DNA of 64,000 bases from Alphaproteobacteria bacterium (GTDB taxonomy: Bacteria > Pseudomonadota > Alphaproteobacteria > UBA2966): positions 1,024,001-1,088,000 of the forward strand of contig OZ219856.1 in assembly GCA_964291395.2 (NCBI GenBank), given 5' to 3'. Made by a program: the position numbers and the translations under genes. This document shows positions 1-64,000 of this stretch, one piece after another. Every line of letters begins with the position of its first letter. Position 1 is the first letter of the stretch. Under the pieces are notes generated by a model. That model did no database searches, was not told the DNA's origin, and was given only the letters and a program-made list of their open reading frames with translations.

Positions 1-688
1 ACTCGTGGTTCTGGGCATGGATTCCACGCACGCGAACCTCGAGGCCGCCCGGAGTCACCATGAGCCGGTCTTCGTGGTGCGTTTCGCCCGCGAAAACGGC
101 GCCGGTCACCACGAGACCGGCGCCCTTCAGATGGAAGGAGCGGTCCACGGCCAGGCGGAACCCGCCCGCGGTGGTTCGCGAGGGGATGGCGCGGGCCATG
201 CTTTCCAGGAACTCTCTCAGTTCCGCCACGCCCGTTCCCCTCGGTGACGATACGGGGAAAATGGACGCGTCTTCGAGGCAAGTGCCCGCCAACAGGATCC
301 GAATGTCCTCGACGACCTCCGCGGCACGTTGCTCGTCGACTCGGTCGGTCTTCGTGACCGCGACGGCGCCGCGCCGAATGTCGAGCAGATCGAGGATGGC
401 CAGATGTTCTTCGGTCTGTGGCATGGGTCCGTCGTCGGCGGCTACGATCAGGAGCGCGAGATCGATTCCCGAAACCCCCGCCAGCATGTTGCGAATGAAG
501 CGTTCATGCCCGGGAACGTCGACGAAGCCGATGGTCGGACCGCCGTCGACAGGCAGGTAAGCGAAGCCGAGGTCGATGGTCAGGCCCCTTCGCTTCTCCT
601 CCGGCAGTCGGTCGGCGTCGACACCGGTAAGGGCCTTGACCAGGAGCGTCTTTCCGTGGTCGATGTGTCCTGCGGTCGCGACGATCAC
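1..688 (-). CDS. selB: selenocysteine-specific elongation factor SelB (5' part; runs off the window)
   Basis: Manual translation from GTG at 688 (overlapping the selA TGA): VIVATAGHIDHGKTLLVKALTGVDADRLPEEKRRGLTIDLGFAY...FVDVPGHERFIRNMLAG. These are translational GTPase motifs, directly after selA. Confidence 0.95.
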   Translation of the reverse strand, partial: MIVATAGHIDHGKTLLVKALTGVDADRLPEEKRRGLTIDLGFAYLPVDGGPTIGFVDVPGHERFIRNMLAGVSGIDLALLIVAADDGPMPQTEEHLAILDLLDIRRGAVAVTKTDRVDEQRAAEVVEDIRILLAGTCLEDASIFPVSSPRGTGVAELREFLESMARAIPSRTTAGGFRLAVDRSFHLKGAGLVVTGAVFAGETHHEDRLMVTPGGLEVRVRGIHAQNHE

Positions 689-2124
689 GCCGGTGGCTCT
701 CCAGTCGCCGGAACCGTCGGCTTGAGTTGGCCGGCGAATGCCGCTTCGTCGTCGAGGCAGCGCAGATCCAGAACGAGCGCGTCGTTTTCGATTCGGCCGA
801 TCACGGGGATCGCCAGACCGCGCAAATCCCCGGCCAGCTTTTCCAGGCGCCCGCCCAATCCGCGTTTTCCGCCGCTCGGGTGCGCGACCAGCGCGGTGCT
901 CGGCAGGGAACTCGCCGGTTGCGCTCCGCTTCCGATCTGGCTTTGGACGGGCTGGAGAGTCACGCTGCCGCGGTCGCCTACCCAAGTTGCGAGTACCGGC
1001 AGCAGACGTACGGCGGCGGCCTCGATCTCCGTGGCCGGGCGGGTCAAGAGACGCAGAGTCGGAAGTTTCTCTGCCAGCCGGTCGGGATCGTCGTAAAGGC
1101 GCAAGACGGCCTCCAGGGCGGCGATGGAGAGCTTGCCGAGTCGCATCGCCCGCTTCATGGGATTGCGCTTGATCCTGGCGACGAGGTCTGCTCGCCCGGC
1201 CACGATCCCGGCCTGCGGCCCGCCCAGGAGCTTGTCGCCGCTGAACGTGACGAGGTCAGCGCCCGCCGCGAGGGTTTCGCGGGGCGTGGGCTCATGGGGC
1301 AGGTCCCAGCGCGTCAGGTCCACGAGAGAGCCGCTGCCGAGATCGACGACGAAGGGAAGGTGGCGCGCGTGGGCAAGCTCCGCGAGGTCCCGCCCGGGAA
1401 CTTCGGCGGTGAACCCTTCGACGACGTAGTTGCTGGTATGCACCTTCATGATCAGAGCCGTCTTCTCTCGGACCGCGTCGGCATAGTCGTGAAGGTGTGT
1501 CCGGTTCGTCGTGCCGACCTCGCGCAGCCGGCATCCCGCGCGGGCCATGATGTCGGGCATGCGGAACGAGCCGCCGATCTCGATCAGTTCGCCGCGGGAA
1601 ACCACCACCTCCTTGCGCAGCGCCAGGGAATTGAGCGTCAGCAGAACGGCGGCGGCGTTGTTGTTGACCGCGGTCGCGGCCTCGGCGCCCGTGAGCGCGC
1701 AGAGACGGGCCTCCAAGTGACCGTCCCGGTCGCCGCGCCGCCCCCTGTCGATGTCGAATTCGAGGTTCGTGGGCCGCAGCGCCGCCATGGCCACGGCTTC
1801 GACGACCTCGGGAGGCAAGGGCGCGCGTCCCAGGTTCGTATGAAGCGCCGTGCCCGTGAGATTGAAGACGCGTCTCAGGCTGGGCGCGGCCGCCGCTTCG
1901 AGTTTCGCGGCGACGGCGCCGGCGAGTGCGTCGGGTTCACGCGCGTTCGGTTTCAGGTCGCGGCCCGCCTTCACGGCCGAACGCAGATCGGCCAGAACCT
2001 CTCGTACCGCGCCCGTGGTCGCGGGCCGTCCGTACGACTCCGAAAGTGCCTCCACCGCCGGTTCGCGGAGCACGCGGTCCACGGACGGAATCGCGGCCAG
2101 GTTCGGTGGTTTCGCTGTCGCCAT
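685..2124 (-). CDS. selA: L-seryl-tRNA(Sec) selenium transferase
   Basis: Motifs NLTGTALHTNLGRAPL, VNNNAAA, SRGELIEIGGSFR, EVGTTNRT and FSGDKLLGGPQAG (PLP lysine). Confidence 0.97.
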   Translation of the reverse strand: MATAKPPNLAAIPSVDRVLREPAVEALSESYGRPATTGAVREVLADLRSAVKAGRDLKPNAREPDALAGAVAAKLEAAAAPSLRRVFNLTGTALHTNLGRAPLPPEVVEAVAMAALRPTNLEFDIDRGRRGDRDGHLEARLCALTGAEAATAVNNNAAAVLLTLNSLALRKEVVVSRGELIEIGGSFRMPDIMARAGCRLREVGTTNRTHLHDYADAVREKTALIMKVHTSNYVVEGFTAEVPGRDLAELAHARHLPFVVDLGSGSLVDLTRWDLPHEPTPRETLAAGADLVTFSGDKLLGGPQAGIVAGRADLVARIKRNPMKRAMRLGKLSIAALEAVLRLYDDPDRLAEKLPTLRLLTRPATEIEAAAVRLLPVLATWVGDRGSVTLQPVQSQIGSGAQPASSLPSTALVAHPSGGKRGLGGRLEKLAGDLRGLAIPVIGRIENDALVLDLRCLDDEAAFAGQLKPTVPATGEPPA

Positions 2125-2401
2125 GGGCCTGGACAGGGCTCGCGTTGCGTGGGGACCACGCTATCTCCCCGATTCGCGCGGGGTCAAGAAACGCGGGTCC
2201 ACGGCATCAGGAGATGGCCGGCTACACCCTCGTTACATGTGTGAAGTTGAGTGGCGCCGGCGACAATCCGGAGTTCTCCGGGGAAGATGCGGCGCAGCCG
2301 CAACGCTCGTCCCCATGGGGGCCGGTCCGATGATGGGCCAAGGCCCCGTCGAGACGGATCCGGCGCTGCCGGAGGGTGGGCACAGCCATTTGGCGGTCGC
2401 C

Positions 2402-3070
2402 CTAGAGGAACTGCTGGAAGAGGAAGGCGTTCGTGCGTTCAAGCGCCAGCTTCGCGTCCGTCTCGTGATAGGACGCACGGCGATCGCAGTTGAACCCATG
2501 CTCGGCCTCGGCGTACGTGTGGACCGTTATCTCCGGGTGCTTTCCGGAGATCTCCTTGACGTCGCTCATCGGGATGCCGGCGTCCCGCTCGCCGAAATGG
2601 AGCATGGTGGGGCACTTGGGAGACTCGTCGACGAAATCGATGATGCCGCCGCCGTAGTATCCGACGGCGCACGTAAGGTCGAGACGGCACGCGGCAACCC
2701 ATGTCACGGTGCCGCCGTAGCAGTATCCGACGATGCCGGGCCGCTTGTCGCCGGCGACGGCGTCCGCCGCGGCCTCGACGTCCGTCATGGTGTTGCGCCA
2801 ACTGAGCTGCCCCATGAAGTTGCGGCCGCGCTCGATGTCCTCCGGCGTGTAGCCGAGTTCGACGCCGGGCTCCACGCGGTCGAAGACGGCCGGCGCGATG
2901 GACGAATAGCCTTCTCCCGCGAACCTGTCGCAGACCTCCCGGATGTGGACGTTGACGCCGAAGATCTCCTGGATCACGACCAGGCTTCCACGCTGCGTGC
3001 CTTCCGGAATCGCCTCGTAGGCGGCCAGCTCGTGGCCGTCGCTCGCCTTCAATGTCCGCATTGAACCCAT
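2402..3070 (-). CDS. dienelactone hydrolase family protein
   Basis: QEIFGVN, GYCYGG nucleophile motif, AEHGF; start placed at MGSM after a GAGGAGG RBS. Confidence 0.9.
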   Translation of the reverse strand: MGSMRTLKASDGHELAAYEAIPEGTQRGSLVVIQEIFGVNVHIREVCDRFAGEGYSSIAPAVFDRVEPGVELGYTPEDIERGRNFMGQLSWRNTMTDVEAAADAVAGDKRPGIVGYCYGGTVTWVAACRLDLTCAVGYYGGGIIDFVDESPKCPTMLHFGERDAGIPMSDVKEISGKHPEITVHTYAEAEHGFNCDRRASYHETDAKLALERTNAFLFQQFL

Positions 3071-3256
3071 CTCGTTTTCCTCCTCCCGCGTGTATTTGGT
3101 CGGTTCCGCCGTCGGTCGAATGTGGCGGGACACTATCACAGAGATCGCTATGCCGACACGGACGATCGATGTCCCGACCGCCGTGGATGTTTGTCGCCGC
3201 GTCCCGGTTGGTTATGATCCGCCCTCGGTCCAATCCCTGATACGAAAGAGTCTCCC

Positions 3257-4096
3257 ATGCCCGGAAAGAGCAACAGGGAAGCCGTGCTGCAGCGGCTGCG
3301 GGGCGAGGCCCGCGACATCCGGCGCAATTCCTGGCGTGCGCTGCGCGCGGCGGGAGCCGGCCATGTCGGGGGCGCCCTCTCCGCCGCGGAACTGCTGGCG
3401 GCCCTCTATTTCCATCATCTTCGCATCCGGCCCGACGAGCCGGACTGGCCCGACCGCGATCGCTTCGTGCTGTCGAAGGGTCACGGCAACGCGGCGCTGG
3501 CCGCCGTGCTGGCGCAGGCCGGCTTCTTCGAAGAGAGCCGGCTCGACGAGTTCTACGCCTACGAGTCGCTGCTCGGCATGCATCCCGACATCAAATGCGA
3601 GGGTGTCGAGATGAGCACCGGCGGGCTGGGCCACGGGCTCTCGGTCGGCATGGGCATGGCGCTCGGCGCGCGTCTGCAGAAGAAGGATTTTCGGACCGTC
3701 GTGATGATCGGCGACGGCGAGTTGCAGGAGGGTTCGAACTGGGAAGCGGCGATGGCCGCGGCGCACATGTCGCTGTCCAACCTCACCGCCATCGTCGACT
3801 ACAACAAGGTCCAGCAGAGCGGTCACGTCCGCGACAGGATGGCCCTCGAACCCCTGGCGGACAAATGGCGGGCCTTTGGCTGGGCGGTCCGGGAGATCGA
3901 CGGTCACGATGTCGGCGAGATCGTCGATGTTCTCGACGCGCTTCCCCTGGAACAGGACAAGCCGTCCTTCGTGATCGCCCATACGGTCAAGGGCAAGGGC
4001 GCCAGCTTCGCGGAAGATACCTACCTCTGGCACAACAACGCCGTGACCGACGAAGTCTACGCACAGGCTCTCGCGGAACTGGAGGCGCAGGCATGA
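3257..4096 (+). CDS. transketolase, N-terminal (ThDP-binding) subunit
   Basis: GHVGGALS, DRFVLSKGH, GDGELQEG...N, HTVKGKG. Confidence 0.93.
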   Translation: MPGKSNREAVLQRLRGEARDIRRNSWRALRAAGAGHVGGALSAAELLAALYFHHLRIRPDEPDWPDRDRFVLSKGHGNAALAAVLAQAGFFEESRLDEFYAYESLLGMHPDIKCEGVEMSTGGLGHGLSVGMGMALGARLQKKDFRTVVMIGDGELQEGSNWEAAMAAAHMSLSNLTAIVDYNKVQQSGHVRDRMALEPLADKWRAFGWAVREIDGHDVGEIVDVLDALPLEQDKPSFVIAHTVKGKGASFAEDTYLWHNNAVTDEVYAQALAELEAQA

Positions 4097-5073
4097 ACGA
4101 CGCCGGCAAGGGAACCTCGGTTACGCCCGAATGGGTCGACATCGCCGCCAACCAGTCCCGCCTGTCGTTCGGCCTGGCCGTCACGGAACTGGCGGACCGG
4201 GACGACAGCATCGTCGCCGTCGCCGCCGATACCCTCGACCTGATCGGCTTGCGGACGCTGATGGAGAGGCATCCCGAGCGAGTGATCGACGTCGGCATCG
4301 CCGAGCAGAACGCCATGGGAGTCGCCAGCGGTCTCGCGACCACGGGCATGCACCCCTATCTCTGCGGCTATGCGCCGTTCATCACCGCGCGGTCGATGGA
4401 GCAACTGCGCAACGACGTGGACTACGCCAACCAGCGGGTCGTCATCGGCGCGGCGTGCAGCGGGATCTCCCTCGCGGTGTCCGGCGGGACCCATCACGCA
4501 GTCGAGGACATCGCCCTGATGCGCAGCCTGCCCAACATGACCGTGATCGTCGTCGCCGACGCCCACCAGGGCTATCACGCCACCCTGGCCACCCGGGACC
4601 ACGACGGCCCCGTCTATATCCGTCTCGGCGGACGGGCGATCGAGACCCCGGCGACGCCGGTCGACGCGGACTACGAGATCGGCAGGGCCGACGTGCTGCG
4701 CGAGGGTAGGGACGTGACCGTGATCGCCTGCGGCTGCATGGTGCCGGAAGCCGTATCGGCTGCCGAGACCCTGGAAGAGCAGGGCCTCGACGTGCGCGTG
4801 ATCAACATGCACACGATCAAGCCGCTCGACCGCGACGCGGTCCTCGCGGCGGCGGCCGAAACCGGCGGAATCGTCACGGCGGAAGAGCACCACTTGACGG
4901 GCGGCCTCGGCGGCGCCGTCGCCGAACTGCTGGCGGAAGAGCATCCCACGCGCATGCGCTTCGTCGGCATGCCCGCCGAGTACGCCATCGTCGGACCTAC
5001 CGACAAGGTCCGGGATCGCTACGGCATGAGCGCCCGCCACGTCGTGGCGGCCTGCCGATCTCTCGCGGGCTGA
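4093..5073 (+). CDS. transketolase, C-terminal subunit
   Basis: ATGA overlap with the upstream gene; GIAEQN, GGTHHAVED, NMHTIKPLD, TAEEH. Confidence 0.93.
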   Translation: MNDAGKGTSVTPEWVDIAANQSRLSFGLAVTELADRDDSIVAVAADTLDLIGLRTLMERHPERVIDVGIAEQNAMGVASGLATTGMHPYLCGYAPFITARSMEQLRNDVDYANQRVVIGAACSGISLAVSGGTHHAVEDIALMRSLPNMTVIVVADAHQGYHATLATRDHDGPVYIRLGGRAIETPATPVDADYEIGRADVLREGRDVTVIACGCMVPEAVSAAETLEEQGLDVRVINMHTIKPLDRDAVLAAAAETGGIVTAEEHHLTGGLGGAVAELLAEEHPTRMRFVGMPAEYAIVGPTDKVRDRYGMSARHVVAACRSLAG

Positions 5074-5086
5074 CCGGCAGGGCGTA

Positions 5087-6289
5087 TCAGCCTATGGCGC
5101 CCGTGCTCTCCAGCGCCCGGATCTCGTCACTCGTGTAGCCGGCCTCACCGAGCACCTCCCTCGTATGCTCGCCGAGCCGCGGTGCCCGGCGGCGAATGAC
5201 GGCGGGGTTCTTCGAATACTTGATCGGGTGGCCCAGAACCCGCATGGGTCCGCCGCGGGACGTTCCCACCTCCTCGATCATCTCGCGGGCGAGAACATGC
5301 CCGTCCGACGTCATCTGCGGGATATCGAAGACCGGACCCGCCGGGATGCCGGCGGCGTCGAGCTTGGCGAGCCAACCGTCGGTGGTGTCCGTCTCGAAGA
5401 TCGGGATGAGGACTTCTTGCAGGTCCGCCAGACTGGCCCGGCGCTCGTTGGGTCCCGTAAAGCGCGGATCCTCGGCGATCTCGGGGGCGCCGAGTAGATC
5501 CACGAGTTTCAACCACAGGCCCTGGTTGGCGGCTCCCAGGGTGATCCAGCCGTCCTTGGTCTTGAAAGCCTGGTAGGGCGCCATCAGGGGATGGGCCGAC
5601 CCCATCGCCGTCGGCCGCTCGCCCGAGGCCATGAAGATCGCCGACTGCCAGTAGGTGTGCATGATGCCGGCTTCGAGGAGCGAGGTGTCGATTAGCTGAC
5701 CGCGTCCCGTGCTTGCCCGCTTGAACAGGGCTGCCACGATCCCGAGCGCGGCGAGCGACCCGGCGGTGATGTCGGTGACCGGGGCGCCCACCTTGACCGG
5801 CGGCCTCCCGGGGCCTTCGCCGGTGATGCTCATGAGCCCGCTCATGCCCTGCGCCACCAGGTCGAAGCCGCCGCGTTCGGCGTACGGGCCGGTGCCGCCG
5901 AAGCCCGAGATCGAGCAATAGACCAGCCCGCGATTGGCCTTCGCCATCTCTTCGTAGCCCACGCCGTAGCGTTCCATGGCGCCCAGACGATAGTTCTCGA
6001 CGAACACGTCCGCGCCTTCGATCAGCCGGCCCAGGACCGCTGTCGCCCCGTCCGTCTTCATGTCGAGGGCCATGCCCCGCTTGTTGCGGTTCATCATGGC
6101 GAACGGAGCCGACTCGCCGTCCGTGAAGGGCCCGCTGTTGCGGATGCTGTCTCCGTGGGGGAGCCGTTCCACTTTGATCACGTCGGCGCCCATGTCGGCG
6201 AGCAGCAGCCCGCACGTGGGCGCGGCCATGATGTGACTCATCTCGATGACCCGGATGCCCGATAGCAATCCGCTGCCGCCGTCCGCCAT
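5087..6289 (-). CDS. CaiB/BaiF family III CoA-transferase
   Basis: LLADMGADVIKVE, NRNKR, ENYRLG, ISGFG, APRLGEHT; start at MADGG. Confidence 0.93.
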   Translation of the reverse strand: MADGGSGLLSGIRVIEMSHIMAAPTCGLLLADMGADVIKVERLPHGDSIRNSGPFTDGESAPFAMMNRNKRGMALDMKTDGATAVLGRLIEGADVFVENYRLGAMERYGVGYEEMAKANRGLVYCSISGFGGTGPYAERGGFDLVAQGMSGLMSITGEGPGRPPVKVGAPVTDITAGSLAALGIVAALFKRASTGRGQLIDTSLLEAGIMHTYWQSAIFMASGERPTAMGSAHPLMAPYQAFKTKDGWITLGAANQGLWLKLVDLLGAPEIAEDPRFTGPNERRASLADLQEVLIPIFETDTTDGWLAKLDAAGIPAGPVFDIPQMTSDGHVLAREMIEEVGTSRGGPMRVLGHPIKYSKNPAVIRRRAPRLGEHTREVLGEAGYTSDEIRALESTGAIG

Positions 6290-6291
6290 GC

Positions 6292-7116
6292 TCACCTGCC
6301 CTTGAATCGCGGCGTTTCCTTGGCGAGAAAAGCGCGGACGCCCTCCTGGAAGTCCTCGGTGTCGAAACAGGCGAAACCCTCGGCGGCCTCTTCCCGCGTG
6401 AGGGGGGCGGGCGTCCTGGCGCCCGCGACCACCCGCCGGATGAACTTCTTGTGCCAGCGATTGACCAGCGGCGCGCCCGAAGAGATGCGCTCGACGGTCT
6501 CGGCGACGTCCGCATCCAGCTCCTCGTCGGGGACCACGCGGTTGACGAGGCCCTTGTCCTTGGCCTCCTCCGCGTCGAACACGCGTGCCTCCAGCAGGAT
6601 TTCGAGAGCCACCGACGGTCCCACCAGATCGACGAGGGCTTCCACTTCCGGGTAGGCCATGACCAGTCCGAGCCGGCTGACGGGGATGCCGAAGCGGGCG
6701 CCCGCGCCGGCGATTCGGAGGTCGCACATGAGCGCGAGTTCCAGGCCGCCGCCCACGCACAGGCCCCCGATCCGCGCGACCACGGGAACGCGGCAATCGC
6801 GGATGGCGGCCATGGCCTCGTGCATGAGGCCGCCGTACTCGCTTGCCTGCGCCGAATCGTTGCGCGTGTCGGCGAACTCGCTGATGTCGGCGCCGGGCGC
6901 GAGCGCCTTGTCGCTCCCGCCCTTCAGCACGACGCAACGCAGCCCGTCGTCGCCGTCGAGTGAGCGGAACACCTCGCCGACGCGCTTCCACATCTCCCTG
7001 TTGAGCGCATTCAGCTTGTCCGGCCGGTTGAGCAGTACGGTGGCCACGTCGCCTTCGCGCTCCACCAATACGACGTCGTCCCCGCCGTCTCGTTCAGCTA
7101 TGTCCTTTGTCGGCAT
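6292..7116 (-). CDS. enoyl-CoA hydratase/isomerase family protein
   Basis: LNRPDKLNA, GADISEF, GGGLELALMCDLR, FQEGVRAF. Confidence 0.92.
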   Translation of the reverse strand: MPTKDIAERDGGDDVVLVEREGDVATVLLNRPDKLNALNREMWKRVGEVFRSLDGDDGLRCVVLKGGSDKALAPGADISEFADTRNDSAQASEYGGLMHEAMAAIRDCRVPVVARIGGLCVGGGLELALMCDLRIAGAGARFGIPVSRLGLVMAYPEVEALVDLVGPSVALEILLEARVFDAEEAKDKGLVNRVVPDEELDADVAETVERISSGAPLVNRWHKKFIRRVVAGARTPAPLTREEAAEGFACFDTEDFQEGVRAFLAKETPRFKGR

Positions 7117-7150
7117 GCTCGATCCAACCGCCGAATGGTCCGTCCGCCCC

Positions 7151-7190
7151 TTATACTATGTAACTTATTGTAATATTGAGTTTTTTGTAG
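7151..7190 (-). promoter_or_regulatory. AT-rich putative promoter/operator of the hydratase-CoA-transferase operon
   Basis: TTATACTATGTAACTTATTGTAATATTGAGTTTTTTG in a high-GC background, just upstream of the 7116 start. Confidence 0.5.
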
Positions 7191-7359
7191 GTCACGACCG
7201 GTTGCGTCCCGTATTCGATCCCTTGGTATGAACGGCGTCGCCGTCATCCTTTTTTCCGCGTGCCGCTACCGCGATGGGCGCCGACCGTCGTGACCGTGAT
7301 GATCGCAGTCTCCCGCGGTCGACCGTTGTCTGTCGTTCTCTTTCCGGCCATCGGCGAGC

Positions 7360-7475
7360 CTCGCACCAGCTCGCGAGCCTTGCCTTCCGAGATCCTCGAA
7401 CGCCTCGCGTACTTGTTTTTCATTACCATGCCTAGCGTTAGCACACATCACAACAGACCCAGCTAGGCAAGACCC
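7360..7475 (-). mobile_element. IS1595-family left end and transposase N-terminal remnant
   Basis: MKNKYARRSRISEGKARELVR resembles IS1595-type transposase starts; preceded by a GGGTCTTGCCTAG end-like sequence; similarity stops after about 20 aa. Confidence 0.6.
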
Positions 7476-7574
7476 TTCATTGTTTTCGAGCACGGCCGGG
7501 CCGCTGCCCTGGCTGAGTGGCGGCGACTTGCAACCCGATAGCCCTTGATTGCAGGTTCTACAGGTCCAAGCCGG

Positions 7575-7586
7575 TTGGTCTGACAA
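7575..7586. promoter_or_regulatory. possible GntR/FadR-type operator
   Basis: TTGGTCTGACAA resembles TGGTCNGACCA; about 90 bp upstream of the amidase. Confidence 0.35.
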
Positions 7587-7674
7587 TGCCCGGTGACGCC
7601 ATGTCACCGGTAAGACTCGGGCACCACGGCTCGTCTATGCTGAACAGGCCGTTCATTCAGCGCGGGAGGCTCAC

Positions 7675-9060
7675 TTGGCCACCGACCCCTATCTCGGTGC
7701 CCTTGATCTCGCCCGGTCGTATCGCAGCGGCGAAACGACCCCAACTGAAGTCGTCGACGGGCTGCTGACTCGAATCGAGGCCCTCGATCCCAAGCTCGGC
7801 GCGTTCCAGGCGGTCTATGCGGAGGACGCCCGGCTCGCAACGGATGCCGCCGAGACGGCGATGCGATCGGGTCACCGGCTAGGTCCGTTCCACGGCGTGC
7901 CGTTCGCCGCCAAAGACGTCGTCGACATCGCCGGGCGGATCACCACGGGCGGTTCATTGACGATGGCGGACCGAGTTTCCCCGGCCACGGCCACGATCGC
8001 CCAACGCCTGCTTTCGGCGGGCGGCATCCTCGTCGGCAAGACCAAGACCATGGAGTTCTCGATGGGCGGCTGGGGGACCAACCTCACCATGGGCACACCC
8101 TGGAATCCATGGGACCCGGACGTGCATCGCACGCCGGGCGGATCGTCGAGCGGATCGGGCGTCGCGGTCGGCGCCGGACTCGTGCCCTGCGCCGTCGGCT
8201 CCGATACGGGTGGATCGGTACGCACGCCATCGGCCTGGAACGGCACCGTCGGCCTCAAGACCACCGAAGGCACGTTGCCCATCGATGGCCTCATCCCCTG
8301 CTCGGCATCGATCGATACGGTCGGACCGATGACCCGCTCTGTCGCCGACGCGGCGTTCATGTACGACGTTATGTCCGGGCACGAGGCTGGCAGGCTCGAA
8401 CGACATCTGGCCCAAGATGGGTTCCTCACTCTGCCCCGCGCCGACGGCGTGCGCGGGCTCCGCGTCGGCGCCCTTCAGGATCAAGACCGTGAAGGCGTGG
8501 AGGCGGCCATTCTGGCCCTCTACGATGCCGCGCTCGAACGCCTGCGCGGCCTCGGCGTCGAGATCGTCCCCTTTACGCCTCCGGTTCCCTGGCAACGGAT
8601 GGCGGAGGGCACGGGGCTCATCTTCACGGCGGAAGGCTACACGCACTACGGCGATCTCATGGAGGACCCGGAGGCACCCGTCGATGAGGACGTGCGCCGG
8701 AGGCTGCTCCCGGGGCGGGAAATTGCGGCACGCGACTACATCACCGCCGTCCTGACGCGGCAGGAGCACATCGTCGCGTTCCTCGACAGCATGCGGGGAC
8801 TTGCGGCTGTGGTGACGCCGACCCTGGCGACGGTGCCCCTGCCGCTGAGCGAGGTCGACCAGACGGCCTATCCGGCACGCTTCACCCGCCCGTTCAATTA
8901 CCTCGCGATGTGTGCGCTCTCGCTCCCGATGGGGCTGACAGACGATGGTTTCCCGGGCGGCCTGCAGATCGCCGCGCGCGGCCGGGACGAAGCGATGGCG
9001 TTGCGCATTGGCGCAGCCTTCGAGCAGGACCTGGGTCCGATTGGCCATCCGCCGATCTAG
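7675..9060 (+). CDS. amidase signature family enzyme (GatA-like, not in a gatCAB context)
   Basis: GVPFAAKD, PGGSSSGSG, GSDTGGSVR. Confidence 0.92.
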   Translation: MATDPYLGALDLARSYRSGETTPTEVVDGLLTRIEALDPKLGAFQAVYAEDARLATDAAETAMRSGHRLGPFHGVPFAAKDVVDIAGRITTGGSLTMADRVSPATATIAQRLLSAGGILVGKTKTMEFSMGGWGTNLTMGTPWNPWDPDVHRTPGGSSSGSGVAVGAGLVPCAVGSDTGGSVRTPSAWNGTVGLKTTEGTLPIDGLIPCSASIDTVGPMTRSVADAAFMYDVMSGHEAGRLERHLAQDGFLTLPRADGVRGLRVGALQDQDREGVEAAILALYDAALERLRGLGVEIVPFTPPVPWQRMAEGTGLIFTAEGYTHYGDLMEDPEAPVDEDVRRRLLPGREIAARDYITAVLTRQEHIVAFLDSMRGLAAVVTPTLATVPLPLSEVDQTAYPARFTRPFNYLAMCALSLPMGLTDDGFPGGLQIAARGRDEAMALRIGAAFEQDLGPIGHPPI

Positions 9061-9189
9061 GCGCAACTATCAAAGCCCGGTGGGCCGAGGGGAAAAAAGG
9101 GTCGAGTGAAAGGCGGCGGGCAAGAACTCTAGACGGACGCAGAGCGCCGCTGAGGGGCCTCTGAGGTCGGAATGATCTGAAATGGCGCT

Positions 9190-10083
9190 CTAACCCTCTC
9201 CACCGTCACGGATGAAGGGGTACATTCGACTCCAATCTGCGCCCGGCATCTCCTTCTCCATATCTGTACAGATTTTGTTGACCAGGGCGCCAACGGCGTT
9301 GGGGGAGTTTCCGCTCCTGACCTCGTCCGCATAGACGGACACGTCCTTGGCGAGAATCTCGATTGTCGCCCCGACGTCATAAGTTTCAGGTTCAATCAAT
9401 GTCGGAAAAACATATGAGGTCGCAACATTCTGGCCGCTCGAGACGTTCAGCACCTCAAGGATCGATTTCATATCGAGGTTCTGATTGAGGCCGTAAACCA
9501 TTGCCTCGCTCACTGCTATCAGTGACGCACTGAACACGAAATTGTTGATCAGTTTGATAGCTTGGGCCTGGCCCGGTTCTTCACCCACATGGAACACCTG
9601 ACGGCCCATCGCCTCCATGACCGGGCGAACCTGCTCCACCGCAGTGGTTGGTCCTGCGACAATGAATGTCAGGGCGGCCGATTTAGCGGCAGCGTGGCCG
9701 ACACCCGTGCTGCCGGAGCCACCGGCGACCGGTGAGTCGATATACGTGACGTCCACCTCTCTCAGGCGAGCTTCCGCGGCACGGGCTGTGTTTGAGCCGA
9801 TGGTGGACGTGTCCATTACGATCGAGACAGTCCGGTTGTTTGCTTCCGCGATTTCTTGGGCGATGCTTTCTACCGAATTCTGCTTGTCGACGCTGATGAC
9901 CACGAAGTCGGCGCCGCCTGCGATCTGCGTTGCGGAAGCGGCAATCTCTGCGCCCTTTGGGGCTCGCTCCTCCGTTCCCGCGATGTCGTAGCATATGACG
10001 GAGTATCCTGCTTTGACCAAGTTGGCAGCCATGGGACCACCCATATTCCCAAGGCCAATGAACCCGATGCGTTCTGATGCCAT
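9190..10083 (-). CDS. beta-hydroxyacid (3-hydroxyisobutyrate-like) dehydrogenase
   Basis: GFIGLGNMG, DSPVAGG, KLINN; start at MASER. Confidence 0.9.
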   Translation of the reverse strand: MASERIGFIGLGNMGGPMAANLVKAGYSVICYDIAGTEERAPKGAEIAASATQIAGGADFVVISVDKQNSVESIAQEIAEANNRTVSIVMDTSTIGSNTARAAEARLREVDVTYIDSPVAGGSGSTGVGHAAAKSAALTFIVAGPTTAVEQVRPVMEAMGRQVFHVGEEPGQAQAIKLINNFVFSASLIAVSEAMVYGLNQNLDMKSILEVLNVSSGQNVATSYVFPTLIEPETYDVGATIEILAKDVSVYADEVRSGNSPNAVGALVNKICTDMEKEMPGADWSRMYPFIRDGGEG

Positions 10084-10667
10084 TTCATCCTCCACACTTC
10101 GTTTCCGACGGTCCGGCTTGCCGAGAATCACCTCTGGAACGGCACCCGGACCTGCAGCTTCATGCTCACGCGGGAGCAGAAGGCGTTCATTGATAGGCGG
10201 GAGCGTAATGTTGCGAGGCGTTTGTTGTTCGGCGCCCAAGTTTGACCCCGGGGAACCACACTATATCAAGGGGCTGGCGTGCCGATCGGGTCCAAACTGC
10301 GCGCCGATCAGGGCGGCGACGATTCGCTTGTCGGCCATGCACGGACTCCCCTACCGGGGCAAGTCTCGACACGGAGATACGTTGAGGACCATGAGAGAGC
10401 AGGGTAACCTGAGGCGCGGAACCGCCGCGAACGATGGAGAACCCCGACACGGCGGCATTGACAGGGACCCCATTGGTGCCAAAATCGCTACAGTGATGCG
10501 CCGACCGGTTAGTATCGATCCGATATCGGAATTACGAGCCACATGGCCCGCGTAAGCGCCACAGACGCAAGCACGGTCGAGCCGCGCTCCGACACGGACG
10601 CGGACGATGCTGGTTGTTCGCGCGTTGATTTTGTCGGTCACGGACAGGCAGGGCGGAAGTAGGCGCC

Positions 10668-10928
10668 GTGGCCCTCATTCACCGCCTGCTGTTTCATGCC
10701 GCGCGACGCTTGGTCACTGATCCACGCGCGCAGGAGAAAGCGGCGGAACTGATCGAGACGAAGGTCAAGCCACGGGTACGGGACGGCTGGAATCAGGCCA
10801 GGCCGCGCATCGACGCCGCCAGATCGGATCTTGAGAAGATCGCGTCGGAAACCGACCCGCGAGAGAAGCCAAGGGAGTTCGCGATCCAAGTCAAGCAGCG
10901 GTTTTTCCCGCGCAAGAGAGCCGATTAG
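10668..10928 (+). CDS. small hypothetical protein
   Basis: 86-aa helical-looking ORF with normal codon usage. Confidence 0.6.
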   Translation: MALIHRLLFHAARRLVTDPRAQEKAAELIETKVKPRVRDGWNQARPRIDAARSDLEKIASETDPREKPREFAIQVKQRFFPRKRAD

Positions 10929-11137
10929 AGCGTTTCGCGGTTTATTCGATATACGGCATTCAATTGCGGCTTGTGGACATACCGGCCAAGCTCCTCCCGA
11001 ACGTCAATCTCACGATGTTGATCGGCGCCGGAGAGCGGCCCCACAGGATCGATCGAAATCAATGAGTTGCCGTGCCGATCGGCGCCCAACCTGCGCGCCG
11101 ATCGACAATTCAGCCCTCCGGGAGACTGCTCGTGACC

Positions 11138-11608
11138 ATGGAAGCGGATCGGTTCATGCAACGCGCCATAGAGCTGTCCGAGCGGGCCGTTCGCCAAAAG
11201 TCCGGCGGGCCCTTCGGTGCGGTGATCGTGAAAGACGGTGAAATCGTTGGCGAAGGTTGCAATCAGGTGACGACCCGGAACGATCCGAGCGCGCACGCGG
11301 AGATCGTAGCCATCCGTTCGGCATGCCGAAAGCTCCGCACGTTCCGGCTCTCGGGGTGCACGATCTACGCCAGCACGGAGCCGTGTCCGATGTGTCTCGG
11401 CGCCATCTATTGGGCGCGTCTGGATCGGCTCATCTACGCCAACTCCCGCTTCGAAGCGTCCGCCGTCGGTTTTGACGACACGTTCTTCCACGAGGAAATC
11501 GTGAAGCCCGAGGACCTCCGCGCTCTCCAAACCACCCGGATGGCCAGCAGCGAGGCTCTTGCGGTCCTCCGGGCCTGGTTCGATCTGGATGGCCGGGAGT
11601 TGTATTGA
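11138..11608 (+). CDS. nucleoside/guanine deaminase (cytidine deaminase fold)
   Basis: GGPFGAVIV, AHAE, EPCPMC zinc motifs. Confidence 0.92.
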   Translation: MEADRFMQRAIELSERAVRQKSGGPFGAVIVKDGEIVGEGCNQVTTRNDPSAHAEIVAIRSACRKLRTFRLSGCTIYASTEPCPMCLGAIYWARLDRLIYANSRFEASAVGFDDTFFHEEIVKPEDLRALQTTRMASSEALAVLRAWFDLDGRELY

Positions 11609-11664
11609 CTCGCCGATCGGTCTGCCGTCATGCGGTAGAGCCGGAACGAGCTCGGCACGGGCGT

Positions 11665-12324
11665 TCAGTCGATCTCGTCCTCGGGCACGATCCAGGGTTC
11701 CCGTAGCGCGGCCTCGCGCCATTCCACGAAGGCAGGCAGGCTCAGCACGGCACGACTGTAGGCGGCGCAGGGCTCGTCCAGCTCCACGCCGTAGGTGTCC
11801 AGCCGCGTCACCACCGGCGCGAACATGGCGTCGGCCGCGCCGAAGGCTCCGAACAGGAAGTCGCCGCCCGCACCCCAGCGCGCCCGGCAGTCGCGCCAGA
11901 TTTCACTGACACGCGCGATGTCGTCGTCGACTCCCGGCCCGCGACCCTTCCCCTCGAGGTCCCGTCGGCGCAGGTTCATCGGCATGTGGTTGCGCAGCGC
12001 GGCAAAGCCCGCGTGCATCTCGTTCGCAACCGCGCGGGCGTGGGCGCGGGCGTCGCGGTCGGTTGGCCAGAGGCCGGCGTCAGGGAACAGTTCGTTGAGG
12101 TATTCCAGGATCGCCAGCGTCTCCCACACCGTGTGCTCGCCATGCAGCAGCACCGGCACGCGGCGGGAGGGCGAAAGGGAGGCGATGGCCTCCTTCCAGT
12201 TCTCGTCGAACAGCAGGATCAACCGCTCGTCGAAGGGGATTCCGGCATGACGCATGGCAAGCCAGGGCCTGAGCGACCAGGACGAGTAGTTCTTGTTGCC
12301 GATCACCAGTGTCAGGTCGCTCAT
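11665..12324 (-). CDS. glutathione S-transferase family protein
   Basis: NKNYSSWSLRPWL, EMHAGF, ADAMFAPV. Confidence 0.93.
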   Translation of the reverse strand: MSDLTLVIGNKNYSSWSLRPWLAMRHAGIPFDERLILLFDENWKEAIASLSPSRRVPVLLHGEHTVWETLAILEYLNELFPDAGLWPTDRDARAHARAVANEMHAGFAALRNHMPMNLRRRDLEGKGRGPGVDDDIARVSEIWRDCRARWGAGGDFLFGAFGAADAMFAPVVTRLDTYGVELDEPCAAYSRAVLSLPAFVEWREAALREPWIVPEDEID

Positions 12325-12478
12325 TGCGTTCCCGGTCCCTTCGCGGTTTCATGCGGTGCGCGAGACCGTATACACGGCAAAGCCCCTGCACGTCATGCCG
12401 TTGGCGGTCGCTGGAGCGGCGGTTGTTCAGGAGGTGATGGCTGGCGCAGCCGAAATTCGGTCGCAGAGGGAACATCCA

Positions 12479-12958
12479 ATGCGCGAAAGCAAGAGACCCC
12501 TGGCCATTGCCGCGGCGGAGGTTCCGCCGCGGACGAAGCCGTCCAACTATCCCGAACCGTTCTTCGGCCGCATGGCAAGACGAGAGAAGAGGCCTCTTGG
12601 AGACTTTTTTGGCCTGGAGAACTTTGGGGTGAACCTGACGACGATCGAGCCCGGCGGAGAGACCGCGCTGATGCACTCTCACGGCAAGCAGGACGAAATG
12701 ATCTACATCGTGCAGGGCAATCCCACGCTCGTCACCGAATCCGGCGAGACAACGCTCACGCCCGGAATGTGCGCGGGCTTCCGTGCGGGAGGCGTGGCGC
12801 ATCATGTGGTCAACCGTTCTGACCGGCAGGCGGTCCTCCTTGAGATTGGTGATCGGGCCAAGGGCGACGAGGCAAACTATCCTCGGGATGATCTCCGTGC
12901 GGTGATGGGGGAAGACGGGATTTGGCAGTTCGTGCACAAGGACGGAACGCCGTACTAG
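12479..12958 (+). CDS. cupin domain protein
   Basis: FGVNLTTIEPG, HSHGKQDE, AHHVVN, YPRDDL. Confidence 0.9.
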   Translation: MRESKRPLAIAAAEVPPRTKPSNYPEPFFGRMARREKRPLGDFFGLENFGVNLTTIEPGGETALMHSHGKQDEMIYIVQGNPTLVTESGETTLTPGMCAGFRAGGVAHHVVNRSDRQAVLLEIGDRAKGDEANYPRDDLRAVMGEDGIWQFVHKDGTPY

Positions 12959-13093
12959 CACCTTGCCCGAAATCAATGATGTTGATGGTCCGTTGAGCGC
13001 ACCCTTTGCCGGACGGGCGCCCGAGGGTCGCTTCAGCCCCATCCTCAGGCTTCCGGGCCGCCGGGCGGGATTTGTGCTCTCTTTTCTCGCCCC

Positions 13094-13345
13094 TATGAGA
13101 AGGTCCTGAAGGACGCGCAGGATGCGGCCATCCGGGAGATGACGGACGAAGCCGCGGCGCTCGGCGCGAACGCGGTTGCCGGTGTTGACCTTGATTACGA
13201 AGCCATTGGCGAGAAAAGCGGCATGCTCATGGTCTCGGCCGGCGGCACGGCGGTGCTCGCGGAGTATTGTTCGGCAGGGCGACCGGCTTATGACGCTCTT
13301 GGAAGCGGTAAAAGGGCATGGCGCGGGGAAGCGAATGGTCCCTGA
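13094..13345 (+). pseudogene. YbjQ/UPF0145 family C-terminal remnant
   Basis: [16 protein letters not shown]...[14 protein letters not shown]...[11 protein letters not shown]; the N-terminal half is absent. Confidence 0.75.
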
Positions 13346-13422
13346 GCGGCCGTGCGCCGGCGGAGTGGCAGCGGAGGGAACGTTCGCGCTACTCTGTCGC
13401 GCAATCACCGTCTCACCGAAGC

Positions 13423-14310
13423 ATGACACTCCGGTTCCACCAGCTCCACCCGCAATTCGCCGCTGAGGCGAGTGCGGTCGATCTCCGCGCCGTGCGCGAC
13501 GACGAGACCCTGGAGCAAATCCGGGTAGGCATGGACAAGCACGCGGTGCTCGTATTCCGGGACCAGGCCTTCACGAGCGATGAGCAGCTCGCCTTCGCCA
13601 CCCGGCTCGACGGGGAGATTCACCGCAAGACCGGCATCAGCGTTTTGCAGAAGAGCCGCTTCGGAGACGAAGCGCTTACCGATGTTTCGAACGTCGGTTC
13701 GAGCGGCGAGGTCCTGGCCCCGGACAGCCGGCGTCGCCTGTACGGTCTCGCGAACCGCCTCTGGCACACCGATGCGTCGTTTCAGGATCCGCGGGGCCGC
13801 TACTCGATGCTCGCCGCCCTCGTCGTGCCGCCGGTCGCGGCCGACACCGAGTTTGCGGACATGCGGACCGCCTACGATACGCTGGCAGAGGAGACGAAGG
13901 CGAGCCTCGAAGGTCTCCGCGTGCATCATTCGATCGCCTATTCGCGAATGACGCTGGGCTTCGAGTTCTCGGATGAAGAGAGTGACCGGCTCAAGGGGGC
14001 CGTTCAGCCCCTGGTGCTGAACAACCCCCGAACCGGGCGGCGCTCCCTCTATCTTGCCTCGCACGCCTCGCGCATACTCGACCGGCCCGTTCCCGATGGC
14101 CGGCTCCTCCTCCGCGACCTCATGGAGCATGCGACCAGGCCCGAGCTCGTGTATCGGCATTCGTGGCGAATCGGGGACTTCGTGATCTGGGATAACCGGG
14201 CCACGATGCACCGCGCCCGTCCCTTCGACGACACCCGGCACCGGCGGGAGATGCGTCGCGTTACCACTCTCGACGTCGGCCACCCGTCACGGATCGCACG
14301 GGCCGTGTAG
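13423..14310 (+). CDS. TauD/TfdA family Fe(II)/2-oxoglutarate dioxygenase
   Basis: LWHTDASF (HxD), TEFADMR, WDNRATMHR. Confidence 0.93.
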   Translation: MTLRFHQLHPQFAAEASAVDLRAVRDDETLEQIRVGMDKHAVLVFRDQAFTSDEQLAFATRLDGEIHRKTGISVLQKSRFGDEALTDVSNVGSSGEVLAPDSRRRLYGLANRLWHTDASFQDPRGRYSMLAALVVPPVAADTEFADMRTAYDTLAEETKASLEGLRVHHSIAYSRMTLGFEFSDEESDRLKGAVQPLVLNNPRTGRRSLYLASHASRILDRPVPDGRLLLRDLMEHATRPELVYRHSWRIGDFVIWDNRATMHRARPFDDTRHRREMRRVTTLDVGHPSRIARAV

Positions 14311-14499
14311 TCCTTCACCTGTCGGTCACGCCGGGAGGCTGCACGGCCCGGTATTATCCGCTTGACCGACGGCACCGGTCGAGCAGACGTTCGCCCCGTA
14401 AGCGAAGCACGAGTCTCTCGCTCCGTAGGGTCGCTCGCCGAACAGAAGGGCCCGTTCCGGCAAGGGTAGGGCGCCCCGCCTCCGGGAAATCGGCTGGTT

Positions 14500-14610
14500 C
14501 ATGTCTGCGGTGCCTCGGCAGAGCCCCGGCCGTCGGCACATCTCGAAGCTTGCCTTTGTCGGCGTAAATGTATTCGTCTCACGGTGACGACCGCCTGCCG
14601 CAATCCGCAT
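14500..14610 (-). pseudogene. MlrC/M81 metallopeptidase N-terminal remnant
   Basis: MRIAAGGRHRETNTFTPTKA resembles the MlrC start (HETNTF); similarity is lost after about 35 aa. Confidence 0.6.
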
Positions 14611-14666
14611 GGGCCTTACCCCCCGTCTGCGGCCTGCGCTGCCAACAGAGAGTCCGTTCGCTGCCT

Positions 14667-16005
14667 TTGCGTCTTCGCCGCCGCCTCGTCCTTGGCCATC
14701 TGGCCGACCTCTACCGCCTCGCCCTGCCGGTCGTGGTGAGCCGCGCCGGCGTGCTCGCGATGACGGTGGCCGACACGGTGATCGTCGGCCGCTACTCTTC
14801 GGTCGAGCTCGGGCACCTGTCGCTCGGCGTCGCGGTCCATCTGCCGCTGCTCCTGACCGTGATGGGTTTGCTCACCGGCACCACGGTCGCCGTGGCGCAG
14901 GCGATGGGCCGCGGCGACCTGGCGGAATGCGGGGCCGCATGGCGGCGGGCGGTGCCGGTTGCGCTCGCCATTCGGCATCGTCGGCTTGCTGCTCGGGCTG
15001 TTCGGTCGCGAGGTGTTGCTGCTCACCGGGCAGAGCGAGGACATGGCGGAGGGCGCCGGGCGGGTGTTCTTCATTCTGTCCCTCGGCTATCCGGCGGTCT
15101 TCCTCTACTTCGCCACGGCCTTCTTCCTCGAAGGCATCCGGCGTCCGCAACCGGTCGCCTGGGCGATCGTCGCCGCCAACATGGTCAACGTCCCGGCCGA
15201 CCTCGTGCTGGTGCACGGCCTGTTCGGCGTGCCGGCGCTGGGCGCGGAGGGTTCGGCCTGGGTCACCACCGTCATCCGCTGGGGCTTGGCGGCGTTCCTG
15301 GTCGCCTACGCCTGGTCGATGTCCGACCGGGCGCGGCTTGGCGTCCGCGCCCCCGCCGACTGGTCGTGGCCGCGCTGGAGGCTGCAGCGCATGGTCGGTT
15401 ACGCGGCCGCCATCGCCATCGGCGTCGAGACGGGGGCCTTCGCCTCGGTCCACCTGTTCGCCGGCTGGCTGGGGGCGGTTCCGCTCGCCGTCTTTGCCAT
15501 CGTGCTGAATGTCATTGCGGTCATCTTCATGGTCGCGAACGGCGTCGGCATCGCTACCAGCGTGCGCATCGGCAATGCCTTCGGCCGCGGCGACCGCAGG
15601 CGCTGGACCGCCGCAGGCTGGCTCGGCCTCGCCGTCACCGTCTCGTTGATGGCCGGTGCCGGTGCCTTCATGGCGGTGCTCGCCCGGCCGCTCTCCGCGA
15701 TCTACAGCTCGGAACCGGTGGTGCTGGCGGCCGCCGTGCCGGTCATGGTGCTCGCCGCGCTCGTGCCCGTCTTCGACGGCGGGCAGACGCTGATGCTCAA
15801 CGCCCTGCGCGGCTGCGCCGACGCGTGGATCCCGACGGCGCTTCAGGCCCTCGCATTCATTGGCTGCATGGTGCCGCTCTCGCTGCTGCTGGCCTTCGGG
15901 TTGGAGCGGGGCGTCGCCGGGCTGTTCGAGGCGATGATCGCCGCGACGGCCCTGTCGCTGGGGCTGCTATCCGCGCGCTTCGTCATGCTTTCGCGCCGCC
16001 GATGA
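14667..16005 (+). pseudogene. MATE efflux transporter, frameshifted
   Basis: N-part LALPVV..DTVIVGR..VAQAMG is in one frame and the remainder in another; one extra base at about 14970 (GCC A TTC GGC). Confidence 0.85.
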
Positions 16006-16102
16006 CGCATCCTGTGCGGGGGTGTATCCCGGTGAGAGGAACGTCGTGACGTTTCCGGAGCAGCAGAGCGGCCGGGGATCGACGCCCTGGTCTCCGCAGG
16101 CT

Positions 16103-16858
16103 TCAACGGACCCGCAGCACGAGGAACTCGTAGCCGTAGAACTCCGAGTAGGCATGCCAGATGTCGATCTCGTGCTGGCACCGGTCCGCCAGTTCCTGCG
16201 CATCCGGTGCATCGCGATGACGCTTGCGGAATTCGGTCACGTTGTCCTGCAGCGGCCGATAGTAGTCGTCCCACCACGCCGACGCGGGGAGCGGAAAGTG
16301 CCCCACGGTCTCGTAGCCACAGGCCTCGGCGGCCTCCAGGAGTGCGGAGGTATCGCGGATTGCCGGATACTCGCGGCTCCAGAACGCGGCGCATTCGGCG
16401 GGTGGCTCGGGCTTCCGCCAGCACACTTCGGTCAGCGCGACGTGCCCGTCACGCCGCAGCAGCCTGCGCCAGTCGCGCAGGCCCGTTTCGACCCCCACGT
16501 TGTAGATGGCGCCTTCGCACCAGATGAGTTCGAAGGAGCCGTCGGCGAAGTCGAGACTGTGCATGTCCGCAACCCGCGCTTCCAACCGGTCAGTGATGCC
16601 GAGCTCCCGTGCTTCGCGGTTCAGGGCGTCGATGAACGGCGGATGGTTGTCGATGGCAACGATGCGCGCTGGAGAACAGTCGGCCAGCACCAGGGTCTGG
16701 GCGCCCGTCCCACAGCCGATGTCGAGCACGCGCGTCCCCGGCCCGACTCCCGGCACGAGCCCGAGGGCGCGACGCGTGGACGCTGCGTTTCCCGGTCCCT
16801 GCCGGGGCAGCCCGCTGAACAGTTCGAAGAACAGCGCTGTGGCTCGCTCTGGCGCCAT
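16103..16858 (-). CDS. class I SAM-dependent methyltransferase
   Basis: PRQGPG, VLDIGCGTG, IWCEGAIY. Confidence 0.92.
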   Translation of the reverse strand: MAPERATALFFELFSGLPRQGPGNAASTRRALGLVPGVGPGTRVLDIGCGTGAQTLVLADCSPARIVAIDNHPPFIDALNREARELGITDRLEARVADMHSLDFADGSFELIWCEGAIYNVGVETGLRDWRRLLRRDGHVALTEVCWRKPEPPAECAAFWSREYPAIRDTSALLEAAEACGYETVGHFPLPASAWWDDYYRPLQDNVTEFRKRHRDAPDAQELADRCQHEIDIWHAYSEFYGYEFLVLRVR

Positions 16859-17345
16859 GACTCCTATTCCCGCGTGTCGCATGTCCCCTTGCCGCACCTA
16901 TCCCAGCCTCAAACGCCCGATCAGTTCATGAAGACAGGTGAGTTCAGCAGCCAATGGTTCAAAAGGGCCATGGCTGACTGCTACAAGGAGGGCTCCTGCA
17001 ACTTCACTATCATCGGTGGTGTCTTCGCGCTTCCCGGGAACGCCGAGTATTTTTCAAGAGCGCGGCAGGTACACGCGGCGGGATCGTCGCCAAGACACAT
17101 GACGCGCGGATCGTGCCGCCGGGCGGGAAGTGGCCGGTCGCCCAATCCCCCCGCCCAGCGGCCTGGGTGCCCGAATAATCGCACCGCTTCGCAGGCCGGG
17201 GCGAGACCCGGAATTTGCGGCCTGGGGAGATACGAACCGGTGTTGCACAAACGGCACAGTGGCGAATTCAGTTGGCGAACCGGGGTTGCCATCCCGCGAT
17301 GGATTTTAGATTTAGTTCTCGCGGAACTGATACGGGGACTTCGGC

Positions 17346-17789
17346 ATGAACGTTTTGACCTCCGTGGCGCCCCTCCGGTACCCGGCCCAGGAGTTGCCCG
17401 GCCGGGGATGGGCGCCGGCGCGGCTGCTGGCGGGCTGCCTGATCTCGCTCATGTGGCTGCCGGTGGGGTTCTACGCCGCCGGGGCCGGCGGTCCGCCATG
17501 GCTGGCGGACCTCGATGGATGGCTCTATCTGGCCGGCCTGGCGCCGAGCGGTGTTCCGCTGGTGTGGGCCTGCGGCCGGTTGCGCCGGATGGGCTATCCG
17601 GGTGCGGCGTGGATGGCCTTCGGCGTTCTGGCGCCGGCGACGGTCATGGTGTCGGTTTACGTGGCCCCGCTCGGCCCGTTGTGGGTCGCGGCCTGTGCCG
17701 CGGTAGCGAGCTTGCCGGCTTGGCTGCCCTACGGGCTGGGATGTCTCGACCGCCGCGCGCGGCGGCGGAATTCACGGCGCATCGCGTGA
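17346..17789 (+). CDS. hypothetical membrane protein
   Basis: About four hydrophobic segments; GGGGA RBS-like sequence upstream. Confidence 0.65.
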   Translation: MNVLTSVAPLRYPAQELPGRGWAPARLLAGCLISLMWLPVGFYAAGAGGPPWLADLDGWLYLAGLAPSGVPLVWACGRLRRMGYPGAAWMAFGVLAPATVMVSVYVAPLGPLWVAACAAVASLPAWLPYGLGCLDRRARRRNSRRIA

Positions 17790-18010
17790 TGCGGATTGCC
17801 CTCAAGCGCCGCCGGTGTCCGCCTCCTTGCCGCCCTTCGGTTGCCTGCCGCGGTAGCTGACCCTGACCGGGCGGAGGTTCGTGGCGAATTCACGCTCCTC
17901 CGGGTCGGTCGCCTCGATGAACCGTCCGAATTGCGACTCCCCGTCTTCGTGGTCTTCCCGACGGTTCGGGCGGCCATGGCGGTCCTTGCGTTGAGCCATC
18001 CGGTCCGAGG

Positions 18011-19096
18011 TCATGGCGGAGGTACATGGAACTGCATTCCGAACCATCGCCATCTGTTGTCCTGCGCGGGCATCGTGCAGTTGAAGCGCGCTCGGCCGGG
18101 AGGGAAGGGGTTGTCGACCCGCACTTCGACCCGCCGTTCTCCGAGGCGTCGGGTTTGTGCCGGGTTGCCGCCGGGCGAGACGAAGCAGTTCAGCTGTTCC
18201 AGGGATCGGATTTCGGGGGATACGGTGAAGCCGAAATGGGGCGGGTTTTGGGTCAGGGAGAAATCGAGAGGCGTAACGTCGGTGACGGGGAGGGGCAGGG
18301 CGGTGGCGGCCAACTTCAGCCGGTCGATGGAGCCGAAATTCTCGTTGAATGGGAACCTTGGCAGATAGAAGCGGTCGGCGCCCGCGTACGCCACGCCGGA
18401 GTGTTGGCCGAATGCCGCGGTGAAGCCTGCTTCTATGATTTTGCCGCGCACGTCCCGGCTGGCCTCTCCGAACGGGTAGGCGAAGATCCGGGGGATCTTG
18501 CCGAGTTCCTGCTGGTATCGTTCGCTTGCCTTACGGATTTCCTGCCAAATTCGTTCGTCCGATGCGCCCACCATGTGCAGATGCGAAGCGGTGTGGTGAC
18601 CTATGCTGCCGCCGCCATCCCGGATCTCCCGTAGCTGGTCCCAGGTCAAGAAGTTCGCGAGACCTTTGTCGACCGGATCCGTTGCGACGAACAGCGTGAA
18701 CGGCAGTCCGGCGTCCTTGAACCGGGGCCAGGCCTCGGTGTACGTGGATTGATAGGCGTCGTCGATGGTTATCGCGACGGTGTTGGCGGGGAGGTCACGG
18801 CCCGTCCGGAAGGCGTCGACGATCTGTTCCAGCGGCAACACGTTGTATGGCCCGGACGTGAGCTCGCGAATGTGCGCTTCCAGTTGTTCGATACGCACGT
18901 TCGTCGACGGATAGTTCCGTTCGCCGAACCGGTGGTACATGATGATGGTTGCCGCCGACCGATCGGCCGTCACCGTCGCGGCGGAGGAAGCGGGTGCCGA
19001 AAGAGCGGGCAGCGCGGACGCAAATCCGAGGCCTATGACACCCCAAAACCGGCTTCTTGGAGAGGTTGACACCGGTCGGGCTTTCCAGGATCGCAT
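18011..19096 (-). CDS. polysaccharide deacetylase (CE4) with signal peptide and C-terminal domain
   Basis: IMYHRF, ITIDDAY, HTASH, FAYPFGE; start uncertain. Confidence 0.9.
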   Translation of the reverse strand: MRSWKARPVSTSPRSRFWGVIGLGFASALPALSAPASSAATVTADRSAATIIMYHRFGERNYPSTNVRIEQLEAHIRELTSGPYNVLPLEQIVDAFRTGRDLPANTVAITIDDAYQSTYTEAWPRFKDAGLPFTLFVATDPVDKGLANFLTWDQLREIRDGGGSIGHHTASHLHMVGASDERIWQEIRKASERYQQELGKIPRIFAYPFGEASRDVRGKIIEAGFTAAFGQHSGVAYAGADRFYLPRFPFNENFGSIDRLKLAATALPLPVTDVTPLDFSLTQNPPHFGFTVSPEIRSLEQLNCFVSPGGNPAQTRRLGERRVEVRVDNPFPPGRARFNCTMPAQDNRWRWFGMQFHVPPP

Positions 19097-19351
19097 GACC
19101 ATGCCGATCATGTGGGTGGCATGTTTCGTAGTGCATGTATCACAACGCAACCGAATTCCGCCACCAGAAGTCAGCCGGAGAACCGGGCGATCGTCGTTCG
19201 CCCGCCGCGATCCGCTGATATTCCCGGCTTCGTCACGACTCTTCACACCATATCGCGGTTCTTCACGAGTCCCGGCGACGTCAGCGTCCTTACAAACCGG
19301 AGTCCACTCTAGTAGAGTCCGCTGCAAGATACTCTCGAAGGGAATGGCGCC

Positions 19352-20206
19352 TTGGGTTCAATTGCCGCGATCTTTCTGCCGCTAGCACTGGCCTTCATCA
19401 TGTTCTCGCTGGGCCTGGGGCTGACCGTCCGCGATTTCATGCGCGTCGTCGTGCAACCGCGCGACTTCGTGGTCGGCGCGCTGAGCCAGGTCGTCGTCCT
19501 TCCGGCCGTTGCGTTTATTCTCGTCCTGATCTGGGACCCTGCACCGGAACTGGCGGTCGGCGTGATGATCATCGCCGCCGCGCCGGGCGGCGTGACGTCG
19601 AACCTCCTGACCCGGTTCGCCGGCGGTGACACGGCTCTGTCGGTCTCGCTGACCGCCGTCATCTCGGTTCTCGCGATCGTCACGGTGCCGGTCATCGTGT
19701 TCTTCGCGCTCGACCGGTTCGTCGGTGATGCCGCGGCGCGGGATCTCGATCTCGTCTCGGTGTCGCTCCAGATGTTCGCCATCGTCGCCGTCCCGGTGGC
19801 TGCAGGGATGGCGGTGAAGGCATTCGCGGGACGCTTCGCCGACGCCGTCGAGCGCCCGGCGCGCGTCGTCTCGGGCATCCTGTTCGTCATCGTGCTGTTC
19901 GGCGCGATTTGGCAGAATCGTGCCAACATCGGCACCTACTTCGCCGAGGCGGGCCTGATTACGCTGGTCCTCAACGTCCTCATGATGGCAATCGCGTTCT
20001 GGGGTTCGATGCTGCTGAACGTCGGTCGGCGCGCGCGCATCGCGCTGTCGCTCGAATGCGGCCTACAGAACGGCACGCTGGCACTCACCGTGGCGGCCCT
20101 GCTGGCGTTGCCTGAGAGCTTCCAGATCCCGGCTGCGATTTACAGCCTGACCATGTTCGCGACCGCCATCGTCTTCATGCTCGTCGTCGCACGCGGCCGC
20201 GGCTGA
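19352..20206 (+). CDS. bile acid:sodium symporter (BASS) family transporter
   Basis: IMFSLGLGL, PGGVTSN, ECGLQNGTL. Confidence 0.92.
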   Translation: MGSIAAIFLPLALAFIMFSLGLGLTVRDFMRVVVQPRDFVVGALSQVVVLPAVAFILVLIWDPAPELAVGVMIIAAAPGGVTSNLLTRFAGGDTALSVSLTAVISVLAIVTVPVIVFFALDRFVGDAAARDLDLVSVSLQMFAIVAVPVAAGMAVKAFAGRFADAVERPARVVSGILFVIVLFGAIWQNRANIGTYFAEAGLITLVLNVLMMAIAFWGSMLLNVGRRARIALSLECGLQNGTLALTVAALLALPESFQIPAAIYSLTMFATAIVFMLVVARGRG

Positions 20207-20404
20207 GCGGCGCCCCGCCGCGCGCCGGTTGAGGGGCGAACCCCCCGGGGCGGGCTCGCCCTGACGGGATCACGGAGAATCTCCGCAACGACGGCTACCT
20301 GGCGGTAGCGTCGTCCCTGCGGATCGCGGGACACGCCCGACGCGGACGCTAATTCACTCTGAAAGTGGACCACCCAATAGAGGCCGGTCACCGCAAGCGG
20401 AGAA

Positions 20405-20704
20405 CTAACCGGGACGTCCCGTCCTCCAGTCCCACGGCCGGACTTGAGTTTCGGCGAAGACGTCCGCTTTGCCGTAGGGGCTGTCAGCCAGGAAAGCTCG
20501 CGCTGCCTCAAGGGAAGGCGCTTCGACGACTAGCAGCAGGCCGACGATGGCCTCCGAATCGTCGTCAAGTGTCGGGCCAGCGTTGTGGACGACAACGCCG
20601 GGATGCTCAGGATGATTGCGCAGATAGTCGATAAAGGCGCCCTGAAGCTCGCCGCCCGACTGTACCCGTCCCGGCTTGTGTGTGACCCAAGCGACAGCGT
20701 ACAT
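20405..20704 (-). CDS. YciI family protein
   Basis: AGPTLDDD..VGLLLVVEA.SLEAARAF...PY; an alternative start lies at 20743. Confidence 0.8.
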   Translation of the reverse strand: MYAVAWVTHKPGRVQSGGELQGAFIDYLRNHPEHPGVVVHNAGPTLDDDSEAIVGLLLVVEAPSLEAARAFLADSPYGKADVFAETQVRPWDWRTGRPG

Positions 20705-20826
20705 CGGTTTTCTCCCTGTCTTTTGTTCAGCCGTTTCCGTCACGCTAGGCCGGCTCCTCGCATCCTGTCAATCGACGGTCCCGTTCCAGACCCCATCGAT
20801 GCCGCTTGCGTGACGGCGTGAAGGAC

Positions 20827-22593
20827 TTAGGTCCCTCGGGCAATCCTCGCCCCGGGCGGCTCCACGCGGACGGTCACGATATCGGTGTCATGATATTGCT
20901 GGTGGCGAACTGACGCGGCCAGGTGACGCAACAGCCGCAGCGAGATCTCCCGCTCGATCATCGTGCCGGCGCTGGCCTCGCCCAGCAGTGCAATCCGGTC
21001 CTGAATGTTCTCCTCGCCTTTCGAGGCGACGAACTCCAGCACCGCTCCGCCGTCCTCGCTGTGCGCGGTGAGGAGGAGCCGCCGCCGCTCAGTGTCCGCA
21101 TCGGGCTCGTCCTGTTGCTGGAGCGTCAGCAGCGTCTCTTCGCAAACGGCATCGAGGCGGTCCACCATCTGCGCATCCCAGCCTCTTCGCGACGCGAACG
21201 CACCGATGAACGCCCGGATCTCGCGCAGAGCGGAGGGATCGAACTCCACTTCCAACCGGCTGCGGCGCGGCTTCATCAGCTCAACGAACACGGTCATGAC
21301 GATCGCCGCGATGCCTCCGGTCAGCATCCCGTTCTTCAGGAGAGTGCCGGCGAACGCCGAGACATGCTCGGCAAATATCGCCTCGCTCTGAAAGCCCACG
21401 CCGATCCAGAACGAGACCCCGGCGATCAGGCCTTTGCGATAGTCGATCCCGTCCTGAATGATCACCTTCATGCCGATGATGAAGATCGTCGCCATCGTGA
21501 CGCCGACGAACGCCGTGATGACCGGACCCGGTATCGCAAGGATCACGGCAAGCGCCTTGGGAACGAATGCCAGCACGATGAACGCCGCACCGAGCGCGAG
21601 GCCGATTCGGCGGGAGCTGATCCCGGTAATCTCGACCATCGACGCGCCCGTCGGCCGGAAGCCAAGCGGCATCGTGCCCGCCAGACCCGACAGCAGGTTG
21701 CCCGCCCCGTCGGCGGCCACGGCGCCCTGCACCGCCCGGAAATCCACCGCCCGGCTCCCGGCCCAGGATACGCGCTGGATGGCAACGGCGCCGCTGATGG
21801 TTTGAATCGTGCAGACCAGGGCGATGAACAAGAAGGCGGGAAGCAGCGCCCAGAAGTCGGGCCCGAAGCGCAGGTCCAGGGCTGACCATTCGGGCGTCGG
21901 AATACCGATCCACGAAGCGCGGACGATACGGTCCACGTCGTAGAGACCGAACACGCTTGCGACGATCGAGCCCGCGACGATTCCGATGACCGGCGCCCAC
22001 AGGCGCACCCGTCCCTTCGCCGTCAACGTGATGCCGGCGATGACGACCAGGGTCGTCACCGCGCTGAGCGGCGCGGCCAACGGCGGCGTGCCGCTCGGCA
22101 CATTCTTCAACTGGTCGAACATGACCGGCATGACGGTGACAGGCGTGAGCATGAGGACCGTCCCCGTCACGGTCGGCGTGAGGATGCGCCGGAACAGCGA
22201 GAGGCGTGCGGAAAAGACGAACTGGACCAGGGCGAGCGTAACGACCAGTGTCGCCAGCAACGCCGGGCCGCCGGCGGAGAGGGCGGCAATGCTGACCGCG
22301 ATGGCGGCCCCGGACGTTCCGATCGCGAGAATGTAGCCGGCGCCGAACCGGCCGATTCGCCGCGCCTGGAGCATCGCGGTCACACCGCAGAGCACGACCG
22401 AGGCGAACACCGCCCACAGCAGGACGTCCTCGGGCTGGTTGGCCGCCCGGAACACGACCGTCGGAATCATCACGGCGCCCGGCAGGACCAGGCAGGCGAT
22501 CTGCAGGGCGAGGCCCATGCTGAGCGGAACCGGGATCTTTGCGTCGGGATGACGCCGACTCTCTGAGCGCTGGTCGGACTCGTCGAGTCCCAT
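20827..22593 (-). CDS. NCS2/NAT nucleobase permease with a C-terminal soluble domain
   Basis: LALQ, TVTGTVLM, ADGAGNL, ITGISSR plus many TM segments; about 150-aa hydrophilic C-tail. Confidence 0.85.
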   Translation of the reverse strand: MGLDESDQRSESRRHPDAKIPVPLSMGLALQIACLVLPGAVMIPTVVFRAANQPEDVLLWAVFASVVLCGVTAMLQARRIGRFGAGYILAIGTSGAAIAVSIAALSAGGPALLATLVVTLALVQFVFSARLSLFRRILTPTVTGTVLMLTPVTVMPVMFDQLKNVPSGTPPLAAPLSAVTTLVVIAGITLTAKGRVRLWAPVIGIVAGSIVASVFGLYDVDRIVRASWIGIPTPEWSALDLRFGPDFWALLPAFLFIALVCTIQTISGAVAIQRVSWAGSRAVDFRAVQGAVAADGAGNLLSGLAGTMPLGFRPTGASMVEITGISSRRIGLALGAAFIVLAFVPKALAVILAIPGPVITAFVGVTMATIFIIGMKVIIQDGIDYRKGLIAGVSFWIGVGFQSEAIFAEHVSAFAGTLLKNGMLTGGIAAIVMTVFVELMKPRRSRLEVEFDPSALREIRAFIGAFASRRGWDAQMVDRLDAVCEETLLTLQQQDEPDADTERRRLLLTAHSEDGGAVLEFVASKGEENIQDRIALLGEASAGTMIEREISLRLLRHLAASVRHQQYHDTDIVTVRVEPPGARIARGT

Positions 22594-22815
22594 GTTCCGA
22601 TCCCTGTTGCCTGCGCAGGGCGCGGCGGCGACGACCTCGCCGGTGCGTCGGGCGACCTCGGCAAGCGGAACCAAACGCGCGGGCCGCCCGGTGCGGCGTG
22701 GCGACGCCTGGGGCGCCTCGCGAAGCCTCCCGCTGTTCGTCGAGGCGTTCTCGCACACGCGTTCGCCGCTCCCATTCAACAGCAAAGGCACATGTGAAGC
22801 AAAGGGGCGCTAGCC

Positions 22816-24132
22816 CTAGCCCAGGCCTGGAAGCCAGAGGCAGATCGCGGGCAGTGACAGGATGATCGCGAGTAGAACCACCGCGCTCAACACGAACGGC
22901 ACGACGCCTCTGAATGATTCGCCCAGCCGGGTGTTTCCGTCCAGTGCGTTGATCACGTAGACGTTGAGGCCGATGGGCGGCGTGATCAGGCCGATCTCGA
23001 CGGCGATCACGGCCAGAATGCCGAACCAGATGGCGATCTCCTCTTCCGTGTAGCCGAAGTCGAGTCCGGTCACCAACGGAAGGAAGACGGGGACCGTCAG
23101 CAGAATCATGGCGAGGCTGTCCATGACGCAACCGAGGATCAGGTAGACGACCACGATGCCGATCAGGATCGATATGGGTGGGAGGCCTGACCCCGCCAGC
23201 GCATCCGCCAGCGCGCTCGTGACCTGGGACAGCGCGAGGAAGCTGTTGAATATCTCGGCGCTGATCAGGATGAGGAAGATCATCGCGGTGGCCTGTGCGG
23301 TCTCGAGCAGGCTCGATACGAAGGCAGACCAGCTCAGCCGGCCGAAGGCGAGCGCGAACAGGGCTATCCCCGCGGCCCCGATCGCGGCCGCCTCGGTCGG
23401 GGTGAAGACGCCGAAATAGATCCCGCCGATGACCGAGAAGAAGATCACCGCGACCGGCCACACCGCGCCCAGGCTGCGGATGCGCGCGCGGTATGGCAGG
23501 GCCGGAACGGCCGGCCCCGACCCCGGCTCGAGCCGAACGTAGACGGCGATCGCGACCGCATAGCCGAGGGTTGCGATGAGTCCCGGAAACAGCGCGGCCA
23601 GGAAGAGCTTGCCGACCGACTGCTCGGTGATGACCGCGTAGATCACCAGGATCACGGACGGTGGTATCAGAATGCCAAGTGTTCCGCCAGCCGCCAGCGT
23701 GCCCGTGGCCAGCGCTCCCGAATATCCGTGGCGTCGCATTTCGGGCAGCGCCACCGAGGCCATTGTTGCTCCGGTCGCGATGGAGGATCCGCAGATTGAG
23801 CCGAACGCGGCGCACCCGAAGACGGTGGAGACGGCCAGTCCCCCGCGTCGATGGCCTACCCAGGCACGAGCAGAATCGAATAGCGATCGGCTGAGCCCGG
23901 ACCGTGTCGCCAGCTGCCCCATCAACAGGAACAGCGGCAGCACCGAAAGGGTGTAGCTCGATACCCGGCCGAACGGTGCGGTGTTTAGCAAGTTGAGGAA
24001 CGCAGGCCATCCCGCGAGCGAAGCGAAGCCGATGCCACCGACGACGAACATCGCCACCGCCACCGGCATCCTGAGAGCGATCAGCACCAGGCAAACCCCG
24101 AACAGGAGTCCGCCGAACTCGATACTGGTCAT
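22816..24132 (-). CDS. dctM: TRAP transporter large permease
   Basis: PLFLLMG, GSSIAT, GGTLGILIPPS, GVFTPTEA, GLITPPIG. Confidence 0.94.
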   Translation of the reverse strand: MTSIEFGGLLFGVCLVLIALRMPVAVAMFVVGGIGFASLAGWPAFLNLLNTAPFGRVSSYTLSVLPLFLLMGQLATRSGLSRSLFDSARAWVGHRRGGLAVSTVFGCAAFGSICGSSIATGATMASVALPEMRRHGYSGALATGTLAAGGTLGILIPPSVILVIYAVITEQSVGKLFLAALFPGLIATLGYAVAIAVYVRLEPGSGPAVPALPYRARIRSLGAVWPVAVIFFSVIGGIYFGVFTPTEAAAIGAAGIALFALAFGRLSWSAFVSSLLETAQATAMIFLILISAEIFNSFLALSQVTSALADALAGSGLPPISILIGIVVVYLILGCVMDSLAMILLTVPVFLPLVTGLDFGYTEEEIAIWFGILAVIAVEIGLITPPIGLNVYVINALDGNTRLGESFRGVVPFVLSAVVLLAIILSLPAICLWLPGLG

Positions 24133-24689
24133 CGTCTCAGGGCGTGTAGCTGGCGATAGACCACCAGGACGCAGACCGCCGTCAGCAATCCCGCTCCGGG
24201 CAGCGCGGAGAAGTAGGCCCAATGGATCGGAATGCCCAGGAACAGGGTCGTCTCCCCGTCCTCGAACTTGTGCATGCCGCCGACGAACAGGCGCCACGTG
24301 ATCAGGCCGGCAACCAGCGTGAAGACGATGTTGTGAACCGTGCCCAGCGCCGTCTTGTGACGCGTAGGCAATCTGCCGGTAAAGAACTCCACGACGATGT
24401 TGCCGCTCCTGGCGTGGCAGTATGGGAAGAAGGCGAACACCGCGATGCCGCAGGCAAGCTCGGTGAGCTCGTAATCGCCGGGGATCGGAGCGTTGAAGAG
24501 ATAGCGCCCGAGAACGCTGATCACGGTCATCAACACGACCCCGATCAGCAGCAAGCCACCGGCGATCGCAACTACTCGGGCCAGCCGCTCCAGGCGGGCT
24601 CCAATGTCGTGACCTGCCAAATATGGGGCCGGGCCGCGCGCCGTATCGCCCGCCTCCTGGTCCCCTCCCGGCTTACCGCTGGAGCTCAT
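24129..24689 (-). CDS. dctQ: TRAP transporter small permease
   Basis: Four TM segments, VLGRY...G..ELTE, located between dctP and dctM. Confidence 0.9.
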   Translation of the reverse strand: MSSSGKPGGDQEAGDTARGPAPYLAGHDIGARLERLARVVAIAGGLLLIGVVLMTVISVLGRYLFNAPIPGDYELTELACGIAVFAFFPYCHARSGNIVVEFFTGRLPTRHKTALGTVHNIVFTLVAGLITWRLFVGGMHKFEDGETTLFLGIPIHWAYFSALPGAGLLTAVCVLVVYRQLHALRR

Positions 24690-25722
24690 CGCCGTACTTG
24701 GCGACGAGACGCCTTGCGTCGGCGAGCATGGCCTTCCCGTCGTGCCCCATGGCGTTGACCTTCTCCACCCAGCCGTCGATCACAGGCTGCGTGGCCGTCC
24801 TCCACCGCTCACGCTCCGCTTCCGCCAGCGGAAATATCGAATGGCCTTGCTCCAGCGCGATCGCGCGGCCCGGCTTCTCGTCGTCCTGCCACAGGCGGCC
24901 GAGGCGTTTGGCTAGTGCTATTCCCGAGGTCTCGTCGATAGTCGTCCGGATGTCTGCCGGCAATCCATCGTAGCGCGCCTTGTTCATGGTCATCAGGAAG
25001 AGGACGCAGGAGAGGGAAACCTCGGTGTGGTATCGCGTCACTTCGTGCAGGCGGAAGGGCCGCATGATGGTCCACGGGATCCAGGCGCCTTCCACCACGC
25101 CTCGCGAGAGCGCCTCATAGACCTTCGGGATGGGCATGCCGATCGGCACGGCGCCGAGCGCCTTCAGCATTGCCGCGCTGGCCCGCGATGGAGCACGCAT
25201 CTTCAACCCTTCGAGGTCTTCGAGCGTGCGGACCTCCCGGTCGGCGGTATGAATATGGCCGGGCGCTGCGGCATGAAACACCAGGGGATGGGTATCCTTG
25301 TACTCATCCTGCAACCAGGTCCGGTAGAACTCGTTCAAGGCTTGGCTAGTCGCCTCCGCGTCCGCGCAGATGAAGGGTAGCTCGAACGCTTCGGTCAGCG
25401 GAAACCGCCCCGCCGAGTAGCCGGGCAAGGTCCAGATGATATCGACCACGCCGTCGCGGGCCTGCCCGTAGAGATCGGATGGCTTGCCGCCGAGCTGCAT
25501 CGCCGGAAACACCTGCACCTCGACCCGGCCCTCGGTTCTCTCCTCGATCTCCGCGGCCCACGGCTGCAAGAACAACCGAACCGCGATCGACTTGGGTGAG
25601 TTGAACGTGTGCAGCCGAAGCGTGATCGGCTCCGCGCCAACGCCGTTCGAAAGTGCACAAAATATTGCCACAACCAAGGAGGGGAGCAGCGCATAGACGA
25701 TAGTTCCGCGAATTACGCCCAT
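24673..25722 (-). CDS. dctP: TRAP transporter substrate-binding protein
   Basis: Signal peptide; FPAMQLGG, GLKMR, YEALSRGVV. Confidence 0.93.
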   Translation of the reverse strand: MGVIRGTIVYALLPSLVVAIFCALSNGVGAEPITLRLHTFNSPKSIAVRLFLQPWAAEIEERTEGRVEVQVFPAMQLGGKPSDLYGQARDGVVDIIWTLPGYSAGRFPLTEAFELPFICADAEATSQALNEFYRTWLQDEYKDTHPLVFHAAAPGHIHTADREVRTLEDLEGLKMRAPSRASAAMLKALGAVPIGMPIPKVYEALSRGVVEGAWIPWTIMRPFRLHEVTRYHTEVSLSCVLFLMTMNKARYDGLPADIRTTIDETSGIALAKRLGRLWQDDEKPGRAIALEQGHSIFPLAEAERERWRTATQPVIDGWVEKVNAMGHDGKAMLADARRLVAKYGDELQR

Positions 25723-26531
25723 CGGTTACCTCCCTTGAGACCTGTGATCGGAACCGAGATCCCTCAAACGACCTGGCGCCGAAGGCGAGCGCCGTCTCAA
25801 CGGCTTCGACGACCGCGTCTGCTTATGCTGCAGTGATACGCGACGTCCGTCCAGGACGCTAGCCTGCGCCGTCCGCCCGCGCCTGCCGCGACGACTTGAT
25901 GCGATCCATCAGCGCGGACAGAACCAGCGTGGCCACTTGCCCCGGCGGTGCCGAGGCCGACAAGTCCTTCGAGTTCACCATGCCGATGGACCTCGCCATG
26001 CACATGGCAAGCACTATCCAGAAGCTGGCAGGTCCGTCCGGTGTCCGGAGCACGGCCGGGCGCGGCGCGCGGCCGTAATCCTGGGGAGGCTTACATGGAC
26101 GGGCGCCCGAGGGCGTCCGGGGCGTTGCAAACAAACACGAGCGTATGAAAGCCTCGCCTGCTCGCCCGGGCACGGGGAGCTACCCCTTGGCGGCTGCCGG
26201 GCGCAGGGGGGAATTCCCGCTCCTCGTTCCATAACCCAGGGGTGGATCGATCAAACGGGTAAGGATCGTTCAGGGGGACTGATTTGATGCGTCTGAAGAT
26301 TCCGGGAATGATCGCCGGAATGAACTGCCAGATAATGTGAATTTCGAACGTCGATTGGTCTTGGGAGAAGGGAACGAACCTGATGGAACTCCAGCGAGCG
26401 CTAGGTGGGCGGCGTGTGCTGTTGCCGGTCATGGCGGAGTTTACCTGGCAAGTGACTCGGACCGCCGCTGACTGATGGGGCTATCGCTCGTCATGGCATC
26501 TTGGCGCGATCGATTCAGAAGAAGGGGACAA

Positions 26532-27040
26532 TGATGCTTTCAACAAGGATGACAGCGGCCGTTCTGGCCTTCGCCGCCGCGGGTTTCGTATTCGAGGCTC
26601 GGACCGTGGCTGCCGGGGAGAGCGGCACCTTCCGGATGCTTGTGAGCGGTATCACGGACTACACCACGATCGATCACGCCGGCGCGAAGATCACCGGCGG
26701 TGATCTCACGGGGACGGTGTCCGTGATCCGGAGCAGCGGTGGAGCCTTCCCCGAGGGCACGTCTTACGTCACGACGTGTGTGGTTTATGCGGAGATATCG
26801 GAGACCGCCACGGATCTCCGGGGCGCCTGCACGATGACCGATGCCTCCGGCGACAGCTGGTATGCGCTGCCGACGAGAAAGGCCGGCGGTATCGAGGATG
26901 GCGGCGGCGGCAAGGGCCGGTGGGAACTGTCGGGCGGGCCCGGCAAATATGCCGGCATAAGCGGCAGCTGCCCCTACGAGACGAAGTACCTGCCGGGCAA
27001 CTATCTGATCTCGATGACGGAGTGCTCCTGGAAAAGGTAG
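26532..27040 (+). CDS. secreted hypothetical protein, beta-rich
   Basis: AAGGGGA RBS, signal peptide, GGPGKYAGISG motif, four Cys. Confidence 0.7.
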
Positions 27041-27119
27041 AACCGCGGATGCAGGCTTGATAGGTAGCGCGGCATGATGCACCGGCTACCTGGTTAAGTT
27101 TCGGTGAGCGGCCTCCCTG

Positions 27120-28037
27120 TCATGCGGTGATCCCGTTGTCGGTGAGGAAGGCGTCGAACAGGGCAAAGCACCGTTCCGGCTCCTCCAGCTGCAGGAGGTG
27201 GCTGGTATCGGGCACGACGGTGTAATCGATGCCGAACGTCTCGCAGAACAGCGCGCAACAGCGCGCGGTCTTCGCCGCGTCGTCGGCCTCCGGATCGGAG
27301 CCGACGATCAGGAGCGGGCGCGAAGGCGGCACGGGCTGCCGCCAGATCGGCAGCTCGGCGACCTCGGTATAGAGACCGGCCTCCACTGGGCCTGGGCAGC
27401 AGAGCAGCCATTCTCCGCTCGATCGATCAAAGCGCAGCACCGAGCGCGCGTTCAGTTCCGCCACTCCCTTCCGCAGGCGTCGGAACCGGGGCCAGTGACG
27501 GAAGACGTCGGCCAGCTCCTCGGGGTCAGCGAACCGGTTCTGGCGGATCATGGCGGCGTCGCGCAGCACCTCGCCTGAGGTCATCAGCGGGGCACGCAGC
27601 GGATTGCCTTCCGGCGGGACCACCGGTGGGTCGAAAAGCACCAGTGCATCCCAGTGCCACACGCCGTCGACGACCGCGAGCAGAGCTGCGATCGATGACA
27701 TCGAATGGAAGACGCCGATCGTGGTCTTCTCACCCCATTCCTCGGCGATTGCGCCATGCACCGCCGCATTGTCGCGTGCGAAACGGACATAGTGATGCTG
27801 CTCGGCCGCGTGGAACGCGTTGCGTCCGCAGTTGCGGAAATCGAACAGGACGACGTCGAAGCGCTCCAGCATGTACCGCCAGAACGGAAAGTAGGAATCG
27901 CTCGTGAAGCCATTGCCGTGGCTCAGCACCACGCGCGGCCCGGATGGTTTACCGTGGCGCACGACGCGTATGGGCGCGCCGTCGTCCATCGCGAGGTCGA
28001 GGGTTGCGGTGGGCTCGGGCAGGACGAACCCGGTCAT
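27120..28037 (-). CDS. alpha/beta hydrolase
   Basis: SHGNGF, FDFRNCG, FHSMS elbow, SHLLQLE. Confidence 0.88.
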   Translation of the reverse strand: MTGFVLPEPTATLDLAMDDGAPIRVVRHGKPSGPRVVLSHGNGFTSDSYFPFWRYMLERFDVVLFDFRNCGRNAFHAAEQHHYVRFARDNAAVHGAIAEEWGEKTTIGVFHSMSSIAALLAVVDGVWHWDALVLFDPPVVPPEGNPLRAPLMTSGEVLRDAAMIRQNRFADPEELADVFRHWPRFRRLRKGVAELNARSVLRFDRSSGEWLLCCPGPVEAGLYTEVAELPIWRQPVPPSRPLLIVGSDPEADDAAKTARCCALFCETFGIDYTVVPDTSHLLQLEEPERCFALFDAFLTDNGITA

Positions 28038-28139
28038 CCCTTGCCGAGCTTCCACGGCAGAACATGACGGACTCTTCACTTGTCGGTGTCTCCTGTTTTG
28101 GCTTTTTGCCGCGTGGACACGCGACGGCTTCCTCTACGG

Positions 28140-28330
28140 CCGGCGACAACAGCCGCCTGCATGCGGCACCAGCCATAGGCTTCGAATTCGTCCTTGATCG
28201 CGTGCATGGTCCCGACCGGCGCGGTGTCGTCGGCAGAACCCTTCGGCTTGTCGTAGTAGGTGGGGCGCGCGATCCCCATCAGTCGGCATCCTTCGGCGAC
28301 GGAGAGGCCTTGGGGCCGGCGATGACGGAC
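28140..28330 (-). mobile_element. IS3-family transposase OrfB remnant
   Basis: LSVAEGCRLMGIARPTYY...IKDEFEAYGWCRM, the IS3 HTH region; no DDE domain follows. Confidence 0.75.
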
Positions 28331-28767
28331 ATGGGCGTCGATCCTTCGAATGCCCGGCGCACCGGTCAAATCATTTCAATCAACCTGTCCGACCCCGGGG
28401 GCCCATTCCACCACCCTTAAGAACTTACGCGCGAAATGACGGCCTTAGAGATCCCCTGCCTCGCCAGCTAGCATAATTCCTATCGCTAGTGAAACCGGTG
28501 TCCAGATAGATGGTGCTAGTCTTGGCGATATCATATGGCCAAACTCTCCTTCTGCGAATTACCCCCATCCCTAACGCCGCGCCTGACCTCATCCAGCGGC
28601 CTCTCAGACCGATCGGGGTACGAACGTCAGTCCCGGATGGACAACCTATTGAGAGATCACATCTAGCGGGTCTCAACCCCGTCGAGTCGCCTTTCACAAT
28701 TGAGTTCATCACAGTACCTTCGTCGACGCAGCAAGGGACACGGATGGTCGGGCGGAAACGGCTGACG

Positions 28768-30075
28768 ATGATGAGCGCCGAACGGAATGAATTGATCACC
28801 CGGACCGGCTCGGAGAGCGCCGCCGGGGCGGTGCTTCGCCGCTATTGGCAGCCGGTCGCCTTGACCGAGGAGCTGGAAGGCGAACGGCCTCTACGCGCGG
28901 TCCGCCTGCTCGGCGAGGACCTGGTGCTGTACCGGGACGAGGATGGCCGCCATGGTTTGCTGGGCCGGCACTGCAGCCACCGAGGGGCTGACCTCGCGTA
29001 CGGTCGGCTGGAGGACGGAGGCCTTCGCTGCGCCTTCCACGGATGGTTGTTCGATGCCGCGGGCGCGTGCCTTGAACAGCCCGCCGAGCCGGAAGGCAGC
29101 ACGCTCCGCGATCGCATCCGGCACAAGGCGTATCCCTGCGTGGAGAAGAACGGCGTGATCTTCGCGTTCCTCGGCGCTGGAGATCCTCCCCCATTTGCCG
29201 GACTGGACTGTTTTTCCGCACCCGACGCCTACACGTTCGCCTTCAAGGGTCTCGTCGATTGCAACTGGCTCCAGTTGCTGGAGGTCGGGATCGATCCGGC
29301 GCACGCGTCGTTTCTGCACCGCTTTGAAGAGGACGAGGAGGCGGAGAAGGGATATGGGCTCCAGTTCCGGGACGATGTGGCCGATAGCGGACTCGAGATG
29401 ACGCGGGTCATGCGGCAGTCGTGCAGGCCAGAGATCCACGTCGACGAGACGGACTACGGGTTACGCCTCATCACCCTTCGCGATCTCGACGACCGGAGCC
29501 TGCACGTCCGGGTCACGAATCTTCTGTTTCCGAACGCGATCGCCATTCCCATGAGCGACGAGATGACGATCACGCAGTGGCACGTGCCCTTGGACGACAC
29601 GACATCCTACTGGTATGCGATGTTCACGAGTTTCGGGGACCGAGTGGACAAACGACGCATGCGGGAGCAGCGGTTGGAGCTCTATGAATTGCCCGACTAC
29701 CGGCCCCGCATCAACAGGTCCAACAACTATGGATACGACCCGCTGGAGCAGGCCACAAGCACATTCACGGGCATGGGGTACGACATCAACGTCCACGACC
29801 AGTGGGCCTGTGAGTCGATGGGGGCGATTCAAGACCGGACGCAGGAGAATCTTGGGACGACCGACGTCGCCATCGCGGCCTATCGGCGGATGCTGCGCGA
29901 AGCCATCGACGAGGCACGGAAGGGTTCCGGCGCCCTGCCCATGGCGGGGACCGGCGACGATCTGGCAGCCGTCAATCCGGTGACGATCGACGCCGTGGCT
30001 CCGCGCGACCACTGGGAAGGCAGCTGGGAGGCGCGGGACCGGGCCCGCCGGGATCGATGCGTCTGGGCCGCCTAG
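28768..30075 (+). CDS. Rieske non-heme iron aromatic oxygenase alpha subunit (phthalate 4,5-dioxygenase/LigX-like)
   Basis: RRYWQP, CSHRG..CAFHG Rieske motif, E..D..H....H iron site. Confidence 0.93.
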   Translation: MMSAERNELITRTGSESAAGAVLRRYWQPVALTEELEGERPLRAVRLLGEDLVLYRDEDGRHGLLGRHCSHRGADLAYGRLEDGGLRCAFHGWLFDAAGACLEQPAEPEGSTLRDRIRHKAYPCVEKNGVIFAFLGAGDPPPFAGLDCFSAPDAYTFAFKGLVDCNWLQLLEVGIDPAHASFLHRFEEDEEAEKGYGLQFRDDVADSGLEMTRVMRQSCRPEIHVDETDYGLRLITLRDLDDRSLHVRVTNLLFPNAIAIPMSDEMTITQWHVPLDDTTSYWYAMFTSFGDRVDKRRMREQRLELYELPDYRPRINRSNNYGYDPLEQATSTFTGMGYDINVHDQWACESMGAIQDRTQENLGTTDVAIAAYRRMLREAIDEARKGSGALPMAGTGDDLAAVNPVTIDAVAPRDHWEGSWEARDRARRDRCVWAA

Positions 30076-30152
30076 AGGCGGTTCAAGCCCAGCTTGAACC
30101 ACTATGGCCGTCTTGCAGCACTGATTTTCTGAACACCGGCATCGAGGTATGA

Positions 30153-31619
30153 ATGGCCAATCCCAAGGGAAGCATGGGACGCGCCGACTTCATCGATCGC
30201 CACGGGCTGTGGCGCGATGAACAGGCGGACGCGGCGCGGCGGGTCAGAAGCATCGTCGACGACAAGGCGCTCGAACTGGTGCGCCTCTCCTTCGCCGATC
30301 AACACGGTATCCTGAGGGGCAAGAGCGTCGTGGCGTCCGAGGTCGATCAGGCTTTCTCGGACGGCTGCACCATGACCACGACCTTGCTGTTCAAGGACAC
30401 CTCTCATCGCACCGTTTATTCGGTGTGGGAGCCGGCGGCCGGTATCGGTCGGACGGAGCTGGCAGGGGCCTGCGACTTCATCCTGGTTCCGGACCCGGGC
30501 ACCTTTTGCGTTCTACCCTGGGCCGAACGGACCGGGTGGATGCTGTGTGACATCTATCATCCCGACGGACGCCCGGTGCCGTATGCCACACGCCAGATCG
30601 GACGCGACGCTGTGTCGCGCCTCGCCGAGGCGGGATTTGACTACTTGTGCGGGCTCGAAGTGGAGTTCCACGTCCTCAAGCTGGTGGACCCCAAGCTTCT
30701 GCCCGGCCAGGCAGGCCAGCCCGGCGAGCCGCCGGAGGTGAGCCTTCTCACCCATGGCTATCAATACCTGACCGAGTTCCGGATGGACGAGTTGGAGCCG
30801 GTGCTCGAAATCATCCGCCGAGGCATCCTGGAGCTGGGGCTGCCGCTGCGTTCCATCGAGGTGGAGTACGGTCCCAGCCAGTGCGAGTTCACGTTCCAGC
30901 CGGCGTTCGGGATCGAGAGCGCCGACAACATGGTGCTGTTCCGCAGCGCCGTAAAACAGATCTGCCGGCGCCACGGCTACCACGGCACGTTCATGTGTCG
31001 GCCCAAGGTCAAAGACCTGTTCTCAAGCGGCTGGCACCTCCACCAGTCGCTCCGCGACCGGCAGACGAACGAGAACGCCTTCACGCCGAAGGAGAGGGGT
31101 GACATCCTGTCGCCCACGGGCTGTCGGTATGTCGCCGGCCTGCTCGATCACGCGGCGGCATCCTGTGTCTTCACCACACCGACCATCAACGGGTACAAGC
31201 GCTACCAACCGTATTCCCTGGCGCCGGAACGAGCGCTTTGGGCTCATGACAACAAGGGCGCCATGGTGCGGGCCCTGGGCGGCGCAGGCGATCCGGGCTC
31301 TCGGATCGAGAACCGGGTCGGCGAGCCGGCGGCCAATCCCTATCTCTATCTCGCCTCGCAGATCCATTCCGGTCTCGACGGGATCGAGCGATCGCTTGAG
31401 CCGCCGCCCCCGGACGACGCGCCCTATGCGTCCGACGCGCCGCGCCTGCCCGAGAGCCTGATTGAGGCGCTGGCGGCGTTGCGGGCGAGCGATCTGTTCC
31501 GGTCGGCGATGGGGGACGAGTTCGTGGACTACATTCTGACCATCAAGCAGGCGGAAGTATCGCGGTTCCTGTCGGAGGTCACGGACTGGGAACAGCGCGA
31601 ATATTTCGAGATTTTCTGA
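30153..31619 (+). CDS. glutamine synthetase-like gamma-glutamyl ligase
   Basis: DQHGILRGK, LEVEFH, EYGPSQCE, SGWHLHQS, RIENR. Confidence 0.92.
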   Translation: MANPKGSMGRADFIDRHGLWRDEQADAARRVRSIVDDKALELVRLSFADQHGILRGKSVVASEVDQAFSDGCTMTTTLLFKDTSHRTVYSVWEPAAGIGRTELAGACDFILVPDPGTFCVLPWAERTGWMLCDIYHPDGRPVPYATRQIGRDAVSRLAEAGFDYLCGLEVEFHVLKLVDPKLLPGQAGQPGEPPEVSLLTHGYQYLTEFRMDELEPVLEIIRRGILELGLPLRSIEVEYGPSQCEFTFQPAFGIESADNMVLFRSAVKQICRRHGYHGTFMCRPKVKDLFSSGWHLHQSLRDRQTNENAFTPKERGDILSPTGCRYVAGLLDHAAASCVFTTPTINGYKRYQPYSLAPERALWAHDNKGAMVRALGGAGDPGSRIENRVGEPAANPYLYLASQIHSGLDGIERSLEPPPPDDAPYASDAPRLPESLIEALAALRASDLFRSAMGDEFVDYILTIKQAEVSRFLSEVTDWEQREYFEIF

Positions 31620-31636
31620 TCGCCGCCCGGCTTCTC

Positions 31637-32893
31637 TCATCGAGAGCCTGGCTGCCCGCCCGGCGTGATGTCTCCGGCGATCACGTGACGGCCGGCACCC
31701 GTGGCGGCCGGCGCGTTTCCCGCCTCTCCCTGAATGGTTTGGTTGCCGATCGCCATCATGGTCAGCACCTCGCGCGCTTGGACCGGAACGCCGAGATCGT
31801 CCAGCGTGCGGACCGGAATGGGGGCCAGGCGCTCGCGGATGAGGTCGACGAGCGTGGTGTTCGATGCGCCGCCGCCGGCAAGGAAGATCTCGTCGATGGC
31901 GATGCGCGGCAGGATATGTTCCCGGTAGGCGAAGGCGATGCTGTCCGCCGTGAACGCCGCCGCGGTGGCCAGCAGATCGGCGTCGGAGAGGCCAATCTCT
32001 CGGCCCTTGTCGAAGAAGCCGCGTGCGTACTCATGCCCGAAGAGCTGGCGGGCGGCCGCCTTGGGGGGACGCTGCCGAATGAAGGGATGATCCATGAACT
32101 CTGCGAGGAGTTGCCGGTTCGCCGTACCGGCGGCGGCCAGGCGACCGTCTTCGTCGAACGCCTGCCCGCCATCGCTGATCCAGCCGACGAAGGCGTCCAT
32201 GATCATGTTTCCGGGGCCCGAGTCGAAGGCGAACATGTCGTCGAGCGTGCCGCCTGCGGGCAAAACCGTGGGGTTGGCGATACCCCCGATGTTGTGGAGC
32301 GCCCGGCTCCGCTCGTCGTGGGTGAACAATGCCCAATCGCCGTAGGACACGGTGGGGACACCCAGACCGCCTGCGGCGATGTCGCGTTGCCGGAGGTTCG
32401 AGACCGTGGTCACGCCGGTACGCTCGGCGATGAACGCGCCCGCGCCCATGTCCAGGAACGCCGTGACGGCGGTGTCGCCCAGCCAGTTGTGATCCTCCCG
32501 CTGGCCGTCGATCACTTGGTAGCAGACTTGGCCCGACGATACGATCAGGTCGATGTCCCGGAGCGCGAGGCCGGCCCGGTCGACGATCCGCTCGGCGATC
32601 TCCGCGAAGTAGGCGCCGAGCGCATTGTCGGCTTGCGCGATCCGGTCGACGCTGCCCGTGTTCCTGGAAAAGACGTCAAAGATGCGTTCCTGCAGCGGAC
32701 TCTCGTAGTCGTAATCCTGCCAATCGATGATCTCGAATCTCGTGTCGCGGCCGCTTCCGGAGAATTTCGCGATCAACGCGGTGGGACCGTCGGCGGACGT
32801 CCCCGAGTGCAGGCCGACGATCGTCCGCGTCTCCTTGCGTACGTAGTCGATGAGAGCCTGGAGGTAGCGAGGCAGGTATTCGTCTGAAGACAC
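31637..32893 (-). CDS. anmK: anhydro-N-acetylmuramic acid kinase family protein (divergent)
   Basis: SGTSADG, NIGGIAN, FDSGPGN, GGGASN. Confidence 0.82.
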   Translation of the reverse strand: MSSDEYLPRYLQALIDYVRKETRTIVGLHSGTSADGPTALIAKFSGSGRDTRFEIIDWQDYDYESPLQERIFDVFSRNTGSVDRIAQADNALGAYFAEIAERIVDRAGLALRDIDLIVSSGQVCYQVIDGQREDHNWLGDTAVTAFLDMGAGAFIAERTGVTTVSNLRQRDIAAGGLGVPTVSYGDWALFTHDERSRALHNIGGIANPTVLPAGGTLDDMFAFDSGPGNMIMDAFVGWISDGGQAFDEDGRLAAAGTANRQLLAEFMDHPFIRQRPPKAAARQLFGHEYARGFFDKGREIGLSDADLLATAAAFTADSIAFAYREHILPRIAIDEIFLAGGGASNTTLVDLIRERLAPIPVRTLDDLGVPVQAREVLTMMAIGNQTIQGEAGNAPAATGAGRHVIAGDITPGGQPGSR

Positions 32894-32917
32894 GATGCGG
32901 TGTATCCAATTTGGAGA

Positions 32918-33856
32918 TTACGGACTTGGTTCGGTGCGGCGTTTCGTCGTCGGTTTGGGCATGACGGTGGCGAGGGCGCCGACGAGCAGTGCGAACGCCA
33001 AGGCGTCCAGCGCCGTCATCGTTTCACCGAGCATGACCAGGCCGCCGGCGAACGCCACTCCGGGCACGGCGAGTACGGACAGCGACGCCACGATGGCGGG
33101 GACCTGCTTGATGAGAACGAAGAACCCCAGAAACCCGATGAGGTTGCATCCGAACGCGACGAAGAGGGCGGAGAGCAATGCGGTGGAGGACACGGGTCCG
33201 AACCGGTCGATCTCGGTAAGCCCCATCAGGCAGAGCGGTATCCCGCCGATCACGAACATCCATCCCGTCAGGACGAGCGGCGGGACGTGGCCCGAGGCGC
33301 TTTTGGCGGCGATGGTTCCGCACGCCCATGAGACCGCAGCCGCCAGTCCGATCAGAACGCCCAGGGAGATCCCGCCTCCGGCCGTCTGTATCCACAACAG
33401 GACCATGCCGCCGATCCCCAGCACCAAACCGATCCAGTGGCCGCGGGTGGGCCGTTCTCCCAGCACGGGAATGCCGATGATGAAGGCCCAGAGCGGCATG
33501 GTGTAGATCATGATCGAGGTCTGACCTGCCGCGATGTACAGCGTGCTGAAATTCGTCAGCACATGGGTGAGCGTGACTGTAAAGAAGCCCGTCAGAACCA
33601 CGCCCAGGCGGTATTCGCGTGGCACATGGAGCGAGTGGCCGTTGGCGCGGGCGAGTACCAGCAGGACGAGGCCCGGCACGATCCCCGCCAGGCCCCGAAA
33701 GGTGAAGATCGGGATCTCGAGCGCTGCCGCCTTCATCGTCGGATAGGACGCACCCCACAACAGGACGATGAAGATCAGCAGGACCAGTGCTCGTGCGGAC
33801 AGGCGCGACGGAGTGGGTTGCCGCGCCTCGGCGGCGGGAGGTGTCGACCTGTTCAT
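32918..33856 (-). CDS. EamA/DMT family transporter
   Basis: About 10 TM segments, LWGASYP, VLGER. Confidence 0.9.
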   Translation of the reverse strand: MNRSTPPAAEARQPTPSRLSARALVLLIFIVLLWGASYPTMKAAALEIPIFTFRGLAGIVPGLVLLVLARANGHSLHVPREYRLGVVLTGFFTVTLTHVLTNFSTLYIAAGQTSIMIYTMPLWAFIIGIPVLGERPTRGHWIGLVLGIGGMVLLWIQTAGGGISLGVLIGLAAAVSWACGTIAAKSASGHVPPLVLTGWMFVIGGIPLCLMGLTEIDRFGPVSSTALLSALFVAFGCNLIGFLGFFVLIKQVPAIVASLSVLAVPGVAFAGGLVMLGETMTALDALAFALLVGALATVMPKPTTKRRTEPSP

Positions 33857-34056
33857 GGGTCGACTCTTTCAGGGGGGTCCGGACGCCGCAAGCGTGGTGC
33901 GGGCTTGATCTACGCGCCGATCAACGGCACTGCCGCGTACCGGCCCGGCCCCGTGGACCGGGCAGGCGGGATCGTCGGTTCGAACGCAAGGCGGCGGATC
34001 GTCTATTCTTCCCGTTCGTATCGATCTCTTCGAATGCCTCTTGCGACGGATTCGCC

Positions 34057-35265
34057 ATGAACGACAGACCCACAGGGCCCCTTTCCGGCGTTCGCGTCAT
34101 CGACATCACGACGATCATTCTGGGGCCCTACGCGACCCAGCTGCTTGGAGACCTTGGCGCCGACGTTATCAAGATCGAAGCCCCGGGTGCCGGCGATCCC
34201 ATCCGCCACGCGGGTCCCAAGCGCAACGAGGGCATGGGCGGCATCTTTCTGAACGTGAATCGCAACAAACGGAGCGTCGTTCTCGATCTGAAGCAGGAAG
34301 GGGCGAAGGGAGTCTTGCGCCGCCTCGTCCCGACGGCTGACGTCTTTTTCCACAACATGCGGCCGCAGGCGATCGGGCGTCTGGGATTCGATTACGAGGC
34401 GGTCTCGGACCTGAGGTCGGATATCGTCTATTGCGGCGCGTACGGATACTCCGAAAAAGGTCCGTACGGCGCCAAGCCGGCCTACGACGATCTGATACAG
34501 GGCGCGTCGGGATTGGCGGTGCTCGGCGCGGACTCCGATGGGGCGCCGCGCTACACGCCGACCATTCTGGTGGACAAGCTCGTCGGTTTGATGGCGAGCC
34601 AAGCCATTCTCGGCGCGCTCTACCACCGGTCTCAAACGGGAGAAGGGCAGAAGGTCGAGGTGCCGATGTTCGAGACCATGACGGCTTTCATGCTGGCCGA
34701 GCACATCTATGGCCGCGCCTTCGAGCCCCCGATCGAGGGATCGGGATACGCCCGCGTCATATCCCCGCATCGCAAGCCTGCCAAAGCCAAGGACGGCTAC
34801 ATCTGTATCCTGCCGTACACCGAGGCGCAGTGGTCCGGCTTCTTCGAGATATCGGGGCGCTCGGAATTGGGCTCGGATCCGAGATTCAAGGACTATGCGT
34901 CGCGCAACAGGAACATCGATGCCTTGTACGAGATGATGGGCGAAGCGATCGCGGAGAAGACCGTCGCAGAGTGGGCGGCGCTCTGCGACAGGACCCAAAT
35001 CCCCTGGGCGCCGGTGAATACGCTGGACGACCTGTTCGTGGACGAACATCTCCGGGCGATCGGGTTCTTTCACCGTTCCACGCATCCGAGCGAGGGCGAC
35101 ACGGTTCTTCCGGAGCCGCCCGTTCGGTTCTCGGCGACACCGGCCTCGATCCACCGGCATGCGCCGCGCCATGGAGAGCACGGCGCCGAGGTGCTAAAGG
35201 AGTTGGGATACACGGAGGACGAGATCGACCAACTGGAGGAATGCGGCGCGCTTCGGGTGCCGTGA
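34057..35265 (+). CDS. CaiB/BaiF family III CoA-transferase
   Basis: GPYATQLLGDLGADVIKIE, NRNKRS, PAYDDLIQ. Confidence 0.93.
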   Translation: MNDRPTGPLSGVRVIDITTIILGPYATQLLGDLGADVIKIEAPGAGDPIRHAGPKRNEGMGGIFLNVNRNKRSVVLDLKQEGAKGVLRRLVPTADVFFHNMRPQAIGRLGFDYEAVSDLRSDIVYCGAYGYSEKGPYGAKPAYDDLIQGASGLAVLGADSDGAPRYTPTILVDKLVGLMASQAILGALYHRSQTGEGQKVEVPMFETMTAFMLAEHIYGRAFEPPIEGSGYARVISPHRKPAKAKDGYICILPYTEAQWSGFFEISGRSELGSDPRFKDYASRNRNIDALYEMMGEAIAEKTVAEWAALCDRTQIPWAPVNTLDDLFVDEHLRAIGFFHRSTHPSEGDTVLPEPPVRFSATPASIHRHAPRHGEHGAEVLKELGYTEDEIDQLEECGALRVP

Positions 35266-35312
35266 TCCCGATCGGTCGTCAATGAACCAGGGCACGATCA
35301 AGGAGAGGACAT

Positions 35313-35630
35313 ATGTCGAAGACGTTGGTCATGGTGATGGTGGAAAAGCCTGAGAGTGTCAGCGACGAGGAATTCAATCGACTGTACAGCGAAGACCATA
35401 TCCCGGCGCTCCTGAGCGTTCCCGGGGTGCACGGGGCGAGGCGCTACAGGGTGAACAAGGTGGATGGCGATTTGGACGTGCCGGCGTACTTCGCGTTGTA
35501 CGAAGTCGACTCCCCGGAGACGCGTGGTTCCGAGGCGTGGCAGAAGGCGGCCAACACGGGAGAGTGGGCGGATACCGTTCGCCCGCTTATCACGAAACGC
35601 ATGGCCGTCACGCTCGATCCCATCGATTGA
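35313..35630 (+). CDS. dimeric alpha/beta-barrel protein (DUF4286/EthD-like)
   Basis: EFNRLYSEDHIPALLSVPGV..ARRY..YFALYE; strong RBS. Confidence 0.75.
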   Translation: MSKTLVMVMVEKPESVSDEEFNRLYSEDHIPALLSVPGVHGARRYRVNKVDGDLDVPAYFALYEVDSPETRGSEAWQKAANTGEWADTVRPLITKRMAVTLDPID

Positions 35631-35838
35631 GTTCGCCGGAGCCGACTGTTCGCTGCAGCGCCGGGGGTCCGAGGCCGTTCGCGGAGGCCGTTGAAGTATC
35701 GGATCGTCCCGGAGGAGTTGCCTGCCCGGTAAAGAGCGTTCGGCACGTGCTATCGACCGAGGTCGTTTTGCAGAGGTGGGCTCGCCGGAATGCGTGTTCG
35801 CGGCGGAGGCCCGCGCGTTTCAAGGTAACATACCTCCA

Positions 35839-37932
35839 ATGAGCTGGCGCATCGGCGTTGACATCGGCGGCACGTTCACGGACGTGGCCGTGCTCGACGA
35901 GGTGAGCGGGCGCATCGGTATCGTCAAGACGTCGACCACGCCGCGGGACTTCGTCGCCGGCGTGGTCCACGCGCTGAAAGCGGCGATGGCGCGCCACGGC
36001 GTTCCCGCTTCGGATGTCGTTCTCCTGTCGCACGCGACCACCGTCGTGACCAACGCCATTCTCGAGGAGAAAGGTGCGAAGACCGCTCTGATCACCACGC
36101 GCGGCTTCAGAGATGTTCTCGAGCTGCGCCGTTCGGCTCGCGCGCGTCTCTATGACCGCAATCAGGAGCCGCCGGCCGTCCTCGTGCCCCGTCACAGGAG
36201 ATTCGAGATCACCGAGCGCGTCGGCGCGGACGGCGAGGTGGTGATCCCGCTCGAGGAAGATGAGCTCGACGCCATCGCCGAGGAGATCGGGAACGAAGGC
36301 GTGGAGGCGGTCGCGGTATGCCTCTTGTTCTCGTTTCTCCATGACGATCACGAACGCCGAATCGGTGCGCGGCTGCGGGCCGCATTGCCCGGCGTGCCCG
36401 TCTTCCTCTCCTGCGACGTTCTGCCCGAGTTGAAGGAATTCGAGCGTACCAGCACGACCGCCGTCTGCGCCTATGTCGGCCCCATCCTCGCGTCGTACGT
36501 GGAACGCCTGGAGCAGGCGACTCGGGAGCTGAAACTGCCGCCGCTCCACATCATGGGTTCGAGCGGCGGGTTTCTGGATGTCGCCGAAAGCATGAAGATG
36601 CCGGCCATGGCCGTGGAGTCCGGCCCCGCCGCTGGCGTCGTCGCGGCGGCCTTCATCGGCAGGCAGCTCGACGAGCCGAACCTGATCTCCTTCGACATGG
36701 GCGGCACGACCGCCAAGGCGAGCCTCATCCGTGACGGACGTGTCGAGGTGACGTCGGAGTACGAGGTCGGCGCCGATGCCAACGTCGCCCGTTGGATGCA
36801 CGGCACCGGTCACCCGATCAAGGTGCCCGTCATCGACCTTGCGGAGGTCAGCGCGGGCGGTGGCAGCATCGCGTGGATCGATTCGGGCGGCGGCATGCAC
36901 GTCGGCCCCCGGAGCGCCGGTGCCGAGCCGGGCCCCGTTTGCTACGGGCAGGGCGGGCGGGAGCCCACGGTCACCGACTGCGACCTGATCCTCGGGTACT
37001 TGAATCCGGAATACTTTCTGGGTGGCGAGCTGATCCTCGACGCGGCGGCGGCCGAAGCCGCCTTGCGGGAGAGAGTCGCCGAACCCCTTGGTCTCCCGCT
37101 TCTCGAAGCCGCGGCCGGCGTCGTCGCGGTGGTGGACCACAACATGGCGGAGGCGCTGCGCATCGTTTCCGTCGAACGCGGCCACGATCCGCGCGACTTC
37201 TGCCTCGTCGCGTTCGGAGGCGCGGGGCCGGTGCACGCGGTCAGCCTCGCCCGGGAGCTCGACATCCCGAGGGTCATCGTGCCGCCTATCCCGGGCGGCT
37301 TCTCCGCCTTGGGTTTGGTCGCCACCGACCTGCGCCGGGAATACGTCCGTACCTTCTACAAGCGCCTCGACGAGGTGCCTCCGGATGAGATGTCGGAGGC
37401 ATTGTCGGCGATGGAGGAGATGGGGCGCGACATGCTGGTCGGCGCCGGCGTACCGGAGGTCAGGCGCAAGCTGCAACGGGCCGCGGATGTGCGATACACA
37501 CGGCAGGCCTATGAGCTTACCGTACCGATCGAGGACGGCGATATCGGTGCCGCGCATCTGGCGAAGCTGGCGGAGGCATTCCACGCCCGCCACCGCGCCA
37601 CCTATGGACACGACAGCCCCGACGAGCCGCTGCAGGTCGTCAATCTACGAGTCAGCGCCATCGGCGTTCTGGAGAGCCCGGTTCTGAAAGCGGGCGGTCG
37701 CGGGAGCGGCGCCATTGACGCCGCCCGGCGTGGGACGCGCCAAGTATACTTCAAGAATTTCGGCACAGTCTCGTGCGGGATCTTCGATCGAGACCGCCTG
37801 CCGTCGCGCGGCGATGTACCGGGGCCCGCCATCATCGAGGCGGCGGACACGACAATCGTCGTGCCTCTCGGATGGCGGGCGGGGATCGATCAGAAGGGGT
37901 TTCTCATCATGGAGAGAAGCGGCGATGGCTGA
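35839..37932 (+). CDS. hydantoinase/5-oxoprolinase subunit A
   Basis: GVDIGGTFTD, TTVVTNA, SGPAAG, DMGGTT, GGGSIA. Confidence 0.94.
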   Translation: MSWRIGVDIGGTFTDVAVLDEVSGRIGIVKTSTTPRDFVAGVVHALKAAMARHGVPASDVVLLSHATTVVTNAILEEKGAKTALITTRGFRDVLELRRSARARLYDRNQEPPAVLVPRHRRFEITERVGADGEVVIPLEEDELDAIAEEIGNEGVEAVAVCLLFSFLHDDHERRIGARLRAALPGVPVFLSCDVLPELKEFERTSTTAVCAYVGPILASYVERLEQATRELKLPPLHIMGSSGGFLDVAESMKMPAMAVESGPAAGVVAAAFIGRQLDEPNLISFDMGGTTAKASLIRDGRVEVTSEYEVGADANVARWMHGTGHPIKVPVIDLAEVSAGGGSIAWIDSGGGMHVGPRSAGAEPGPVCYGQGGREPTVTDCDLILGYLNPEYFLGGELILDAAAAEAALRERVAEPLGLPLLEAAAGVVAVVDHNMAEALRIVSVERGHDPRDFCLVAFGGAGPVHAVSLARELDIPRVIVPPIPGGFSALGLVATDLRREYVRTFYKRLDEVPPDEMSEALSAMEEMGRDMLVGAGVPEVRRKLQRAADVRYTRQAYELTVPIEDGDIGAAHLAKLAEAFHARHRATYGHDSPDEPLQVVNLRVSAIGVLESPVLKAGGRGSGAIDAARRGTRQVYFKNFGTVSCGIFDRDRLPSRGDVPGPAIIEAADTTIVVPLGWRAGIDQKGFLIMERSGDG

Positions 37933-39634
37933 CACCGTACCCGCTGCGTTCGCGGACAACGATCCGGCCACGTTCGAAGTGGTCAAGAACAGCCTCTACT
38001 CGATAGCCGCGGAAATGCGCGTCGTCCTGTCGAAAACCGCCTATTCCCCCATCCTGAAGTCGGCGGGCGATTTCTCGTGCGGCATATTCGACGTGCGAGG
38101 CGACATGGTGGCGCAAGGGCCGGACCTGCCCATGCATCTCGGCTCGATGCCGCTGGCCGTCAAGGCCGTCATCCAGGCCTGGGAAGAGGTCGCGCCGGGG
38201 GACGTGTTCATCCACAACGATCCATACTTCGGCGGCTCGCATCTTCCGGACGTCAACGTGGTGACGCCTGCGTTCGCGGATGGACGTTTGCTGGGATTCG
38301 TCTGCCTGCGGGCTCATTGGCCAGATGTCGGCGGCGGCACGCCCGGCAGCTACGGCACCGAGACCGAGATATTCGGCGAGGGCCTGCGTCTGCCTCCGGT
38401 CCGGCTCTATCGCCGGGGCGAACCCCTGCGCGAGGTCGAGGACATCATTTTTGCCAACGTGCGGACCCCGGACGAGGGGCGGGGCAACCTTCGCGCCCAG
38501 GTCGGCGCGAATCGTCGTGCGGTGACCCGACTCGAGGGGCTGGCTCGCCGCCACGGGCCGGATCGCCTGTTGCGCATCATGCAGGGCGTCATGGACCACT
38601 CCGAGATGATGATGCGTCAGGCTCTGGCGGAGTTGCCCGACGGCGAAGGGAGCTTCGAGGACTTCTGCGACGGCGACGGCATCCTCGAGCCGGGTGAGAC
38701 CGAAGACTCACCGTTCACCATCAGGCTGCACGTGAAGAAGAGCGGTGACGAACTCGCGGTCGATTTCACCGGAACCGATCCGGTGGTGCGGGGCCCCATG
38801 AACTCACCGCTGGCCGTGACGGCGTCGGGAGTCTATACCGCCGTGAAGACCGTGGCCGATTCGGACGCGCTGATTCCTCCCAATTCGGGCTGCTGGCGTC
38901 CGATCTCCGTGCAGGCCGAGACCGGGACCGTCGTCAACGCCACGCTTCCCGCGCCCGTGGTGTATGCAAACCACGAAATCGCTCACCGGGTGTGCGACAT
39001 GGTGTATATGGCGATGTCCGGCTTCGCGCCGAACAACGTCATGGCATGCTCCCAGGGAACGTCGGCCATCCTCGCCATGGGCGGCGTCGATCGGCGTACC
39101 GGCAATCGCTACGTCAACTACGAGGTCGTCAAGGGCGGTTTTGGCGCTCGCCCCGGCAAGGACGGTATCAACGCCATCGCTGCCAGCGTCGCCAACACGG
39201 CGAACACGCCGGTCGAGGTCGTGGAAATGAGTTTCCCGCTGCGGGTGGACCGCTACGAGCTGATTCCCGACTCGGGCGGAGCCGGGGAATATCGCGGAGG
39301 TCTCGCGGCCCGCCGCGTGTGGAAGATCCTCGACCACACGGCCCGGGCCACGGTCTGCTGCGAGCGATCCAAATCGCCGCCGTTCGGTCTGTTCGAGGGC
39401 AAGGCGGGTGCGCCTGCGCGCATCTACCTGATCGAGGCGGACGGCACCCGGCGCGACCTCAACAGCAAGGAGCATTTCATCGCGTCCGAGGACTCCGAGA
39501 TCTGGTACGAGGTTCCCGGATCGGGTGGGTTCGGTCCGCCCTCGGAACGCGATCCGGAAAAGGTTCGGGCCGACGTCCGCGACGGCTACGTCAGCGTCGA
39601 GTCCGCCAGGCGCGACTACGGGGTGGATGTCTGA
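37925..39634 (+). CDS. hydantoinase/5-oxoprolinase subunit B
   Basis: DFSCG, HLGS, NDPYFGGSHLPD, HWPDVGG, NTPVE, SGGAG. Confidence 0.94.
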   Translation: MADTVPAAFADNDPATFEVVKNSLYSIAAEMRVVLSKTAYSPILKSAGDFSCGIFDVRGDMVAQGPDLPMHLGSMPLAVKAVIQAWEEVAPGDVFIHNDPYFGGSHLPDVNVVTPAFADGRLLGFVCLRAHWPDVGGGTPGSYGTETEIFGEGLRLPPVRLYRRGEPLREVEDIIFANVRTPDEGRGNLRAQVGANRRAVTRLEGLARRHGPDRLLRIMQGVMDHSEMMMRQALAELPDGEGSFEDFCDGDGILEPGETEDSPFTIRLHVKKSGDELAVDFTGTDPVVRGPMNSPLAVTASGVYTAVKTVADSDALIPPNSGCWRPISVQAETGTVVNATLPAPVVYANHEIAHRVCDMVYMAMSGFAPNNVMACSQGTSAILAMGGVDRRTGNRYVNYEVVKGGFGARPGKDGINAIAASVANTANTPVEVVEMSFPLRVDRYELIPDSGGAGEYRGGLAARRVWKILDHTARATVCCERSKSPPFGLFEGKAGAPARIYLIEADGTRRDLNSKEHFIASEDSEIWYEVPGSGGFGPPSERDPEKVRADVRDGYVSVESARRDYGVDV

Positions 39635-39707
39635 TCGTTGGACCGGCTTTGAGCACCCGGTCGGCGTCTCGCTGTTGTGCACCGGTCGGCATGGCGTTCC
39701 TCCGATG

Positions 39708-40598
39708 CTATTCGCTCCCGTCATAGCGGTCGTCCCACAACGTCATCAGCGCCGGACTTTCCCAGGTGCCCCTTCCGCGCGCGTGCACAGCGGCGTTGAA
39801 TTGGGCGATGAGCGCGGTGATCGGGAGCGCCACGCCGAATCGTCGTGCCTCGTTGAGACAGAGACCCAGGTGGGTCATGAGGGAGTCGATGCCGCCGTCC
39901 ACGGGATCGAGCTCGCCGTCGATCATGCGTTGGATTCTGTGATCGAACCACCAGGATTGTGCCGAGCCCTTGCCGAGCAGTGAAAAAGCCCTGTCCAGAT
40001 CGAGGCCGGATTTGCGGGCGAATGCCACGCCCTCGGCGAGACCCTGCATGTTGGCCGAAATCAGGATCTGGTTGACCATCTTCGTGAGCTGACCGTGCCC
40101 GCTCGGTCCAATGTGATCGGCGGTCCGTGAGTAGGCGGTGAGGTAAGGTTTGGCCGCTGCCACGCCTGCCTCGGTGCCGCCGATCATGACGGCCAGCTCT
40201 CCGGCGTTTGCCAGCTCCTCCGCTCCCGAGACCGGCGCGTCCAGGTATTGGATGCCGCGCTCCGCGGCCGCCGCGGCCGATGCCTCCGCGGCCTGCGCCG
40301 TCATCGTGTTGTGATCGACGAACACGCTGCCGTCGGCCATCGTCTGAAAGGCGCCCGCCGTTCCCCGGGTCACGTCCCGGGACTCGTCGTCGCCCCCGAC
40401 ACAAGTGGCCACGTAGCGGGCGCCTTCCGCGGCCTCCGCCGCCGTGCGGGCGGCCCGCCCGCCGTGCTCGGCGACGAACGCGTCCGCCTTCTCGGAGACG
40501 ATGTCGTGAACCGTCACCTCGTAACCCGCGTTGGCGAGGTGCATGGCCATGGGCCTGCCCATCCGGCCGATACCGATAAACGCAACCTTGTCTGCCAA
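39708..40598 (-). CDS. beta-hydroxyacid dehydrogenase
   Basis: AFIGIGRMG, LDAPVSG, KMVNQ; TTG start after GGAGGT. Confidence 0.9.
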   Translation of the reverse strand: MADKVAFIGIGRMGRPMAMHLANAGYEVTVHDIVSEKADAFVAEHGGRAARTAAEAAEGARYVATCVGGDDESRDVTRGTAGAFQTMADGSVFVDHNTMTAQAAEASAAAAAERGIQYLDAPVSGAEELANAGELAVMIGGTEAGVAAAKPYLTAYSRTADHIGPSGHGQLTKMVNQILISANMQGLAEGVAFARKSGLDLDRAFSLLGKGSAQSWWFDHRIQRMIDGELDPVDGGIDSLMTHLGLCLNEARRFGVALPITALIAQFNAAVHARGRGTWESPALMTLWDDRYDGSE

Positions 40599-40623
40599 TG
40601 GATCACCTCCGGAAGGCTGATAT

Positions 40624-41412
40624 TCAGGTCTTGCGGAAATCCGGTGTCCGCTTTTCCAGGAAGGCGCTCGCGCCCTCATCTCGTTCGCCGCTCGCCAGGC
40701 ACAGCGCGAAGAGTTTGCGCTCGTATTCGATGCCTGCGGTCAGGTCGGCGTCCGGACTCGCCAGAACGGCATCACGGGCGGCCATCAGAGAGACGGGACC
40801 CTTGGCCTGCCATTTGCGGCAGATTTCGCGGCCGGCGTCCATGAGTCCCTCATCTTCGTGCACGGCATTGACCAACCCGATGACGAGTGCCTCGTCGGCG
40901 GATATCGGCTCGCCCAGGGTGACCATCGCCATGGCCCGTCCGAGTCCGACCATGCGGGTCAATCGCTGGGTGCCGCCGCTGCCCGGAATGACGCCGAGGT
41001 TGATCTCGGGCAGGCCGAGCCTCGCCGAGCGTGCCGCGATGCGAAGCGTGCAGGCCAGTGCGATCTCGAGACCGGCGCCAAGACAGTGGCCGTTGACGCA
41101 GGCAAGTGTCGGCAGACGCATGGTTTCCAACAGACGTGGAAGTTCACGGCGCAGGCCGGATTTCGTGGAGAGTTCGCTCGTTACCGTGCGTTCCTTCAGT
41201 TCGTTGACGTCGGCACCCGCGGAGAAGGCCCTGGGGCCGTCGCCGGTCAGGATGACGCAATCCGCCTCGCCGCCGTCTTCCAGGGAATGCAGGGCGTTCA
41301 TGCATTCCTCCCGCATGGGCAGGCTCATGGCATTGTACCGTTCGGGGTCCGAGAGGGTGATGGTCGCTATGCGGTCTTCGATATCGACCGAAATTCGGGT
41401 GTAGGTCGCCAT
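40624..41412 (-). CDS. enoyl-CoA hydratase
   Basis: AFSAGAD, GAGLE, PEINLGVIPGSGGTQRL; both catalytic Glu present. Confidence 0.93.
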   Translation of the reverse strand: MATYTRISVDIEDRIATITLSDPERYNAMSLPMREECMNALHSLEDGGEADCVILTGDGPRAFSAGADVNELKERTVTSELSTKSGLRRELPRLLETMRLPTLACVNGHCLGAGLEIALACTLRIAARSARLGLPEINLGVIPGSGGTQRLTRMVGLGRAMAMVTLGEPISADEALVIGLVNAVHEDEGLMDAGREICRKWQAKGPVSLMAARDAVLASPDADLTAGIEYERKLFALCLASGERDEGASAFLEKRTPDFRKT

Positions 41413-41431
41413 GATCTCTCCACTTCGGGCT

Positions 41432-42997
41432 CTAAGCTGACGCCGAGTCGAGCAGGCTGGCCGCAAGTTCCGCGCGAACGGTCTTGCCGCTCGCGTTCCG
41501 CGGGATCGTCGCTACCAGCTCGAGTCGGCGGGGTTTCTTGTAATCTGCCAATTCCCGCGCGCAGTGGGACTGAAGGTCCGCCAGATCGGGGTGTTCTCCG
41601 TGGCGTGGGATGACGCACGCCGTGACGATCTGGCCCCACTTGGCATCGGGCAAGCCCACGACGGCGCAATCGAATACGGCGGGATGGCACATCAACACCT
41701 GCTCGATCTCTGCGGGGTGGATGTTGACGCCCCCGCTGATGATGATCTCCTTCAGCCGGCCGACGAGGTAGAGGTATCCGTCCTCGTCGAGATAACCGAG
41801 GTCGCCGGTGTGGAACCATCCGTCCGTGAACGCGGCCGCGGTGGCTTCGGAGTCGTTCAGGTACTCGCGCATGACCGAGGGGTTGAGACACCGGATTTCG
41901 CCGACCTCGCCGGTCGGCAGCGCCGCGCCATCCTCTCCTGCGATCCGGATCTCGACCCCGGCGAACGGCGTTCCGACGGACGCCGGCTTGCGCCGTTGAT
42001 CCGCGGGCTCCAGGACCGTCATGCTGTTCGATTCCGTGGAGCCGTAGTAGTCGAACAGCCGGGGCGTCATGCGCTTCAGCACCTTTTCCTTGATCGCCGG
42101 TTGAAGAGGTGATCCGCAGGTCACAAGGCGGGACAGGCTCTCCAGGTTTCGGGGGGCGGAACCGCGTTCCAGTTCATCGAGCACCATGACCAGCACGGTG
42201 GGCACGACGAGGCTCGACGTCACCCGTTCGCTGGTGACGAGCGCCAGGTACTCGGCGGGATCGAAGTCGCGCTGGATGTGCACGCGTCCCCCGGTGTGCA
42301 GATGCATCAGCGTGAACGTGAGACCCGCCGAATGCACCTGGGGCATGACACCGAGATAGGTGTCTTCGGTGCCGAGGCCGTAAACGTCGATCGCCTTGTG
42401 GATCCAGACCATGCGGGCACGGTGGGTGGAGAGCGCGCCCTTGGGTTGGCCGGTCGTGCCCGAGGTGAACATCAGGCTGAAGTCGTCGTCCGGCGAAACG
42501 TCGGGGAGTGCGCCGGGCAACGACTCGCACAGTCGATCGAATGTCGCGTCGCCGGCGCCTCCGTCTGGATCGATGGAAACGATTTCCGGGAGGTCGATTT
42601 TCGCACGGGCGACCGCACGCTCGATCGTGTCCGTCCGGTCGACGGTGGTAACGAGGGTGCGGGGGCGGGCGAGGGCCAGAAGGCCCGCGATTTCACCTTC
42701 CTTCAGGCGCGGGTTGATGGGCGAGAAAATCCCGCCTGCCCGCGCGACCGCCAGGACGATGACCACGTAGGCAATGCAGTTGGGGAGGTAGGCGGAGACG
42801 ACGTCCCCCTTGCGCACGCCGAGATTTATAAAGCCCGCGGCAAGGCCGCTGGCTCGGCGATCGAGGTCGCCGAAGGTCAATGAGGCGTTTCCGTCGGTCA
42901 GGGCAACCTTGCCGGGCGCGGCGCGGGCGACCGCCGTGCCGATCCGGCCGACACGGAGGTCTTCGTTTCCTCGAGACCGTTCAGCCCCGGTCGCCAT
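41432..42997 (-). CDS. acyl-CoA ligase (ANL/AMP-binding)
   Basis: FTSGTTGQPKG, YGSTE, HTGDLG, SGGVNI, PRNASGK. Confidence 0.94.
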   Translation of the reverse strand: MATGAERSRGNEDLRVGRIGTAVARAAPGKVALTDGNASLTFGDLDRRASGLAAGFINLGVRKGDVVSAYLPNCIAYVVIVLAVARAGGIFSPINPRLKEGEIAGLLALARPRTLVTTVDRTDTIERAVARAKIDLPEIVSIDPDGGAGDATFDRLCESLPGALPDVSPDDDFSLMFTSGTTGQPKGALSTHRARMVWIHKAIDVYGLGTEDTYLGVMPQVHSAGLTFTLMHLHTGGRVHIQRDFDPAEYLALVTSERVTSSLVVPTVLVMVLDELERGSAPRNLESLSRLVTCGSPLQPAIKEKVLKRMTPRLFDYYGSTESNSMTVLEPADQRRKPASVGTPFAGVEIRIAGEDGAALPTGEVGEIRCLNPSVMREYLNDSEATAAAFTDGWFHTGDLGYLDEDGYLYLVGRLKEIIISGGVNIHPAEIEQVLMCHPAVFDCAVVGLPDAKWGQIVTACVIPRHGEHPDLADLQSHCARELADYKKPRRLELVATIPRNASGKTVRAELAASLLDSASA

Positions 42998-43706
42998 GAT
43001 CCGCAATGAGGGACTTGAGCTGTTCCAGAGCGGCGGACAAGGGTATTTCGGCGGGACAGACGCTTTCGGCGCGGACGATCGCGTCCCCGCCCAAGCTGTG
43101 CACTTCCGCGGCGATTTCCTTCAGGCGCGCCGCCCCGGCGCCGTCCCGTTCGTCGAGCGCGAGCATGAGCAGACGATTGAGGGCGGCCGGTCCGACACCG
43201 TCGTCGCCCTTCGCCTCATCGGCAATGGCGGAGACGCAGGCGCCGCAGGTGATGCAGCCGTTCTGCGCCTCGATCGTGGTGCGTTCGTTGGAGGCGGGCG
43301 GTATGACCGGCAGATCCCGGCGATCGGGCTCCCGCGGACGAAGGGCGGCTTCGGCGCGGGCCAGGCCATCGAAAAAGGGCCGCATGTCGGCGATCAGGTC
43401 GTGTCGCGTCGGCAGGCCCCTCAACGGTTCGATACGCAGAGTTCCACCGTCGGTTTCGCCGAGAGAGGTCTGGCACGCCAGGGCTTCCCGGCCGTTGATC
43501 ACGACGGCGCAGGCTCCGCACATACCGACACGGCAGGCGTAACGGAACCCGAGGGTGGGGTCCTCGTTCTCGCGCGCCCAGTTCAAGGCGTCGAGAACGC
43601 GTGCGTGCGCGGATCGCACTGGCACTTCGAAATGGCTCCGGTCCGCCGGATTCGTCCGGGCGACCTCGAGGGTGACGGTGGCGTTCGATCCGGCGATGTC
43701 GGTCAT
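42981..43706 (-). CDS. SdhB/FrdB-like iron-sulfur subunit with reduced Cys content
   Basis: FRYACRVGMCGAC...C, CITCGAC, GPAAL, VCP. Confidence 0.88.
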   Translation of the reverse strand: MTDIAGSNATVTLEVARTNPADRSHFEVPVRSAHARVLDALNWARENEDPTLGFRYACRVGMCGACAVVINGREALACQTSLGETDGGTLRIEPLRGLPTRHDLIADMRPFFDGLARAEAALRPREPDRRDLPVIPPASNERTTIEAQNGCITCGACVSAIADEAKGDDGVGPAALNRLLMLALDERDGAGAARLKEIAAEVHSLGGDAIVRAESVCPAEIPLSAALEQLKSLIADHGDRG

Positions 43707-45484
43707 GCGGGGATGAGGGTCTCGCCCCGCAGGGCCTCGGGCGTACGGCGGGTGAAGTCGACGGGGCGGGGTTCGGTATTCGGTTTTCCGTCAGCGGTGC
43801 GCCGCTGGACGAAGTTGACGAGGAAGCGGTCGTCGGAGTCGGGAACGTCCTCGCGGAAGTGGCTGCCCCGGCTCTCTTCCCGGGCGCTCGCCGCCGTGCC
43901 GATGAGACGCGCCACGTCGATCAGGTTCTCCGCGTCCAGGCGTTCCTGCAGGTCGGGATTTGCGCCGCGCCTCGCCGGCATGGCCAAGGCGCCGAGTTCA
44001 CCTTCGATGGCGTCCAGTTCATCGGCTGCCCGTGCCAAACCGTCTGCATCACGGAGAATGCCCAGGTAGTCCCAGGCCAGGGCGCGCAGCCGGTTCTTCA
44101 GTTTGAAGGGCTGTCCCGTGATCTCGCCGGACCCGTCCAGACGGACACGGGCCGGGCCGAGCCGGTCCTTGTCGAAGGGCGCACGCGTCCCTTCTCTCGC
44201 GTGACGGGCGATCGACTCACCGGCGATGGCCCCGAACACCATCGATTCAGCCACTCCATTGCCGCCGAGGCGGTTGGCGCCGTGGACGCCGCCGGCGTCC
44301 TCGCCCGCGGCGAACAACCCGTCCACGGTTGTGCGGCAGTCGGTGTCGATAAGGATGCCGCCCATTTGGAAGTGCGCCGTGGGGGTCACCTCGATCAGGT
44401 CCGTTGCCATGTCGGTGCCGACCGTCAGGCAGCGGGCATACATGCCTGGCGAGGACTTGAGCAGGAACTCCTTGCCGAGATGCCGGACGTCGAGATAGAT
44501 GCCTTCGCTGGCCGTACCGCGACCGGCGCGAATCTCCATCATGCCGCTCCGCGAGACGCGGTCGCGGGTCGAGCGTTCCATCTTCTCGGGATCGTAGCGC
44601 TCCATGTAGCGCTCGTGATTGGCGTTGAGCAGGTGGCCGCCGGCGCCCCGCAGCCCTTCCTCGAGGACCGTCCCGTTCAGCAGCGAACCATCCACGATGA
44701 GTCCCGTGGGATGGAATTGCATCATCTCCATGTCGACGAATTCGGCGCCGGCCCGGTACGCCATCGCCAGCCCGTCTCCCGACTTCTCGAGCGAAGCCGC
44801 GGTGATGCGGTAGAGAGGGGCGGCCCCGCCCGTCGCCAGGAGGACGGCGGTGGCGTGGGCGGTGATGAGCTCGCCGCTGTGATGGTCGAGCAACAGCGCG
44901 CCGGCCACCGTTCGACCCGAGGCATCCAGCAGCAGGTCGATTCCGCGAACCTCGTTGAGCAGCTCGATGTCGCGAACGAGGACCTGTTCCGAAAGGCGGC
45001 TGATGATCTCGATTCCGGTGAGGTCGCCGCAGTGGATGGTGCGGTTGAACGATTGGCCGGCAAGCGCTCGCTGGTGAATGGTGCCGTCGGCGTTGCGGTC
45101 GAAGGTGCATCCGAAGGAGTTCTCCATCTCGAAAACGCGCTCGGGTGCCTGCGTGACCAGGGTCCAGGCAAGCTCCTGATTGTTGATCAGGTTGCCGCCC
45201 CGGATGGTGTCGTCGTAGTGCTTGTCGACCGAATCGTCTTCGTGCAGGACGACGTTGTAGCCGCCCTGAACCATGCGCGTGCAGCCGCTCTTGCCGAACA
45301 GGCCCTTGCTGGCCAAAACGATATCGAGGTCGGGCGCGGAGTCGCTCGCGTGAATCGCCGCGAACAGGGCGGCGCCGCCGCCGCCGATGATCAGGACGTC
45401 ACAGGTCAGGGATTGCACGTGGGTCGCTCGGCGATAAGGGGCGTCTGGATCGAGACTGACGGCACGCCGGGAGTCATAGACCAT
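43703..45484 (-). CDS. SdhA/FrdA-family flavoprotein
   Basis: IIGGGGAA, QFHPTG, E.LRG.GG, HFQMGG, HGANRLGGNG, REESRGSH. Confidence 0.92.
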   Translation of the reverse strand: MVYDSRRAVSLDPDAPYRRATHVQSLTCDVLIIGGGGAALFAAIHASDSAPDLDIVLASKGLFGKSGCTRMVQGGYNVVLHEDDSVDKHYDDTIRGGNLINNQELAWTLVTQAPERVFEMENSFGCTFDRNADGTIHQRALAGQSFNRTIHCGDLTGIEIISRLSEQVLVRDIELLNEVRGIDLLLDASGRTVAGALLLDHHSGELITAHATAVLLATGGAAPLYRITAASLEKSGDGLAMAYRAGAEFVDMEMMQFHPTGLIVDGSLLNGTVLEEGLRGAGGHLLNANHERYMERYDPEKMERSTRDRVSRSGMMEIRAGRGTASEGIYLDVRHLGKEFLLKSSPGMYARCLTVGTDMATDLIEVTPTAHFQMGGILIDTDCRTTVDGLFAAGEDAGGVHGANRLGGNGVAESMVFGAIAGESIARHAREGTRAPFDKDRLGPARVRLDGSGEITGQPFKLKNRLRALAWDYLGILRDADGLARAADELDAIEGELGALAMPARRGANPDLQERLDAENLIDVARLIGTAASAREESRGSHFREDVPDSDDRFLVNFVQRRTADGKPNTEPRPVDFTRRTPEALRGETLIPA

Positions 45485-46850
45485 CGGCGAGGTCTGACAA
45501 GGCGCGGTCGACCCCTTCCACGATGTAATCGACGTCGTCGCTGGTCGTGATGAGGGGGGGCAGGATCGGGATCACGCCGTCCGCGGCTCGCGTCAATAAG
45601 CCGTGGCTATCGAGGAGAGCCGTGATCTTGTCGCTGACGCCCATGGCTGCCGGAAACCGCTCCCGCGTCTCCCGGTCCTTCACCAGTTCGACCGCGGCGA
45701 ACAGTCCCTTGCCGCCCCGGATGTCGCCGACGAAAGGATGGCGATAGAGCACCTGAAGGCGTTCGAACAGATACTGCCCCATCTTCGCCGAGTTCTCGAC
45801 CAGGTTCTCTTCCTCGATGATCTTGAGGTTGGCGAGCGCCGCGGCGCAGGCGATCGGGTGACCGCCATAGGTATAGAGATGGCGGAACTTCTCGTCCTCG
45901 CCGCCCAGGAACGTATCGGCGACCTCCTTGCGCGCAATCGCGCCGGCGGCGGGGAGATAGCCGCTGCTCAACTGCTTGGCCATGGTCGTGATGTCGGGCT
46001 GTACGTCCCAGTGCATGCTGGCGAACCACTTGCCCGTTCGCCCGTATCCGGTGACCACCTCGTCCATGATCATCAATACGCCGAAGCGATCGCAGATCTC
46101 GCGGATGGTGGGCCAATAGTCGTCGTGAGGAATGTAGACGCCGCCGGTGATCGACATGGGCTCGCCGATGAAGGCGGCTACCGTCTCGGGTCCCTCGTCC
46201 TCGATGACGCGTTCGACGTCGCGCGCGCATTCGAGCGTGCACGAGCCGTTCTCCGCGCAGAGCGAACAGCGGTACTCGTTGGGCTGGGTCACGTGAAAGT
46301 TGCCGGGTTGCAGCGGACCGTAGTCCTCGGGCGCCGCGATACCGCCGCCGCCCGCGGCCATCGTCGCGTGAGTGCCGCCATGGTACGAGCCGGCTCGGCT
46401 GACGACCTTGTAACGGCCGGCGTCGCCCCGGATCTTGTGGTACTTCTTGGCGATCTTGAGAGCGACTTCGTTCGACTCGGCGCCGCCGTTGGTCAGAAAC
46501 ACCCGAGAGCCCTTGTCGGGCGCGAGGCTGGCGATTTTGGCCGAGACTCGGATGGTATTGGGATTCGTGCCTGCCCAGGGGTTCGACGTGATTCCCTGCA
46601 TGGCCTCGTGGACGGCGTCCGCGATCTCCTTGCGGCCATAGCCAACCGCCTGCAGCCACATCCCGGACATCATGTCGAAGACTCTTCGGCCTTCGATGTC
46701 GGTGAGCCAGCAACCCTCGCCGCTTTCGTAGATCTTCAGCGTCTCCGGCGTCTGGGCGAAGTCGTTCATCTGGTGGAACGGGAGCCACAGATGATCGATC
46801 GCCATCCGGCGCAGGTCTTCATGCGACTGTTCGTTTTCGCGTCCGGTCAT
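45474..46850 (-). CDS. class III PLP aminotransferase (omega-amine type)
   Basis: GGAESNE, SYHG, DEVVTGYGRTG, TMAKQLSSGY, YTYGGHP. Confidence 0.93.
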   Translation of the reverse strand: MTGRENEQSHEDLRRMAIDHLWLPFHQMNDFAQTPETLKIYESGEGCWLTDIEGRRVFDMMSGMWLQAVGYGRKEIADAVHEAMQGITSNPWAGTNPNTIRVSAKIASLAPDKGSRVFLTNGGAESNEVALKIAKKYHKIRGDAGRYKVVSRAGSYHGGTHATMAAGGGGIAAPEDYGPLQPGNFHVTQPNEYRCSLCAENGSCTLECARDVERVIEDEGPETVAAFIGEPMSITGGVYIPHDDYWPTIREICDRFGVLMIMDEVVTGYGRTGKWFASMHWDVQPDITTMAKQLSSGYLPAAGAIARKEVADTFLGGEDEKFRHLYTYGGHPIACAAALANLKIIEEENLVENSAKMGQYLFERLQVLYRHPFVGDIRGGKGLFAAVELVKDRETRERFPAAMGVSDKITALLDSHGLLTRAADGVIPILPPLITTSDDVDYIVEGVDRALSDLADGL

Positions 46851-46969
46851 GTCGTTGGCTCCCTGAGGAAATACGTTGAGCGCGCGGCTCCGGCAAACAT
46901 ACCAGATACCCCTCCGGTCTTTCCCCCGCGCTCGCCACCGATGGTGCCGGGAGGGGGAGTAACGATTCG

Positions 46970-48352
46970 TCAGGAGGCGAGCACGGCGTCGGCACGTTCG
47001 CGCGCGGCGGACGCGCGCTGCGGGTCGCCCAGAGCCTCCAGCGTTTCGGCGTACTTGAGCCAATTCCCGCGACTGTTGGGTTTCTCGGCGATCCGTTCGG
47101 CCAGCAGCGTCCGCGCGAGGCCAAGGCGCCTGCTCCGGATCGCCGATTCGATCAGCACCTGGGCGAAGATGTCGCGTTGCGCGTGGCTGCCGCCGACGTG
47201 GGCGAGGTCGTAGCGCAAGGGCAGCAGGCCATCGACCACGGCGTCATGGTTATCCTTGGCGAAGTCGAGCAGGGCCTGACAGATCGGGATCGTCGTCGAC
47301 TCCATGGTCGCGGCGGCGAAGTTGTCGGGCGTCTTGGCAAAAGCATGCAGCGACGCCAACAGCTTCTCGGCGGCGTCGTAGCGCTTGTCGCCCGCCAGCG
47401 CCATCATCGTGTGGGTGTCGGTGAAGGCGAGGACATGATCGTCCACGTGCGCCTCCATGGCATCCGCCAAGGGCTTCCAGCGGTCGCCCACGTCGACGCC
47501 GAGGAGGTCGAGGCGCAGCAGCATGGAGGCGCCGTTCTGGACGTCGAGATAGAAGTCCCATGCCTCGGGTTTGACGGAGCGGTCGAACAGCGTGAGCACG
47601 TCGTCGTAGTCGCCTGCCTCGACCGAATACATGGTCAGGTGCCACCAGAGATGGCCTTTGAAGGGATTGCGGTCCTCCCAGGCGTCCGCCGGGTAATCCA
47701 GCCACTGCATCCCCTCGCGCAGGCGGCCCTGCATCTCGAGGACGTGGGCGACCGCGTGGATCGCCCAGAGGTCGTCCGGGTTGGCCTCGACGGCCCGGCG
47801 CCCGAATTCCTCGGCCCGCGCGTACTCGCCGCATTCCTCCAGGCCGAAGGCGTACATGCCCTGGACGCTGCCGTAGCCGGGCACGGAGTCGTCCCACTGG
47901 TCGATGACCCGGGCGACGCCGTCGCGGAGGTCCTGCGCGCGGCCCATCCAGAAGGAATTGTAATGCTGCAAGCGCAGCGCCAGCAGGTCATGGGGATGTT
48001 CCCGGAGGATGCCGTCCCAGACGGCGCAGGCCGACGTCAGGTCGCCGCGGGACCAGGCCCTGAGCGCGTCCACGTGGGCGGCTTCCCGGCTCGTGACCTT
48101 GCCGACGCCCGCTTCGGCGGCAGCGAGGCTTTCCTCGATCTTCGGCTCCACCGCGGTCGTTCCGAACAGATTGAACAGGTAGCCCTTGAAGCACTGCCCC
48201 ATGACGAAGTCGGGATCCGCTCCGAGCATCCGCTTGATGGCGTCTCCGACCCCCGCCCGGTAGTCCAGGTACTGCGCCATCGTCTCCTTGAAGCCCTCCA
48301 CGGCGTCGGCGCTGTCGGTGGTCAGGGTGAGGCCGCGTTCGTCGCTGTACAT
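46970..48352 (-). CDS. TTC38-like tetratricopeptide repeat protein
   Basis: AFGLEE, WAIHAVAHVLEM, HLWWH, GGSHAQRD. Confidence 0.88.
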   Translation of the reverse strand: MYSDERGLTLTTDSADAVEGFKETMAQYLDYRAGVGDAIKRMLGADPDFVMGQCFKGYLFNLFGTTAVEPKIEESLAAAEAGVGKVTSREAAHVDALRAWSRGDLTSACAVWDGILREHPHDLLALRLQHYNSFWMGRAQDLRDGVARVIDQWDDSVPGYGSVQGMYAFGLEECGEYARAEEFGRRAVEANPDDLWAIHAVAHVLEMQGRLREGMQWLDYPADAWEDRNPFKGHLWWHLTMYSVEAGDYDDVLTLFDRSVKPEAWDFYLDVQNGASMLLRLDLLGVDVGDRWKPLADAMEAHVDDHVLAFTDTHTMMALAGDKRYDAAEKLLASLHAFAKTPDNFAAATMESTTIPICQALLDFAKDNHDAVVDGLLPLRYDLAHVGGSHAQRDIFAQVLIESAIRSRRLGLARTLLAERIAEKPNSRGNWLKYAETLEALGDPQRASAARERADAVLAS

Positions 48353-48463
48353 GGTCGTTCCTCACGTGGGTCGAGACGGTCCGGGGGGCATGGTTTAGAC
48401 GGGAATCGCCGTGTCTTCAACGGCACCCCGGGGGCGCATTCGCGAGTTGGACGAAACCGGCCG

Positions 48464-48793
48464 CTATGAGTCGCCCCCACCCTCCAGGCGGACGTAGATC
48501 TTCCCGTTTTCGACCTTGGTGGCGTAGGTGTCGAGGGCGACGGAGACCGGTGCGCCTTTCGGCTTGCCGGTGGGAATGTGGAACCGCCCCTGATGGACCG
48601 GGCACTCGATGATGTCGTCGATCACGATCCCCTCGGAAAGGAAGGCGAAGGCATGGGTGCAGACGTTCTCTGTGGCATAGAACTCCCCCTTCACGTTGTA
48701 GACGGCCACGGCGGTGCCCTCGACGTTGACGCCGAGAACGTCCTCTTCCTCGATATCGTCGGTCGATGCGACCAGATGCCATTCTTCGGCCAT
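48464..48793 (-). CDS. Rieske [2Fe-2S] ferredoxin (MocE-like)
   Basis: CTH...CPVHQGRF. Confidence 0.93.
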   Translation of the reverse strand: MAEEWHLVASTDDIEEEDVLGVNVEGTAVAVYNVKGEFYATENVCTHAFAFLSEGIVIDDIIECPVHQGRFHIPTGKPKGAPVSVALDTYATKVENGKIYVRLEGGGDS

Positions 48794-48829
48794 GCCGCGA
48801 GCCTCCTGTCGTCTACGGGTGAATGCCGG

Positions 48830-49834
48830 TCAGATGGACTGGATGAGGCGGAACCGGAACCTTCGTTCCAAGTGGTCGCGCAGGACGTCCCGCTGGACCG
48901 CCCAATACCCCTTGTCGACGGGGTTCATCTCGTGACCCACCTCGGCGTGCAGCGCGGGCAGGGCGTGGAACGGAACCGACGGAGCCAGATGGTGCTCGCA
49001 ATGATAGGGCATGTTCCAGCAGAGGAACCGGGTCAGGGGGTCGGTCTTCACGGTGCGGGCGTAGGTCCGGAGATCGAGCTTCCCTTCCGTGCAGCCGGTA
49101 TGGTCGGCGACTCGGAGGGCCCGCGCCACGGGCACGCCGATGACCGTGGGGATGGCCCAGTAGATGGCGACGGCCCAGGTCTCGAGGCCGACGCTGACGA
49201 CGGCGAGGCCCACGTAAATCGCCAGCATGACGCGGGCCTCGAAGAAGATCTTCGGCAACTGGTCCTCGGGCACGAACTGGCGGTTGAACGGGCGAATCCG
49301 GCCCATGGAATGGCGCAGGATCCAGCCGATGTTCTTGATCCACAGTTGGGTGGCCGTGACGTAGTAGACATAGTCCATCCACGACGAGGGACTCGGCAGC
49401 ACGTATTGCGGGTCTTTGTCCATTTCCTGGGCATGGGTGTGATGGCCGGTATGGTCGTAGCGGAAATACGTGGGCGGCCACACGATCAGGATGCCCGTGA
49501 TCCAGTGCACGGTCTCGTTGAGCCAGCGGGTGCGGAAGGCGGTGCCGTGGCTGCACTCGTGCATCGGCGCGAACAGGTGCCCCAGCATGACGCCGTGCAG
49601 CAACATCGCCGGAATCAGCCAGCCGGTCCCCGTGGCCAGATACACCAGATATCCGGTCCCGAAGATGATCGACATGTGTCCGCCGAGATGGATCAGGCCG
49701 TGGCGGTCGGTGCGCTTGGTGAAGGGCTTGAGCCGTCCGCGCGAGATGATCTCCCGCTGCGCCGCCAAGAGCTTCGCATTGGCCTCGGGGCTGGTCAGCT
49801 TTTGGGTCGAGGGGTCGGCGGTTGCGGCTTCCAA
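48830..49834 (-). CDS. fatty-acid-desaturase-family di-iron enzyme (MocD-like)
   Basis: His boxes HECSH, HTGHH and WNMPYHCEHH; PFHALP. Confidence 0.9.
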   Translation of the reverse strand: MEAATADPSTQKLTSPEANAKLLAAQREIISRGRLKPFTKRTDRHGLIHLGGHMSIIFGTGYLVYLATGTGWLIPAMLLHGVMLGHLFAPMHECSHGTAFRTRWLNETVHWITGILIVWPPTYFRYDHTGHHTHAQEMDKDPQYVLPSPSSWMDYVYYVTATQLWIKNIGWILRHSMGRIRPFNRQFVPEDQLPKIFFEARVMLAIYVGLAVVSVGLETWAVAIYWAIPTVIGVPVARALRVADHTGCTEGKLDLRTYARTVKTDPLTRFLCWNMPYHCEHHLAPSVPFHALPALHAEVGHEMNPVDKGYWAVQRDVLRDHLERRFRFRLIQSI

Positions 49835-49989
49835 TGTGGTGTCCTTTCGCTAAACTCCCGGCGAATTTTTTTCACCGGAGCGGCGCTCGAACCTAGCAGC
49901 GGCGATCCACGTTCTCAAGCGATCCCAGGCGTATGGGGCGATTCGCATGGACGGGTTCGGGCGCCGTGACGACATGTCCCAGGGAGGCG

Positions 49990-51552
49990 ATGAAACAGAT
50001 GTCAGCACCCAATTTCCTTTTCATTCAGGCCGATCAGATGGCGGCGCCGGTTCTGCCGGTCTATGGACACCCGCTGGTCAAGGCACCGCACCTCGAAAGT
50101 CTGGCGCGCGACGGAGTCACCTTCGAGAACGCCTATTGCAACAATCCGATTTGTGCGTCGTCCCGTTTCTCGATGATGGCGGGGCAGCTTCCCTCGCGGA
50201 TCGGTGCCTATGACAACGCGGCGGAGTTCCCGGCGACCGTGCCGACCTTTGCCCATTACCTGCGGGCGCTCGGTTACACCACGTGCCTGAGCGGCAAGAT
50301 GCACTTCGTCGGGCCGGATCAATTGCACGGCTTCGAGGAGCGGCTGACCACCGACATCTATCCGTCGGATTTCGGCTGGACGCCCGACTGGTCGAAAGGG
50401 GATAGGCAGTTGCCGCCATCGGGCATGAGCATGCGCAGTGTCGTCGAGGCCGGCCTCTGTCGGCGCAGCCTGCAGATCGATTACGACGAGGACGTCGGGT
50501 TCCAGGCGGTACAGAAGATCCACGACTACGCGCGCGACCCGGACCGCAAGCCGTTCTTCCTCGCGGCGTCGTTCACGCACCCGCACAACCCGTTCACGAT
50601 CACGCCGGAGTTCTGGGACCTCTACGACCACGACGACATCGACCTGCCCAAATATCCCGGCAAGCCCGTCGAGGAGCGCGATCCCTGGAGCCGGCGCTAT
50701 CACTACCTGATCCGTCAGGACGAACACGAGATCACCGACGAGCACCTGCGCAATGCGCGGCATGCCTACTACGGCATGGTGAGCTACGTCGACCACCACG
50801 TGGGCCGGCTGCTCGGCGCGTTGGAGGCCACGGGCCTCGCCGGCAACACGATCGTGGTATTCACCGCGGACCACGGCGAGATGATGGGCGAGCGAGGCAT
50901 GTGGTACAAGTTCAACCCCTTCGAATGGTCCGTCCGCGTGCCGTTGATCGTCCGTGCGCCGGGGAACGCCAAGGGGCGTCGCGAAGCGAAGTCGGTCTCG
51001 CTCGTCGACCTGCTGCCCACGTTGCTCGACCTCGCCACGGACGGCAGTCCACCCGACCTGGTGGAGCCCGTGGATGGGCACACGTGGTCCGGCATGCTCC
51101 ACGGCGAAGACGACTCGCGACCCGACGAGGCCATGGTCGAGTTCACCGCCGAGGGCGCCATCGCGCCGTGTCTGATCCTGCGCAAAGGTCCATACAAGTA
51201 CATCTATAGCGAGCCCGACCCCGGTATGATGTTCGATGTCGAGACCGATCCGGGCGAGCAGGAGAATCTTTGCGGCGATCCCGAGCACGAGGATCTGGCG
51301 GAGGAGATGCTGGCGGATATCCTCGGTCGCTGGGATCCGCAGAGCATCGAGGAAGACATTCTGGAGAGCCAGCGCCGGCGTCACTTCATCCAGAGCGTAC
51401 TGATGAGCGGCCGACCGGCCCCGTGGGACTACCAACCCATGCGTGATGCCTCGCGGCAATACCTGCGGACGGGCGGCAGCCCGACGATGGTCAAGGGATT
51501 GGCGCGCTTCCCCTATATGGAGCCGGTGCCTCCGGACTTCCCGCGGGCCTGA
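49990..51552 (+). CDS. betC: choline sulfatase
   Basis: DQMA, ICASSR, AYDNA, GKMHFVGPDQLHGFEERLTTDIYP, WDYQP. Confidence 0.9.
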   Translation: MKQMSAPNFLFIQADQMAAPVLPVYGHPLVKAPHLESLARDGVTFENAYCNNPICASSRFSMMAGQLPSRIGAYDNAAEFPATVPTFAHYLRALGYTTCLSGKMHFVGPDQLHGFEERLTTDIYPSDFGWTPDWSKGDRQLPPSGMSMRSVVEAGLCRRSLQIDYDEDVGFQAVQKIHDYARDPDRKPFFLAASFTHPHNPFTITPEFWDLYDHDDIDLPKYPGKPVEERDPWSRRYHYLIRQDEHEITDEHLRNARHAYYGMVSYVDHHVGRLLGALEATGLAGNTIVVFTADHGEMMGERGMWYKFNPFEWSVRVPLIVRAPGNAKGRREAKSVSLVDLLPTLLDLATDGSPPDLVEPVDGHTWSGMLHGEDDSRPDEAMVEFTAEGAIAPCLILRKGPYKYIYSEPDPGMMFDVETDPGEQENLCGDPEHEDLAEEMLADILGRWDPQSIEEDILESQRRRHFIQSVLMSGRPAPWDYQPMRDASRQYLRTGGSPTMVKGLARFPYMEPVPPDFPRA

Positions 51553-51593
51553 CCCGCGCCCTTTCTTTGTCGTTGTCCTTGTCGTACCGGATG

Positions 51594-52775
51594 TCACGCC
51601 GGGTTCCTCGCGATGAGCTGTCGAGCGATGATGATGCGCTGCATCTCGTTGGTGCCCTCCCCGATGCAGAGGAGCGGCGCGTCGCGGTAAAGGCGCTCCA
51701 CGGGAAATTCCGTCGAGTAGCCGTAGCCGCCGTGGATTCGCATGCACTCCTGGGCATTCTCCAGGGCGGCCTCCGAGGCATAGAGCTTGGCCATGCCGGC
51801 CTCCATGTCGCAGCGCTCGCCCCGGTCGTAGGCGGTGGCGGCATACTCGGTCAGCAGCTTGGCCGCCTGGCAGCGCGTGGCCATATCGGCGAGCTTGAGT
51901 TGGATGGCCTGGTGCTGGCAGATGGGCTTGCCCATCGTCTCGCGTACCTGGGAGTAGGCGGTCGCCTCCTTGAGGGCGGCGTTGGCGATGCCGACGCCGC
52001 GGGCCGCGACGTTGATGCGGCCGAGCTCCAACCCGCCCACGGCCTGGTGGAATCCGCGGCCCTCCTCGCCGCCGATCAGATTGTCTTCCGAAACCTGGAA
52101 GTTCTCGAAGATCAGTTCGGCCGTGTCGATGCCTCTGTAACCGATTTTCTCGAGCTTGCGGCCGACGGTGAAGCCGTGGCCCTTCTCGGCGAGCAACAGG
52201 CTCATGCCCTTGTGACGGGGCTCGGCTTCGGTGTCCGTTTTCACGAGCACCGCGAAGCAGGTCCCTTCGATCCCGTTGGAAATCCAGGTCTTGGTGCCGT
52301 TGACGGTGAAGTTGTCGCCCTGGCGCACGGCGGTCGTGCGGATGGCCTGAAGGTCGGTGCCGCAGTTCGGTTCCGTGAGCGCGAGGCCGCCGCGGACCTC
52401 ACCGCTGGCGAACCGCGGCAGGAACCGTTCCCTTTGCTCGTCGGTGCCGAAGCGTTCCACGGCCGCCGACATGATCAGGTGCGAGTTGAAGATGCCGGTT
52501 AGCGACATCCACACTTCGGAGATGCGCGTGACGATCTTGGCGTAGGTTCCGGCCGGGAGCCCGAGTCCCCCGTATTCGCGGGATATCGTGGCGCCGAACA
52601 GGCCGAGTTCCTTCATTTGCTCGACCATCTCGCGGGGGTATGCGTCGGCGTGCTCGAGCGCCATGACCCTGTCCTTGACGTCCCGGTCGAGCCACTTGTC
52701 GATGGCATCGAGGATTTGTGCCTCGTCCTGGGAGGAAACGTGCGCGTCGGCCGCGCGTCCCGGCGGGTCGGTCAT
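51594..52775 (-). CDS. acyl-CoA dehydrogenase
   Basis: ALTEP, NGTKTWISN, RIHGGYGY, IGEGTNE. Confidence 0.94.
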   Translation of the reverse strand: MTDPPGRAADAHVSSQDEAQILDAIDKWLDRDVKDRVMALEHADAYPREMVEQMKELGLFGATISREYGGLGLPAGTYAKIVTRISEVWMSLTGIFNSHLIMSAAVERFGTDEQRERFLPRFASGEVRGGLALTEPNCGTDLQAIRTTAVRQGDNFTVNGTKTWISNGIEGTCFAVLVKTDTEAEPRHKGMSLLLAEKGHGFTVGRKLEKIGYRGIDTAELIFENFQVSEDNLIGGEEGRGFHQAVGGLELGRINVAARGVGIANAALKEATAYSQVRETMGKPICQHQAIQLKLADMATRCQAAKLLTEYAATAYDRGERCDMEAGMAKLYASEAALENAQECMRIHGGYGYSTEFPVERLYRDAPLLCIGEGTNEMQRIIIARQLIARNPA

Positions 52776-53323
52776 ATCGCCCCTCCCTGTCCGGACTTGG
52801 CGTCGGCCGCGGCGATCACGTCCTCGACGGCGTGACCGCGCTTGGGGATCAGAGCCGATCGCCGAAAGCTCATCACGAGGGTCCCGTCCTGCTTGTGGGC
52901 GCGGGTCTCGACGCTGACGATGCCCTGGGTCGGGCGGGACCTGGATTCGCGTACGTCGAGGACCTCCGTCTCCGCGTAGAGCGTATCGCCGTGGAACACC
53001 GGCGCCGGCATCTCGATCTCCGTCCAACCGAGGTTGGCGATGGCCTTCTGGCTGACGTCCGAGACGGTCATGCCGACCACGACGGAGAGCGTGAGGGCGC
53101 TGTTCACGAGCGGTCGCCCGAATTCGGTGTGGCGGCAGTACTCGTGGTCGAAGTGAAGCGGGTGCTGATTCATGGTCAGCAGCGTGAACCAGGTGTTGTC
53201 GGCCTCCGATATGGTCCGGCCTGGCCGATGCTCGTAGACGTCACCGATGGTGAAGTCCTCGAGATAGCGGCCGAATGATTCACGGTAGCGGCTTTCGCCG
53301 ACCCGTACCGACTCCTTGGTCAT
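52772..53323 (-). CDS. MaoC family dehydratase
   Basis: GRYLEDF, DN.WF..LTMN.HPLH, PVFHGDTL. Confidence 0.92.
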   Translation of the reverse strand: MTKESVRVGESRYRESFGRYLEDFTIGDVYEHRPGRTISEADNTWFTLLTMNQHPLHFDHEYCRHTEFGRPLVNSALTLSVVVGMTVSDVSQKAIANLGWTEIEMPAPVFHGDTLYAETEVLDVRESRSRPTQGIVSVETRAHKQDGTLVMSFRRSALIPKRGHAVEDVIAAADAKSGQGGAI

Positions 53324-53350
53324 GGCCCGGCCTCCCTGCGTCTTCCGGTT

Positions 53351-53375
53351 GGCGAGAGGCGTCACGCCTCTCGCC
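53351..53375. repeat. perfect 11-bp hairpin
   Basis: GGCGAGAGGCG-TCA-CGCCTCTCGCC, just upstream of the maoC RBS. Confidence 0.7.
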
Positions 53376-53502
53376 CGGTCATAATGGCGGCACCGGGCGC
53401 GGAAGGTCCAGAAACGTGCGCGCGGTCGCGATGCCACGACTACGCCATCTTTGATACGTTCAATGGGAAGCGGCGGCGACGCACCCGGTCGGGGAGGCGG
53501 GC

Positions 53503-53917
53503 ATGAGCGACTGCATTTTCTGAGATCGTCGCGCGCGAGGTGCCGGCTCACGTCGCCTGCGAAACCGATACGGCGTTGGCGGTCATGGACGTGGGGCACG
53601 TCGGTCCGGGCCACACCCTGGTCGTCGTCAAGCCGCATGTGGAGACGGTAATGGAGCTCGATGAGGATCTGGCTGCGGACGCCTTTCGCGTCGCGAACCG
53701 CATGGCGAAGGCTCTTGAAGCGCGGTTCAGTCCCGAGGGGATGACGATCCTGCAGGCGAACAGGCCGGCGGGATGGCAGACGGTGAACCATTTTCACCTT
53801 CACGTCCTGCCACGGGCGGCAGATGACGGCGTGACCCTGACGTGGCCCGCGAAGAACCCGCCGCGGGAAGAGCTCGCCGCGCGGGCCGCGGAGATCTCGT
53901 CTTTCATCGTGGACTAG
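53503..53917 (+). pseudogene. HIT family hydrolase, frameshifted near the 5' end
   Basis: MSDCIF then TGA; the +1 frame continues EIVAREVPA..GHTLVV.K.H..HFHLHVLPR. Confidence 0.82.
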
Positions 53918-54124
53918 CGCAGGTAAGCGCACCCCACGCGCCGATGGCGCGCTTCCGGCTGGCGTCCGCCCTCGCATGAGCGGACGAAAAACACCGTAAC
54001 GTCAGCAAGTTGGAGACCGGCCGGTCCCGCCCCGTCCGCGAAGGCCTCCGGGTTCGTGCCCTGAAAATGCCCCGCCGCATAGAGTAGCCACCGAAATACT
54101 TCCTTGTTAGAGGGTTTCACTTCG

Positions 54125-54156
54125 GAGCCCAGCACTGGTCACACGGTGCTGGGCTC
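54125..54156. repeat. inverted repeat hairpin
   Basis: GAGCCCAGCAC-N10-GTGCTGGGCTC. Confidence 0.7.
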
Positions 54157-54259
54157 GCACGTTTTACGGGGTTCAATTCGCGGGTGGAAGACCCGCCTTG
54201 GGTGCGGGTGCGAGAATCCAGCGCTGAAACCAGGGTAAACCGCCACCAGGCATCTTGGC

Positions 54260-54396
54260 AGTTCCAGATCCACGTAGCTGAACAGACCGTCGCCTCGCTC
54301 GTCCCGACCCCGCATCCCTACCTCCCACGACAATCGACGCAGGATCGGAAAACCACGGCACAGAAAATCACTCCAGCGACTTTTCGGCAGCCTGCT
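54260..54396 (-). mobile_element. IS5-family left end and transposase remnant
   Basis: MRGRDERGDGLFSYVDLE; end-like CAGGCTGCCGAAAA next to CTAG. Confidence 0.7.
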
Positions 54397-55447
54397 AGAT
54401 CCGGTTGGCTTCGGCCTCTGCGTGTCGCAACCGCTCCACGATCCATCGGAAGGCCGGCGCCTCGCCGAGGATCATGTCGCGCATGGCCCGGATCCGGTAG
54501 TCCCGCTCGACGGCCGCGTGCAGCTCGGGTTGCGGGGCCAGCCGGAGCGATCCCGGAATGGCTTCCTCGAACCGCTTCCAGGCCTGCCGGAAGGTGACGA
54601 GATTATGGGTCCGGACCGCGTCGAGCAGGGCGGTGTCGGTGAGCGCGGACTCACCGGTCGCGGTCGCCGCGATCACGGCGGCGTCGTAGTAGTGGCGCGA
54701 AATCCGGTCCTTGTCCGCCGGCAGCCGCCCGGCATCCCGGTAGCCGCAATGCAGGCCGTGCAGGATCAGGAGCTTCTCCCAGAAGGTGCGCTCGGGCGCG
54801 AGCGTCGCGATGTTCCCGACGTGGAACGGCCAGTCCGGCAGCTCGCCGCCGACATACGGAGAAACGGCACGGGTGACGACGGGCTCGAGCGCCGAGCGCG
54901 CCCCGGCCTCGATCTTGACGCGCGGGGGTACATAGGAGGCGTCGCCACCGGGATAGAGGGTGGAATACGCGACCAGGAGCGTCTGCCCGCCAGCGTCGTC
55001 CGGGTCGGACCCTACGGCGCATCCCTCCGTCAGGCCGCCGATCAGCTCCGTCAGGGCGGCCTTCAAATCGCCGAGGACGTAGGCGCCGCAGGCTCCCGCC
55101 AGCTCGTCGAACAGCGCGCTCCTTCGCTTGTTCGAGAGGCCGGCCGCACTCGTCGGATCGCGGTCGCCCGCGAAACCCAGGGCGTCGCGATGGACCACGA
55201 GATCGATGTCCTCCGAGAACCGCCGGATCAGCCCGAAGGCCTTGGAGAGCGAGGTCCCGCCCTTGAACAGCAGCTTCGGGTGCCCGGCCGGCAGCCGGTT
55301 GAAGAGCGCGTCGAGGACGAGACACACCCAGAAATCCTTCTCGACATAGCCCGGCACGGTGTCGAGGCGGTTCGCGGCGGCGGCGAAGACGTCCCGCCTG
55401 TCCCGATCCGGCAGGGCGAGAAAGGACGCGAAGGCGTCCACCGTCAT
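54395..55447 (-). CDS. AbiEii/AbiGii nucleotidyltransferase toxin
   Basis: VEKDFWV, FKGGTSLSK, RFSEDID, ERTFWEK, SRHYYD. Confidence 0.92.
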   Translation of the reverse strand: MTVDAFASFLALPDRDRRDVFAAAANRLDTVPGYVEKDFWVCLVLDALFNRLPAGHPKLLFKGGTSLSKAFGLIRRFSEDIDLVVHRDALGFAGDRDPTSAAGLSNKRRSALFDELAGACGAYVLGDLKAALTELIGGLTEGCAVGSDPDDAGGQTLLVAYSTLYPGGDASYVPPRVKIEAGARSALEPVVTRAVSPYVGGELPDWPFHVGNIATLAPERTFWEKLLILHGLHCGYRDAGRLPADKDRISRHYYDAAVIAATATGESALTDTALLDAVRTHNLVTFRQAWKRFEEAIPGSLRLAPQPELHAAVERDYRIRAMRDMILGEAPAFRWIVERLRHAEAEANRI

Positions 55448-56067
55448 GCTGCCACGGCGTCCTCGGCCGCGATGTCGCGCGCGAGCGGCAGCGCCCAGCC
55501 GGGCAGGTCCCGCCCGTTCCGGGCAAGGTCGCGCTTCACCGCCTCGGGGAGACGGCGCTTCAGGGCCGCGACGACCCGCGCGTCCCGGGCAGCGTCGGGG
55601 CCGAGCCATCGCAGCGCCTGGACCGCCGACGCCGCCGGCCGGTCCGCCCAGCGCATGACGCGGGGGCCGGCGTGGTGGAAGCGGATCGTCCCGCCGTCGA
55701 TCCCGACCGTGCGGGTGGCGCCGTCGGTGACGTAGCCGGCCCTTGCCGGCACCGCGTTGGTGAGGCCCAGCCGATGCGCGGCAGTCGCGCCGTCGGGCAT
55801 GATCCGGATGCCGTCGCGCCGCGCCAGCGCGGCCACGGCAGCGTCGAGGTCGACCGGCGCGGGCCGGTTCAGCACGGCGCTGATGCGCGGCAGGTCGTAG
55901 AGGCCCCTGCCGGCGCGGCGCAGCCGTCCGGACTTGACGAGGCGCGAGAGCGCTTGGTCGACGGCCTCCCGGCTGCCGAGGTCCAGGAAGTCCTTGGGCG
56001 TGCACACCCATCGGCCCCGACCGTGCGCGCTCACCCGCCTCATGATTGCGTCGGCCACGCCGGTCAT
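55444..56067 (-). CDS. DUF6088/AbiEi-like antitoxin
   Basis: DFLDLGSREAVDQALSRL...GRGLY; stop/start overlap with the toxin gene. Confidence 0.87.
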   Translation of the reverse strand: MTGVADAIMRRVSAHGRGRWVCTPKDFLDLGSREAVDQALSRLVKSGRLRRAGRGLYDLPRISAVLNRPAPVDLDAAVAALARRDGIRIMPDGATAAHRLGLTNAVPARAGYVTDGATRTVGIDGGTIRFHHAGPRVMRWADRPAASAVQALRWLGPDAARDARVVAALKRRLPEAVKRDLARNGRDLPGWALPLARDIAAEDAVAA

Positions 56068-56199
56068 CGGTCGATCCTCCATGCGTTTGTGTCAGAAAAT
56101 ATAGGCATTATTCCTGTCATTTCAACCGCCGTTTGGGATGCCCCTGCAGTCGTCTCCATCCGCGCGCCTTTCTCCATCGAGAGGGGAGTGCCGGCCGTG

Positions 56200-56355
56200 A
56201 GCGGGTCGGCGGTCTGGTGTCGGTGGTCATCGCGCCGCCCGGACCGCCGGCGACGCCGCCGGACACCGTCCCGGGTTCCAGGCCGTCGATGATCCCGGTT
56301 CCGGGCGGCGTCCGTGTGTGGCTGGCCACGGGCGTGACGGACATGCGGCGCGGCC
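56200..56355 (+). mobile_element. IS66 remnant (tnpA end, tnpB start)
   Basis: MIPVPGGVRVWLATGVTDMRRG is the IS66 TnpB N-terminus, truncated. Confidence 0.82.
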
Positions 56356-56546
56356 GGCAGGGTAGCGAAGATGGCCGGTCAGCCTGCCCCGACGCGCTTC
56401 GAAATCAAAGTAGTTCACATATACCGTCAAATTTACAGTAAAAAGTCACTGACAGTCTCTTGAGGGGGTGTTTTTCATGTTGTATCATGGAATTTCAGGG
56501 GCTTCAGGTTTTTGGCTTCGTTTTTCAGTCAGGATCATCAAAATTC

Positions 56547-58100
56547 ATGAATGTCGTGCATCAGCATCGATTTTCAGGGCCGATCACGGTTTTTCAGGAC
56601 AGACGGCTGCCGGAACGGGCGACGCTGGCCGGCTATGCCGCCCTGATCGATGCCTGCAGTCTGCACGTTCCCTTGCCACGGACCTTATCCGCTACGGGCG
56701 AGCGGCACAGGATCTCGGAAGAGGGAGGCTGGCGCCTTCTCACCCCTCGCCATGCTCCGCGCCCCACACTGGAAGCGCACCTGACCTTCGCCCTCAAGTA
56801 TGAGGGACTCGATCTTGCCGTTCTGAAGCGCCTCTTCCTTGCGGTGGATGCGGCCGAGATCGAATCCATCGTCCGGGATACGCCCACGGGCAGCTATGCA
56901 CGGCGCCTCTGGTTTCTTTACGAGTGGCTCACCGGTCAGCGTCTGAACCTTCCCGATGCCACACGGGGCGACTATGTCACGGTCGTCAATCCGCAGCGGC
57001 AATGGGCGGTCCAGGGCGAGAACTCCACGCGACATCGCGTCAGGAACAACCTGCCGGGCACACCGGACTTCTGTCCGCTCGTCCAGCGCACGGAAGCACT
57101 CGAGGAATTCGTCAATCTCGATCTCGCGGAGCGGGCGCGGATGGTCGTCGCTGCGGTGCCGAGGGACTTGCTGGCCCGCACAGCCGCTTTCCTGCTCTTG
57201 AAGGACTCGAAGTCGAGCTACGCGATCGAGGGCGAACGCCCGCCACAAAACCGCATTCAGCGCTGGGGCCGCGCTATCGGCGAGGCCGGCCGCCAACCGA
57301 TCGACCTCGACGAACTGCTACGCCTGCAAAAGATCGTGATCGGCGATGAGAGATTCGTGCGTCCGGGTTTGCGCACCGAAGGCGGATTTGTCGGCGGGCA
57401 CGACCGGGACACGGGCGCTCCGCTTCCCGACCACATCAGCGCGCGGCACGAGGATCTGGCATCCCTGATTGAAGGCATGGTCGCCTTCGGTCGGGGTCCT
57501 GCAACCACCCTCAATCCCGTCATCGCGGCTGCCGCGCTGGCCTTCGGCTTCGTGTATGTCCACCCGTTCGATGACGGGAACGGACGCATTCATCGCTATC
57601 TCATGCATCACGTCCTCGCCCAGCGGGGCTTCAACCCGCCGGGTGTCGTGTTTCCGGTATCCGCCGCGATCCTGCATCGGGTCGACGCTTATGGTGCGGT
57701 TCTGGAAGACTACTCGCGGCGGCTCCTGCCGCTCGTCGAGTGGGAGCCAACGGAGCGCGGGAATGTCCGTGTACTCAACGACACCGCCGATTTCTATCGC
57801 TTTTTCGACGCCACGCCGCATGCCGAGTTCCTGTTCGACTGCGTGCGCACGACGATCGAGGAAGACCTGCCGAACGAGGCGGATTTTCTCCGGCGCTACG
57901 ACCAGTTTACAGGCCATCTTCAGGCAATCGTCGATATGCCTGATCGCACCGCCGATCTTCTGTTCCGGTTCCTCCATCAAAATGGCGGGCGCCTCTCGCG
58001 GCGGGCGCGAGAAAGAGAATTCGAGGCGCTGACGGATGAAGAAACTGAAACTATCGAGCGTCTATATGCCGAGACATTTGGACCGCCGCCGCCGGGATAG
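56547..58100 (+). CDS. large Fic domain protein
   Basis: HPFDDGNGRIHR; SSYAIEGE; long N-terminal region. Confidence 0.92.
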   Translation: MNVVHQHRFSGPITVFQDRRLPERATLAGYAALIDACSLHVPLPRTLSATGERHRISEEGGWRLLTPRHAPRPTLEAHLTFALKYEGLDLAVLKRLFLAVDAAEIESIVRDTPTGSYARRLWFLYEWLTGQRLNLPDATRGDYVTVVNPQRQWAVQGENSTRHRVRNNLPGTPDFCPLVQRTEALEEFVNLDLAERARMVVAAVPRDLLARTAAFLLLKDSKSSYAIEGERPPQNRIQRWGRAIGEAGRQPIDLDELLRLQKIVIGDERFVRPGLRTEGGFVGGHDRDTGAPLPDHISARHEDLASLIEGMVAFGRGPATTLNPVIAAAALAFGFVYVHPFDDGNGRIHRYLMHHVLAQRGFNPPGVVFPVSAAILHRVDAYGAVLEDYSRRLLPLVEWEPTERGNVRVLNDTADFYRFFDATPHAEFLFDCVRTTIEEDLPNEADFLRRYDQFTGHLQAIVDMPDRTADLLFRFLHQNGGRLSRRAREREFEALTDEETETIERLYAETFGPPPPG

Positions 58101-58202
58101 GGATCGCGCCAATGAAAGACGTCGTGGCGCCCCCGGCGGCGCCGGCCCGCCCGCCCGGCGGCAGCGTTCCGCCGCGGGCAAGGATCCGATCGGCGGCGGC
58201 CC

Positions 58203-58975
58203 CTACCAGCGCACGGCGCTGCGCACCATCACGCCCTGCTCGGGCGCATCGTCGTTGGCGCTCTCGCTCAGCGTGCCTTCGAGGTTGAGGCTCACGTCGG
58301 GCGCGATGCTCCAGCGGGCGCCCGCGCGCCAGGTCCGCGCTGGTGCGCTCCGGCGCGCCGCCGTCGAGGTCGAGCGTCAGCCGCCCGGAGCCGGTTCCCG
58401 CCAGACCCCAGGCCGACAGCCGCTCCGAGAGCGCGAGCCGCGCATAGGGCAGCGCCGTCGTCACCGAGCTCCCCATCGCATAGCTCCGGCCCGAGCGTGC
58501 GCGCCGTGTCCGGCCGCAGCAGCGCGTCCATGCCGCCGGTCGCCTCCGTCCCGACCGCCTGGCGCAGCGTCAGCTTCGGGCCCCGGTCAGTGTCGGGCGA
58601 GGGGTCCCAGGCCAGCGAGCCCGCAAAGCCCCGCTCGCTCAGGCTCCCGTCCTCGTGCGTCAGCAGACCCCGCGCGGCAAGCTCCGCCCGCATCCCGAGC
58701 AAGGGATCGGCCCAAAGGAGCCTTGCCCCAATATCCGCACCGAACCCGGTCTCCGCGTCGCCCCCGTCATGGCGCGCGCCCACCTCCAGCGTCGGCACCA
58801 GCGTCCCGAAGCCGCGCCACGTCCCCTCGAGGCCCAGACGCAGACGCGTCACGTCCGCCTCCGACGCCCCAAGGCTGCCGCCGCTCCCGCGCACCTCCTC
58901 CGACGTCGTGCGCACGACCAGCGCATCCGACGTGACGCTAAGCTCCAGACCGCCCTCGGCCGGCCAGGAGAGCGA
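58203..58975 (-). pseudogene. autotransporter-like beta-barrel C-terminal remnant
   Basis: ADVTRLRLGLEG, RHDGGDAETGFG, RGLLTHED; ends VMVRSAVRW* in a shifted frame; no N-terminus. Confidence 0.72.
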
Positions 58976-59376
58976 TGAAGCCGAGCGCAGGCATACGCGT
59001 GTTCGTGGACGGCAACAATGTGATGGGTTCGCGCCCGGATGGATGGTGGCGCGATCGCGGTGCCGCGGCGCGGCGCCTCGTGGCCGAGCTTGAACCCGTC
59101 GCGCGACGCCTGCGAGGGAAGTGGATGGTCGTGTTCGACGGCTGTTCGCCGCCCGGGAAGGCCGCAGGGCCGGCAACCGCCGTCAGCGTGGAGCATGCTC
59201 TTCACCGTGGTGCGGATGCTGCCGACGACCGCATCGTCGCACTCGTCGCCGCCCTGCCGGAACAGTCCGACGTCCTGGTGTACACGTCCGATCGGCGGTT
59301 GCGTGAGCGGCTGGCGGCGCTGGGAGTACATGTAGAGGGCGCAGGTGCATTGTGGGAGCTTGTCGCGACTGCTTAG
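58975..59376 (+). CDS. NYN/PIN (YacP-like) domain protein
   Basis: VDGNNV...WWRDR, VVFDG, ADDRI, TSDRRL. Confidence 0.85.
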   Translation: MKPSAGIRVFVDGNNVMGSRPDGWWRDRGAAARRLVAELEPVARRLRGKWMVVFDGCSPPGKAAGPATAVSVEHALHRGADAADDRIVALVAALPEQSDVLVYTSDRRLRERLAALGVHVEGAGALWELVATA

Positions 59377-59389
59377 TGCCGAACGCGCC

Positions 59390-59441
59390 CCCCGCTTGAT
59401 CGGCGCGGCATGCAATATGTTGCCACGCCGATCAAGCGGGG
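59390..59441. repeat. long inverted repeat (terminator- or REP-like)
   Basis: CCCCGCTTGATCGGCG...CGCCGATCAAGCGGGG, 16-bp perfect arms. Confidence 0.8.
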
Positions 59442-59638
59442 CTATCCGGAACTGTGCCGGTGCCGGGCGAGGCCCTGCCTGATCCGTTAGCTCCCGGCGT
59501 TCATCTCCAGGATGTGGACATCGTAGGTGATGTGGTCGAGCAGGGCCCCGGGGCGGCGCTCGCCATGGCCGAGGTAGGCGAACCGGATGGAGATCGGGGC
59601 TACAGTTTGTTCATCATCGCCAAGCGCCTAGCGGGTTC

Positions 59639-60571
59639 ATGTCTGTCATCGTCGAAGTCATTCTTCCGATCTTCGCCATCATGCTGGCGGGTTATGCGGC
59701 CGCTCGCATCCGCTTGCTCGTGGAGGGTGCCAGCGAAGCCATAAGCCAATTCGTTTACTACGCGGCGGCACCGGCGCTGGCTTTCGTTTCCCTGTACCGC
59801 ACGTCTCTTGAGGATTTCTTCAACTGGGCGTTCCTCGGCGCGCTCGGCGGCGGACTGATGATAACCCTGTGCCTTAGCCTGCTGGTCGCCGTCCGCTTCT
59901 TTCCGGGAAGTCTCACCGCTTACGGCCTGCACGGCATGTGCACCATGTTCCCGAGTACTGGCTATGTAGGCGTGCCGCTACTGTTCATCGCCTTCGGCGA
60001 TGTGGGTCTCGTCCCGGCGATCATCGGCGTCGTCGTTACCGGGGCGTTCTTCCTGCCCATATCCATCATTTTCGCGGAGATCGACCGGGGCAAGGGCCGA
60101 TCCCGAAATCTGCTCCGGCCCTTTGCCGGCGCGTTGGCGAGCCCGCTGGTCGCATCGGCGGTGGCCGGTCTTGCAGCCTCTGCCAGCGGCCTGCAGTTGC
60201 CGACGGCAGCCGTCACCTTCTTCGACATGCTGAGCGGTGCCTTCGCGCCGTGCGCCCTGTTCGCCGCCGGGCTATTCATGGGTGGCCGCAAGGTTCGGGC
60301 CGATCGGAAGGAGGTGACATGGCTGGTGGTCGTGAAGCTGGCGATACAACCTCTGATAACCTGGTGGCTGGCATATCGGGTCTTCGGCCTCGACGGCATC
60401 TGGGCGGCATCGGCCGTCATTCTTGCCGCTCTCCCCACAGGTGTGCCCGTGTTCGTCGTGGCGCAGCGCTACGGCAGGTACGTCGAGCGCTCGGCCGCCG
60501 CCGTAGTCGTCTCTACCGCGGTCTCGGTGTTCACCCTGTCAGCGCTGCTGATCGTGCTGGACGTGAAATGA
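59639..60571 (+). CDS. AEC family transporter
   Basis: ILPIFAI, GYVGVP, VVKLAIQP, ALPTG. Confidence 0.9.
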   Translation: MSVIVEVILPIFAIMLAGYAAARIRLLVEGASEAISQFVYYAAAPALAFVSLYRTSLEDFFNWAFLGALGGGLMITLCLSLLVAVRFFPGSLTAYGLHGMCTMFPSTGYVGVPLLFIAFGDVGLVPAIIGVVVTGAFFLPISIIFAEIDRGKGRSRNLLRPFAGALASPLVASAVAGLAASASGLQLPTAAVTFFDMLSGAFAPCALFAAGLFMGGRKVRADRKEVTWLVVVKLAIQPLITWWLAYRVFGLDGIWAASAVILAALPTGVPVFVVAQRYGRYVERSAAAVVVSTAVSVFTLSALLIVLDVK

Positions 60572-60745
60572 CTCGAAAATACGACGAGGTTGATTGCGCA
60601 TCGCACGTTGCAGGCCGGGGCGGCGATAGCGACATGAAGGCGCCGCTGAAATCCTCGACAACCATCGACTCCCTTGATCTGATGGCTTCCACGCATTTCG
60701 GAGCGCTTGGCACTTCGAGAGGCGCCAATGAAGGGAGATCGGCCC

Positions 60746-61015
60746 ATGAGCACCCTGGACCCCAATCGCGTCGTGTCGAATGACGAGGAGTTCACCCTCA
60801 CGTGGCACGACATAGGGGAACCATTGCTCATCCACACACAACCCAATGAAGACCGTCGCTATGGCGTTTGCACCATTCTCGTGCCGGCGCTCGGCGCGCA
60901 ACTGATGCGCAACGGCGTGGCGGCGGCGGGTAGCCCCTGGCCCCGGGAACGCGAAGGCCGGCCCTTCAGCACCTGCGCGCTCGCATTCTCGGAAAGCTGG
61001 ACGGAGGCACGTTAG
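60746..61015 (+). CDS. small ORF, possibly a truncated alpha/beta hydrolase N-terminus
   Basis: RBS present; LTWHDIGEPLLIH resembles hydrolase starts, and the rest does not. Confidence 0.35.
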   Translation: MSTLDPNRVVSNDEEFTLTWHDIGEPLLIHTQPNEDRRYGVCTILVPALGAQLMRNGVAAAGSPWPREREGRPFSTCALAFSESWTEAR

Positions 61016-61095
61016 CTCCGGTCCGTGAAGTGCCTCGACTTCGGGAAACACCGCCTCCACACCGGAATCCTCTGTAGGCGCAGCAGGAGCCTCCA

Positions 61096-61854
61096 TTGAA
61101 AGTCTATATCGTTCTGGCTCACCCCGAACGACGTTCGTTCAATGCCGCCTTGGCCGACGTCTACCGCTCTACTCTTGAGGCTGATGGCCATCACGTACGT
61201 TTCAGGGATCTCCATGCAGACGGATTTAATCCCCTCCTCACCCGTGCCGATTTCGAAGGTTATGGAGTTGGCGATCTCGTCCAGTTTCCCAATGCCCAAT
61301 CGAGGGCTTGGTCAGGCAACAGGACTGCGGCGGACATCGCCATCGAGCACGATAGTCTCGCATGGGCCGACGCCGTCATCCTGCAATTTCCACTCTGGCT
61401 CTACGGTCTGCCGGCCATGCTGAAGGGGTGGTGCGAGCGTGTGCTCTCCGAGGGTGCAGCGCACCGACCCGCTGAGAACATCTGGTTCGAAAACGGTGGC
61501 TTCAGCGGTACGAGGATAATGTTGTCGCTAACAACCAACGGCCGCCGGGAGACATATGCCCACAACGGCCGGCATGGCAGCCTCGACATCATCCTCTGGC
61601 CGATTGCGAATGCATTGCGTTTTTCCGGATTCGACCTCGTCGAGCCGTTCATAGCATTCGACGTCGTCCGTGTATCTGACTCCGATCGACGCGAGATCCT
61701 CGGGCATGCCGCCAACCGCGCCCGGTCCATGCTGGACCTCGACCTCATGCCCTTCCATGCCTTGACCGACTACAGTGCGAATGGCGTGTTGAAGGACGAT
61801 GTGCGACCTGCCACTCCGGGCCAGCAACGACCCGACAACCGTGTTCGATGCTGA
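61096..61854 (+). CDS. NAD(P)H:quinone oxidoreductase (flavodoxin-2 family)
   Basis: LAHPERRSFN, QFPLWLYGLPAMLKGW.ER. Confidence 0.92.
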   Translation: MKVYIVLAHPERRSFNAALADVYRSTLEADGHHVRFRDLHADGFNPLLTRADFEGYGVGDLVQFPNAQSRAWSGNRTAADIAIEHDSLAWADAVILQFPLWLYGLPAMLKGWCERVLSEGAAHRPAENIWFENGGFSGTRIMLSLTTNGRRETYAHNGRHGSLDIILWPIANALRFSGFDLVEPFIAFDVVRVSDSDRREILGHAANRARSMLDLDLMPFHALTDYSANGVLKDDVRPATPGQQRPDNRVRC

Positions 61855-61929
61855 TGCCGTTGGGTGGATGAGCTTTGTCTGCCGTCGACCCTCACCAGAT
61901 TTTTGGTAGAAGGTCCTTCGGCGCCGGAT

Positions 61930-62010
61930 TGTGCGGAGTAACCTCCGCCAGCAGGCGCTTCAGCGGGTCGTTCTCCATCTCAAGCTCCTGCAGGGGCTGC
62001 GTGGCCTTCA
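61930..62010 (-). mobile_element. IS3-family OrfA remnant
   Basis: LQELEMENDPLKRLLAE leucine-zipper-like motif. Confidence 0.5.
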
Positions 62011-62247
62011 CTGGATTAGCGGGCCGGGTGCAATTTCCCAGCGGACTCGACCGCGAATCATACGGGATGTGACCGCGGTTCCTTAGCATTTGACCGTTCA
62101 GGGCTGGGACCGCGCTTGCCTCGCGGTTACGGCCATCTTCGCGATCATGACATCGAGTGTACCGCCGAGCACGGCGGGCAACCCGTCGCCGCAAACAGAG
62201 GGAATGCGGGCTTGATATTAGTAGGCCATTGGCCTATATATGTGGGG

Positions 62248-62529
62248 ATGGAGTTCGAATGGGACGAGGCCAAGAACAGTGCCTGTTTCGAGCATCGCGG
62301 CTTCGACTTCGCCTATGCCGTCCGGGCGTTCCTCGATCCGCACCGGATCGTCGCGCAGGACCGCCGGCGGGACTATGGCGAGGACCGCTACCGGCTGCTC
62401 GGCACGGTCGACGGGCGCGTGTATGTCGTCGTCTATACGGTGCGGGGTTCGGCCGTCCGCATCATTTCGGCTCGCAAGGCCAACCGGGAGGAGGTCGCGG
62501 ATTATGAGCACAACGCGCATCAGGATTGA
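62248..62529 (+). CDS. brnT: BrnT family toxin
   Basis: MEFEWDEAKN..HRGFDF, YGEDR, RIISARKA. Confidence 0.92.
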   Translation: MEFEWDEAKNSACFEHRGFDFAYAVRAFLDPHRIVAQDRRRDYGEDRYRLLGTVDGRVYVVVYTVRGSAVRIISARKANREEVADYEHNAHQD

Positions 62530-62839
62530 CCCGGACGATCCGTCCACCCTGCCCGAGGGGCGGATTGACCCAGCCAGGGTGGACGCCACCACCGAGGCGG
62601 AGGTCGCGGCGCAGGAGCGGGAGGACGAGGCTGAGGCGATGCAGGACATGGCGCGGTATGCGCGGCGGGTCCGGCGGCGGCTGGGGCTTTCCCAGACCGA
62701 GCTGGCTCGGCGCATCGACGTGTCGCACGAGACGATCCGGAACTGGGAGCAGGGGAAGCGCTGCCCGACCGGGGCGGCGCGCGCCCTGTTGCGGGTACTC
62801 GACAAGGCGCCGGAGACCGCGCTCCGCGTGTTGACCTGA
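62504..62839 (+). CDS. XRE-type HTH antitoxin
   Basis: RRRLGLSQTELA...TIRNWEQGKR.P.G.ARALL; overlaps the toxin gene. Confidence 0.9.
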   Translation: MSTTRIRIDPDDPSTLPEGRIDPARVDATTEAEVAAQEREDEAEAMQDMARYARRVRRRLGLSQTELARRIDVSHETIRNWEQGKRCPTGAARALLRVLDKAPETALRVLT

Positions 62840-62849
62840 AAGGATTGCG

Positions 62850-62940
62850 GCGCCGCGCGTCGGGCGCGAGCGACCGCGCCGAGCTGGCCGAGCTCGACCG
62901 GAAGATCGAGGCCATGGTCGCGGTGATCGAGGACGGCGCC
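62850..62940 (+). pseudogene. possible serine recombinase coiled-coil remnant
   Basis: RAELAELDRKIEAMVAVIEDG. Confidence 0.45.
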
Positions 62941-62960
62941 CTGCGGCGGCCGGTTCTCGA

Positions 62961-62997
62961 CTCGCCAAGTCTCGCCTAGTCTCGCCTAGTCTCGCCT
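62961..62997. repeat. 10-bp tandem repeat, about 3.7 copies
   Basis: CTCGCCAAGT CTCGCCTAGT CTCGCCTAGT CTCGCCT. Confidence 0.85.
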
Positions 62998-63039
62998 CAG
63001 CCCCCGCACGGACGGTGCCGATGTGGACGGGTGAGGGTG

Positions 63040-64000
63040 CTATTCCGCGGCGGCGGCTTGGATCTTGGCCATTGCCGCGTCCGCCTTGGCGAAATCCTCC
63101 TCGCCGAAGCCGTAGAGATGTCCGCCGCCCATGAAGATGTCTGCCGCCATCTCCCGGCCCACGTTGGCGATAAGGTTGCTCGAGACGTTCGGAAAGTTGG
63201 AATCGAAGTGGGGATAGTCGGTCGAGATGCACATGCGGTCGGCGCCGATGAGGCTCGCGGTCGCCGCGATCTCCGGCTCGCTTCCTTCGACCGCGGCCCA
63301 GCAGTTGCGCCGGAAATACTCCTTCGGAGTCAGCGAGAGATAGGGAGCATGAGAGTCCCGGTACTGCGGGTAGTCCCACTCGATCCGGGTGAGGATTCCG
63401 GGAACCCATGAGTTCTGCGCCTCCAGGAAGGCCACGCGGAGGTTGGGGTAGAACTCGAACACGCCGCCGATGATCATGGCGATCAGTGCCTGCTGCATCT
63501 CGATCCAGTGGCTCGCGACGTGTCGGTAGAACCGGTTCTCGCCATAGATCTCGTTCATGTGGGAGTTCCAGACGCCGGTGCCCTCGTGAAAGCCCCAGGT
63601 GACGTCGAGTTCCTCGTGCAGCGCGTAGAGGTCGTTCCAGTAGTTGGAATGCCAGAAGTGACCCTTGATCAGGTTCGGCCGTATCATCGATCCTGCGGCG
63701 CCGAGTTCGGTGACACAGCGAACCAGTTCCTTGCAGGCGAGATTGACGTCGTGGATCGGCAGCATCGCCGCGAATTTCAGCTGATCCGGGCTGTACTGGC
63801 AGAACTCGTGGATCCAGTTGTTGTAAGCCTCGCACAGCGCCACGGACATCAGCGGGTCCATGTCCTCGACGGCGATGATGTTGAGGCCCGTGGTCGGGAA
63901 CAGCACCGCGATGTCGATCCCTTCCAATTCCATGCCCATGACCTGCGCCACCGGGTCAAAGCCTCGCTCGATGGCGAAATTCAGGCGTCCGCTCTCGGCC
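63040..64000 (-). CDS. amidohydrolase family 2 protein (3' part; start outside the window)
   Basis: VLFPT, AYNNW, FHEG, AFLEA, STDYPH.D; the frame stays open to the window edge. Confidence 0.9.
   Translation of the reverse strand, partial: AESGRLNFAIERGFDPVAQVMGMELEGIDIAVLFPTTGLNIIAVEDMDPLMSVALCEAYNNWIHEFCQYSPDQLKFAAMLPIHDVNLACKELVRCVTELGAAGSMIRPNLIKGHFWHSNYWNDLYALHEELDVTWGFHEGTGVWNSHMNEIYGENRFYRHVASHWIEMQQALIAMIIGGVFEFYPNLRVAFLEAQNSWVPGILTRIEWDYPQYRDSHAPYLSLTPKEYFRRNCWAAVEGSEPEIAATASLIGADRMCISTDYPHFDSNFPNVSSNLIANVGREMAADIFMGGGHLYGFGEEDFAKADAAMAKIQAAAAE

Follow-up and report, generated by a model that had tools for sequence, protein, structure and literature searches.

Rhizopine catabolism in Sinorhizobium meliloti L5-30 and Rhizobium leguminosarum involves an oxygenase formed by MocD, MocE and MocF. 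In the E. coli enzymes FrdA and SdhA, a flavoprotein without covalently bound FAD oxidises succinate poorly, and in TfrAB of methanogens TfrB has an extra C-terminal, thiol-oxidising part. In DMSP demethylation by DmdB, DmdC and DmdD, the substituent is expelled when DmdD hydrates the carbon that bears it, and the CoA route between gamma-butyrobetaine and carnitine follows the logic of ligase, dehydrogenating enzyme, hydratase and hydroxyacid dehydrogenase. For C3 sulfonates, PMC11489063 cites a homotaurine 'patchwork' pathway of Cupriavidus necator H16 consisting of an aminotransferase and a 3-sulfopropanal dehydrogenase. The discussion of that paper refers to 3-sulfopropionate degradation as previously unreported, with the exception of one thesis in which a marine Roseovarius converts homotaurine via 3-sulfopropionate and sulfoacrylate to sulfolactate (PMC11489063).

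We analysed a 64-kb stretch of DNA (the window) from a sponge-associated alphaproteobacterium, which contains a run of nine tightly packed genes (39708-49834). Pfam and NCBIfam assignments confirmed that all nine genes lie on the minus strand and belong to the families named in the initial annotation (Table 1).

Table 1. Genes of the nine-gene run and its divergent neighbour, with the domain or family matches that support them.
Predicted product	Coordinates	Strand	Match
MocD-like membrane di-iron oxygenase, FA_desaturase family, 334 aa, TTG start	48830..49834	-	PF00487, E 1.5e-37
Rieske-type [2Fe-2S] ferredoxin, 109 aa	48464..48793	-	PF00355, E 7.7e-20
TTC38-family all-helical TPR protein, 460 aa	46970..48352	-	TPR_14/19/17 (Pfam)
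Class-III (omega-) aminotransferase, ~458 aa	45474..46850	-	PF00202, E 1e-95
SdhA/FrdA-like flavoprotein (SdhA'), 593 aa	43703..45484	-	PF00890 + PF02910
SdhB-like Fe-S subunit (SdhB'), 241 aa	42981..43706	-	PF13085, no Fer4 domain match
AMP-forming acyl-CoA ligase, start uncertain	41432..43006	-	PF00501 + PF13193
Enoyl-CoA hydratase (crotonase), probable start ATG 41412	40624..41466	-	PF00378, E 1e-61
Beta-hydroxyacid dehydrogenase, HIBADH / tartronate-semialdehyde reductase family	39708..40679	-	PF03446 + PF14833
Choline-sulfatase-type gene, divergent neighbour	49933..51552	+	TIGR03417 above cut-off

The MocD-like and Rieske genes are separated by 36 bp, and the gaps flanking the TTC38-like gene, for which about 110-120 bp had been reported, measure 111 bp and, if the aminotransferase starts at ATG 46850 (AGGGAG upstream), 119 bp. 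The six genes from the aminotransferase onward had been described as overlapping or lying within about 25 bp of each other; this holds for the aminotransferase/SdhA' and SdhA'/SdhB' pairs, which overlap by 11 bp and 4 bp, respectively, while the three final junctions on the ligase, hydratase and dehydrogenase side are overlaps or gaps of ~20-40 bp, depending on the start codon chosen. The listed ORF starts of the aminotransferase, ligase, hydratase and dehydrogenase are probably too far upstream. An ORF that overlaps the Rieske gene (48417-48782) matches no family and was rejected as the gene. A terminator scan found no minus-strand terminator-like site within the run, and neither a regulator gene nor a terminator-like site separates its modules. 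Because of this absence of minus-strand terminator-like sites and the tight spacing, the nine genes are probably co-transcribed as a real catabolic operon. The window also contains an Ich/mesaconyl-CoA-hydratase-like MaoC gene and an acyl-CoA dehydrogenase gene 2-4 kb from the run.

When loci were compared using SdhA' as the anchor, conservation was limited to SdhA', SdhB', the ligase and the hydratase. We surveyed 16 metagenome loci with SdhA' of at least 63% identity, 12 of which have contigs that extend beyond SdhA', and found SdhB', ligase and hydratase in this order in 10 of the 12; L134 and L187 show the same order up to the contig end, which is reached before the core is complete. A distant alphaproteobacterial genome (G152) has the arrangement SdhA' (66% identity)-SdhB'-ligase-aldehyde dehydrogenase-hydratase. 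In core-clade contigs, the ligase orthologues that follow SdhB' share 50-57% identity with the ligase of the run (74% in locus L131), and the hydratase orthologues that follow the ligase share 64-84%. The ligase scored below the cut-off of every NCBIfam model, and the hydratase carries both catalytic Glu motifs (LPE... and GEP...). In a tree of 80 SdhA-like sequences, the 17 core-clade flavoproteins were monophyletic (support 1.0). The four genes represent a widely conserved, uncharacterised unit. Our preferred reading, which we judge to have about an even chance of being correct, is that the run is a composite operon in which this core dehydrogenates a diacid and is combined with lineage-specific feeder and finishing genes, with 3-sulfopropanoate as a weak guess for the substrate.

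To describe the putative active site, we aligned SdhA' with E. coli FrdA (1kf6_A) and found that His232, Arg287, His355 and Arg390 are retained; we take His232, His355 and Arg390 (FrdA numbering) to be substrate-binding residues and Arg287 to be the proton shuttle. The FAD-attachment residue His44 of FrdA is replaced (GKSGCT in place of the SHT motif) and Thr244 is a Glu, and all of these features are the same in the seven clade members aligned (7/7). Since SdhA' retains both anion-binding His/Arg pairs, its site points to a di-anionic substrate and not to an amino or betaine acid. The core would most likely take a succinate-like di-anionic acid, X-CH2-CH2-COO-, into which SdhA' would introduce a double bond; the CoA ligase would convert the unsaturated acid to its CoA thioester, and the crotonase would then hydrate it. 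The late steps suggested by the initial annotation, a flavoprotein acting on a C-C or C=C bond followed by CoA activation and hydration, fit the conserved unit. The Glu at the Thr244 position, present throughout the clade, counts against our preferred reading.

SdhB' retains the Cys residues for the 2Fe-2S and 4Fe-4S clusters, but the three 3Fe-4S positions are occupied by I, G and A; the cluster identity of these columns is assumed from E. coli SdhB. The pair had been annotated as anchor-less, and indeed no ORF for an Sdh_cyt anchor could be placed between the two genes or next to them. Membrane anchors are present in 8/18 related loci (at least 60% identity). All five anchored, full-length core-clade SdhB' proteins have all three 3Fe-4S Cys residues, whereas none of ten anchorless ones does, and eight of these ten lack two or more. 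SdhA'B' of the window lineage is predicted to be soluble, since it has neither an anchor nor the ligands of the 3Fe-4S cluster; a soluble partner would therefore have to accept or supply its electrons. The pair resembles complex II (E. coli SdhCDAB and FrdABCD) in the combination of flavoprotein and Fe-S subunit, the substrate-site His/Arg and proton-shuttle Arg residues and the 2Fe-2S and 4Fe-4S ligands, but differs from it in lacking the covalent-FAD His, membrane anchor and 3Fe-4S ligands, and in the Thr244-to-Glu exchange. Its top named family is TfrA, and like TfrAB of methanogens it is anchor-less and apparently soluble; however, both subunits remain under the respective cut-offs (SdhA' with TfrA, 575 vs 718 bits; SdhB' with TfrB, 108 vs 385), and the TfrB model has 488 positions, with the 241-aa SdhB' matched over 3-220 only. 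SdhA' was also considered as an L-aspartate oxidase (NadB), which we rejected given its score against TIGR00551 (356 vs cut-off 453) and the fact that its gene overlaps that of an Fe-S partner and does not stand alone.

In a flavoprotein without covalent FAD, the step could run reductively, which counts against our preferred reading. The pair might then be a soluble reductase with non-covalent FAD that saturates an unsaturated diacid with electrons from a soluble donor; the CoA module would in that case process the saturated product or belong to a different branch. The replaced attachment His (7/7), the thiol:fumarate reductase TfrA as top match and the loss of the anchors along with the quinone-proximal 3Fe-4S site would suit such an enzyme. 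We nevertheless consider it improbable, since a hydratase directly after the ligase requires an enoyl-CoA, and the sister clade is anchored and hydratase-paired, a layout that is expected for an oxidative, succinate-to-malate-like sequence. In addition, and speculatively, FAD could still be tethered by the invariant Cys that takes the place of the His.

This sister clade (support 0.92) consists of nine alphaproteobacterial Sdh-like sequences, with fumarase-like matches at 7/8 of its genome loci. Uncharacterised Sdh-like plus fumarase-like clusters of this kind, one of which is carried by the window's own genome, have been proposed for 3-sulfopropanoate breakdown. They share with SdhA' the replaced FAD His, and their first step is expected to be the same, but they have SdhC/D anchors, three Fe-S clusters and an Fe-S hydro-lyase. 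Under our preferred reading, the CoA ligase and crotonase of the window type would replace the direct, fumarase-like hydration. Among the eight sister-clade loci, TauE is present in four, a SuyB-like gene in two and an Ldh_2 gene in two, and in L131, a core-clade locus, TauE lies directly upstream of the aminotransferase. Together, these data make 3-sulfopropanoate, the sulfonate analogue of succinate, derived from homotaurine or a methylated relative, our leading but weak guess for the substrate. Within the core clade itself the sulfonate signals are weak: the 18 core loci (at least 60% identity) include three with SsuA-family binding proteins and one with TauE. IclR regulators (13/18), PrpD/MmgE-family genes (7/18) and TctC-type binding proteins (L133, L136, L137 and L175, among the Pfam-annotated contigs) suit a carboxylate substrate as well.

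On a sulfonate substrate, 3-sulfoacryloyl-CoA would be hydrated at C3, leading to spontaneous release of sulfite by the same chemistry as the expulsion of the substituent by DmdD. The DmdB/DmdC/DmdD and gamma-butyrobetaine-to-carnitine routes likewise activate, desaturate and hydrate a 3-substituted propanoate or butanoate. In these routes an acyl-CoA dehydrogenase acts on the thioester, whereas the site of the Sdh-like enzyme in the window suggests a free diacid before ligation, and NCBIfam gave no sequence-level membership in either route. Entry through an omega-aminotransferase to a C3 sulfonate acid, as in Cupriavidus necator H16, would fit both the run and L131. However, the solved relatives of the run's aminotransferase, with pyruvate-type omega-, putrescine and polyamine transaminases as the best, are mostly pyruvate-type among the nearest, while the C. 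necator enzyme is described as 2-oxoglutarate-dependent (PMC11489063). Moreover, the nine-gene run contains no sulfite exporter or transporter gene and no aldehyde dehydrogenase for the step from 3-sulfopropanal to 3-sulfopropanoate; both absences count against the sulfonate guess, and the second is another difference from the C. necator pathway.

The remaining genes (oxygenase, TTC38, aminotransferase and beta-hydroxyacid dehydrogenase) would provide feeder and finishing steps: the MocD-like/Rieske oxygenase would act on a precursor by hydroxylation or demethylation, and the aminotransferase would convert an amine to an aldehyde. The MocD-like translation has three His boxes (HECSH, HTGHH and HCEHH), and its NCBIfam matches to the arginine hydroxylase GntB and to desaturases are weak and far under cut-off. 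The CTH...CPVH motif of the Rieske protein is invariant (5/5 aligned homologues), and its scores are 101.9 for AndAb (cut-off 150) and 87.8 for MocE_fam, TIGR02377 (cut-off 136.15). As in MocDEF, a small Rieske ferredoxin comes directly after an FA_desaturase-family membrane protein with three His boxes; unlike MocDEF, the run lacks a MocF-type reductase as well as mocABC and inositol genes, the ferredoxin is under the MocE-family cut-off, and the MocD-like protein is only 33% identical to a Rhizobium leguminosarum plasmid copy in an inositol/moc-like context. It is 39% identical to a Ruegeria plasmid copy that is itself paired with a Rieske ferredoxin. The genome encodes six MocD-like copies (tblastn), of which only that of the run has a Rieske neighbour, and no second close copy of the ferredoxin. 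The initial annotation was also correct in reporting neither a MocF-type reductase in the run nor inositol genes, as Pfam families across the 64-kb window include none of inositol catabolism; when the MocF-type ferredoxin reductase of the related locus L121 was used as a query, no MocF-type reductase was found in the genome, the search returning two weak partial matches (32-36% over ~180/409 residues).

The soluble, two-cluster SdhA'B' might itself be the missing oxygenase reductase, a highly improbable reading in our view. Its FAD would accept electrons from a succinate-like intermediate, the 2Fe-2S and 4Fe-4S clusters would relay them to the neighbouring Rieske ferredoxin, and the ferredoxin would supply the MocD-like di-iron enzyme. 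The pathway would then act on a C3 sulfonate amine of the sponge host that is methylated or sulfated, with the crotonase expelling sulfite. If true, a late dehydrogenation would pay for an early O2-dependent demethylation or hydroxylation without an NAD(P)H reductase.

For the TTC38-like protein, a stored homologue with 82% identity belongs to clusters automatically named 'TTC38 family', and 3186 of 8000 scored candidates are relatives. An alignment of 16 sequences revealed numerous invariant polar residues, and the AlphaFold2 model (pLDDT 85) is helical throughout; a Foldseek search with this model retrieved TPR solenoids only (TMq at most 0.52), from which no activity can be assigned, a point against our preferred reading. 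Relatives elsewhere are located behind acyl-CoA dehydrogenase or DAO-type flavoproteins.

Among 79 loci around TTC38 relatives, the set is kept in only two, L002 and L003, both from MAGs that are close kin of the window; among the 77 others, the flanks of 47 are long enough to reveal a complete set, which is present in none of these (0/47). Proteins of L002 and L003 are ~75-90% identical to those of the window, their DNA is 90-94% identical between the two, and these kin also share some flanking sequence. L003 lacks the aminotransferase through a clean indel relative to L002, L131 consists of TauE-aminotransferase-core without oxygenase or TTC38, and the beta-hydroxyacid dehydrogenase accompanies the core at no loci other than L002 and L003 (best NCBIfam scores/cut-offs: tartronate semialdehyde reductase 198/341, HIBADH 150/292, sulfolactaldehyde reductase 126/348). 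With the nine-gene set confined to close kin with shared flanks, its conservation says little about function, and the nine genes are a lineage-specific assembly of separable modules. Co-occurrence beyond close kin was thus not found; the proposal of one system agrees with the gene families and packing but not with synteny, which extends to the core alone. As initially suggested, we found no pathway in the literature searched that has been described with this combination of genes.

From the packing alone, we infer that the nine genes may constitute a single pathway. If linear, it could degrade a non-sulfonate, amine-bearing carboxylic acid such as a methylated beta- or gamma-amino acid or a betaine from the sponge host, with demethylation or hydroxylation by the oxygenase, deamination by the aminotransferase, formation or removal of a C=C bond by the Sdh-like pair and then CoA activation, hydration and oxidation. 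Apart from the co-oriented, tightly packed genes and an aminotransferase of the omega type, this would agree with the logic of the gamma-butyrobetaine/carnitine CoA route outlined above, and with MocD-like/Rieske pairs elsewhere, which are found alone beside LysR regulators and genes for the transport of betaines or amino acids: that of L121 adjoins OpuAC, and the Ruegeria plasmid pair lies beside an amino-acid ABC transporter, sarcosine oxidase and an MttB-like gene. We think it unlikely in view of the missing synteny beyond close kin, the genes lacking in L003 and L131, and the His/Arg pairs of SdhA' that suggest a di-anionic substrate.

Equally doubtful to us is that the neighbours share no pathway and form three units, in which the sulfatase and oxygenase pair would act on an onium compound that is sulfated or methylated, TTC38 would stand by itself and the aminotransferase-core-dehydrogenase genes would degrade a C4/C5 dicarboxylate, e.g. 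methylsuccinate or an itaconate-type acid. Every module is found alone elsewhere, the TTC38 gene is set off by wide gaps on both sides, and the IclR, PrpD/MmgE-family and TctC genes at core-clade loci are typical for carboxylate catabolism; the MaoC-type and acyl-CoA dehydrogenase genes near the run also speak for this reading. On the other hand, the modules are not set apart by regulator genes or terminator-like sites, and the block from sulfatase to dehydrogenase is intact in L002 and L003, although these are close kin.

The sulfatase gene that bounds this block passes the equivalog model for choline sulfatase BetC (TIGR03417, 649.6 bits vs cut-off 433.45), and its product is predicted accordingly. 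It is 91-92% identical in L002 and L003, where it is also divergent from the MocD-like gene, and the intergenic region shared by the two genes is 98 bp long with conserved blocks. As it travels with the run in close relatives, it should count as a neighbour of interest. Three further sulfatase copies in the genome are 47-55% identical to it.

The nine minus-strand genes at 39708-49834 had been put forward by the initial annotation as a candidate undescribed catabolic system acting on an amine-bearing acid. Its boundaries coincide with ORF boundaries, searches with Pfam and NCBIfam confirmed all nine gene families (see table), and the spacing is as described, with 36 bp between the oxygenase and ferredoxin genes and gaps of 111 and 119 bp flanking the TTC38 gene, the latter figure assuming that the aminotransferase starts at the ATG behind AGGGAG. 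Downstream of this start, neighbouring genes either overlap or are separated by no more than a few tens of bases, and a terminator scan detected no terminator-like site on the minus strand within the run. An ORF overlapping the Rieske gene (48417-48782) was assigned to no family.

Genes of the run, listed in the direction of transcription
Gene	Coordinates	Strand	Assignment
1	48830-49834	minus	FA_desaturase-family membrane protein with three His boxes (MocD-like oxygenase)
2	48464-48793	minus	Rieske ferredoxin, 109 aa
3	46970-48352	minus	TPR protein, 460 aa; homologue in clusters auto-named TTC38
4		minus	Class-III aminotransferase; start taken as ATG 46850
5	43703-45484	minus	SdhA/FrdA-like flavoprotein (SdhA')
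6		minus	SdhB-like Fe-S protein (SdhB')
7		minus	AMP-forming CoA ligase
8		minus	Crotonase (enoyl-CoA hydratase), both catalytic Glu present
9		minus	Beta-hydroxyacid dehydrogenase

A consensus promoter scan of 39000-50500 returned no sites, with 1.5 expected. Divergently oriented and 98 bp upstream of the run lies a choline-sulfatase-type gene (TIGR03417, 650 bits, cut-off 433), and the intergenic region (49835-49932) contains blocks conserved with the two closest relatives, loci L002 and L003. Among them are TTGAGA-17 nt-TAGGTT and GGAGTTTAGCGAAAGG, the latter immediately 5' of the TTG start of the MocD-like gene. These blocks may represent a promoter and a ribosome site serving both genes, and the region is not adjoined by a regulator gene. 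In one sponge RNA library (X19), short near-identical contigs (322-688 nt, depth 3-6) were scattered across the run, with others falling in the sulfatase gene and in the hydantoinase gene that converges on the run. The sole junction bridged under the 31-letter rule was Rieske/MocD-like, and DNA carry-over is a possible source of these contigs.

Using a profile of 16 TTC38 homologues as anchor, we retrieved 79 genome loci, each with flanks of at most 10 kb, and the remaining genes of the run surrounded TTC38 only in L002 and L003 (76-92% protein identity). These two loci share 90-94% DNA identity, an indel between them removes exactly the aminotransferase from L003, and L003 and the window have a downstream hydantoinase B remnant in common; given this kinship, the three do not count as independent evidence. 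Flanks of at least 1.5 kb upstream and 8.5 kb downstream of TTC38 are available for 47 of the 77 other loci, and none of these contains a MocD-like, Rieske, SdhA', SdhB' or dehydrogenase gene. In a set of 401 alphaproteobacterial genomes that includes the window's own, the two other members of its family carried only an SdhA paralogue (47-49% identity) and a MocD-like gene (34-35%). In the loci surveyed, synteny of the gene set is confined to close kin; the gene families and packing are confirmed, and the one-system interpretation is supported in part, the nine genes not being a conserved system. We conclude that this lineage has assembled the nine-gene set around a core that is conserved but undescribed, composed of SdhA', SdhB', CoA ligase and hydratase, and it is this core rather than the full set that gives the locus its main value.

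The core was surveyed in 16 metagenome contigs, recovered with SdhA' as anchor and carrying an orthologue of at least 63% identity, and in one genome. In 12 of the 16 the contig extends past SdhA'; ten of these show the order SdhB', ligase, hydratase, and the remaining two agree with it until the contig stops. Genome G152 carries SdhA' (66%), SdhB', ligase, aldehyde dehydrogenase and hydratase. Across 18 loci with at least 60% identity, an IclR regulator precedes the core in 13, a PrpD/MmgE-family gene comes after it in seven, and SdhA' is separated from SdhB' by two Sdh_cyt anchor genes in eight; a second crotonase also comes after the core. An aminotransferase accompanies the core in only one SdhA'-anchored contig, L131 (83%), where the genes ahead of it are one of the TauE family and two encoding DUF1330 proteins, without TTC38 or oxygenase. 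A plasmid collection yielded 17 records matching SdhA', all below 60% identity, and no named carrier of the core clade. On a low-GC (41%) contig (L175:4721-6482), genes for a cytochrome c and for a SoxC-type sulfite dehydrogenase (TIGR04555, 593 bits, cut-off 420) lie about 3.5 kb upstream of an anchored-form core cluster, separated from it by genes for a TctC receptor, a flavocytochrome-c/TcuA-like flavoprotein and an IclR regulator.

A FastTree phylogeny of 80 SdhA-like sequences, rooted on the genome's housekeeping SdhA, placed the 17 flavoproteins linked to ligase and hydratase in one clade (support 1.0), sister (0.92) to nine alphaproteobacterial sequences. In the sister clade the genes run SdhB-SdhC-SdhD-SdhA, with a class-I fumarase-like hydro-lyase of two subunits next in line, and its eight genome loci include TauE in four, a SuyB-like gene in two and an Ldh_2 gene in two. 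On the simplest reading, the core clade swapped direct hydration by an Fe-S hydro-lyase for CoA ligation plus crotonase. The core represents a monophyletic and widespread Sdh-like branch, always paired with a crotonase and a CoA ligase, for which we found no described function in the literature searched. The window's own genome (G000) holds one sister-type cluster (G000:C1:582986-587882, or L119:10986-15882), its flavoprotein 50% identical; close to it are genes for a CoA ligase, a family-III CoA-transferase and a TauD-family protein.

We set aside SdhA' as a NadB-type amine oxidase, given the Fe-S partner gene and a score under the cut-off, and as an APS reductase (121 bits; cut-off 557). When aligned with E. 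coli FrdA (1kf6_A), SdhA' retains His232, Arg287, His355 and Arg390 (FrdA numbering). It has lost the His to which FAD is attached (GKSGCT) and carries Glu at Thr244 of the catalytic loop, both in all seven aligned clade members, anchored forms included, and an invariant Cys, which might conceivably tether FAD, adjoins the attachment position (GCT) in every aligned member. SdhB' retains the four 2Fe-2S cysteines and four more that, following E. coli SdhB, presumably serve the 4Fe-4S cluster. All three 3Fe-4S cysteines are present in the five full-length anchored SdhB' proteins of the core clade and in none of the ten anchorless ones, eight of which lack two or more and two of which (L133 and L136) lack one. 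The lack of an anchor therefore reflects evolution of a soluble form, not a gap in the assembly. In a clean evolutionary series, membrane-anchored three-cluster forms grade into soluble forms without the quinone-side cluster, which raises the question of a soluble redox partner, and the soluble two-cluster enzyme together with that partner is what we consider most worth following. Complex prediction for SdhA', SdhB' and the Rieske ferredoxin gave no answer (score 0.00, two runs) and speaks neither for nor against binding.

The genes added to the core have other associations elsewhere. In the same genome, tblastn matched the MocD-like protein to five other sites (36-50% identity), none with a Rieske neighbour. 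In other genomes the MocD-like/Rieske pair is accompanied by a LysR gene; in genome G039 it precedes genes for a ferredoxin reductase, a Pantoate_transf-like protein and an OpuAC binding protein, and on a Ruegeria plasmid its neighbours encode amino-acid ABC transport components, sarcosine oxidase and an MttB-like protein. With the G039 reductase as query, the window's genome gave just two matches, both weak and partial. A 33%-identical MocD-like copy on a Rhizobium leguminosarum plasmid sits in a true inositol/moc-like context. The present locus places MocD-type oxygenases outside inositol metabolism. Of the papers listed for MocD with MocE, none concerns this gene set, and of those listed for desaturases, Rieske proteins and betaines, none describes such an enzyme. 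Two MocD-like paralogues, in L129 (G000:C2:49000-68900) and L130 (G000:C1:30000-49900), occur in the same gene set in mirrored order, comprising glutamate synthase large and small subunits, SoxY, SoxZ, cytochrome c and flavocytochrome c sulfide dehydrogenase; this likeness may reflect duplication or two strains in the assembly, for which contamination is given as 9%. Beside a MocD-like paralogue, four TauE genes fall within about 5.7 kb (L126:8289-13969), and the whole genome has 22 TauE/SafE family (PF01925) matches, unusually many for one genome.

Upstream of TTC38 relatives in the 77 other loci (L004-L080), the most frequent gene encodes a flavoprotein: an acyl-CoA dehydrogenase gene adjoins in 14 loci and a DAO-type oxidoreductase gene in nine, being directly 5' on the same strand in ten and eight, respectively, which hints at a TTC38 role tied to flavin dehydrogenases. 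A glutamine-synthetase-like gene is nearby in eight of the 77. The AlphaFold2 model of TTC38 (pLDDT 85) matched only TPR solenoids in Foldseek (TMq at most 0.52), and its profile matched only generic or designed TPR repeats among solved structures, so that neither search revealed an enzyme fold. An 82%-identical homologue in the Protein Atlas falls in clusters auto-named TTC38/TPR, none with a function, and the literature searched, in which TTC38 is also a strain name, yielded nothing relevant on bacterial catabolism. The aminotransferase most closely resembles pyruvate-type omega-, putrescine and polyamine transaminases. A choline-to-betaine route was set aside, as the run has no BetA/BetB-type families.

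Most likely, the run is a composite operon. In the core, a succinate-like di-anionic acid would be desaturated at SdhA', ligated to CoA and then hydrated by the crotonase. The aminotransferase would convert an amine to the corresponding aldehyde, the beta-hydroxyacid dehydrogenase could interconvert aldehyde and alcohol first or last in the route, and the oxygenase pair with TTC38 might prepare a modified precursor. Our leading guess for the substrate, a weak one, is 3-sulfopropanoate derived from homotaurine. Hydration of 3-sulfoacryloyl-CoA at C3 would then expel sulfite by analogy with DmdD, a model for substituent-expelling hydration. The guess draws on the sulfonate context of the sister clade, the TauE gene beside the aminotransferase-core unit in L131 and SsuA-family binding proteins in three of the 18 loci. 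It also draws on the discussion in PMC11489063, which states that bacterial degradation of 3-sulfopropionate is unreported apart from one thesis, on conversion of homotaurine via 3-sulfopropionate and sulfoacrylate to sulfolactate in a marine Roseovarius. Against it, however, sulfonate markers are rare in the core clade, the PrpD-, IclR- and TctC-type neighbours fit carboxylates, the run has no aldehyde dehydrogenase, and a non-covalent flavin may favour reduction. Should 3-sulfopropanoate be the substrate, the module would constitute a second, CoA-dependent aerobic route for this sulfonate, for whose breakdown the open literature searched yielded no genes.

The stretch is present in 20 public runs from 14 studies, 18 of which contain at least half of its sampled words and ten of which are labelled sponge metagenome. 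For sponge symbionts, the locus adds a candidate route by which amines or sulfonates from the host could be used. Contigs from a DNA run of a different study align collinearly across all nine genes and differ from them by 17-68 letters per 1.3-3.9 kb. The surrounding 40 kb are rich in other catabolic genes (13318-14310, 22816-25722, 28510-31619 and 33787-39634), among them genes for a TauD-family dioxygenase, a TRAP transporter, a family-III CoA-transferase, hydantoinase/oxoprolinase A and B, and a Rieske oxygenase with a LigXa-like C-terminal domain that adjoins a glutamine-synthetase-like gene. Finally, a small island of toxin-antitoxin or defence-type genes occupies 54395-62529, with an AbiEii nucleotidyltransferase (54395-56011), a Fic-domain protein (56460-58100), an NYN/YacP-like protein and a BrnT-type toxin (62116-62529).

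Follow-up and report, generated by a model that had tools for sequence, protein, structure and literature searches.

An SdhAB-type pair without [3Fe-4S] ligands or adjoining anchor genes in an alphaproteobacterial catabolic operon

The iron-sulfur subunit of an SdhAB/FrdAB-type pair encoded in the analyzed stretch of 64,000 nucleotides (the window) lacks all three cysteine ligands of the [3Fe-4S] cluster, together with the neighboring Trp and His residues. The pair is likely a soluble, anchorless enzyme derived from a membrane-bound, quinone-linked ancestor, in which the [3Fe-4S] site has decayed. As judged from the protein sequences, a soluble two-cluster enzyme without a quinone link is well supported. 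The two genes belong to an operon of nine genes on one strand, which overlap or are separated by gaps of approximately 120 nt or less (Table 1).

Table 1. Operon genes and cysteine motifs of the SdhB-like subunit, in positions of the window
Feature	Position	Strand	Basis
Membrane di-iron FA_desaturase-family (MocD-like) oxygenase, first gene	48830..49834	minus	Pfam FA_desaturase, 130 bits
Small soluble Rieske-type ferredoxin, 109 aa	48464..48793	minus	Pfam Rieske, 71 bits
TPR-repeat protein, 460 aa	46970..48352	minus	Pfam
Class-III (omega) aminotransferase	45474..47063	minus	Pfam Aminotran_3, 321 bits
SdhA/FrdA-like flavoprotein, 593 aa, 4-nt overlap with sdhB	43703..45484	minus	Pfam, NCBIfam, 1kf6_A alignment, motif table
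SdhB-like iron-sulfur subunit, 241 aa	42981..43706	minus	ORF, Pfam, TIGR00384, PDB alignments, AF2 model
SdhB-like residues 58-78, CRVGMCGAC...C, four [2Fe-2S] Cys	43473..43535	minus	Cys positions, 142-row alignment
SdhB-like residues 151-161, CITCGACVSAI, three [4Fe-4S] Cys then Ile161	43224..43256	minus	Alignments
SdhB-like residues 203-218, HSLGGDAIVRAESVCP	43053..43100	minus	Alignments; Cys217-Pro218 retained
Acyl-CoA synthetase (AMP-binding), directly downstream of sdhB	41432..43006	minus	Pfam
Enoyl-CoA hydratase (crotonase), after synthetase	40624..41466	minus	Pfam ECH_1, 209 bits
3-Hydroxyisobutyrate/tartronate-semialdehyde-reductase-like dehydrogenase, last gene	39708..40679	minus	Pfam NAD_binding_2, NAD_binding_11

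Cysteine ligands and conservation of the SdhB-like subunit

The complete cysteine set of the SdhB-like protein comprises residues 58, 63, 66, 78, 151, 154, 157, and 217. We take the assignment of cysteines to clusters from textbook complex II, and Cys217 is presumably the fourth [4Fe-4S] ligand. Cys58, Cys63, Cys66, and Cys78 form the [2Fe-2S] motif Cx4CxxC...C. The two remaining motifs were compared by HMMER alignments with the solved FrdB/SdhB chains of W. succinogenes (2bs2_B/1e7p_B) and E. coli (FrdB, 1kf6_B) and with 6lum_B, at E values of 1e-26 to 6e-22. In motif 2 (CxxCxxCxxxCP), CITCGACVSAI aligns with CIECGCCIAAC and CINCGLCYAAC, which places Ile161 at the position of the fourth cysteine. 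In motif 3 (CxxxxxCxxxCP), SLGGDAIVRAESVCP aligns with FGCMTLLACHDVCP and VWSCTFVGYCSEVCP, which indicates that this motif has lost its first two cysteines and retains Cys217-Pro218 alone. The canonical SdhB of the same genome (locus L001) reads CILCACCSTSCP ... CHTIMNCTKTCP. The Glu-Trp that follows motif 2 in relatives with the full cysteine set is also absent, and the His adjacent to the motif-3 cysteine is lost in residues 203-218. The sequence-only reading had described intact [2Fe-2S] ligands, a motif 2 without its fourth cysteine, a motif 3 with its last cysteine only, and the loss of exactly the three [3Fe-4S] ligands; all of this holds, and the alignments to the solved chains confirm the loss.

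In Pfam, the protein matches only the N-terminal Fer2_3 family (87.6 bits, cut-off 27), and the match to a 4Fe-4S dicluster family that many homologs with the full cysteine set show is absent. The TIGR00384 (dhsB) model scores 144.4 bits, above its cut-off of 88, and the equivalog and PRK models all fall below their cut-offs (e.g., PRK05950, 145 vs 228). The AF2 model (pLDDT 76.6) superimposes on the FrdB/SdhB chains with TM-scores of 0.71-0.74, and in this prediction the protein keeps the full SdhB fold.

The three [3Fe-4S] cysteines are absent from all ten closest homologs (P0001-P0010, 67-96% identity; P0010, a 147-aa fragment, was excluded from the SdhB tree). Among them are the orthologs of the other five genomes of the genus, which are 69-78% identical and lack the same cysteines; none of the six genomes has an interrupted reading frame. 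The eight retained cysteines are invariant in 142 of 142 alignment rows, including the 58 rows with lost [3Fe-4S] ligands, whereas Cys occupies the three missing positions in 110, 88, and 94 rows, a difference indicating that the pattern is not due to chance. Poor trimming (branch length 10) kept OUT_L024 out of the state counts. Within the genus, dN/dS is 0.12-0.45 for the whole gene, 0.09-0.37 for the [2Fe-2S] domain, and 0.16-3.4 for a 19-codon segment around residues 203-218. sdhB is under purifying selection, which, together with the shared loss in the ten closest homologs, rules out the strain-specific decay that the sequence-only reading had set against a conserved loss. The ligand loss and its conservation, as well as the purifying selection, were obtained directly.

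A functionless sdhB in general decay is therefore extremely improbable. The loss of three cofactor ligands and the near-neutral evolution of the surrounding segment are what decay would predict. However, besides the intact frame, the whole-gene dN/dS, and the invariant cysteines, the gene overlaps both of its neighbors in a compact operon and is covered by contigs from an RNA library. These contigs, from a sponge metatranscriptome library, match sdhB, sdhA, and other operon genes, mostly at 99% identity or more; they constitute weak evidence because DNA can occur in such libraries, and stretches of the operon without contig cover are uninformative.

The relaxation is local. In all 84 full-Cys rows, a Trp lies two residues past the first of the three cysteines and a His one residue past the second. 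In the 58 loss rows, His persists in four, and Trp is outside the six commonest letters. Column entropy rises from 0.48 to 1.44 at residues 148-170 and from 0.89 to 2.34 at residues 198-216, an increase confined to the surroundings of the lost [3Fe-4S] cluster. The 58 loss rows show no newly conserved position of the kind expected of a new docking surface.

The flavoprotein partner and the absence of membrane anchors

The SdhA-like flavoprotein matches Pfam FAD_binding_2 (248 bits) and Succ_DH_flav_C (77 bits), and its best NCBIfam match, TfrA, scores 574.9 bits, below the cut-off of 718. Its KSGCTRMVQGG corresponds to RSHTVAAEGG of E. coli FrdA (1kf6_A) and TRSHTVAAQGG of the canonical SdhA of the same genome. 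The His that binds FAD covalently is replaced by Cys, and the FAD is therefore probably not covalently bound. Of the residues expected at the dicarboxylate site, the equivalents of His232, Arg287, His355, and Arg390 (E. coli FrdA numbering) are kept, while Thr244 is replaced by Glu (VLEEGLRG). Orthologs with and without anchors share the flavoprotein motifs; the exceptions are two conservative changes, in L010 and L015, which leave the marker and catalytic residues unaltered.

Downstream of sdhB, the order sdhB-synthetase-hydratase is conserved in the group-1 genome loci (L009-L020). The acyl-CoA synthetase has a tblastn match of 50-82% identity in 12 of 12 of these loci and the enoyl-CoA hydratase in 10, the other two ending at a contig edge. 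The dehydrogenase gene that closes the operon is kept, among the loci examined, only in L009 of the same genus, which repeats the gene order of the window. At the other end, the TPR-repeat protein has no NCBIfam match, and its gene directly follows the Rieske gene, in the slot occupied by a reductase in the nearest relatives outside the genus. The aminotransferase probably starts downstream of the listed TTG, since the family matches begin at residues 76-108.

Across the orthologous loci, the operon follows the order sdhA-(sdhC-sdhD)-sdhB-acyl-CoA synthetase-enoyl-CoA hydratase, and the cysteine state varies with the anchors. Among the matches listed, all three cysteines are kept in 9 of 9 loci with Sdh_cyt anchors (L010, L011, L012, L014, L015, and L089-L092), while one to three are lost in 13 of 14 anchorless loci (the window, L009, L170-L174, L013, L016-L020, and L093). 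At least six of the orthologous loci (L089-L094) come from a metagenome scan; the cysteine count omits L094, whose sdhB ends before the motifs. In L010 and L012, the ORFs that separate sdhA from sdhB score 40-49 bits for Pfam Sdh_cyt (cut-off 25.8). The Pfam check covered these two loci and the paralog L002, and blastp clustering together with hydrophobicity identified the remaining anchors. There is no Sdh_cyt ORF in the window operon. The one exception, L017, keeps all three cysteines with no anchors between sdhA and sdhB; its contig of 5.1 kb starts inside sdhA, so that anchors may lie elsewhere. On the tree, which was built from all columns including those of the trait itself, only three changes of anchor state are needed. 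The counted loci include close relatives (L012/L089/L090/L091, and seven loci of the window's genus), and the two to three independent anchor/Cys pairs all point in the expected direction (sign test, p = 0.5). The association, which was likewise obtained directly, is thus consistent but statistically unestablished, and it accords with the earlier suggestion that the ligand loss fits the absence of sdhCD.

We propose the following course of events. The ancestor would have been a four-subunit, quinone-linked membrane enzyme encoded by an sdhA-sdhC-sdhD-sdhB-acyl-CoA synthetase-enoyl-CoA hydratase operon, from which the two anchor genes may have been lost first. The [3Fe-4S] cluster and the neighboring Trp and His would then have been left without a role and decayed, while the FAD, [2Fe-2S], and [4Fe-4S] sites would have remained under selection. 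The flavoprotein would desaturate a succinate-like acid to a fumarate-like product, which the synthetase may activate and the crotonase then hydrate, and the electrons would pass from FAD via [2Fe-2S] and [4Fe-4S] to a soluble acceptor rather than to a quinone. We infer the substrate class, reaction direction, and acceptor, as well as, from sequence only, the solubility and cluster content. With the anchors and the quinone-side cluster both lost, SdhAB probably works as a soluble enzyme with some separate partner. Given the genus-wide loss, the purifying selection, and the correspondence with anchor absence, the soluble two-cluster enzyme already suggested by the sequence-only reading is the best reading.

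The AB pair might instead dock on anchors encoded elsewhere, such as those of the canonical enzyme or of a paralogous sdhB-sdhC-sdhD-sdhA operon in the same genome (SdhC/SdhD at G000 C1:583749-584428). The flavoprotein of this second operon is 50% identical and carries the same unusual motifs, and its anchors score 37 and 47 bits for Pfam Sdh_cyt. Docking of this kind is nevertheless very improbable: the pair lacks the bridging cluster between [4Fe-4S] and the quinone site as well as the adjacent Trp and His, the surface region there is under relaxed conservation, and the paralogous operon has an SdhB of its own with all cysteines.

Candidate electron acceptors

The sequence-only reading had proposed the Rieske ferredoxin of the operon as the partner, with SdhAB standing in for a missing MocF reductase. 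The missing reductase is borne out. The nearest desaturase homologs outside the genus, L214 (51%) and L215 (46%), show the order desaturase - Rieske - Pyr_redox_2/Reductase_C, whereas Reductase_C has no match in any of the six genomes of the genus (97-100% complete), and no reductase gene occurs among the 20 ORFs scanned at 27 to 58 kb of the window. In such a scheme, the two-cluster SdhAB would reduce the Rieske ferredoxin, which would in turn serve the MocD-like di-iron oxygenase and replace a MocF-type NAD(P)H:ferredoxin reductase. The placement of sdhAB, Rieske, and desaturase genes in one single-strand operon, the identical order in L009, and the loss of the normal outlet of SdhAB also favor it.

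Several observations nevertheless make the Rieske ferredoxin an unlikely acceptor. Outside the genus, six anchorless loci (L013 and L016-L020), several of them on short contigs, have no Rieske or desaturase tblastn match in the sequence searched, which suggests that the loss of anchors and cluster is independent of a Rieske partner. Conversely, no SdhA or SdhB match was found in any of ten loci around desaturase homologs of other genomes. Homologs of the MocD-like oxygenase occur in 67 of the 401 class genomes, and the window's own genome has five matches. With 69 Rieske-domain matches and five MocD-like genes, electron supply in trans must be common in this genome. No ferredoxin match lies alongside the four other MocD-like paralogs. 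The genome also encodes two NAD_binding_1 reductases. One of them, an FNR-type Fer2-FAD_binding_6-NAD_binding_1 protein encoded elsewhere (G000 C1:660999-662042), could act in trans; its gene immediately precedes those of a further small Rieske ferredoxin and an oxygenase. The ferredoxin itself has the motifs CTH...CPVH without the extra cysteine pair of high-potential Rieske proteins. Typical midpoint potentials are about -150 mV for oxygenase-type Rieske ferredoxins and +30 mV for succinate/fumarate, so that electron transfer from a succinate-type couple would be uphill. In NCBIfam, the ferredoxin scores best with AndAb (101.9 bits, cut-off 150) and reaches 87.8 bits for MocE (TIGR02377), below the cut-off of 136.15. 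A complex prediction for the SdhB-like protein and the ferredoxin scored 0.01 against a mark of 0.32 and speaks neither for nor against binding. The earlier interpretation thus stands in part: the ligand loss with the absence of sdhCD and the missing MocF are supported, while the choice of acceptor is doubtful.

No acceptor gene common to the anchorless loci was found among the neighboring genes by Pfam. The families detected (TPP enzyme, sensor kinase, polyphosphate kinase and phosphatase, and aldehyde dehydrogenases) do not recur, and a cytochrome c occurs approximately 4 kb downstream in L020 only. This lack of a conserved acceptor gene, as well as the probably non-covalent FAD, would suit an enzyme in which the iron-sulfur subunit is a structural relic whose clusters carry no electrons, the flavin being reoxidized directly by O2 or a small acceptor as in L-aspartate oxidase. 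Structural roles of clusters are known in other proteins. However, the invariance of the eight cysteines, even in rows with the loss, and the dN/dS of the [2Fe-2S] domain exceed the usual needs of a scaffold, and we regard the relic as improbable. According to PMC10238741, soluble SdhA homologs without an iron-sulfur subunit exist (NadB, yeast Osm1, and Shewanella flavocytochrome c3). They belong to the same flavoprotein superfamily as the window enzyme and, as is likely for the latter, are soluble and have no quinone half-reaction. Unlike them, the window enzyme keeps an SdhB-type subunit with the ligands of two of three clusters.

Relation to known systems and implications

Like complex II (E. 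coli SdhABCD and FrdABCD, W. succinogenes FrdABC), the window pair combines an FAD_binding_2 flavoprotein bearing the His and Arg residues of a putative dicarboxylate site with an SdhB-fold subunit bearing [2Fe-2S] and [4Fe-4S] ligands; the latter subunit matches its complex II counterparts at E values of 1e-26 to 4e-20. It differs in having no adjoining anchor genes and neither the [3Fe-4S] ligands nor the nearby Trp and His, in the Cys in place of the covalent-FAD His and the Glu in place of the active-site Thr, and in its location in a catabolic operon rather than among TCA-cycle genes. Closer relatives are the membrane-bound orthologs of Polynucleobacter, Usitatibacter, and other Burkholderiales MAGs, arranged as IclR-sdhA-sdhC-sdhD-sdhB-synthetase-hydratase-PrpD-family. 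They share the flavoprotein motifs, the synthetase, and the hydratase, with 46-56% identity in SdhB and 64-68% in SdhA. Unlike the window, they have two Sdh_cyt anchors, all three [3Fe-4S] cysteines, and C-E-W and R-C-H motifs. The beta-proteobacterial operons also hold a PrpD-family gene and a second crotonase gene, which the window lacks. In the portions of the literature available to our search, no characterization of the Burkholderiales sdhACDB-synthetase-hydratase operon was found. The same portions, with subscription journals outside the scope, contained no natural SdhB without [3Fe-4S] ligands and no such operon, which is no proof of novelty.

Thiol:fumarate reductase (TfrAB) of methanogens is soluble and has neither quinone nor anchors, and TfrA is the best NCBIfam match of the flavoprotein. 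Unlike TfrAB, the pair misses the TfrA cut-off and scores 107.7 against 385 for TfrB. The TfrB model (length 488) has an extra C-terminal half, and the 241-aa subunit matches model positions 3-220 only. The first two operon genes are homologous to those of MocDEF-type oxygenases, which consist of an FA_desaturase oxygenase, a Rieske ferredoxin, and a Pyr_redox_2/Reductase_C reductase. Such a reductase is missing here from both the operon and the genus, and the ferredoxin lies below the MocE cut-off.

Complex II is usually pictured with a fixed three-cluster wire ending at the quinone. The ortholog family described here allows a single catalytic core to be compared in its natural anchored and anchorless forms: after loss of the membrane partner, the enzyme can apparently do without the third cluster and its neighbors, but the first two clusters are always retained. 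This raises the question of which acceptor takes electrons from the terminal [4Fe-4S] of a soluble SdhAB. There is a slim chance that a formerly respiratory-type SdhAB now serves, in this sponge-associated genus, as a substrate-driven electron supply for a MocD-like monooxygenase, with electrons from a pathway intermediate passing through [4Fe-4S] and the Rieske ferredoxin; if so, the oxygenase would be driven independently of NAD(P)H. More broadly, proteins annotated as "succinate dehydrogenase iron-sulfur subunit" in catabolic operons are perhaps not parts of respiratory enzymes.

Cluster ligands of the SdhB-like subunit

The SdhB-like protein contains cysteines only at residues 58, 63, 66, 78, 151, 154, 157 and 217. 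In residue-level alignments with the solved FrdB/SdhB chains 2bs2_B, 1e7p_B, 1kf6_B and 6lum_B, Ile161 occupies the position of the fourth cysteine when motif 2 (CITCGACVSAI) is matched to CxxCxxCxxxC, and SLGGDAIVRAESVCP, aligned to CxxxxxCxxxCP, retains the final Cys-Pro alone. In the textbook scheme of complex II ligands, the three absent cysteines are those of the [3Fe-4S] cluster and the eight retained ones bind the [2Fe-2S] and [4Fe-4S] clusters. The sequence-only reading, in which exactly the three [3Fe-4S] ligands are missing and the [2Fe-2S] set (Cys58, 63, 66 and 78) is intact, is correct as written. The Pfam SdhB-type N-terminal domain Fer2_3 scores 87.6 bits, and no Pfam 4Fe-4S dicluster family was found. 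The broad SdhB/FrdB model TIGR00384 of NCBIfam scores 144.4 (cut-off 88), and every NCBIfam equivalog stays under its cut-off. The AlphaFold model (pLDDT 76.6) superimposes over its full length on the FrdB/SdhB chains with TM values of 0.71–0.74. An identity as TfrAB was rejected, as the scores lie below the cut-offs and the C-terminal half of TfrB is missing.

The search for homologs returned 409 proteins at E <= 1e-5; among the best 120, which were aligned, the ten closest (67–96% identity) all lack the three cysteines. An ortholog with the identical loss (69–78% identity) is encoded in all five other whole genomes of the genus, and six other genomes of the family yielded a single match at the paralog level of 40%. 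The ligand loss, whose conservation had been in question, is thus shared and is not strain-specific decay.

A quick IQ-TREE tree was built from 142 ingroup rows with all columns, including the three cysteine columns of the trait itself. All three cysteines are kept in 84 rows and at least one is lost in 58 (none kept in 29, one in 18, two in 11). The tree requires at least 5 changes between the full and lost states and 11 changes in cysteine count. Taken singly, the columns of the three cysteines undergo 5, 4 and 7 changes, with many different replacement residues. The remaining eight cysteines are invariant (142/142). All 84 full-cysteine rows have a Trp at the second residue past the first [3Fe-4S] cysteine and a His immediately following the second cysteine; both decay in the 58 loss rows, of which 4 still have the His. 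Conservation is relaxed at residues 148–170 and 198–216 only. That the iron-sulfur subunit is a relic, with reoxidation at the flavin, appears improbable. Within the genus, dN/dS is 0.12–0.45 for the whole gene, 0.09–0.37 for the [2Fe-2S] domain and, in a small sample, 0.16–3.4 for the 19-codon stretch that formerly held two ligands. In the sponge metatranscriptome library X1, contigs fall on every operon gene, 15 of the 20 aligned contigs are at least 99% identical, and one spans the Rieske–desaturase junction; a relative with 95–99% identity is present in the coral library X2. Both libraries may contain DNA, and the contigs are no proof of a single transcript. We consider a dead sdhB-like gene to have a next to negligible probability.

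Flavoprotein motifs and absence of membrane anchor genes

The SdhA-like flavoprotein conserves QFHPTGL, RSTRDRVS, TAHFQMGG and HGANRLGGN. In KSGCTRMVQGG, a Cys replaces the FAD-binding His of FrdA/SdhA, and in VLEEGLRGAGG, a Glu replaces the canonical active-site Thr; none of the 14 aligned subfamily sequences departs from either replacement. These replacements suggest that the FAD is non-covalent or differently linked and that the substrate is other than plain succinate. The catalytic core works like that of complex II, whereas three features that define complex II are absent: anchors, [3Fe-4S] ligands and FAD-binding His. The known soluble relatives NadB, Osm1 and flavocytochrome c lack any SdhB subunit (PMC10238741), whereas the present enzyme has one. 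Within an incomplete coverage of the literature, neither a naturally occurring two-cluster SdhB nor this operon was found described.

Comparison of the window's genes with 80 genome loci by tblastn separated an orthologous group, L009–L020 (SdhB 46–77%, SdhA 64–85% identical), with the order sdhA–[gap]–sdhB–acyl-CoA synthetase–enoyl-CoA hydratase. In L010, L011, L012, L014 and L015, the gap spans about 700–800 nt and contains two ORFs of 91–133 aa, each with two or three hydrophobic segments (only one ORF was called in L014); those of L010 and L012 match Pfam Sdh_cyt at 40–49 bits (cut-off 25.8). The low-GC, cleanly called loci L012, L089 and L090 read IclR–sdhA–sdhC–sdhD–sdhB–synthetase–crotonase–MmgE/PrpD–crotonase. 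We conclude from these anchored orthologs that the ancestor was a membrane-bound enzyme of the quinone type within a catabolic operon.

In all nine loci where anchor ORFs immediately precede sdhB (L010, L011, L012, L014, L015 and, among the metagenome matches listed, L089–L092), three of three cysteines are kept. The anchorless loci keep none in the window's genus (the window, L009, L170–L174), in L016, L018 and L020 and, among the metagenome matches listed, in L093, one in L013 and two in L019; L017, on a short contig, is the exception with all three. L094, whose sdhB is truncated, was omitted. The earlier proposal that the loss fits the missing sdhCD agrees with this distribution, although the counts include many closely related loci, and the tree holds just 3 anchor-state changes and 2–3 independent pairs (sign test, p = 0.5). 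The flavoprotein motifs are near-identical in anchored and anchorless forms, differing only by two conservative changes (L010, L015) that spare the marker and catalytic residues; the flavin chemistry is therefore probably the same, and the difference would lie in the outlet only. In the anchorless locus L020, from an alphaproteobacterial MAG, sdhB is followed some 4 kb downstream by a co-oriented gene for a cytochrome c of 153 aa, an arrangement encountered just once.

Three genes of the SdhB type occur in the window's own genome (4.16 Mb, 98.1% complete), belonging to a canonical sdhAB with all cysteines, the window's pair and a paralogous sdhB–sdhC–sdhD–sdhA operon (L002), with all cysteines, Sdh_cyt anchors and a 50% identical flavoprotein bearing the same Cys-for-His and Glu-for-Thr motifs. 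Docking of the window's pair on anchors encoded elsewhere seems very improbable. L002-type loci are common across Alpha- and Betaproteobacteria.

We favor a soluble SdhAB-type dehydrogenase that would have lost its anchors first and the quinone-proximal cluster afterwards, retaining FAD, [2Fe-2S] and [4Fe-4S]. It may oxidize a succinate-like acid to a fumarate-like product, which would be activated by the synthetase and then hydrated by the crotonase; its substrate, reaction direction and acceptor are all inferred.

Features of the window and related loci (positions with C1 or C2 are those of the window's own genome)
Feature	Position	Remarks
LigXa-like Rieske oxygenase	28510-30075	flank
Glutamine-synthetase-family protein	30153-31619	flank
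Family III CoA-transferase	33787-35265	flank
Two hydantoinase/oxoprolinase A/B candidates	35776-39634	flank; two long ORFs
HIBADH-like gene	39708-40679	end of nine-gene run
SdhB-like iron-sulfur subunit	42981-43706	minus strand; ORF, 241 aa
SdhA-like flavoprotein	43703-45484	unusual motifs at residues 65-75 and 273-283
TPR protein	46970-48352	460 aa; directly after Rieske ferredoxin gene
Desaturase-like oxygenase	48830-49834	start of nine-gene run
Choline-sulfatase equivalog	49933-51552	divergent from operon; TIGR03417, 649.6 bits (cut-off 433)
Acyl-CoA dehydrogenase	51594-53027	flank
Fic/DOC-domain protein	56460-58100	546 aa
L002 operon	C1:582985-586208	
Two genes after L002 sdhA	to C1:587881	327 and 219 aa; candidate Fe-S hydro-lyase (fumarase/tartrate-dehydratase type) subunits
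MocD-like paralogs	C1:1533180-1534079, C1:1649638-1650528, C1:2496184-2497074, C2:58407-59270	
Rieske-domain examples	C1:1456269-1459886, C1:1858018-1859458	
Cytochrome c gene	L020 12973-13434	

Rieske ferredoxin and electron supply

Nine genes, from the desaturase-like oxygenase to the HIBADH-like gene, all run in one direction and either overlap or are separated by small gaps, and their order is syntenic in the congeneric locus L009. The CoA-transferase family recurs near L010 and L014, and a choline-sulfatase gene adjoins the operon in L009 too.

Outside the genus, the two desaturase homologs closest to the window's gene (loci L214 and L215) are each followed by a Rieske ferredoxin gene and then by one for a Pyr_redox_2/Reductase_C reductase; in the window the TPR protein occupies the place of the reductase. 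Reductase_C has no match in any of the six genomes of the genus, the window's own included, which upholds the reported lack of a MocF-type reductase. These features are consistent with SdhAB passing electrons to the operon's Rieske ferredoxin in its stead; nevertheless, we regard this as unlikely. No Rieske or desaturase tblastn match occurs in the sequence available for L013 and L016–L020, the six anchorless loci from other genera, and none of ten desaturase loci of other genomes has an SdhA/SdhB match. The ferredoxin resembles the low-potential type, and at typical potentials, electron transfer from a succinate-type couple to such a ferredoxin is uphill. Against 69 Rieske-domain matches and five MocD-like genes, the genome has just two NAD_binding_1 reductases, one of which, a Fer2-FAD_binding_6-NAD_binding_1 protein, has a further small Rieske ferredoxin encoded after it; reductases serving in trans would thus be the obvious alternative donor.

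The TPR protein has no NCBIfam match; another genome encodes a homolog of 36% identity some 6 kb away from a desaturase homolog, at locus L219. The four further MocD-like (FA_desaturase family) paralogs are 38–49% identical to the window's gene and have no Rieske ferredoxin tblastn match within about 9 kb. The 69 Rieske-domain matches lie mostly in oxygenase-sized frames of 340–550 aa.
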